Of a DNA stretch of 22,307 nucleotides, positions 1 through 22,307 are shown one piece after another. The position numbers were made by a program, and so were the translations under genes. Where the stretch lies: positions 1 to 22,307 of the forward strand of contig CAYNDU010000020.1 of the NCBI GenBank assembly GCA_964395615.1. The letters run 5' to 3'. The stretch is from an uncultured Pirellulaceae bacterium. GTDB taxonomy: Bacteria > Planctomycetota > Planctomycetia > Pirellulales > Pirellulaceae. Positions within the stretch are counted from its first letter, which is position 1. Each line of letters begins with the position of its first letter. The notes under the pieces were generated by a model. It made no database searches, was not told where the DNA came from, and worked only from the letters and a program-made list of their open reading frames with translations.

Positions 1-135
1 ATCGATGGCACGACTTCTCTCATGTTGGACGACGGTCGGCGATGACTTAGACTGAGAGCCCGCTTAATGCGTTGCGTTTTCACGATAATCGACGACAGAT
101 GGAACCGGTTCACTAGCTGGTGAAAGGTAGGGAAT

Positions 136-885
136 ATGGCGAATCGACTCAGCGACCAAACGGCCGTCGTTACCGGCGGTGGTACTGGAATCGGGTGGGC
201 GATTGCCCAGGCGCTGGCAGGCGAAGGCTGCCGAGTTGTGATTGCCGGTAGGCGCGAAGCGACCTTGCGAGAGGCGATCAAGCAGGTGGAAGGCCCGGCG
301 GATAGGCCATCGATGATCACATGTTACCCGGCTGATGTGGCGAATCGATCAAGCGTGGCGCAACTGTTCCGATTCGCTCACGAGCAGCTTGGCAGCGTTC
401 GGATTCTGGTCAATGCGGCGGGGATCAACATTGCGAACCGGAGCATGCGAGCGATGCGCCCGGAACAATGGGACGAGGTCTTGGCGGTGAATGCGACCGG
501 AGTCTATAACTGTATGCATGCCGTGCTTCCGGCCATGCGGCAGCAAGGCGACGGTTTAATTCTGAACATCTCGTCCATCGCGGGCAGGCGCGCGTCTGAA
601 TTGGGAGGGGTGGCCTACTGTGCTTCCAAATTCGCCGCCACTGCGCTCGGCACGTGCGTCGGAAACGAGGTGGCCGGTGAGGGAATTCGGGTGACGAATA
701 TTCTCCCGGGCGAGGTGAATACGCCACTCATCGACCAGCGTGCTGCACCGGTTTCCGACGATCGCAAGGCGGCCATGGTCCAGCCCGAGGATTTTGCCGA
801 ACTGGTGGTCGCGATCGCCTGCCTTCCTCCCCGCACGCATATTCCCGAAATGGTCATTAAGCCGACCGTGCAAGAATTCGCCTGA
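136..885 (+). CDS. Short-chain dehydrogenase/reductase (SDR) family oxidoreductase, 249 aa
   Basis: The N-terminus carries the TGGGTGIG Rossmann motif (the SDR TGxxxGxG). NAAG and the catalytic S...YxxxK (SSIAG...YCASK) are present. ATG at 136 is preceded by AGGTAGGGAA (RBS-like). The length is typical of classical SDRs. Confidence 0.9.
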   Translation: MANRLSDQTAVVTGGGTGIGWAIAQALAGEGCRVVIAGRREATLREAIKQVEGPADRPSMITCYPADVANRSSVAQLFRFAHEQLGSVRILVNAAGINIANRSMRAMRPEQWDEVLAVNATGVYNCMHAVLPAMRQQGDGLILNISSIAGRRASELGGVAYCASKFAATALGTCVGNEVAGEGIRVTNILPGEVNTPLIDQRAAPVSDDRKAAMVQPEDFAELVVAIACLPPRTHIPEMVIKPTVQEFA

Positions 886-1049
886 CCCACTCGAGGTCGT
901 CCTGTGCGTCGCGTCCCAGGATGAACCGGAGCGCGAAGGGCGATTCCCGCTGAGCAGGGGATCGTTGCGTTGTCGCCGTCGATCGACCATGTGCGGGATC
1001 GTAGCCGAGCGGAGGAAACTGCTCGACGCTTTGAACGCCGGCCGCCTGA

Positions 1050-1577
1050 TCAGGCCGACTGTCCGACCATCTTTCCGGTCAGATACTTCAGGATATCTCG
1101 CACGGAGATGAGTGCGACCGGTTGCTGCTGTTCGTCTACGATTGGGACGTGCCGGTAGCCACCGAGATCCATTCGCTGGACCGCAAACGCAATATTCGCG
1201 TCTTCTTCAAGCACTTGCGGCGCCGTGGTCATGAACTGGGAAACGGGCAGATCGGCAAGTTCGTCCACTTCGGCATTCAGTTTCAGAAGCGCATCACGTT
1301 CACTGAAGATGCCAACCACGCGTTCATTGTCGGTGACCACGACACAGCCGATAGCCTGATCGGCCAGCATTTGCAGTACCTGCCCGACGGCCGTGTCGGG
1401 AGAGACGGTGGTCACCGGTCGCGCATGTGACAGGTGTTGAACCGGTTCCGAAGTCAAGCATCGCTCGACTTCCGAAGCGAAGTCTGGCAGATCCAGATCG
1501 CTCAACGCCTGCCCGCATTGGGCGCACGCGTCGGCTCCTTTGATTACGGATGCATCACAGTAGGGGCATACAATCAT
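1050..1577 (-). CDS. CBS-domain pair protein with N-terminal zinc-ribbon (CPYC...CAQC), 175 aa
   Basis: The N-terminus has CxxC-x13-CxxC (MIVCPYCDASVIKGADACAQCG). It is followed by two CBS-like repeats (VVVTDNERVVGIFSERD and HVPIVDEQQQPVALISVRDIL). Its ATG overlaps the korB stop as ATGA at 1574-1577, which indicates translational coupling. Confidence 0.8.
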   Translation of the reverse strand: MIVCPYCDASVIKGADACAQCGQALSDLDLPDFASEVERCLTSEPVQHLSHARPVTTVSPDTAVGQVLQMLADQAIGCVVVTDNERVVGIFSERDALLKLNAEVDELADLPVSQFMTTAPQVLEEDANIAFAVQRMDLGGYRHVPIVDEQQQPVALISVRDILKYLTGKMVGQSA

Positions 1578-2590
1578 TCGACCGTCCAGGTATCACCGGA
1601 GTGGAAAAGTTTGTGTAAATCGCCACGGCCCTTTTGTTCGCGAGCCACTTCGATCTGTTGATTCATGTCGTGGTCATATCGGGGTCGATCAACGGCACGA
1701 AACACGCCAATGGGCTCGGGAAACTGCGGATGGTGCATACGGCTTAACAAGTAGGCCAGGCTCGGCTCGGCCGAAGCTTCGTCATGAAAAAGGAGATCAT
1801 CCTCGGTGACCCCATTGCCAAGATCAACGACTTCGGGATCCATCCCGTGGAGCCGGATGCCCTTATCGCGATTCTTGCCGAAGATCAACGGTTTACCGTG
1901 TTCGAGTTCGATGAGCGAGTCGGATTTGGACTGCCGGTCGGTTGCATACCCCCAGGCACTGTCGTTGAAAACAACGCAGTTCTGATACACCTCGATGAAG
2001 GACGTCCCCTTATGCTCGGCGGCTCGCATCAAGACCTGTCCAAGGTGTTTGATATGGACATCAATGGATCGAGCCACGAAGGTCGCCTCGCAGCCGATGG
2101 CGATGGACAGGGGATGGAGAGGGTTGTCGATGGCTCCCATCGGTGAACTCTTCGTCACCTGGCCGAGTTGGGAGGTGGGCGAGTATTGTCCTTTGGTCAG
2201 GCCGTAAATGCGGTTGTTGAACAGGATGATGTTCATGTCGATATTGCGGCGGATGCAATGCATCAAGTGGTTCCCGCCAATACTCAGACCATCACCGTCA
2301 CCCGTAATCACCCAGAGTTGCAGGTCCGGTCTGACCGAACGTAATCCGGAGGCAATTGCCGGCGCTCGTCCATGGATACTGTGCATGCCGTACGTATTCA
2401 GATAGTAAGGGAACCGGCTGGAGCAGCCGATGCCGGAAATGAACACGACGTTCTCGTGGGCAATGCCCTGCGACGCCAGCATCTTCTTGGTTTGAGCCAG
2501 GATGGAGTAGTCACCGCAACCGGGGCACCAGCGGACATCCTGGTTGCTTGCATAGTCAGCAGGTTTCAGCACGGGTAATTCGGTTGTCAT
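1574..2590 (-). CDS. korB: 2-oxoglutarate/2-oxoacid:ferredoxin oxidoreductase, beta subunit (TPP-binding), 338 aa
   Basis: It carries the CPGCGDYSIL motif characteristic of OFOR beta subunits. A TPP-binding GDG...N region (ITGDGDGLSIGGNHL) is present. Its length matches KorB. Its ATG overlaps the korA stop as ATGA at 2587-2590. Confidence 0.9.
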   Translation of the reverse strand: MTTELPVLKPADYASNQDVRWCPGCGDYSILAQTKKMLASQGIAHENVVFISGIGCSSRFPYYLNTYGMHSIHGRAPAIASGLRSVRPDLQLWVITGDGDGLSIGGNHLMHCIRRNIDMNIILFNNRIYGLTKGQYSPTSQLGQVTKSSPMGAIDNPLHPLSIAIGCEATFVARSIDVHIKHLGQVLMRAAEHKGTSFIEVYQNCVVFNDSAWGYATDRQSKSDSLIELEHGKPLIFGKNRDKGIRLHGMDPEVVDLGNGVTEDDLLFHDEASAEPSLAYLLSRMHHPQFPEPIGVFRAVDRPRYDHDMNQQIEVAREQKGRGDLHKLFHSGDTWTVE

Positions 2591-4470
2591 TGTTCCTCAC
2601 CGATCGCCTTGATTTCACTCTTTATTTCATTCACCAACTCACCGATTGTGAATGGCTTTCCTTTAATCTTGCTGTATGACGTCGCAGGCAGCAGGTACTC
2701 GGCCGAGATCAACGTCCGCAGTTGGCCGAGGTTCAACTCGGGAATCAGAATCCGTCGGAACCGACGGAGGATATCTCCCAGGTTCTTCGGGAAGGGGTTG
2801 AGATACCGCAAATGCACGTGGGAGACCGACAGGCCCTCGGCCTGGCAATTACTGACGGCCGAGGTGCAGGCGCCGAATGTTCCTCCCCAACTGACGACGA
2901 GCACGTCGCCCGTATCGGGTCCGGCCACTTCCTGGTCGGGAATGTCATCGGCCACGCGACGCACTTTTTCGGCCCGCGTCTTCACCATGAACTCGTGATT
3001 GTCGGGATCATAACTGACGTTGCCCGAGCCATCCTGTTTCTCCAAGCCGCCGATCCGGTGCATCAATCCGGGAGTACCCGGCAGGGCCCAGGGGCGAGCC
3101 AATCGCTCATCGCGGGAATAGGGCAAGAACTCATCGCCGTTATCTCGCGGACCGGGATGTTCGATGTTGATCTTCGGCAACGTATCGATTTCGGGAATTC
3201 GCCAGGGTTCCGATCCGTTGGCGATATAACCGTCGGACATCAACACGACCGGCGTCATGAACCGAGCCGCAATGCGCCAGGATTCGATGGCGACGTCAAA
3301 GCAATCGGCCGGGCTGCAGGCCGCGATCACTGGAATGGGACATTCGCCGTTGCGACCGAAGATAACTTGAAAGAGGTCGGCTTGTTCGGTTTTCGTTGGC
3401 AATCCGGTGCTCGGACCGCCACGCTGCACGTTGACGATGATCATCGGCAACTCGAGCATCACCCCCAGCCCCATGGCTTCACTCTTCAGTGCGATTCCCG
3501 GTCCGCTGGTTGTTGTGACCGACATGGCACCACCGAAGGCGGCCCCGATCACCGAGCACATCGCGGCGATTTCGTCTTCGGCCTGAAACGTCCGAGCGCC
3601 AAATTCCTTGAGCTTGCTCAGTTCGTGTAAGATATCGCTGGCTGGCGTGATCGGATAGGTTCCGAGGAACAACTCCTTGTCGCTCTGTTCGGCAGCCGCG
3701 ATCAGGCCCCACGCCAATGCCTGGTTGCCCATAAGGTTCTTGTAGCTGCCGGCCGGCAGCTTGGCTGGATCTACCTGAAAACTGCTAACGAACTCTTCGC
3801 TTGTCTCACCGTAATTCCAACCGGCCCGCAATGCTCGTTCATTCGCCTGTGCAATATCTGGTTTATTGCCGAATTTCGCGGCAATGAATCGTAAGGTGGC
3901 GCTGAGATCCCTGCCGAACAGCCAGTAGACGAGTCCCATTGCGAAGAAGTTCTTGCACCGATCGGCCAACTTCGAGCTCAATCCCAAATCTTCGACCGAC
4001 GCTCGTGTCATAGACGTCATCGGAACGTGAATGACGCGGTATTCGTCGAGGGACCCGTCCTCGAGCGGATTGCTATCGAGATTCGCCAGACGCAGCTCTT
4101 TGGCAGTAAAGCTGTCAACGTTAACGATCACCGACCCGCCTGGTCGCAGGTCGCTGATATTGGTTATCAGCGCAGCCGGATTCATCGCGACCAGCGCGTC
4201 GAGGGTATCGCCCGGCGTGAAAATGTCGTGGGATGAAAACTTCACCTGAAACCCGCTGACTCCGGCGCGCGTACCACGCGGGGCACGAATTTCGGCCGGA
4301 TAATCGGGGAAGGTGGCCACATCGTTGCCCAACAGGGCAGAGGTGTTGGTCAGCTGTGTCCCGAGCAATTGCATGCCGTCGCCTGAATCGCCTGCCAGCC
4401 GGACAGTGGCCTCTTCAAGTTGGATGCACTTCTTTTGGGACGCCGGGTTGCCTTTTGTCGTAGTTGACAT
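2587..4470 (-). CDS. korA: 2-oxoglutarate/2-oxoacid:ferredoxin oxidoreductase, alpha subunit (fused alpha/gamma type), 627 aa
   Basis: The length and domain order match KorA-type alpha subunits. The N-terminal gamma-like region is followed by a pyruvate-flavodoxin/ferredoxin oxidoreductase-like core (GTYPITPASDILHELS; TTSGPGIALKSEAMG). It lies immediately upstream of, and overlaps, the beta subunit gene. Confidence 0.9.
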   Translation of the reverse strand: MSTTTKGNPASQKKCIQLEEATVRLAGDSGDGMQLLGTQLTNTSALLGNDVATFPDYPAEIRAPRGTRAGVSGFQVKFSSHDIFTPGDTLDALVAMNPAALITNISDLRPGGSVIVNVDSFTAKELRLANLDSNPLEDGSLDEYRVIHVPMTSMTRASVEDLGLSSKLADRCKNFFAMGLVYWLFGRDLSATLRFIAAKFGNKPDIAQANERALRAGWNYGETSEEFVSSFQVDPAKLPAGSYKNLMGNQALAWGLIAAAEQSDKELFLGTYPITPASDILHELSKLKEFGARTFQAEDEIAAMCSVIGAAFGGAMSVTTTSGPGIALKSEAMGLGVMLELPMIIVNVQRGGPSTGLPTKTEQADLFQVIFGRNGECPIPVIAACSPADCFDVAIESWRIAARFMTPVVLMSDGYIANGSEPWRIPEIDTLPKINIEHPGPRDNGDEFLPYSRDERLARPWALPGTPGLMHRIGGLEKQDGSGNVSYDPDNHEFMVKTRAEKVRRVADDIPDQEVAGPDTGDVLVVSWGGTFGACTSAVSNCQAEGLSVSHVHLRYLNPFPKNLGDILRRFRRILIPELNLGQLRTLISAEYLLPATSYSKIKGKPFTIGELVNEIKSEIKAIGEEQ

Positions 4471-4574
4471 GGTCCGCTCGTGATTCTCCCAGGAAATCTC
4501 GAAACTGCGGTGGTGGTAAGATTGCCGTCAGCTCAACGTGCGCCTAGTGCCTGCTGCCGACGGCAGACGAGTGA

Positions 4575-5093
4575 TCACGCGCCTTCTCGCTCTTGCATTG
4601 CTTGTTTGGGTCGAGGCGGAAGCGTGTACACGACCTCCGGAAAATGCTCGACCATGTAATGAAGGACACCGGTCACCCCCAACATACCAATTGGTCGATT
4701 CTCGTCATCGACAATCGGCATGCGTCGGTATCCGCCCTGAGACATCGCGCGAATCGCTGTGGCGACGGTGTCTCGACTCGTCAAGGCGACCGGTCGTTGG
4801 ACCATGATCTCATCAATCGGGCGATCCCAGGGGACTCCAGTCGCCATGAGACGCACCGCGTCTCTCTCGGTGAAGATACCTTGCAGTCGCCCACCGCCGT
4901 CGCAGATCAGGACCGATCCCCGGTTGCGCGACTTAAGCAATTCAAACACGGCCCGAACCAACGTGCCCGGTGCCACGACGAGAGGTTCCGTGGGGTGCGC
5001 ATGGTCGACCGTTTCCGAGTCCAGATTCAATTGAAATTGCACGAGGTGATTCCCAGCAGGAAAATCGGGGCCCAAGATGTCTGTTCCAATCAA
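4575..5093 (-). CDS. CBS-domain pair protein, ~155-172 aa (start uncertain, non-ATG)
   Basis: It has two CBS repeats (SVLICDGGGRLQGIFTERDAV and RMPIVDDENRPIGMLGVTGVLHYM). The track's start at 5093 is TTG with no upstream RBS. There is no in-frame ATG before the first CBS repeat. A GTG at 5042-5040 preceded by GGGAA is an alternative start. The gene lies 105 bp upstream of korA on the same strand. Confidence 0.75.
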   Translation of the reverse strand: MIGTDILGPDFPAGNHLVQFQLNLDSETVDHAHPTEPLVVAPGTLVRAVFELLKSRNRGSVLICDGGGRLQGIFTERDAVRLMATGVPWDRPIDEIMVQRPVALTSRDTVATAIRAMSQGGYRRMPIVDDENRPIGMLGVTGVLHYMVEHFPEVVYTLPPRPKQAMQEREGA

Positions 5094-5255
5094 GTCGCGT
5101 CGCGCCGGTGGGCAGGTGACCAGGCTTCGTCGGTCGACTCACCTCGCTCCGTCATTACCCTTGCACACTCAATGAGGTGCCTGCGATGGCGTACGAGTGA
5201 ATGCCTGGCGAGGTTCAGTGGGCACAATCCTGCATGCGGTGAACAACAAGTTATG

Positions 5256-5295
5256 TTGGGATTGCCGACGGCAGATCCCAATATTCGAGAATATA
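5256..5295. promoter_or_regulatory. Palindrome cluster (candidate operator sites / hairpin) upstream of CBS-korAB operon
   Basis: A 12/13-bp imperfect inverted repeat TTGGGATTGCCG-A-CGGCAGATCCCAA spans 5256-5281. It is immediately followed by the AT-rich palindrome ATATTC-GA-GAATAT at 5282-5295. The inner 13-mer TGCCGACGGCAGA recurs at 4554-4566, between the CBS gene stop and the korA start. Confidence 0.3.
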
Positions 5296-5322
5296 CAACG
5301 CGCGCCGGTTGAGTTAAACCGC

Positions 5323-5348
5323 AAAACCGCCCCAATCGGCGGATTTTG
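5323..5348 (-). terminator. Candidate rho-independent terminator (bidirectional-looking hairpin)
   Basis: The sequence is AAAA-CCGCC-ccaatc-GGCGG-ATTTTG. A 5-bp GC stem is flanked by an A-tract and a T-tract. On the minus strand the hairpin is followed by TTTTGCGGTTT. It lies about 170 bp downstream of the 5518 stop of the minus-strand hypothetical gene. Confidence 0.3.
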
Positions 5349-5517
5349 CCAGATCGAAGATCTGGTTATCCATGAATGATCATTCGACCCCAGGACGCTC
5401 AGCTTGGCGACCAAAGGCCGTGTTGTGCAGGAAATCGCCGGCCGCCGAATCCGCTCGCCGGATGGAGTCCATTCCCCAGATGGCCCCGGGTGCTGCCTGA
5501 CGACCAGTGTCGGGGCG

Positions 5518-6381
5518 TCACTCATCGATCGACGGCGGCTCGACCTGGGGAAAAACACCTTCGGAGCCGTAGAACTTGGTCAAATCGATCCCGCCACGCT
5601 GCTCGTCTTCCAAGAGCTTTACACGAACCTCCAGCCGCTCAACCTGCCGCTTGAGCCTTGGGAGAAGGTGCACGGTCTCGTCGGGCGGTGCAGGACGAGG
5701 GACGCGCGGATACCCCAAATGCCGTTGCAGGGACTCGAACAGATAGAGCGGGTCCTTTCGCCGGTTGGCCAAGGCTATCTTCCCCTCCTTTTCCCCAAAT
5801 AGGATCGGTTGGTCGACCGGCGAGGCTCCGCGCCGCCGGGCTTGTCGAGTGACGTAGTACTGGCTGCGAACGTACATCAGATCCGCGAAATCAACGATGC
5901 CGATCTGGCGGCGTACCGTCTGGATCCAGTCCCGCCACAACTCGTCAAACACCGGGTCCTGAGCGACGGCGTCGAGCCCCTTTTCGTAGCGCAAGCGATT
6001 TCGGCATAACGACTCGAACTGGTACATGAAGAGCCCTTGAGTCGTAGCACCAGCTGCCCGATATTCGGCCTCATACCGAAGGATCTCCAACGCCATGCGT
6101 AAGTCAAATCGGCCCTTTTCGTCCTCCGCCTCGTTGACGACGTAGGTCTGAAAGGGAGTAAAATAATGGGCCAGCTGAGCCATCGCAGAGCCCATGACAC
6201 CCAGGTGCTTCAACTCTCCCAACAGAAAGTCGATGGCCATCGGCAGTTTCGTGGTTGCCAGAATCTCCTCGCGTAATTGGGCAAACAGCTCCTGTAGCGG
6301 CATGTTTTCACGGATCCGCCTTCCCAGAGAGCGAAAAAAATGCGCCTGCTCAATGTATTCCTCATGGTCCAGATTCGGCAT
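5518..6381 (-). CDS. Hypothetical protein, 287 aa (track ORF extends to a TTG at 6429)
   Basis: This is a long ORF with protein-like composition (MPNLDHEEYIEQAHFFRSLGRRIRENMPLQELFAQLREEIL...). The ATG at 6381 is preceded by GGGGGGATCTGGGGAG (Shine-Dalgarno-like). The track's upstream start at 6429 is TTG with no RBS. I recognise no family or motif. Confidence 0.55.
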   Translation of the reverse strand: MPNLDHEEYIEQAHFFRSLGRRIRENMPLQELFAQLREEILATTKLPMAIDFLLGELKHLGVMGSAMAQLAHYFTPFQTYVVNEAEDEKGRFDLRMALEILRYEAEYRAAGATTQGLFMYQFESLCRNRLRYEKGLDAVAQDPVFDELWRDWIQTVRRQIGIVDFADLMYVRSQYYVTRQARRRGASPVDQPILFGEKEGKIALANRRKDPLYLFESLQRHLGYPRVPRPAPPDETVHLLPRLKRQVERLEVRVKLLEDEQRGGIDLTKFYGSEGVFPQVEPPSIDE

Positions 6382-6708
6382 CGATGCACACTCCCCAGAT
6401 CCCCCCTTTCGGTCCACATTCTGCCCCAACCGCTCGGCCCGTATCCTACCAGTAAGTCGCCTCCGAGTGTGCTTCGGAGTGACCGTTTGGCGTCTGAGTC
6501 ACGATATCTCCATCATCTGTCAGGCTCCCGAATGCCACCGGTATAACTCGGCTCACCGGTGCTTTTGGGACCACCTCCCAGGTTGGCCGTCGAACGATCG
6601 GCCCCTACCCAGGCAGGAAATCGCACGAGACCGTCCGTTTTGACCGATTGTATTCGCCGCCGCGCTCGGGTGTTCCGTGCAGAGACCCTGTCGATCCAAT
6701 TGCAGACA

Positions 6709-6736
6709 CCCTGATAATCTCCCCCTGATAATCTCC
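6709..6736. repeat. Perfect 2x 14-bp direct tandem repeat (CCCTGATAATCTCC) in ribBA upstream region
   Basis: Read directly: 6709-6722 and 6723-6736 are identical. Each copy contains TGATAAT, which resembles a -10 box. Confidence 0.9.
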
Positions 6737-7081
6737 GCCGTCGATCGTCGCCAGGCGGTCAAGAATCGGACGACTCAACTGACTAGAACTAACACCCACT
6801 TGGGCGCTATAATGGTCAGTGTTGGTCGTCCGGCCCGGCAGCCGGCGCCTGGCCGCCGATCGAGCTTCCAGGGGCCGGTACATTGAGAGCCCACCCTCCC
6901 CTGGGCGCCCGAGTTCGCAAATCGCTTCGGCACGACGTTCGGTTGTCAAACGTCAGCTGCCCGACGTTTTCAACAGCGGGATGTGGTCGAGGAAGCGGCC
7001 GGGGATCGCCTGGAAGCGAGGGACGCGACGCCGTTCGCAGCCGACTTTCTTGTTCGTTGATTTGACAAAGAGGTATCCACC

Positions 7082-8293
7082 GTGTCGCCTACGTTCTCTA
7101 CCATTTCGGCTGCCGTCGACGCTGTTGCGCGCGGCGAAGTCGTAATTGTCGTCGATGCGGAAGATCGAGAAAATGAAGGCGACTTCATCTGTGCGGCGGA
7201 AAAAGCAACTCCCGAGGTCGTGAATTTTCTGATTTCGGGACGAGGTGAGTTCTGCCTGTCCGTTTTGCCCGACGTCTGCCGCCGGCTCCAGGTGTCACCC
7301 CTGGTCGACGCAAACACTGCTCCGTTGCGGACGGCATTCATGACGCCCCTTGACCACGCCAGCGCCAAGACGGGCATCACGGCCTTCGAGCGATCGATGA
7401 CTGCCCGAGCCATTGTGGATCCGAATTCGACTGCCGAGGATTTCGTGCGACCGGGGCATGTTCACTTGTTGCTGGCCAAGGAAGGGGGAGTCTTGCGTCG
7501 AGCCGGTCATACAGAAGCAGCCGTCGATCTGGCTCGCCTCGCCGGTTTGACGCCCGCAGGAGTTCTTTGCGAAATCCTTAACGACGAAGGCCAGCGAGCG
7601 AGCCGAGAGCAATTACTGAAAATTGCAGAACGGCACAATCTGCAGATGATTTCGATTGACCAGCTGATCGCTCATCGGCGATTGAGTGAGCAATTGGTCA
7701 CTCGTGTCAGTGAAACGACGCTGCCAACGCGGCACGGGAGATTCAACCTGGTCGTATACGATGTGAAATACGAAACAAACGCTCCGATTGCGCTGGTTAT
7801 GGGAGATGTCACGGATCCGAAACGCGTCCCCTTGGTAAGGATGCATTCGAGTTGCTTCACCGGCGATCTGCTGAATTCGTTGCGTTGCGATTGCGGGGAT
7901 CAACTGCAAATGGCCCTCGAGATGATTGGAAATGAGGGGCTGGGAGCGGTCGTCTACCTTCCTCAGGAAGGACGCGGGATTGGGCTCGTCGAGAAGATCA
8001 AGGCCTACGCGTTACAGGACGAAGGGCTGGACACCGTTGAGGCCAACCACGCGCTCGGCTTTCAGGCCGACATGCGAGACTATGGGGTCGGCATCCAGAT
8101 TCTCAAGAACTTGGGACTGTCGCAGATTCGTCTATTGACCAATAACCCGAAGAAGATCGAGGCATTTAATCTGAGAGGTTACGATCTCAATGTCGTCGAT
8201 CAGGTCCCTATTCTTCCACCGGCCAACAAGCACAATGCCCAGTATCTTGCCACCAAGCGGGACAAGATGGGGCATCACCTCCCCCTCGACTAG
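7082..8293 (+). CDS. ribBA: Bifunctional 3,4-dihydroxy-2-butanone-4-phosphate synthase / GTP cyclohydrolase II, 403 aa
   Basis: The N-terminal half has RENEGD, the DHBP-synthase signature. The C-terminal half has the GTP cyclohydrolase II zinc motif (RMHSSCFTGDLLNSLRCDCGDQL), and the ribA-type conserved stretches GRGIGL and NHALGF. GTG start at 7082 is preceded by AAAGAGG with a 7-nt spacer. The 403-aa length is typical of RibBA. Confidence 0.92.
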   Translation: MSPTFSTISAAVDAVARGEVVIVVDAEDRENEGDFICAAEKATPEVVNFLISGRGEFCLSVLPDVCRRLQVSPLVDANTAPLRTAFMTPLDHASAKTGITAFERSMTARAIVDPNSTAEDFVRPGHVHLLLAKEGGVLRRAGHTEAAVDLARLAGLTPAGVLCEILNDEGQRASREQLLKIAERHNLQMISIDQLIAHRRLSEQLVTRVSETTLPTRHGRFNLVVYDVKYETNAPIALVMGDVTDPKRVPLVRMHSSCFTGDLLNSLRCDCGDQLQMALEMIGNEGLGAVVYLPQEGRGIGLVEKIKAYALQDEGLDTVEANHALGFQADMRDYGVGIQILKNLGLSQIRLLTNNPKKIEAFNLRGYDLNVVDQVPILPPANKHNAQYLATKRDKMGHHLPLD

Positions 8294-8299
8294 CGTGTC

Positions 8300-8353
8300 T
8301 GCCCGTTCCCCTGGCCCTGCCCGTTCCCCTGGCCCTGCCCGTTCCCCTGGCCC
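8300..8353. repeat. Perfect 3x 18-bp tandem direct repeat (TGCCCGTTCCCCTGGCCC) immediately 3' of ribBA stop
   Basis: Read directly: three identical units at 8300-8317, 8318-8335 and 8336-8353, starting 7 nt after the ribBA TAG. It is not a hairpin-forming sequence and is not interspersed with spacers. Confidence 0.9.
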
Positions 8354-8404
8354 TGCACATTGCAAAAAGAGAACCGCCGGCCGGTCCGGTCATGCGCCTA
8401 CGAT

Positions 8405-8433
8405 TTGACCAGACGCCAAATGTGACGTAGATA
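8405..8433 (+). promoter_or_regulatory. Weak candidate sigma70-like promoter (TTGACC-17nt-TAGATA)
   Basis: The hexamers are at 8405-8410 and 8428-8433, with 17-nt spacing. It lies about 250 bp upstream of the 8682 ORF. Promoter consensus for this lineage is unknown, so this is speculative. Confidence 0.15.
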
Positions 8434-8681
8434 TCTGTTGTGGGCAGTTCGCGCCGATTCATTCACTGACGTCGCGGACACAGCTCCTGGGCTCGCCCCG
8501 AGCATTACGTGCCCCAGCCTTTTCTTGGTCGACCGTCAACGACCCGGATTCCTCCACATATTTCGCACCGAGCGAACGCGCGCCGCTTCGCTCCGATTGG
8601 GATTGAGTGCCCTGTTCCTATCGAACCGGACAACGCCGGTCCTGGCATCGGGTGCGTTCGATCTCGAAAGAGAGTTAACGA

Positions 8682-9122
8682 ATGACTTCATTGGCCTGTG
8701 GCCTGCCCGGCACCTTGAATCAGGTCCCCGGCATTGCGGCGGATCAGTCGATTCGCGAGCGGGTTCGGTTGCTGTTTCAGATGTATCGGCAGCAGACGAC
8801 CGGTGACGACCGGCGCAACGATCGACGTGAACCGTTTCCTTTTCCAATCTACGTAACTCCCGTTGATGAGGGTGGTTCGGCAGTCGTCGACGACACACTG
8901 GTCGTTTTGGGCAAACATTTGTCCGAACGTGGGCTAGACTTTTATTATGAGGCACCACTGCCGTATCGCCGCGTCATTGCCTCCTGGGAGAGCTCTGCCG
9001 GGCATTGGTTGGCTCTTTTGCTCGACCTGCGCTGGTGTCGCTGCAACAAACATGGTTGGTACGAGAATGGAGGGCGTTTTCTGCAGGTGGTTGATTCACC
9101 GTTGAGTGACGCTCACCGATAA
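8682..9122 (+). CDS. Hypothetical protein, 146 aa (possible degenerate PilZ-like motif)
   Basis: ATG at 8682 is preceded by GAAAGAGAG with a 7-nt spacer, a good RBS. It contains RRNDRR (RxxxR) followed about 30 aa later by VVLGKHLSERGLDF. This loosely resembles the PilZ (D/N)xSxxG block (S and G are kept, D is replaced by H). No other recognisable motif is present. Confidence 0.5.
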   Translation: MTSLACGLPGTLNQVPGIAADQSIRERVRLLFQMYRQQTTGDDRRNDRREPFPFPIYVTPVDEGGSAVVDDTLVVLGKHLSERGLDFYYEAPLPYRRVIASWESSAGHWLALLLDLRWCRCNKHGWYENGGRFLQVVDSPLSDAHR

Positions 9123-9236
9123 GCGCTCGTTCCGATCGCCGTCCGGTTCGGTTGAGACCCTCCAGGCCTCATCCAGACCCGTCACGGTTCGCTCGGACCG
9201 GCGTTCTATCGGACAGGAAGGGATCGCTATCCCTGG

Positions 9237-9268
9237 CACGTGGAGTCACGTGTTTCGTTTCTTCTTCG
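9237..9268 (+). terminator. Candidate rho-independent terminator
   Basis: The hairpin is CACGTG-gagt-CACGTG (6-bp stem). It is followed by TTTCGTTTCTTCTTC, and lies about 115 bp downstream of the 9122 stop. Confidence 0.3.
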
Positions 9269-9367
9269 CCATTCCACAATTGAGTGGTCGGAGCACTGTT
9301 GCAATCGACGGCCAGTAATGCTGTCGTTTTGAGATACGATTGCGAATACGTCATTCGCTGCAATGTG

Positions 9368-9409
9368 CCGGGCCGCGCTGTCAACAAGCGCGGCCCGGTC
9401 TGTTTCTTG
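9368..9409. terminator. Strong GC hairpin terminator in convergent intergenic gap
   Basis: It has a perfect 11-bp stem, CCGGGCCGCGC (9368-9378) / GCGCGGCCCGG (9388-9398), with loop TGTCAACAA. It is followed by TCTGTTTCTTG on the plus strand. It sits 9 nt beyond the minus-strand stop at 9418 and could serve both convergent genes. Confidence 0.5.
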
Positions 9410-9417
9410 CCGCTTGA

Positions 9418-12357
9418 TTATCGAGACGCCGTTCTGCTTTTCAGTAACTTGCGGATCTCCGGTTCCAGCTCGGTTACCCTGTGACCGACCGCGACGATCG
9501 TTCCCTCACGGTTCAACACCATCATGGTTGGTATTCCCGATATGCCGCTATCGGTCGCCACTTGCTGAGCATCGCTGCCAACCACGTTTGTCCAGGGTAT
9601 CTTCTTTTCGTCCAGAAAAGCGGCGAGTTTTTCCTGGTCCTTGTCCAGGCTGATCGCCACCACCTCGAGGCCCTCGCCGTGCAGTTGATCGTACAGATCG
9701 CGCAGGTGGGGGTACTCGCGAAGGCAGGGTCCACACCAGGTGGCCCAAAAATCGACCAGCACGACCTGGCCACGGTAACTGGGCCAGTCAAGGGGGACGC
9801 CAAGGGCCGTCTTCTTGTCAGACAAATCCAGCGGCGTGCCGACAAGGTCATTCGTCTCGGCCCCTCCGGACTTGGCGATCTTGCGGCCGTACCGAGCCAG
9901 TTGATTGTCTCGGCTTTTCGCGAACAGCTTGCCGAACTGGCCAAAATAATCCTGGCGTTCGTCGTCCTTTTCCAGGCGATTGATCAACTTGACGGTCGAC
10001 GACGCGAGGCGTAAGTGCTGTTTGATCAGTTTCTCTTGAGCAGAGAAGTACTTGTCCAACCGAGCCAGAAAGGGCGGGATTTCGGTGACCGGCAGCTCCA
10101 CCGCCTCGATCGTCTCGCGTTCCAAGCGAAAAAATGCCACCTGTTCGGCGATCGCCGAGCGGGGATCCGAAGCCATTTGGGAAACGAATTCCATCAGCTG
10201 CCGATCCGATTGCTCGTCGTCCAGACAGGCTCTCTCGTGGAGCGTTTTGAATTTTACGAGAGCGGCATAGACCTGGTACCGGCTCTTCGTCTCTGCCGCT
10301 ATCACTCGAGTCGCCGCTTCGACGATCGCTTCAGCGAAGCCCGGCCGCCGCTGGATGCTCTGCGGCTTCTCTTCCATGTCCATCAAGTAATCGACCAGCC
10401 CGGCCGGCGTCAAACTGGCCGAAGCCAGGTAGGGATTCGAGTCCTCGGCAACCTCCGGCAATTCCAGTTTCTGGGACGGACCGTCGTCATCCGAAGCATC
10501 CGCCGTCCTTGCCGCCGTCACTACCATATGCGCCAGTCCGGCACCCGTCGCCGGTCGATCCGTTGTCGAATCGTCATTCGCGATTTCGGCCACGAGTCCG
10601 GCCCATTTCAACTGGGTGCCGCTCGGCGAGTGTTCGCGCCGTATAGAGCCTTGTTTCGACGGTCCGGGACCCGCGGCCGGTTGCTTCGTACCGGGCGTCG
10701 CCCCAGCCGGTTCCGGGGGGCCAAGCAATTCAGCCAACTTCTGGTCAAGTGCCTGCCCGCGGACGTGCAGTTCTTGAACGATTCCCTGGCGGTCAAGCAG
10801 CACGACAAACGGAATCGTCTCGACGCCACATTGGTCGGCCAGCGCGTTATTCGAGATCGTCACCCAGGGGAGTTTTTCGCTCTCCAGGAACTGCCGAACC
10901 GTCGCGGCATTCTGATCGAGGTTCACGCCGATTACCTCGAATCCCTTGTCCCGGTAGGCTTCATAGTTCTTGCGAACGTTGGGCATCTCCTGCAGACAGG
11001 GCCCGCACCAGGTGGCCCAAAAATCGACCAGTACGATTTTCCCCTTGTAACGAGCGAAATCGAAGGCCGTTCCGTCCATCAATGTACCTTCGATTACGAG
11101 CGGTTTTCCGACCAACTCCAGTCGCCGTCGTGCCTGTTGTACGCGCCGTTGGGCGTTGGCGACCAGCTCTTGATCCTTGGATTTTGCGAACGCCAGCTCG
11201 ATCGAATCACAGACTTGGATGCCCAGAGCATATTTTCCCATCTGTTCCAGCATCTCCGCCGTCTGCGTCGCCCTGTCCAAGACAATGGGCCCTGGGTTGG
11301 GGCGGGCCATCATTTGGCTGAAAGCGGTCGTAAAGGCCTGCTCCGCGTCCTTCTCCTCCAAGGCAATGGCACGCAGCTTTGCGTCCAGGTCGAGATCAAG
11401 AATATCGAGCTGTTGGAACATGTTGGCTGCTTCGGCGGCGACCTCCGGGTCCTTGTGGTTCTTGAATGCTTCGGCCGTCATTCGAAAGGCAGTCCGAGCC
11501 TCCTGCTCGCGACCAAGTTGCCTCAACACCAGCACCAGCTGCTGGCAAACTGCCTGGACTTCGCCGTTACGCGCCTCGTTGGCCAAAAGCGCCTGCAGGT
11601 CCGTCATGAGGCCCTCCGTTCCCGCCCCACCTTTCTGGGACACTTCCCCAATGTGCAAACCGAACAAGATGGTCCGGCCGCGAATGGCCAGCTCGGGGTC
11701 TTTGTCCGCTGCCAGCGTCTGTGCAAACGCCTTGACTTCATCGACACGTGAGCGTTCGGGCGAGAGCTGGCTCAACGCAGCCAAGGCGTTCAGTTTTGCC
11801 TCGATCCCCGTCTTTTTCTGGACGGCATCGAGCGGGCTTGATGCCAGCAGCTTGTCAGCCACTTCCAATCGTCGATCGAAGATGGCCCGCATCTTATCGA
11901 GCACGGTGTTTTCACTGCCGGGCGCCGGGCGTCCTTGCATCTGCAGATCGCGGTATTGCTGGTCGAGTTTCTTGAGCGCCTCGACCAACTGAACGGGAGT
12001 GGCGTCCGGCGGTACGATGACCGGGTCGAGTTTGTCGCTGGTTATGGTCGGCGGTTGCTCGGGAACACCGCCGGAGGGCTGCATGGATGACCGCTGACCG
12101 CCCGTCGACCCAACCGGTGCAGACGGCGTCGCTCCGGCTGTATCCGACGCATCACCGGTCCCGCCTCCGTCCGTCGATTCGACGCCCGGGGAGTCCTCGG
12201 CAACTTCCCATTTCTTCTGGCTCGATTCGGCGTCTGCCGAATCGGACGAGCTGCATCCGAACGACACGACGGCGATCGACAGCAAACAAGCCGACGGAAG
12301 TGCATACAGGGGCATCCATCTGCGGAAATCGGGTCGAGGTTGCCGGACTGTACGCAT
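9418..12357 (-). CDS. Large exported multidomain thiol:disulfide oxidoreductase with two TlpA/ResA-like thioredoxin domains, ~979 aa (track ORF to GTG at 12429 = 1003 aa)
   Basis: Two thioredoxin-fold CxxC modules with TlpA-style context are present: VLVDFWATWCGPCLQEMPNV...GFEVIGVNLD and VVLVDFWATWCGPCLREYPHL...LEVVAISLD. Each is preceded by a long helical module, and the two halves are separated by a Pro/Gly-rich linker (GPPEPAGATPGTKQPAAGPGPSKQG). The N-terminus looks like a signal peptide with a lipobox-like VVSFGC. The ATG at 12357 has GGAG 8 nt upstream. The track's start at 12429 is GTG. Confidence 0.85.
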   Translation of the reverse strand: MRTVRQPRPDFRRWMPLYALPSACLLSIAVVSFGCSSSDSADAESSQKKWEVAEDSPGVESTDGGGTGDASDTAGATPSAPVGSTGGQRSSMQPSGGVPEQPPTITSDKLDPVIVPPDATPVQLVEALKKLDQQYRDLQMQGRPAPGSENTVLDKMRAIFDRRLEVADKLLASSPLDAVQKKTGIEAKLNALAALSQLSPERSRVDEVKAFAQTLAADKDPELAIRGRTILFGLHIGEVSQKGGAGTEGLMTDLQALLANEARNGEVQAVCQQLVLVLRQLGREQEARTAFRMTAEAFKNHKDPEVAAEAANMFQQLDILDLDLDAKLRAIALEEKDAEQAFTTAFSQMMARPNPGPIVLDRATQTAEMLEQMGKYALGIQVCDSIELAFAKSKDQELVANAQRRVQQARRRLELVGKPLVIEGTLMDGTAFDFARYKGKIVLVDFWATWCGPCLQEMPNVRKNYEAYRDKGFEVIGVNLDQNAATVRQFLESEKLPWVTISNNALADQCGVETIPFVVLLDRQGIVQELHVRGQALDQKLAELLGPPEPAGATPGTKQPAAGPGPSKQGSIRREHSPSGTQLKWAGLVAEIANDDSTTDRPATGAGLAHMVVTAARTADASDDDGPSQKLELPEVAEDSNPYLASASLTPAGLVDYLMDMEEKPQSIQRRPGFAEAIVEAATRVIAAETKSRYQVYAALVKFKTLHERACLDDEQSDRQLMEFVSQMASDPRSAIAEQVAFFRLERETIEAVELPVTEIPPFLARLDKYFSAQEKLIKQHLRLASSTVKLINRLEKDDERQDYFGQFGKLFAKSRDNQLARYGRKIAKSGGAETNDLVGTPLDLSDKKTALGVPLDWPSYRGQVVLVDFWATWCGPCLREYPHLRDLYDQLHGEGLEVVAISLDKDQEKLAAFLDEKKIPWTNVVGSDAQQVATDSGISGIPTMMVLNREGTIVAVGHRVTELEPEIRKLLKSRTASR

Positions 12358-12574
12358 GAGAAGACTCCATACAACAAGAAAAAATACGCGGGTCCCGCTT
12401 GGGAACCAATTACTTCGACGGCCGGTCACTCCAGCGGTCCCATTGTAGGAGATTGCCGTGGGGCAGGCACCCCCGATTTGGAGCCCACGGATCTCGCCCG
12501 GATCGCGTCGGATCGCGCCAAAATCATAGCTCCCGCGTGGATGTGCGACGACGTCGAGCCGCTACTCTCTAAGC

Positions 12575-13750
12575 TCAATCGGTCGTCGGAACCGCCGATG
12601 ACGTTAACAGCCGGTTTAGAAGTCGCTCCAATTCATCGCCCCGTGCCGATAACGAGACGACCTTGCCCTGAGCATCGACAAGGATCATCACCGGGATCGC
12701 CATGATTCCGTATTCCCGGACGGCCGAGTTCTGTCCCTTGTCACTTCCCGGATGCAATGTGATCCAGGGCAGTTTCGCTTCCTGCACGTATCGATCCAGT
12801 GCTTTACGGTCGACGTCCAGGCTGACACCGACAATCTCAAAGCCCCGGCGATGGAAACGCCGGTAGACATCCTTGAGTCGTTGATGTTCGGCCACGCAGG
12901 GTTGGCACCATGAGGCCCAGAAATCGATCAACACGGCTTGCCCCCGCAACTGATCGATGGAGAAGACGCGTCCGTCCAGCCTATGGCCCTGCAACGAAAG
13001 GGGTCTTCCAGGAAGGGCCATTCGCCTCGCCGCACCGGAAAACACGGCTGCCATATCACGGATCTCCAGGTCCTCACTGCCCGCGGCCAGCCGGGCAAAG
13101 GTCGTGTACGCTTCCTCTGCCAAGAGCCGGTCGCTCTGTTCGAGTTGCTGTGCCACCTGTTGAGCAAGGCCGATATCGCCCGGACCCAAAGGGCCCCTGG
13201 CTCGCTTCCACCGCAGCAATTCCTGCCATTTCTGGTATTGGTCCGCACGTTCTTTTCCCGACAAATCACCGGCCGAACGAATTCGATCACGCAAGAGAAT
13301 CTCGGTCGACTTCCAATAGGTTGTTGACTTTGGTTCGACGGGTAGAGCCAACAGCCGCTTGGCGGCGGCTACGAGTGCCACAGGTGCGTCACGTTGGTAA
13401 CGGAGCAGATCATTGGTGTCGACTGGCTCGTACTGTTGGATTCTGTCGATAAACGCGTCAAGTTCAGCCACATCGCCCTGCGGAACATCGAAAAACGAAT
13501 CAGGTGCCGCTTGCTCTTCGTGCTCCCCGTACTCCTCGTACTCCTCGTCCGGTTCAGCGGAGCGTCGAATCCGAGCTGCATCGTCATCGGCCGGATGGGG
13601 CCCAATCTCGGCTTCGCTGTGGCACCCCGCCAGGCAGCAGAGGAAGATGGTCGCCAGTCGGCGCGGGCTCGAAGACGTCACTTGTTTGCCGATCGATGAC
13701 GATCGCGGGCACGGAAGGAGTCGAAAGAGGTGGTGTGCTAACGCGGCCAT
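12575..13750 (-). CDS. TlpA/ResA-like thiol:disulfide oxidoreductase, probable lipoprotein, 391 aa (or 368 aa from GTG 13681)
   Basis: The C-terminal thioredoxin module reads AVLIDFWASWCQPCVAEHQRLK...GFEIVGVSLD...KLPWITLH. The N-terminal helical module is paralogous to those in the adjacent large protein. An internal GTG at 13681 would give the N-terminus MTSSSPRRLATIFLCCLAGC, a textbook lipoprotein signal with an LAGC lipobox. Both candidate starts have weak RBS. Confidence 0.85.
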   Translation of the reverse strand: MAALAHHLFRLLPCPRSSSIGKQVTSSSPRRLATIFLCCLAGCHSEAEIGPHPADDDAARIRRSAEPDEEYEEYGEHEEQAAPDSFFDVPQGDVAELDAFIDRIQQYEPVDTNDLLRYQRDAPVALVAAAKRLLALPVEPKSTTYWKSTEILLRDRIRSAGDLSGKERADQYQKWQELLRWKRARGPLGPGDIGLAQQVAQQLEQSDRLLAEEAYTTFARLAAGSEDLEIRDMAAVFSGAARRMALPGRPLSLQGHRLDGRVFSIDQLRGQAVLIDFWASWCQPCVAEHQRLKDVYRRFHRRGFEIVGVSLDVDRKALDRYVQEAKLPWITLHPGSDKGQNSAVREYGIMAIPVMILVDAQGKVVSLSARGDELERLLNRLLTSSAVPTTD

Positions 13751-13845
13751 GGGTCAGTGTCCCAAGTGTTGCGTCCCGACGTGACCGGCACGGTCCTGGG
13801 CCGAGAACGGTTACGCATGATCTACGGCAAAGCCAAACGTGGAGA

Positions 13846-15759
13846 CTAACCGCCTTCTCCGTGATAATCCACGATGGTTTTCCATGCTTCTTCGGGCGAT
13901 TCGGCGAACGAGATCAGCGACAGGTCCTCGTCATCGATGACACCCTCATCTGCCAGGAATTGGAAATTGATCACGCGGGTCCAGTAGTCGCGACCGAAGA
14001 GCACAATGGGGATCTGCTGCATCCGCTCTGTTTGACGCAAAGTCAACGCGTCAAACAGCTCATCCAATGTCCCAAATCCACCCGGAAAAACGACCAGCGC
14101 CCGGGCTCGCATCAGAAAATGCATCTTGCGCAGCGCGAAATAGTGAAATTGAAAGCAGAGTTCCGGAGTGATGTACGCATTGGGCTGCTGCTCGGAGGGC
14201 AGCGTAATGTTGAGCCCGATCGATTTGGCCCCGGCTGAAAACGCACCGCGATTGGCCGCTTCCATGATGCCGGGCCCTCCCCCGGTCATGATGACATAAT
14301 CGCACTTGCCCTCCGTTTGGCATTGCGACGAAACTAACTGTCCGAATTGACGAGCGGCGTCGTAATACTGGGACTTCTCCAGCACTCGGCGCGCACGGTC
14401 GACCTTCCGACGGCGTACAATGTCGTCGGGTTGTTCATTTAGCCGAGCTTCCGCATGGGCCAATTTGCTTTCTGCATGAGGTCGTTCGAGGATCTGGGTT
14501 CCGCCGAAGACGACAATCGTCGAGTCAATGCCTTCGCGGATGAAACTCAACTCCGACTTGAGTAACTCCAATTGCACTCGAATCGGCCGAAGCTCCGGCT
14601 GGCTCAACAAATCAATGTCCTGTTCCGGCAGTAAGTAACTAGGTGACGCGAGGATCTTTTCGAGGTTTTTTGCCTGGTCCCCAGATGCAGCTTCCATGAT
14701 GGTCCCTTCTTTGGAATAGGAGTGGCTTGACGGGCGATCCGCGACGCGGATCCGGCCGATAAGACCGGCCATGGCGACCGTCACCACGATCAGCCCGAAT
14801 CCTGTTGTGTAACGCATCTCGACGGATAACTGAGGTAGTAGTTGAGCGAGGTATCTCCAGCTCAGGATATAAGTATAGGTGGCGATACTGAGCCATCCGA
14901 ACCAACCGATCCTGGCCAGACGCCGCCATCCGGTTCTAGCCAGGCCCTCCAGAAGGTGTCCAGTCGTAGCCACCATGCAGAGGACCACTGCGGCTTGCCA
15001 TCCGAGATAAGCACCCGCCGTTGCCGCCCCAAGCGTCGATACCCGTTCCGGTCGCCCCTCAGGTTGGGAAGGGCGATGGCCGAACGCGAGACCGATGCGA
15101 ATCAGCCAGCCGACCAGTCCACCTACGGCAGCGCCGATCAAACTCGTCGATCCCGCTACCAGTCGCGAAGGCAGGCCGCTGCCCGACCAGGCGAAGACGG
15201 CGTGCAGGTAAGGGAACAGCCACGGCGCGGCGAGTCCGACAAGCAACGCGGGCAAGAACAAGCGTAACGGTATCTCATGGCGATCGGCGAAGATCATCGC
15301 AGCCGCCAATAGGGTCGAAAGCAGCAGGGCATGGAAGGTGAACAGCACCCACATCTGTTCGATGGTTCGATAGTAGTATTCGACCGTCCCCGCATCGCCA
15401 GGCAGGTTTCGTCCGGAGCGAAACGTCTCGCACAGTGCCAACCCGAGGAACAGGCTGGCGATCAGCAATTCGGTCAGCGGGTATCGGATAGAGATCCAGG
15501 TCCTGCAATCGCGACAGCGACCTCGCAGGACAAGCCAGCTGAAGAGCGGAACATTGTCATACCATCGAATGGCGTGCAGACAGACCGGACAGCGAGAACC
15601 GGTGGTCGCGAAATCGATCCCAATGGGAAGCCGCATTACGACGACATTCAGAAAACTCCCCACGCAAGCACCGACAAAGAAGATCCAGATCGCCAGAAAG
15701 ACGAGCATTGCGTCCGGCAATAACAGGATGAACTCAGTGGCCGTGTCAGCGTGGAGCAT
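13846..15759 (-). CDS. Fusion protein: type IV prepilin peptidase (A24/PilD)-like N-terminal membrane domain + C-terminal PpnN/LOG-family (Rossmann nucleotide-binding) domain, 637 aa
   Basis: Residues 1-110 read [12 protein letters not shown]...[10 protein letters not shown]...[31 protein letters not shown]. This is the PilD N-terminal domain with its tetracysteine CxxC...CxxC. It is followed by hydrophobic TM segments containing the first conserved Asp context (IFADRHEIP). Residues 414-637 carry the LOG signatures [23 protein letters not shown] (GGGxGxMEA) and [10 protein letters not shown] (PGGxGTxxE). The reading frame is continuous with no stop between the two halves. Confidence 0.85.
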
Positions 15760-15817
15760 ACCGGACGATCTTACTCATTCCAGAGGGGGTTCTATTGGTC
15801 GTATTCGCGTCGAACAA

Positions 15818-17650
15818 TCAGAGGAAGGGCGCCAGTGGACCGCCACGCGTCGCCAAAGCGTCAATGCGCCGACTAACATCGGCGTCTTCGACCAAGGGTG
15901 GCGCATGATGAGGTTTTGCGCGAGCGTCGATGACCAACGGCCCTTCGCACCCCCAATGCTTGTCGCGACAAAAGGCTCCCACACCACTAATATCTGTTGC
16001 CGGGTTGCTGCGCGTAAAGACCGCCCAAAGAAAATTGTCCAGCGACTGAGCCACAAAACGGCTGTCATCGACCACAATCAACAGAGCGAAGTCGGCATAC
16101 TGGCCTGTCGCGCGCAGCGATCGGCAGAGTTCTTCGATATCGTCTCGAGCCGTGCCGGTTGCCGCAGGTCCCTGGATCGCCACAACACCCGGCAAAACGA
16201 GCGTCGGTTCCGAAAATCCCGCCGGCAGAACGTGCGGGTCGGTAAAGGTCACGGGCAACGCCCGCCGCACGGGTCCGGAAGCCGCGACCACCAACTTGGA
16301 GCCCTCATTGATGCACGGGCCCGTGTAATCGAGCGTGTCAATGGTCGTCTCCGTCTGAAAGTGCAAATCGCGGCGCCAGTCAACTCGCCGCAATAAGTGA
16401 TCAAGAAACTTGCCAATATCGAACAGGTCCAAATCAGGATTGTCCTGGCCGTTCACGATCAGCAGGTACTTGGCCAGTGACATTTGCCCCTGTCCCAGGA
16501 TGGCATTGGCTTGAGTTAGCAACTCCCGCGGCCTGGACTGACCGTCGTACGGGGCGTATCGCTCGCTGCCGATCGCCAACATCAGCGGGTGGACGCCTGC
16601 CGCGTCAACTGCGTGGACAGCTTTCAATCCCGGGATCAACGTTGGGACAACCGGGGCCGTTATTTCATGGATCAGCTCTCCGAAAACCGTATCCTCCTGT
16701 GGAGGCCGGCCGACGACCGTGAACGGCCAAATGGCTCCCTTTCGGCAGGTCACTTGCTCAACTCGGAGAACGGGAAACCCATGTTGCAAGCTGTAATAAC
16801 CCAGATGGTCTCCGAAGGGTCCCTCGGGCTTCAGCTGATCCGGATCGATGAATCCCTGGATACAGAAATCCGCTTCCGCATAAACGGGCAACCGATCGGG
16901 CCGGCAGATCATCGGGATTCTGTGCCCGGCCAACGCACCGGCAAAAGTTAACTCCGACATGCCCTCCGGGAGCGGCATCACGGCTGCCAGCATCATGGCC
17001 GGAGTGCCACCGACAAAGACATTGACCGGTAACGGTTCACCCCGCGACAGTGCCGCCGTGTGATGCACGCCGATGCCTCGGTGAATCTGGTAATGCAAGC
17101 CGACTTCGCGATTCGCCACGTAAGAACCGCCGCCCAGCTGCACGCGATACATGCCCAGGTTGCTCTCTGCCATTCCCGGGCGTTCCGGGTGCTCGGTGTA
17201 AACCATCGGCAGCGTCACATAAGGACCGCCATCATCGGGCCAGGATTGCAGCTGTGGCAACTGGTCAATCGTCAATTGCTCCCCAAAGACCGGGCCCGTG
17301 CGCTTTCGGCGAGGCCGCATGTGCGCCACGGTCGGCAATGATGACAGAGATTGAAGAGGCCGGCGAAGAACCTGGGTCGGATCCAGTTTCAATTCGATCA
17401 ATCGCCGCACGTGATCCAGTTGGCGCCGAAAAATAAACCGAGCACGCTCGAGGGAGCCAAAAAGGTTCGAGACCATCGGAAACCGGCAACCCTTGACATT
17501 CTCAAACAGGACCGCCGGGCCGCAGCTGCGAAACACGCGTCTTTGTATTTCGGCAGCTTCGAGCCTCGCGTCGACAGGATCTGAGAGCCGGACCAGGTGT
17601 CCGGACCGTTCCAAATCCGCGACGCAGTGCTGCAGGGTTCGGTACGTCAT
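15818..17650 (-). CDS. UbiD-family (prFMN-dependent) decarboxylase, 610 aa
   Basis: The N-terminus (MTYRTLQHCVADLERSGHLVRLSDPVDARLEAAEIQRRVFRSCGPAVLFENVKGCRFPMVSNLFGS) aligns by eye with the E. coli UbiD N-terminus (LRDF..LE..GEL.RI...VDP.LEI.EI.DR....GPALLFEN.KG...PV..NLFG). It is longer than the canonical 490-500 aa UbiD. It ends 58 bp upstream of the next same-strand gene. Confidence 0.88.
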   Translation of the reverse strand: MTYRTLQHCVADLERSGHLVRLSDPVDARLEAAEIQRRVFRSCGPAVLFENVKGCRFPMVSNLFGSLERARFIFRRQLDHVRRLIELKLDPTQVLRRPLQSLSSLPTVAHMRPRRKRTGPVFGEQLTIDQLPQLQSWPDDGGPYVTLPMVYTEHPERPGMAESNLGMYRVQLGGGSYVANREVGLHYQIHRGIGVHHTAALSRGEPLPVNVFVGGTPAMMLAAVMPLPEGMSELTFAGALAGHRIPMICRPDRLPVYAEADFCIQGFIDPDQLKPEGPFGDHLGYYSLQHGFPVLRVEQVTCRKGAIWPFTVVGRPPQEDTVFGELIHEITAPVVPTLIPGLKAVHAVDAAGVHPLMLAIGSERYAPYDGQSRPRELLTQANAILGQGQMSLAKYLLIVNGQDNPDLDLFDIGKFLDHLLRRVDWRRDLHFQTETTIDTLDYTGPCINEGSKLVVAASGPVRRALPVTFTDPHVLPAGFSEPTLVLPGVVAIQGPAATGTARDDIEELCRSLRATGQYADFALLIVVDDSRFVAQSLDNFLWAVFTRSNPATDISGVGAFCRDKHWGCEGPLVIDARAKPHHAPPLVEDADVSRRIDALATRGGPLAPFL

Positions 17651-17877
17651 TGAGACATTCTTCGCTATTTGTTACGACGGCAATCGGCCCAGCGACTCAA
17701 GGATCTCTTTATCCGGCGCCTCTTCACGCGGCGGCCGTCCTTGCTCTACAATACGTCGATTGCTTAAACATAACTACCTGAATCAAACGACAACAGGCCG
17801 GCACGCGTGTCCAGCCAATTGGGCAGGTACGGTCGGACGGATCGTGTCCTGTCCCATCATCCAGAGGAATTTCATCC

Positions 17878-19338
17878 ATGACCAAACTGCTTCCTGCCGA
17901 ATCAACTGTTCTGGAAAATGAAGCGGACGCCGTTGTCGTTGGGCTGCACACCGACCTCATGCTGTCAGGGAAGATCGCCGAGGTTAATGAAGCGACCGGT
18001 GATATGCTCGCACGGCTGATTGCGCAACAGGAATTGCACGGGAAAGTCGGCGAAGTCATGCGATTCATTGAGCCAAACGGTTTGAAAGCGAGCAGGCTGG
18101 TCGTCGTGGGACTGGGTGATCGTGAAGAGCTGGGACCGGGAAACGTCGGTCGAGCGGCGGGGGCAGCTGCCAAGAAACTGGCTGCCACACATTGCCGCCA
18201 GGCTGCTTTCTATTTTGATCCCGAATGGGAATCGAGCTGGTGCGTTGCCGGTCTTGTCGGAGCGTATTCGGGTTGCCGAGGACAAGACCTGTACCGCACC
18301 GATAAGAAGCTGGTTCCGCTCGACGCGATCCAATGGGACGGTGCCGCGGAACGAGATCTGCTGGAAGCTGGTGTGATCGGGCAGAGTATCGATTTGACGC
18401 GACAATTAATCAACGAACCGCCGAGTCAGATGAATCCGCGGGCGTTTGCCGATCGAGCGGCATCGGAATCCGCCAAGACGGGCCTCGACTGTGAAGTCTG
18501 GGACCAGACTCGGCTGGAGCAGGAGCGATGCGGCGCTCTTCTGGCCGTCGCACGCGGGTCGGCACAACCGCCGTGCCTGCTAATACTCAAGCATCGGGGG
18601 AATCCTGACTCGGAGGAATGCCTGGCGCTCGTCGGCAAAGGAGTCACGTTCGATTCCGGCGGCCTGTCGCTCAAGCCGAGCGAAGGAATGAAGACGATGA
18701 AGTGTGACATGGGCGGAGCAGCCACCGTTCTCGGCGCCATGTTGGCAATTTCAAAGTTGCAGGTGCCGTTAAACGTGGTCGGGTACGCCGGACTTGTCGA
18801 GAATATGGTCAGTGGCGATTCTTACAAGTTGGGCGACGTTCTCACGGCTCGTAGCGGCACCAGGATCGAGGTGCTTAATACCGATGCCGAAGGACGCCTC
18901 GTGTTGGCCGATGCGCTGAACGTGGCTGTGTCTCAAGGTGCTTCCAGAATAGTCGACCTCGCCACTTTGACCGGAGCATGCCTGGTTGCGCTGGGACTCG
19001 ATGTTGCCGGCGTGATGACGAACAATCAGGATTGGTGTGATCAGGTGTTATCCGCCGCCGGCGGTTGTGGTGAGGCTGCGTGGCAACTGCCGATGTTCGC
19101 GCAGTTCAACGAGCAAATCGAAAGTGACGTCGCCGACATCAAGAACGTTGGAGAAGGGCGCTGGGGTGGGGCCATCACGGCAGCAAAGTTCCTCGAGCGG
19201 TTTGTCGAGGATCGGCCTTGGGTGCATATCGACATCGCCGGACCTTCGTTTTCCGAAAAGCCCAAATCGTGGCTCGACGCGGGTGGTACAGGAGCTTTTG
19301 TGCGGTCACTGGTCCAATTGGCACGAAATCTTGCCTGA
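17878..19338 (+). CDS. pepA: Leucyl aminopeptidase, M17 family, 486 aa
   Basis: The M17 signature NTDAEGRL is present (VLNTDAEGRLVLADAL). Metal-ligand regions GKGVTFDSGG and DMGGAA are also present. The length is typical. ATG at 17878 has AGAGGAA upstream. Confidence 0.92.
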   Translation: MTKLLPAESTVLENEADAVVVGLHTDLMLSGKIAEVNEATGDMLARLIAQQELHGKVGEVMRFIEPNGLKASRLVVVGLGDREELGPGNVGRAAGAAAKKLAATHCRQAAFYFDPEWESSWCVAGLVGAYSGCRGQDLYRTDKKLVPLDAIQWDGAAERDLLEAGVIGQSIDLTRQLINEPPSQMNPRAFADRAASESAKTGLDCEVWDQTRLEQERCGALLAVARGSAQPPCLLILKHRGNPDSEECLALVGKGVTFDSGGLSLKPSEGMKTMKCDMGGAATVLGAMLAISKLQVPLNVVGYAGLVENMVSGDSYKLGDVLTARSGTRIEVLNTDAEGRLVLADALNVAVSQGASRIVDLATLTGACLVALGLDVAGVMTNNQDWCDQVLSAAGGCGEAAWQLPMFAQFNEQIESDVADIKNVGEGRWGGAITAAKFLERFVEDRPWVHIDIAGPSFSEKPKSWLDAGGTGAFVRSLVQLARNLA

Positions 19339-19520
19339 TCCGGCCCGTCCGGGGCCTGCCGAATGGGCCAAGAAAGACGGCCGGAGTGCGAATAGACGTT
19401 AGTTTCTTTGACCTGGGTGCCGGCTGTCCGGCCGTTGGCCGAGTACGGTCGGTCGCGGTAGACTATACGCAATTTCCTGAATTCACCCGATCATCACATC
19501 ACTCGAAGGGGTCTTCGGTC

Positions 19521-20168
19521 ATGTACACGCTGTATCTCTGTTGCGCTTTGCTGGGCGGGACTGTGTTCATTATGCAGTTTGTCCTGGCTGTCATCGGCGC
19601 GGGGGCCGATGATCTGGACTTCACGGGTGACATGCCCGACGGCGTTGACATGCCCGACGTGGGGGATCTGTCGGACCATGCGGCCGGCCATGGATCAACG
19701 TGGCTCTTCGGGGTGATTTCGTTTCGAACGGTTGTCGCGGCGATGACGTTTTTCGGGCTTGCGGGGATGGCATCGTTGGAGACGAACCTAAGCGGTCCAT
19801 TCACGCTCCTTGTTGCATTGGCAGCCGGCGCGGTCGCCATGCTCAGCGTACATTACCTCATGCAGTTGCTTTACAAGCAACGGCATGATGGTACGGCTCG
19901 TATTGAGCGAACGGTCGGTCAGCGCGCGAGCGTCTACGTTCCGATCCCGGCCGCAAACTCGGGGCTGGGAAAAATCCAGATCAGGACGCAAGGCCGGATC
20001 ATGGAATATGCCGCCAAAACGCCCGCCGATTGCAAACTGACCACCGGCACGACCGTGCAAGTTACCGCCGTGCTGACTCCTTCTACCGTGGAGGTGGAAC
20101 CTTTGGTGGAGTCTGTCGACGGATTGCCACCGGAGGATGCCTCACCCGATCCGGGCGAATCAGCCTGA
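19521..20168 (+). CDS. NfeD-like membrane protein (short YuaF-type), 215 aa
   Basis: ATG at 19521 is preceded by GAAGGGG. The track ORF from 19218 is an upstream in-frame extension that overlaps pepA. It has N-terminal TM helices (LYLCCALLGGTVFIMQFVLAVIG; WLFGVISFRTVVAAMTFFGLAG; LLVALAAGAVAML) and a C-terminal beta-rich, OB-like segment. It lies immediately upstream of a flotillin gene, matching the conserved NfeD-flotillin pairing. It carries an Asp-rich insert (DDLDFTGDMPDGVDMPDVGDLSD). Confidence 0.7.
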   Translation: MYTLYLCCALLGGTVFIMQFVLAVIGAGADDLDFTGDMPDGVDMPDVGDLSDHAAGHGSTWLFGVISFRTVVAAMTFFGLAGMASLETNLSGPFTLLVALAAGAVAMLSVHYLMQLLYKQRHDGTARIERTVGQRASVYVPIPAANSGLGKIQIRTQGRIMEYAAKTPADCKLTTGTTVQVTAVLTPSTVEVEPLVESVDGLPPEDASPDPGESA

Positions 20169-20398
20169 TTCTCTCCCGGGCAAGGTGTGGACGGCGGACG
20201 GAATCGCGGACGGATAAAGTCGTCGGCGCGACTGTTTCATCGCGGCGCCACGGATTGACTGCATGATCGAATTCGAGTGGTAGTTGCGAATTGGCGACGG
20301 ATCGCGCGTGTCCGAGGCCGCCGTTCCGTGGGATGGCGGCGCTCACGGCAGCCCGACAAGAGTGTTCTGTTCACAAATGACACGGGGAGGTTTTTTAC

Positions 20399-22084
20399 AT
20401 GATCCATCTATCCGTTCCAGCGTCGAGCCTGTTGGGCCAGACTTTTCCGTCGGGTGCATTGGGGTACGCGATCATTGCCGCCGTCTTGGTGGTGATCTTC
20501 ATGTTCAGCATCCTGCTGCTGATGGTGAAACAGTATAAGCGCTGTCCGAGCAACCGGATCCTGGTGATCTGGGGACGTGGCAAACGTTCCGGTACGCCCA
20601 CCAAGACGATCCACGCCGGCGCCCAGTTCGTGCTGCCGTTGTTGGAGGATTACGCCTATTTGAGCCTCGAACCGATTCAGATCGAGATTCCACTACGCGG
20701 TGCCCTCTCCTTTGAGAATATTCGTGTCAATGTGCCGAGCGTCTTTACCGTCGCCATCAGCACCGAAAAGACGGTGATGCAACAGGCGGCCATTCGCCTG
20801 CTTGGCCTGTCGGTCGGAGAGGTTCGCAAACAGGCGGAAGAGATCATCTTCGGTCAATTGCGACAGGTGCTCGCTTCGATGGGGATCGAGGAAATCAACC
20901 GAGATCGCGATGTGTTCCTGCAGCACATTCAATCGTCGCTCGAACCGGAATTGAACAAGATCGGCCTCCAGTTGATCAATGTCAACATTACCGACATCAC
21001 CGATGAATCGGGTTACATCGACGCCATCGGACAGAAGGCCGCCTCCGAAGCAATTCAAAAGGCGCGCGGCGATGTGGCGGACAACGAACGAATGGGTGAA
21101 ACTCGAGTCGCCGACGCTGAACGCGACAAGACGATTCAAGTGGCCAACGCTCGAAAAGAGCAGGCCATTGGTACTCGCCGAGCCGAACGTGACAAGGCAA
21201 TTCAAGTTGCCGAGATGGAAAAGGAACAGTCGATCGGTGAGAAAGCAGCTGCCTTTCAGCGCGAGTCGGAGGTGAAGGAGTCTGAACGACAGATGCGGGT
21301 TCAGGTTTCCAAGGCTGAAGCCGTGGCCATCGAGGGCGAAAATGTCGCCCAGGCTACCGTCGCCGCCTCACAGGCGGAACTGGCCGTCAAGCGGGCTGAA
21401 GCGTATGAACGCGGCGAAAGCCGGAAGAAGGAAGCCGAGGCCTCCGTGTTGGAAGTGCAGAATCGGGCGTTGGCCAAGGCAGCGATCGCCGAGGCCGAGC
21501 GAGTCGAAGCCGAAAAACGGGCCGAGTTGGAAGCGCCGGCGAAAGCAGAAAAGGCTCGCGTGGTCGTCGAAGCCGAAGCGGCCGCCGATCGGAGACGCAT
21601 CGAAGCACTCGCCGAAGCCGATGCCATCTTTGCGAAACTGGATGCCGAAGCTCGCGGACAGTTCGAAGTACTCGCCAAGAAAGGCGAAGGCCTGCGCGAG
21701 ATTGTGAATGCCTGCGGCGGATCGAAACAGGCTTTCCAAATGATGCTGCTCGAACATCTCGACCACCTGGCCGAATCCTCCGCTCAGGCGATCTCCAATA
21801 TCAAGTTCGATAAGGTCATTGTCTGGGAGAATGGAGGTGCCGACGGGAAAGGAAACACGGCAGGATTCCTCAATAGCATGGCCCATACGCTCCCCCCCAT
21901 GATGCAAGTGATGAAAGACATTGGTGGAGTCGAACTGCCCGAATCGCTGATCAAACTCAATACCACCAGCGAGACGGCGGTGGCGACCGAATCGGACGGT
22001 GCCGTTGCTACACGGGTTGAGCCTGCGGGGAACGGTGACGAGGCGGAATCGACTGACGAGGAAGACACAGAGACGGCCGGTTAG
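20399..22084 (+). CDS. Flotillin-like SPFH/band-7 domain protein, 561 aa
   Basis: ATG at 20399 is preceded by GGGGAGG. It has an N-terminal TM anchor and then an SPFH-like region (ILVIWGRGKRSGTPTKTIHAGAQFVLPLLEDYAYLSLEPIQIEI...). A long Glu/Ala/Arg-rich coiled-coil follows, with internal repeats (ERDKTIQVANARKEQAIG / ERDKAIQVAEMEKEQSIG). This matches flotillin (FloT/YuaG-type) architecture. It ends in an acidic C-terminal tail. Confidence 0.88.
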   Translation: MIHLSVPASSLLGQTFPSGALGYAIIAAVLVVIFMFSILLLMVKQYKRCPSNRILVIWGRGKRSGTPTKTIHAGAQFVLPLLEDYAYLSLEPIQIEIPLRGALSFENIRVNVPSVFTVAISTEKTVMQQAAIRLLGLSVGEVRKQAEEIIFGQLRQVLASMGIEEINRDRDVFLQHIQSSLEPELNKIGLQLINVNITDITDESGYIDAIGQKAASEAIQKARGDVADNERMGETRVADAERDKTIQVANARKEQAIGTRRAERDKAIQVAEMEKEQSIGEKAAAFQRESEVKESERQMRVQVSKAEAVAIEGENVAQATVAASQAELAVKRAEAYERGESRKKEAEASVLEVQNRALAKAAIAEAERVEAEKRAELEAPAKAEKARVVVEAEAAADRRRIEALAEADAIFAKLDAEARGQFEVLAKKGEGLREIVNACGGSKQAFQMMLLEHLDHLAESSAQAISNIKFDKVIVWENGGADGKGNTAGFLNSMAHTLPPMMQVMKDIGGVELPESLIKLNTTSETAVATESDGAVATRVEPAGNGDEAESTDEEDTETAG

Positions 22085-22307
22085 ACGGTCTGCCCGTAAT
22101 CTTCTGCGAATCATCGCGAAGGGCACGAAGAAACAGATCGAGTGTGGCTCCTGCTTCCCTCACTCGGTCTTTTCCTCTTCGTGCCTTTCTTACTTCAACC
22201 GCACCAGAGATTTCGACCGTCATCTCGCCTCTTGGCCCCATTCGCGGTATCTTAGAGACTTGGCCGCTGACGTGCGGTCAAGAAAGAACGTCGCAGTGTC
22301 GAGTTAG

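Follow-up and report, generated by a model that had tools for sequence, protein, structure and literature searches.

Four minus-strand genes lie close together in a 22.3-kb stretch of Pirellulaceae DNA (the window, meaning here the whole of the DNA that was analysed). They encode a UbiD-family decarboxylase, a fusion protein in which a prepilin-peptidase N-terminal domain and a membrane region precede a LOG domain, a TlpA/ResA-type lipoprotein, and a tandem TlpA lipoprotein (Table 1). The gaps between them measure 58 nt, 95 nt, and then 145 nt or 217 nt depending on whether the tandem TlpA gene begins at GTG 12429 or ATG 12357. The latter is the probable start, with GGAG standing upstream of it and an identical (100%) public 979-aa gene call beginning at the same codon. 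The tight same-strand spacing described in an earlier sequence-only reading is thus confirmed by the ORF coordinates, and the gene identities it gave agree with Pfam, with a qualifier needed for its label "PilD". All four proteins belong to families already annotated in databases.

Table 1. Predicted genes, protein regions and nucleic-acid features in and around the four-gene block.
Feature	Position (nt)	Strand	Residues	Basis or remark
Leucyl aminopeptidase gene	17878-19338	+		
Intergenic region between UbiD and leucyl aminopeptidase genes, divergent	17651-17877			227 nt
UbiD-family decarboxylase gene	15818-17650	-	610 aa	Pfam match
Prepilin-peptidase-N-domain/membrane/LOG fusion gene	13846-15759	-	637 aa	Pfam match
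Fusion: prepilin-peptidase N-terminal Zn/Cys4 domain	15436-15675	-	29-108	Pfam A24_N_bact
Fusion: PilD-like multi-pass membrane region		-	~110-345	lacks GxGD aspartate
Fusion: type II LOG domain	13846-14667	-	~365-637	Pfam Lysine_decarbox, LDcluster4
TlpA/ResA-type lipoprotein gene	12575-13750	-	391 aa	Pfam, NCBIfam matches
391-aa TlpA: TPR-like helical module	13001-13513	-	80-250	follows acidic linker
391-aa TlpA: redoxin domain	12578-13000	-	251-391	WCQPC
Weak hairpin then T-run	12375-12407	-		terminator scan; between 391-aa TlpA gene and probable tandem TlpA start
Tandem TlpA lipoprotein gene	9418-12357	-	979 aa	from ATG; ORF open to GTG 12429
Tandem TlpA: signal with SFGC lipobox, then low-complexity linker		-		numbered from GTG 12429
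Tandem TlpA: helical module N1	11095-12042	-	~130-445	internally duplicated
Tandem TlpA: Trx1	10705-11094	-		WCGPC; further linker follows, then N2
Tandem TlpA: helical module N2	9820-10512	-	~640-870	
Tandem TlpA: Trx2	9421-9819	-		WCGPC
GC-rich hairpin, 13 bp	9367-9399			between convergent tandem TlpA gene and plus-strand ORF 8682-9122

The block had been described as bounded by a divergent promoter region and a strong terminator. The divergent arrangement of the UbiD and leucyl aminopeptidase (pepA) genes is real and is kept in four related loci (L081, L082, L085 and L169), but the sole promoter-like match of a consensus scan there, at 17723-17752, is on the plus strand. At the other end, the hairpin is highly stable as minus-strand RNA (-33.2 kcal/mol, z -4.4) and as plus-strand RNA (-35.1 kcal/mol, z -4.2), but its T-rich tail (CTGTTTCTTG) is on the plus strand only, so that the U-rich tail serves the plus-strand transcript. 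On the block's own strand it is a tail-less hairpin 19 nt past the stop codon. The consensus scan, whose consensus does not take in planctomycete promoters, did not exceed shuffled sequence, with 4 promoter-like matches against 3.1±1.6 and 13 terminator-like matches against 8.7±3.1. Together with folding z-scores, it yielded no significant promoter or terminator signal between the four genes; the only candidate, the weak hairpin ahead of the tandem TlpA start, does not exceed shuffled sequence in stability (z -1.2). A single transcription unit, as proposed earlier, is compatible with the small gaps and the lack of a significant internal signal, and to judge from their spacing the four genes are probably co-transcribed, at least in part, in this genome.

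The first protein matches all three Pfam domains of its family (UbiD_N, UbiD and UbiD_C) and passes the NCBIfam cut-off for the UbiD family (TIGR00148, 251.2 bits; cut-off 244.85). Among solved structures, E. coli UbiD (2idb) is nearest to it, with E 1.6e-58. The best NCBIfam model is TIGR03701 mena_SCO4490, which it reaches at 363.9 bits, under the cut-off of 495.9. It also carries a C-terminal extension of ~150 aa, and residues 461-610 bear a weak likeness to UbiD_C (E 8e-4). By these matches it is a predicted prFMN-type UbiD-family decarboxylase nearest to the menaquinone (futalosine-pathway, MqnL-type) model, the score below the equivalog cut-off speaking against an MqnL assignment. No UbiX/MqnM, MqnP or other mqn gene is present in the window.

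The fusion protein joins two families. At its N terminus, A24_N_bact (PF06750) matches with E 1.6e-30, and the four cysteines of this domain (C57, C60, C82 and C85) are invariant in the fusion family; they are the only invariant cysteines, and none is conserved in the membrane region. The C-terminal part matches Lysine_decarbox (PF03641, E 6e-30); the whole-protein cut-off of NCBIfam TIGR00730 is marginally missed (90.9 bits; cut-off 96.35). The solved structures nearest to this part are 1wek and 5wq3 (Cg1261, a type II LOG), with a match at E ~1e-36. Homology to stand-alone bacterial LOG proteins begins at about residue 365 and runs at ~50% identity over residues 365-635. Across 27 sequences, G493-G495, P496, G497, M499, R544, K545, P559-G561, G563, T564 and E567 are invariant, giving the motifs GGGPGxMEAAN, R544-K545 and PGGxGTxDE. 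Because the domain keeps all the family signature motifs, it is predicted to be an active nucleotide N-glycosidase (phosphoribohydrolase). The fusion has 340 homologues; full-length fusions dominate the 120 matches listed, and among these every source name given is planctomycete; the combined LOG and PilD-like architecture was met with in planctomycete sequences alone.

The label "PilD" holds for the A24_N domain and the PilD-like membrane region but not for catalysis. Residues 1-350 gave no match to Peptidase_A24 (PF01478), even with the E cut-off relaxed to 1. At least 90% of fusion sequences keep the first aspartate, D159, which aligns with that of PilD-like ORFs. The column of the GxGD aspartate, which is D in three GxGD-bearing PilD-like ORFs (L101, L162 and L110), reads V, T, E, A, T and D in six aligned fusion proteins. 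The absent Peptidase_A24 match and the variable GxGD position rule against a full prepilin peptidase. With the Zn/Cys4 domain and first aspartate kept and the GxGD aspartate lost, we infer that the fusion is inactive as a peptidase.

Downstream of the fusion, the 391-aa protein has one Redoxin/AhpC-TSA domain in Pfam and the tandem protein two, with Redoxin, AhpC-TSA and Thioredoxin_8 far over their Pfam cut-offs for all three domains. WCQPC lies at residue 281 of the former, and the latter has WCGPC twice, at residues 474 and 898 (numbering from GTG 12429), so the three TlpA-type CxxC domains seen in the sequence-only reading stand. Both proteins are predicted lipoproteins, the 391-aa one in agreement with that reading. 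Lipobox-like LAGC (Cys43 of the 391-aa protein) and SFGC (tandem protein) follow hydrophobic stretches, orthologues have LLGC and TAGC, with canonical lipoboxes in those of the tandem protein, and a loose lipobox pattern was matched in 52 of 64 tandem relatives. ResA and TlpA are the NCBIfam models that score best, and neither of their cut-offs is reached (ResA PRK03147, 155 and 72 bits against 170; TlpA equivalog, 118 and 50 bits against 230). An AF2 model of residues 80-391 of the smaller protein has a pLDDT of 95. Foldseek aligned ResA, CcmG and TlpA-like structures with its C-terminal part only, in no case over more than 154 columns, with target-normalised TM-scores of ~0.8 to ResA, CcmG, StoA and TlpA-like domains; 4hqz (Etrx2) and 3fw2 were among the matches, and no solved structure matched both module and redoxin domain. 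Tandem relatives of at least 880 aa form 64 clusters, named TlpA, redoxin or thiol-disulfide isomerase proteins where sources give names. Both domains have CxxC in 48 of the 64, and the first domain lacks it in 13.

Each redoxin domain is preceded by a helical module, for which there is no Pfam model. Module-against-module BLASTP was not significant (E ~0.3). When the module of the 391-aa protein was turned into an HMM from 117 homologues, the profile matched the tandem protein at 239-339, 348-443 and 751-853 (E 1e-9 to 1e-12), and orthologues show the same pattern. The paralogy claimed for the modules therefore holds at profile level. The 391-aa protein's module measures about 170 aa, the internally duplicated N1 about 300 aa and N2 about 200 aa; the 979-aa protein joins two module-plus-redoxin units in tandem. 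A fold search for a known substrate-binding or anchoring domain retrieved only generic TPR-like helical repeats; the predicted structure and these low-identity matches suggest that the module is itself a TPR-like repeat. Its family counts 139 representatives. Of 89 relatives, 66 have the module ahead of a redoxin domain, and it is found also with WD40/PD40 propellers, which fits a generic docking role.

Conservation of the block was followed through 15 loci anchored on the fusion gene (307 kb in total), which are phylogenetically non-independent and represent perhaps 4-6 independent arrangements. UbiD lies directly upstream of the fusion in 8 of the 15 and convergently in one (L002). Eight of the 15 loci have thioredoxin-fold lipoprotein genes next to the fusion, in three different configurations, and 7 have no such neighbour. 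A module-bearing TlpA gene is downstream in 5 loci, a tandem TlpA gene is divergent in one (L088), which precludes co-transcription there, and a small lipoprotein thioredoxin gene lies upstream, translationally overlapping, in 2. Besides the window, L083 alone shows the full four-gene order, with a gene for a pteridine-reductase-like SDR inserted, as also in L001 and L173. Other loci hold UbiD, fusion and one TlpA (L001, L081 and L082), UbiD and fusion without TlpA (L005, L169, L170 and, in Pirellula staleyi, L085), fusion and TlpA without UbiD (L006 and L173), or the fusion alone (L087 and L172), and TlpA genes differ between loci in number and size. Every junction is thus broken in some relative, and the four-gene neighbourhood is not conserved as a whole; what recurs are the pairs UbiD-fusion and fusion-TlpA. 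By the earlier reading's own yardstick, conservation in related genomes, this counts against the block but not against the two pairs.

Both pairs persist at some distance. UbiD and fusion are adjacent in Pirellula staleyi at 42% fusion identity, and in L083 the stop codon of one abuts the start codon of the other. Across the 307 kb, no TlpA-type domain lies farther than 2.1 kb from the fusion. When the anchor was instead a tandem TlpA protein 39% identical to that of the window, the locus again contained fusion, SDR, small TlpA and tandem TlpA genes, without UbiD. Fusion-TlpA adjacency hence looks non-random, and its recurrence argues that these genes are not functionally independent.

We favour, with a probability of about 0.6, the reading that the block is a lineage-variable neighbourhood of Pirellulales type around a membrane LOG fusion hub, and not an obligatory four-gene system. 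The hub would consist of a PilD-derived membrane scaffold with a type II LOG domain anchored on its cytoplasmic side, and two separable sets of neighbours would attach to it in different genomes. The upstream set would be the UbiD-family protein, a cytoplasmic or membrane-associated prFMN decarboxylase putatively of quinone synthesis. The downstream set would be one to two lipid-anchored periplasmic thiol:disulfide oxidoreductases of TlpA/ResA type, in which the TPR-like module may dock client proteins or partners and the CxxC reduce them. The window contains no gene for a CcdA/DsbD-type transporter, and one encoded elsewhere is assumed to supply the electrons; among the window's annotated ORFs there are also no cytochrome c maturation or Cu-protein assembly genes.

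The sequence-only reading had suggested a dedicated extracytoplasmic reductant system co-expressed with the LOG fusion and the prFMN decarboxylase. In its strict form, the reductant with its three TlpA domains would work obligatorily with these two proteins, all encoded in one operon. Tight spacing and the lack of significant internal signals favour this, as do the three loci that keep UbiD, fusion and one TlpA together, and L083 repeats the order UbiD, fusion, small TlpA, large TlpA. That is the one recurrence of the full order, however, and it is interrupted by an SDR gene, like two other loci. With each pair found without the third partner, the fusion found alone, UbiD convergent in L002, tandem TlpA divergent in L088, TlpA genes differing in number and size, and the first CxxC lost in 13 of 64 tandem relatives, an obligatory system is quite improbable. 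Just as improbable is the opposite view, that functionally unrelated housekeeping genes have simply stayed adjacent in this lineage. The window, L081 and L082 are syntenic over nearly every gene (flotillin, pepA, ribBA, korAB and others), so much of the conservation there is shared ancestry, and the block decays with distance across relatives. Simple inheritance does not predict a fusion-TlpA adjacency that recurs in rearranged forms, and the UbiD-fusion pair in Pirellula staleyi and the abutting codons in L083 also count against it.

A functional core smaller than the block deserves somewhat more credence, though it too is unlikely. The LOG fusion and the thioredoxin-fold lipoproteins would then form a genuine two-compartment module, with UbiD and SDR optional; for example, the pseudo-peptidase domain could bind or position lipoproteins or their clients while LOG senses or makes a nucleotide-derived signal. 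Such a module would account for the flanking lipoprotein genes in three configurations, for the confinement of TlpA-type domains to the vicinity of the fusion, and for the adjacency found again from a distant TlpA anchor. Against it stand the loci without a thioredoxin-fold neighbour, their phylogenetic non-independence, and a membrane region that offers no conserved cysteine to relay electrons; we also know of no mechanism that joins LOG chemistry to thiol redox. On similarly doubtful footing, the fusion may be the hub of an undescribed Pirellulales-specific envelope module that has thioredoxin-fold lipoproteins with TPR-like modules, often an SDR and an MqnL-like decarboxylase, and couples a cytoplasmic nucleotide- or cofactor-related reaction to thiol redox or to the maturation of proteins in the periplasm.

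Planctomycetes have very large and poorly understood sets of exported redox proteins. For the favoured reading of a variable neighbourhood around the fusion, the consequence is that the four genes, despite looking like a "system", do not warrant annotation as a single unit, while the clustering of the fusion with periplasmic thioredoxin-fold lipoproteins is a concrete lead in genetically tractable planctomycetes. Many TlpA-type reductases of planctomycetes, as well as some beta-propeller proteins, carry the ~170-aa TPR-like module, which suggests how generic reductases might gain client specificity.

Among known systems, prepilin peptidase PilD (Peptidase A24) shares with the fusion the A24_N_bact domain with its four cysteines, the first aspartate motif D-x-x-x-[IV]-P and the downstream LGW motif. 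The fusion differs in having no detectable Peptidase_A24 domain and a variable GxGD aspartate column, and the window holds no pilin or type II/IV secretion genes. Type II LOG proteins, for which Cg1261 of Corynebacterium glutamicum (PDB 5wq3) and TT1465 (1wek) are references (PMC5379747), resemble its C-terminal ~270 aa in their extended N-terminal helices and in GGGxGxM and PGGxGTxxE; in the fusion, however, LOG is joined to a PilD-like multi-pass membrane domain. No paper in the literature searched ties a LOG protein to a prepilin peptidase, and a membrane-anchored type II LOG on a catalytically degenerate prepilin-peptidase scaffold is not described there. The UbiD-family protein compares with MqnL, which has been proposed to be a prFMN-dependent decarboxylase (PMC4746308). 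It has all three UbiD domains, a score above the family cut-off and a menaquinone decarboxylase as best model, but it departs from MqnL in its sub-equivalog score and the extra ~150 aa at its C terminus.

The two TlpA proteins have the redoxin/AhpC-TSA thioredoxin fold, the WCxPC motif and the predicted membrane tether outside the cytoplasm of TlpA, ResA and CcmG (DsbE). Unlike these, they would be anchored by a lipobox instead of a transmembrane helix, they score under the equivalog cut-offs, each domain follows a TPR-like module of 170-300 aa, and one protein carries two such units; no cytochrome c maturation, Cu-chaperone or CcdA genes lie near them. Etrx1 and Etrx2, surface thioredoxin-fold lipoproteins of Streptococcus pneumoniae, are encoded beside msrAB and ccdA (PMC3914529), partners that are absent here. 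With these and the Bacteroides TlpA-like proteins (PDB 3fw2), the window's proteins share a lipid-anchored or multi-domain TlpA-like character, in which the redoxin domain follows another domain in the chain or has dedicated partners to act on. The Bacteroides proteins also have N-terminal accessory domains, and what sets the present proteins apart from them is that the accessory domain is, by its predicted fold, an alpha-solenoid.

The four minus-strand genes of the block lie close together, separated by 58, 95 and 145 nt, the last gap becoming 217 nt if the tandem TlpA gene begins at ATG 12357. This ATG has GGAG ahead of it and is the start in the public gene call, a 100% identical 979-aa protein. 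Pfam and NCBIfam bore out all four identities that the sequence-only reading had assigned (UbiD-family, prepilin-peptidase-N/LOG fusion, one-redoxin and two-redoxin protein), and the three CxxC motifs, WCQPC, WCGPC and WCGPC, were confirmed. Window G+C is ~0.58.

Coordinates of the block, its boundaries and the SDR genes of relatives
Feature	Position or length	Strand	Evidence or measure
UbiD-family decarboxylase gene	15818-17650	minus	ORF; Pfam, NCBIfam
Fusion gene (prepilin-peptidase N-terminal domain + LOG domain)	13846-15759	minus	ORF; Pfam, NCBIfam
TlpA gene, one redoxin domain	12575-13750	minus	ORF; Pfam, NCBIfam
Tandem TlpA gene, two redoxin domains	9418-12429 (GTG) or from ATG 12357	minus	ORF; Pfam, NCBIfam
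Divergent region, upstream block boundary, facing leucyl aminopeptidase gene	227 nt
13-bp GC-rich hairpin, downstream block boundary	9367-9399		-33 and -35 kcal/mol, z ~-4.3
SDR after fusion, locus L173	7691-8491		NCBIfam pteridine reductase
SDR after fusion, locus L083	12003-12779		NCBIfam pteridine reductase
SDR after fusion, locus L085	12240-13019		NCBIfam pteridine reductase

Of the proposed block boundaries, the divergent region and the strong hairpin both stand. The hairpin has its U-rich tail on the plus strand only, so it takes canonical terminator form with respect to the convergent ORF at 8682-9122 and is tail-less for the block. That plus-strand ORF, which has the hairpin in common with the tandem TlpA gene, is conserved, encodes 146 aa, and stays beside the TlpA/ribBA region in four relatives' loci (L081, L082, L083, L088); its single match is a very weak one to PilZ (E 0.04). 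Consensus promoter and terminator scans gave hits no more numerous than in shuffled sequence. The sole internal terminator candidate in the block, a weak hairpin with a T-run at 12375-12407, was not significant against shuffled sequence and was rejected. From spacing alone, co-transcription of the four genes in this genome is plausible. A PADLOC search for defence systems gave zero matches. Elsewhere in the window, 1050-5093 and 19218-22084 hold housekeeping genes, all of which share synteny with L081 and L082. They encode the alpha and beta subunits of 2-oxoacid:ferredoxin oxidoreductase between CBS-domain proteins, as well as RibBA and a flotillin-like Band_7 protein preceded by a membrane protein.

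We compared gene order at 15 distinct loci anchored on fusion homologues 41–55% identical to the window's fusion. A UbiD gene lies immediately upstream on the same strand in eight (L001, L005, L081, L082, L083, L169, L170 and L085, from Pirellula staleyi), is convergent in one (L002) and is missing within the flank in six. Module-bearing TlpA genes follow the fusion on the same strand in five (L001, L006, L081, L082, L083), and a tandem TlpA gene is divergent from it in one (L088). In two further lineages (L086, L171), with neither UbiD nor TlpA neighbours, a small lipoprotein thioredoxin gene immediately upstream overlaps or abuts the fusion start. These genes (L086 9585-9995, L171 7591-8004) encode thioredoxins of ~136 aa with a FAGC or AGGC lipobox and an SCKPC or SCGPC active site. 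The UbiD–fusion and fusion–TlpA pairs are separable; each persists in many lineages and is missing from others. The neighbourhood fits a hub with accessories and not a four-gene system whose members are obligatory.

One scan, of the genome collection, used the full fusion alignment and drew its patterns from LOG motifs; nearly all of its 80 loci carried stand-alone LOG genes and belonged to unrelated phyla, and only L001, L002, L005 and L006 were useful. A second scan, of metagenomes, started from the N-terminal 350 aa. Most of what it gave was short contigs and PilD-like genes of the ordinary kind, with one short additional fusion locus.

Several readings of this neighbourhood were weighed. 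The sequence-only reading had taken the four genes for a single dedicated extracytoplasmic reductant system. We now regard this as very unlikely: the order UbiD, fusion, small TlpA, large TlpA is found in full again only in L083, and there a short-chain-dehydrogenase-type (SDR) gene interrupts it. Pure inherited adjacency draws on L081 and L082, which have nearly the whole window's gene order in common, so that their agreement mostly reflects common ancestry. Two results argue that the fusion–TlpA link is not accidental. Every TlpA-type domain in the 307 kb that these loci span lies no more than 2.1 kb from the fusion gene, and a locus anchored on a tandem TlpA 39% identical to the window's again contains a fusion (fusion, SDR, small TlpA, tandem TlpA; no UbiD). 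Adjacency by descent is a highly improbable full account.

A genuine two-compartment module of the fusion and thioredoxin-fold proteins can be entertained as a doubtful reading; a thioredoxin-fold neighbour is missing in seven of the 15 fusion-anchored loci. The most far-reaching interpretation, an envelope module specific to Pirellulales with the fusion at its centre, is unlikely, with a probability of roughly 0.2; our main reading is the hub with separable accessories.

An SDR of ~260 aa lies directly 3' of the fusion, either overlapping it or 2 nt away, in L001, L083, L085, L087 and L173. Its best NCBIfam model is pteridine reductase in all three tested (L083, L085, L173), at 181–194 bits, below the cut-off of 288. 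No such pteridine-reductase-like SDR is present in the window's block. The pairing of LOG with a pteridine-reductase-like protein may hint at the fusion's chemistry.

The fusion itself has 340 homologues. Full-length fusions of ~590–720 aa with the same three-part architecture dominate the 120 listed, and every source name given among these is planctomycete, Pirellula staleyi included. A fusion fragment, 99% identical, sits on a 6.2-kb JGI contig. Four A24_N cysteines and the LOG signatures GGGPGxMEAAN, R-K and PGGxGTxDE are invariant in the alignment. From residue 365 on, the protein shares ~50% identity with stand-alone LOGs from many phyla, and its nearest structures are 1wek and 5wq3, both type II LOGs (PMC5379747). 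The Peptidase_A24 model was undetected in the membrane part even at E<=1. This part does align with GxGD-bearing PilD-like ORFs, taken as comparators from the metagenome scan; the first Asp motif and a downstream LGW motif are retained, and the GxGD aspartate column is variable in fusions (V, T, E, A, T, D). We had read an invariant G-W-Q as a substitute for PilD GxGD. The alignment led us to withdraw this, because the GxGD column itself is decayed and LGW is a separate conserved motif ~13 residues downstream of it. We infer that the membrane part forms a pseudo-peptidase scaffold to which a probably active LOG domain is anchored. Two metagenome loci (L095, L102) carry ORFs of 428–450 aa that combine an A24_N-like domain with LGWQ of the fusion type, without GxGD and without LOG; they may represent a LOG-less version of this scaffold. 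A literature search on LOG–prepilin peptidase fusions found nothing specific.

Both TlpA proteins start with lipobox-like signals, and their orthologues carry canonical lipoboxes. The helical modules ahead of the three CxxC domains had been called paralogous. A family HMM upheld this, although BLASTP of the modules against each other was not significant and was dropped as a test. A word-indexed search with module N1 of the tandem protein recovered just one relative and was replaced by an exhaustive HMMER search with residues 80–250 of the 391-aa single-domain protein, which matched 139 cluster representatives. The HMM made from 117 of these matches the tandem TlpA at residues 239–339, 348–443 and 751–853 (E 1e-9 to 1e-12; numbered from GTG 12429), with the same pattern in its orthologues. 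Hence, the three modules are paralogous and N1 is internally duplicated. Pfam has no model for the module. A redoxin domain follows it in 66 of 89 relatives, and WD40/PD40 propellers do so instead in about ten. The module also occurs inside far larger proteins, up to ~1,700 aa, with WD40/PD40 beta-propellers and not redoxin (cluster representatives P0138, P0157, P0159, P0142 and others).

The redoxin domains match ResA, CcmG, StoA and TlpA-like structures; none of the fold matches is a solved structure spanning both module and redoxin domain. The tandem TlpA has 64 relatives of at least 880 aa, named, where a name is given, TlpA, redoxin or thiol-disulfide isomerase. CxxC is present in both redoxin domains in 48 of these and missing from the first in 13. 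Trx1 of the window's protein (10705-11094) keeps its CxxC, as does Trx2; the second-domain motif is always kept in the relatives compared. The comparison of Trx1 covered L081, L082, L088 and P0262-P0330; among first-domain losses, L082 has FDPRC, L081 SSISPPC and L088 none. L081 also has its UbiD gene (8072-9905; 451 + 122 aa) and N1-type TlpA gene (12113-13725; 164 + 371 aa) each split in two calls, reflecting either frameshifts, pseudogenes or assembly errors. Literature on planctomycete TlpA with a helical domain yielded nothing specific.

The best NCBIfam model for the UbiD-family protein is the MqnL-like menaquinone decarboxylase model, with a score under the equivalog cut-off; MqnL was proposed in PMC4746308. 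A C-terminal extension of ~150 aa (residues 461–610, window 15818-16270) is kept in all planctomycete UbiD neighbours (607–613 aa). It is weakly similar to part of UbiD_C (E 8e-4) and is possibly a partial duplication.

At the protein level, we take the UbiD-family protein as a predicted MqnL-like prFMN decarboxylase and the fusion as a predicted membrane-anchored type II LOG nucleotide phosphoribohydrolase. The TlpA proteins are predicted lipid-anchored periplasmic reductases of TlpA type, and their TPR-like modules would serve for docking of clients or partners. Their electrons would come from a CcdA/DsbD-type protein encoded elsewhere; the window contains no such gene. We do not propose a chemical link from LOG to UbiD/prFMN or the futalosine steps, as we found evidence for neither futalosine nucleosidase nor DMAP supply.

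The literature searched seems to contain no description of three features: the recurrent pairing of a TPR-like module with planctomycete TlpA domains, the joining of pseudo-PilD and LOG in one protein, and the non-random clustering of the fusion with thioredoxin-fold lipoproteins. All four proteins fall in families that databases annotate, and relatives of the tandem TlpA and of the fusion number in the dozens to hundreds for each.

What the first reader, a model, noticed from the sequence alone, without database searches (positions are those of the whole stretch)
13846..15759. Prepilin-peptidase-like membrane domain fused in frame to a PpnN/LOG-type nucleotide-processing domain
The first roughly 345 aa have the unmistakable PilD/A24 N-terminus (GSFLNV..RLP, SRCPxC...RGRCRxC tetracysteine, RYPxxEL) and multiple TM helices. 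The last roughly 225 aa carry both LOG-family signatures, GGGPGIMEA and [10 protein letters not shown]. They are preceded by the longer PpnN-style N-terminal stretch (YYDAARQFG). I know of no standard family with this architecture. By eye, the second catalytic Asp of PilD (the G-x-G-D-x-K-L motif) seems to be missing. The nearest candidates are AVGGLVGW and GLAFGHRP. The membrane domain may therefore be a non-catalytic scaffold that localises a nucleotide 5'-monophosphate nucleosidase or ligand-binding module to the membrane. A continuous frame with no stop argues against two adjacent genes.
Basis: partly seen in the sequence, partly recalled or inferred. Interest (0 to 1): 0.78.

Follow-up and report, generated by a model that had tools for sequence, protein, structure and literature searches.

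The report
Dead prepilin peptidase fused to LOG enzyme
One gene in this planctomycete encodes a nine-helix membrane protein related to the enzyme that trims pilus subunits, lacking a key catalytic residue, joined to an apparently intact nucleotide-cleaving "LOG" enzyme; the join is real and inherited across a bacterial family, arose from two neighbouring genes, and its purpose is unknown.

Summary
Window 13846..15759 (-) is one 637-aa ORF with an A24_N zinc-finger domain (PF06750, 1.6e-30) and a LOG domain (PF03641, 6.4e-30). It is not an artefact: more than 100 sequence clusters, mostly Pirellulaceae and including Pirellula staleyi, share the full-length architecture at 41-55 % identity.

The two halves are separate neighbouring genes across Planctomycetota, in a conserved block: M17 | UbiD, A24-like, (beta-CASP), LOG, SDR, thioredoxin-like. 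Some lineages keep only a mini zinc-finger protein, and some lack the A24-like gene at this locus. The fused form alone has a ninth helix that returns the LOG to the cytoplasm.

Best reading: a membrane-tethered LOG phosphoribohydrolase on a non-proteolytic A24 scaffold. I found no paper describing it. It is a new variant of known kinds, of moderate interest.

The parts
13846..15759 (-). Whole fusion gene, 637 aa plus stop codon
   Evidence: Single ORF. The full-length architecture is conserved in more than 100 clusters.
15631..15714 (-). TM1 (aa 16-43), N-terminus outside
   Evidence: AF2 helix 16-43, hydropathy and positive-inside counts.
15436..15675 (-). A24_N domain (aa 29-108): cytoplasmic four-Cys zinc-finger module with GSFLNV, C57/C60/C82/C85, G80-R81 and RYP-x-x-E
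   Evidence: PF06750 E 1.6e-30. These residues are invariant in A1. In PilD this domain binds zinc and is needed for N-methylation (PMC3584216).
14839..15486 (-). Degenerate A24 peptidase core, TM2-TM8 (aa 92-307)
15289..15291 (-). F157, the position aligned to catalytic Asp1 (PaPilD D149)
   Evidence: hhalign. Family column: R34, E32, D24, other 20.
15283..15285 (-). D159, a near-invariant Asp two residues downstream, possibly a register-shifted Asp1
   Evidence: D in 99 of 110 family members and in 141 of 146 representatives.
15037..15039 (-). S241, the position aligned to catalytic Asp2 (the GxGD Asp, PaPilD D213)
   Evidence: hhalign. Asp in only 2 of 110 family members and 3 of 146 representatives; a GxGD motif occurs anywhere in only 4 of 146.
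14995..15003 (-). G253-W254-Q255, the retained PilD 'GWQ' motif twelve residues after the lost Asp2
   Evidence: Near-invariant in A1. Same motif in E. coli GspO and in PilD.
14737..14811 (-). TM9 (aa 317-341), an extra helix found only in the fused form, which returns the chain to the cytoplasm
   Evidence: AF2 helix 317-341. Genuinely split homologues stop after TM8, with no TM9 in any frame. Topology.
14686..14733 (-). Disordered linker (aa 343-358)
   Evidence: pLDDT below 50; the sequence is variable in A1.
13849..14682 (-). Type-II LOG domain including its N-terminal extension (aa 360-637)
14257..14283 (-).
   Evidence: Invariant in A1.
14128..14130 (-). R544, the catalytic Arg (CgLOGII Arg155)
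   Evidence: Alignment to 5WQ3, residue numbering from PMC5379747, invariant in A1.
14059..14085 (-). PGGFGTLDE (aa 559-567), the PGGxGTxxE motif with the type-II-specific D566 and the catalytic E567
   Evidence: Aligned to D177 and E178 of 5WQ3; invariant in A1.
15818..17650 (-). Upstream syntenic neighbour: UbiD-family decarboxylase
   Evidence: Pfam UbiD_N, UbiD and UbiD_C. Best NCBIfam hit is mena_SCO4490, below its cut-off. It lies directly upstream of the A24-like gene, or upstream of beta-CASP and LOG where that gene is absent, in 17 of the 18 loci that hold a UbiD gene; in L024 it lies downstream on the other strand.
12575..13750 (-). Downstream syntenic neighbour: ResA/TlpA-like thiol-disulfide oxidoreductase
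   Evidence: Pfam and NCBIfam. It recurs downstream of the LOG in other Planctomycetota loci.

Best explanation
The gene encodes a nine-helix inner-membrane protein. Its N-terminal two-thirds is a paralogue of the bifunctional prepilin peptidase/N-methyltransferase PilD. This part keeps the A24 fold and an intact cytoplasmic zinc-finger module but lacks the GxGD aspartate, so it cannot work as a two-aspartate intramembrane protease. Its C-terminal third is a type-II LOG with all catalytic residues intact, that is, a nucleoside 5'-monophosphate phosphoribohydrolase that releases a purine or cytokinin-type base and ribose 5-phosphate. A ninth helix, present only in the fused form, places the LOG on the cytoplasmic face, next to the zinc finger. 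The fusion arose in the Pirellulaceae lineage from two genes that are neighbours in a gene block conserved across Planctomycetota. Shown: the domain identities, the loss of Asp2, retention of the LOG catalytic residues, conservation of the fusion, the split state in sister lineages, and a sequence-based topology. Inferred: that the LOG is enzymatically active, that the membrane half acts as an anchor or partner rather than a protease, and that tethering matters for function.
Against: No activity has been measured for either half. D159 is nearly invariant and could be a displaced Asp1, and about 30 % of members carry Glu at the Asp2 column, so an unconventional active site in some members is not excluded. 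The window protein itself has F157 and S241. The partnership is dispensable in some lineages: at the syntenic locus the A24-like gene is truncated to a mini zinc-finger protein, or absent (L021, L032), while the LOG is kept. The fusion may therefore add little function. Type-II LOGs are hexamers (PMC5379747), and whether a hexamer is compatible with a 9-TM anchor is untested. AF2 inter-domain geometry could not be inspected, and the pTM of the full model is only 0.62.
Confidence: 0.6

Rival explanations
1. Functional coupling through the zinc-finger module. The A24-like half is not a mere anchor. It retains PilD's second activity, zinc-dependent N-methylation, or at least binding of type IV pilin-like proteins cleaved by another peptidase. 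The LOG is physically coupled to it because the two act in one process.
For: The four Cys, the Gly-basic pair before Cys3 and RYP-x-x-E are invariant or nearly so, and these are the PilD determinants of methylation (PMC3584216). The zinc-finger module persists alone as a conserved mini-protein of about 110 aa next to the LOG gene, or one gene away from it, in at least 8 species-level genomes. The A24-like and LOG genes are associated (fused, adjacent, or within 2.5 kb) in about 23 Planctomycetota loci.
Against: No pilin or pilus-assembly genes lie in the 22-kb window. A beta-CASP gene, a toxin-antitoxin pair or a small ORF can sit between the two genes. At the syntenic locus the LOG persists without any A24-like gene in L021 and L032, and outside the phylum. 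There is no known chemical link between SAM-dependent methylation and LOG substrates, because S-adenosylhomocysteine lacks the 5'-phosphate that LOG substrates carry.
Confidence: 0.2
2. Neutral neighbour fusion. Loss of a stop codon joined two syntenic but functionally unrelated housekeeping genes. The product is tolerated, each half works or idles independently, and tethering has no adaptive meaning.
For: The block also holds functionally unrelated genes (M17 aminopeptidase, UbiD, beta-CASP RNase-like, SDR, thioredoxin-like). In sister lineages the two genes are separate, interrupted or partly lost.
Against: The join is not a simple read-through. Fused proteins carry an extra hydrophobic TM9 and a linker, absent from the split forms, which restores a cytoplasmic location for the LOG. 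The fused state is maintained over divergence down to 41 % identity in more than 100 clusters.
Confidence: 0.15
3. SLOG-type sensor. The LOG-fold domain binds a nucleotide ligand and regulates the membrane domain, as SLOG domains do in TRPM channels and ThsA, rather than turning over substrate.
Confidence: 0.04
4. Assembly artefact or pseudogene: two ordinary genes joined by a sequencing error.
For: Error-prone assemblies do distort this locus, but in the opposite direction: L082 and L083 show fused genes split by frameshifts.
Against: Independent assemblies from NCBI, ENA, JGI and Logan, including the finished genome of Pirellula staleyi DSM 6068 (P0112), carry the intact fused ORF. The conserved TM9 and linker are specific to the fusion.
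Confidence: 0.01

Closest known systems
PilD / GspO-type prepilin peptidase and N-methyltransferase (MEROPS A24A; Pfam PF06750 + PF01478)
   Same: Same N-terminal architecture: TM1, a cytoplasmic four-Cys zinc-finger domain, then a polytopic core. The homology holds by profile comparison over 261 columns. The retained motifs are I-x-x-D...P, D-x-x-x-G-x-x-x-G and GWQ. The core has the FlaK-like fold.
   Different: The GxGD aspartate is absent, and the Asp1 position is not conserved (F157 here). PF01478 does not score. There is a ninth TM helix and a C-terminal enzyme domain. No pilus or secretion genes lie nearby.
Type-II (hexameric) LOG, e.g. C. glutamicum Cg1261 (5WQ3), T. thermophilus TT1465 (1WEK), N. 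meningitidis YgdH (9US2)
   Different: It is covalently tethered to a 9-TM protein, whereas the known type-II LOGs are soluble. It has a longer extension with a conserved SPSY...ELRPVR.QLELLK segment and a helical hairpin of about 60 aa (aa 426-482) between the first strand and the GGGPG loop. It scores just below the TIGR00730 cut-off (90.9 against 96.35 bits).
PpnN (YgdH of E. coli; nucleotide 5'-monophosphate nucleosidase)
   Different: The PpnN model scores only 28.6 bits against a cut-off of 450.
iRhom-type intramembrane pseudoproteases (conceptual analogue)
   Same: A polytopic intramembrane-protease fold that has lost catalytic residues, is conserved, and has gained extra domains (PMC6451368, listed).
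   Different: A different protease clan (rhomboid serine protease rather than GxGD aspartyl protease), eukaryotic, with no enzyme fusion. The comparison is an analogy only; no regulatory role has been shown here.

Membership tests
Prepilin peptidase A24A (PilD/GspO) | N-terminal four-Cys domain (PF06750 A24_N_bact) | tested here: met
   105.4 bits, E 1.6e-30, aa 29-108. C57, C60, C82 and C85 are invariant.
Prepilin peptidase A24A (PilD/GspO) | Peptidase_A24 core scoring above the Pfam gathering threshold (PF01478) | tested here: not met
   No hit at E <= 1 on the whole protein or E <= 10 on the isolated core. The PilD control P0226 scores 93.5 bits; the best family member, P0075, scores 18.2 bits, below the threshold of 26.5.
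Prepilin peptidase A24A (PilD/GspO) | Homologous polytopic core with the A24/GxGD-protease fold | tested here: met
Prepilin peptidase A24A (PilD/GspO) | First catalytic Asp (PaPilD D149) | tested here: inconclusive
   The aligned residue is F157, and the family column is R34, E32, D24. The near-invariant D159 two residues on could be a shifted equivalent, with Asp-to-Pro spacing of 5 instead of 7.
Prepilin peptidase A24A (PilD/GspO) | Second catalytic Asp within GxGD (PaPilD D213) | tested here: not met
   The aligned residue is S241. Asp occurs in 2 of 110 family members and 3 of 146 representatives; GxGD occurs anywhere in 4 of 146.
Prepilin peptidase A24A (PilD/GspO) | Cleavage of prepilin leader peptides | not testable with these tools
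   This needs a biochemical assay.
Prepilin peptidase A24A (PilD/GspO) | Genomic association with type IV pilus or type II secretion genes (supportive, not strictly defining) | tested here: not met
   None among the ORFs of the 22-kb window that were scanned. The conserved neighbours are UbiD, beta-CASP, SDR and thioredoxin-like genes.
LOG, type II (hexameric) | LOG domain above the Pfam gathering threshold (PF03641) | tested here: met
   104.5 bits against 27.
LOG, type II (hexameric) | PGGxGTxxE motif and catalytic Arg and Glu | tested here: met
   P559-E567 is [10 protein letters not shown]544 and E567 align to Arg155 and Glu178 of 5WQ3 and are invariant in A1.
LOG, type II (hexameric) | Asp immediately before the catalytic Glu (type-II signature, position 177) | tested here: met
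   D566 is invariant. The criterion comes from PMC5379747.
LOG, type II (hexameric) | Closest solved relatives are type-II LOGs, and an N-terminal extension is present | tested here: met
LOG, type II (hexameric) | Hexameric assembly through the N-terminal helix | not testable with these tools
   No multimer prediction was available. Whether a hexamer is compatible with a 9-TM anchor is unknown.
LOG, type II (hexameric) | Phosphoribohydrolase activity | not testable with these tools
   This needs an enzyme assay.
TIGR00730 (NCBIfam subfamily) | Score at or above the curated cut-off | tested here: not met
   90.9 bits against a cut-off of 96.35: marginally below, a borderline member.
PpnN (NF038390) | Equivalog score at or above 450 bits, with flanking PpnN-specific domains | tested here: not met
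28.6 bits covering only the LOG core.

The most novel reading that the evidence does not exclude
Planctomycetota have a conserved family of GxGD-less 'pseudo-prepilin-peptidases'. Their functional core would be the membrane-flanked zinc-finger module, acting as a stand-alone pilin N-methyltransferase or as a membrane adaptor. In Pirellulaceae this module would be physically coupled to a type-II LOG, so that purine or cytokinin-type nucleotide cleavage takes place at, or is controlled from, the cytoplasmic membrane. That would be a bacterial counterpart of iRhom-like intramembrane pseudoproteases with an attached enzyme.
Probability: 0.15. Interest if true: 0.65.

Novelty: new variant of a known kind. 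Interest (0 to 1): 0.45.

Why it matters
Both building blocks are well known, but this combination and the state of the peptidase half are not described in any paper I could find. Public annotation labels these proteins 'prepilin peptidase', 'TIGR00730 family' or 'AMP nucleosidase'.

Three points have some value.

1. The label 'prepilin peptidase' is probably wrong for a whole family that is widespread in Planctomycetota, because the GxGD aspartate is gone. This affects inventories of pilus and secretion systems in a phylum that encodes very many pilin-like proteins (from my own knowledge, not tested here).

2. The family would be, as far as I could find, the first recognised bacterial pseudo-enzyme branch of the GxGD intramembrane proteases. 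The mini-proteins that contain only the zinc finger isolate the module that PilD needs for methylation, which could help to work out what that domain does.

3. A membrane-tethered type-II LOG is new for a family whose physiological role outside plant-associated bacteria is still unclear. The gene-order series (separate, adjacent, fused with a new TM helix) is a clear example of how a fusion across the membrane can be made topologically viable.

None of this solves a long-standing problem, and the function remains inferred.

Tried and rejected
- phmmer of the membrane half against PDB sequences found only noise, E about 0.9.
- Foldseek of the N-half model against PDB found nothing significant, best E 0.29. 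AFDB50 was not available.
- My first column mapping with hmmalign was wrong, because the PilD control did not give D/D. I discarded it and redid it with mafft --add plus controls. Even there the Asp2 region of the distant controls misaligned, so the Asp2 position rests on hhalign and on the GWQ-anchored offset.
- The exhaustive representative search seemed to show that unfused forms dominate. Inspection of the top two (P0241, P0244) showed that they are frameshift-split fusions on error-prone contigs, so I do not use that list to estimate the fused-to-unfused ratio.
- The listing of cluster members gave no taxonomy.
- I looked for other N-terminal fusions or anchors on this LOG subfamily and found none among the 80 loci.
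- PpnN membership was rejected.
- The idea that the UbiD (menaquinone-type) neighbour points to a futalosine-pathway role for the LOG was considered and dropped for lack of evidence. The block also holds unrelated genes, and the UbiD protein is below the equivalog cut-off.
- Rfam and tRNA scans of the window found nothing.
- I could not test whether the same genomes also encode a canonical PilD with both aspartates.
Full report

Yes. Window 13846..15759 on the minus strand is a single 637-aa ORF. It starts at the ATG at 15759, 58 nt downstream of the stop codon of the preceding UbiD-like gene. Pfam finds A24_N_bact (PF06750, aa 29-108, E 1.6e-30), the LOG family (PF03641, aa 499-628, E 6.4e-30) and, more weakly, SLOG cluster 4 (PF18306). 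The peptidase core model PF01478 gives no hit, even when the central 256 aa are scanned alone at E <= 10.

A search of 5.8 billion proteins returns 341 relatives. More than 100 clusters (90 % identity) cover 95-100 % of the query at 41-55 % identity and have the same three Pfam domains. None of them carries PF01478. Where sources name them, they come from Pirellulaceae or other Planctomycetota MAGs, and from the finished genome of Pirellula staleyi DSM 6068 (P0112). A stop codon lost during assembly cannot explain that.

**2. The membrane half is a genuine but degenerate prepilin-peptidase homologue.**

I collected 118 database PilD proteins, all carrying PF06750 and PF01478, using my recollection of P. 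aeruginosa PilD only as bait. I added E. coli GspO.

- Profile-profile alignment of 110 family N-terminal halves against this set gives probability 100 %, E 1.7e-42, over 261 columns.
- With the zinc-finger domain removed from both sides, the cores still align at 96.2 %, E 2.6e-9, over 133 columns. Ten column-shuffled controls give E >= 0.018.

The alignment places PilD's catalytic D149 on F157 and D213 (the GxGD Asp) on S241 of the window protein.

- Across 110 family members the Asp1 column reads R34, E32, D24 and others. The Asp2 column reads E32, P32, A16 and others, with Asp in only 2.
- Among 146 representatives from an exhaustive HMMER search, Asp2 is Asp in 3, GxGD occurs anywhere in 4, and none has Asp at both positions.
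- Retained features are D159 (99 of 110), P164, a D-x-x-x-G-x-x-x-G helix and G253-W254-Q255, which match PilD's IDxD...P and GWQ motifs.

One caveat: D159 could be a register-shifted Asp1, so the loss of Asp1 is ambiguous. The loss of the GxGD aspartate is not. A two-aspartate mechanism is therefore not available to this protein.

**3. The zinc-finger module is intact.**

G30, G34-S35-F36, N38-V39, R43, P45, S55, C57, C60, N69, P71, C82, C85, R92-Y93-P94 and E97 are invariant. In PilD the four cysteines bind zinc, which is needed for N-methylation of the cleaved pilin but not for cleavage. A Gly and a basic residue before the third Cys also contribute (PMC3584216). The family has G80 followed by R, K or H at position 81.

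**4. The C-terminal half is a type-II LOG, not PpnN.**

- By sequence, the best solved relatives are TT1465 (1WEK, 2.9e-37), C. glutamicum type-II LOG (5WQ3, 9.3e-37), 5ZI9 and 9US2. PpnN structures score about 1e-4.
- The NCBIfam PpnN model scores 28.6 bits against a cut-off of 450. TIGR00730 scores 90.9 bits, just under its cut-off of 96.35.
- According to PMC5379747, type-II LOGs are hexamers built through an extra N-terminal helix. They use Arg155 and Glu178 for catalysis and have Asp at position 177. The window protein's R544, D566 and E567 align to exactly these residues and are invariant in the family.

**5. Topology.**

The AF2 helices are 16-43, 92-112, 133-158, 169-181, 198-225, 237-252, 254-277, 285-307 and 317-341. 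A disordered linker follows at 343-358. If the zinc finger is cytoplasmic, as in PilD, this gives 9 TM helices with the N-terminus outside and the C-terminus inside. Averaged over the family, the predicted cytoplasmic loops carry 15.1 K+R and the predicted periplasmic loops 3.4. The zinc finger and the LOG are therefore on the same, cytoplasmic, side.

**6. Where the fusion comes from.**

A scan of one genome per GTDB species gave 80 loci. I classified them with my own HMMs for the three parts and by reading the junctions in all frames.

- Fused: L002, L003, L004, L017 and probably L008, all Pirellulaceae-like.
- Genuinely separate adjacent genes: L013, L018, L026, L039, L040 and L053. The A24-like ORF stops after TM8, no TM9 exists in any frame, and the LOG has its own Met start. 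A PIN-type toxin-antitoxin pair (L039) or a small 2-TM ORF (L053) can lie between the two genes.
- A24-like gene and LOG separated by a gene of about 460 aa for an MBL/beta-CASP hydrolase: L023 (Planctomicrobium piriforme), L035 and L049.
- A mini-protein consisting only of TM1, the zinc finger and TM2 (about 110 aa, with a conserved ...ATPWL stop). It lies next to the LOG in L022, L025, L034, L045 and L068, or before the beta-CASP gene in L016, L024 and L029.
- No A24-like gene at this locus: L021 and L032 (Bythopirellula polymerisocia).
- Stand-alone LOG of about 285 aa, 53-60 % identical, in Nitrospira, Zixiibacteriota, Gemmatimonadota, Acidobacteria and Proteobacteria.

The planctomycete loci share one gene order: M17 aminopeptidase (divergent) | UbiD-type decarboxylase, A24-like, (beta-CASP), LOG, (pteridine-reductase-like SDR), ResA/TlpA-like thioredoxin. 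The window has this order. TM9 is specific to the fused form, so the join was not a bare read-through.

A rough NJ tree of LOG domains puts most fused forms in one clade. The mini and beta-CASP-only loci form a sister clade, and the split forms are more basal. L004 and P0114 sit apart, which may reflect a second fusion event or an artefact of the method.

**7. A caution on the exhaustive search.**

With the N-half profile, 21,367 proteins score E <= 1e-3 and 4,008 score E <= 1e-30. These counts include canonical PilDs, which match through the shared domains. The best 150 are mostly 280-400 aa long. The top two 'unfused' hits lie on contigs where M17 and UbiD are also broken. They contain TM9, and the reading frame jumps inside the linker straight into the LOG. 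They are split by assembly errors. That list therefore cannot be used to say that the unfused form predominates.

**8. Interpretation.**

The best-supported model is a membrane-tethered, catalytically competent type-II LOG carried on a non-proteolytic PilD paralogue with an intact zinc-finger module.

- Shown: domain identities, residue states, conservation, topology by sequence rules, and the evolutionary series of gene arrangements.
- Inferred: enzymatic activity of the LOG, inactivity of the protease, and any benefit of tethering.

The main rival is that the zinc-finger module still methylates or binds pilin-like proteins and is functionally coupled to the LOG. The separately conserved mini-proteins favour it. 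The lack of pilus genes nearby and the dispensability of the A24-like gene at this locus in some lineages count against it. A neutral fusion of neighbours remains possible, but the fusion-specific TM9 and the long maintenance of the fused state argue against it. A SLOG-type sensor role and an assembly artefact are both unlikely.

**9. Novelty.**

Four full-text searches found no paper on this architecture or on A24 pseudo-peptidases. Databases hold the proteins under automatic names only. It is a new variant built from known kinds. It is moderately interesting to specialists in type IV filament biogenesis, pseudo-enzymes and LOG enzymes, but it does not resolve any major open question.

Noticed in passing
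L022 9917-10306; L025 9878-10306; L034 9890-10306; L045 9755-10303; L068 9941-10306; L016 2124-2558; L024 4804-5184; L029 6743-7084: Mini-proteins of about 110-125 aa consisting only of TM1, the four-Cys A24_N zinc finger and TM2. In seven of the eight loci (all but L016) they end in a conserved ...TPWL or ...SPWL stop. They sit in the same syntenic slot as the full A24-like gene. PF06750 E 2e-28 for the L022 copy. They look like a conserved stand-alone version of PilD's methylation-associated module.
   Followed up: partly
window 12575-19338 and loci L013, L016, L018, L021, L022, L025, L026, L029, L032, L034, L035, L039, L045, L049, L068, L083: A gene order conserved across Planctomycetota: M17 aminopeptidase (divergent) | UbiD-type decarboxylase, A24-like, (beta-CASP hydrolase), type-II LOG, (pteridine-reductase-like SDR), ResA/TlpA-like thioredoxin. 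Such conservation is unusual for a phylum said to have little operon structure (from my own knowledge).
   Followed up: partly
L039 10878-11570: An ORF of about 230 aa that looks by eye like a PIN/VapC-type toxin-antitoxin pair (no domain scan was run) lies between the A24-like gene and the LOG gene.
   Followed up: no
L040 about 10885-11020: The intergenic region between the A24-like gene and the LOG gene is a tandem repeat; in one frame it reads QLPTPNSQLPASNFQLPTSNSQLPT.
   Followed up: no
L053 about 10880-11140: A small ORF of about 85 aa with two hydrophobic helices (MTENPYQSP...) lies between the A24-like gene and the LOG gene.
   Followed up: no
window 9418-12429 (-) and 12575-13750 (-); L083 7920-12097: Tandem thioredoxin/redoxin-fold genes lie downstream of the LOG. 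In the window these are a 1003-aa protein with two redoxin domains and a 391-aa ResA/TlpA-like protein. L083 has three such genes in a row.
   Followed up: no
window 15818-17650 (-): The UbiD-family protein is 610 aa long, with about 150 aa beyond the UbiD_C domain that match no Pfam family. Its best NCBIfam hit is the futalosine-pathway menaquinone decarboxylase model mena_SCO4490, but below the cut-off (364 against 496 bits).
   Followed up: partly
L082 6001-7907; L083 6001-7684: Error-prone public assemblies split the fusion gene and its neighbours M17 and UbiD by frameshifts. The pieces enter protein databases as separate 'prepilin peptidase' and 'LOG' proteins. This inflates the apparent number of unfused forms.
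   Followed up: yes
window 5518-6429 (-) and 19218-20168 (+): Two ORFs of about 300 aa have no Pfam hit. The second overlaps the 3' end of the M17 gene and may not be a real gene.
   Followed up: no
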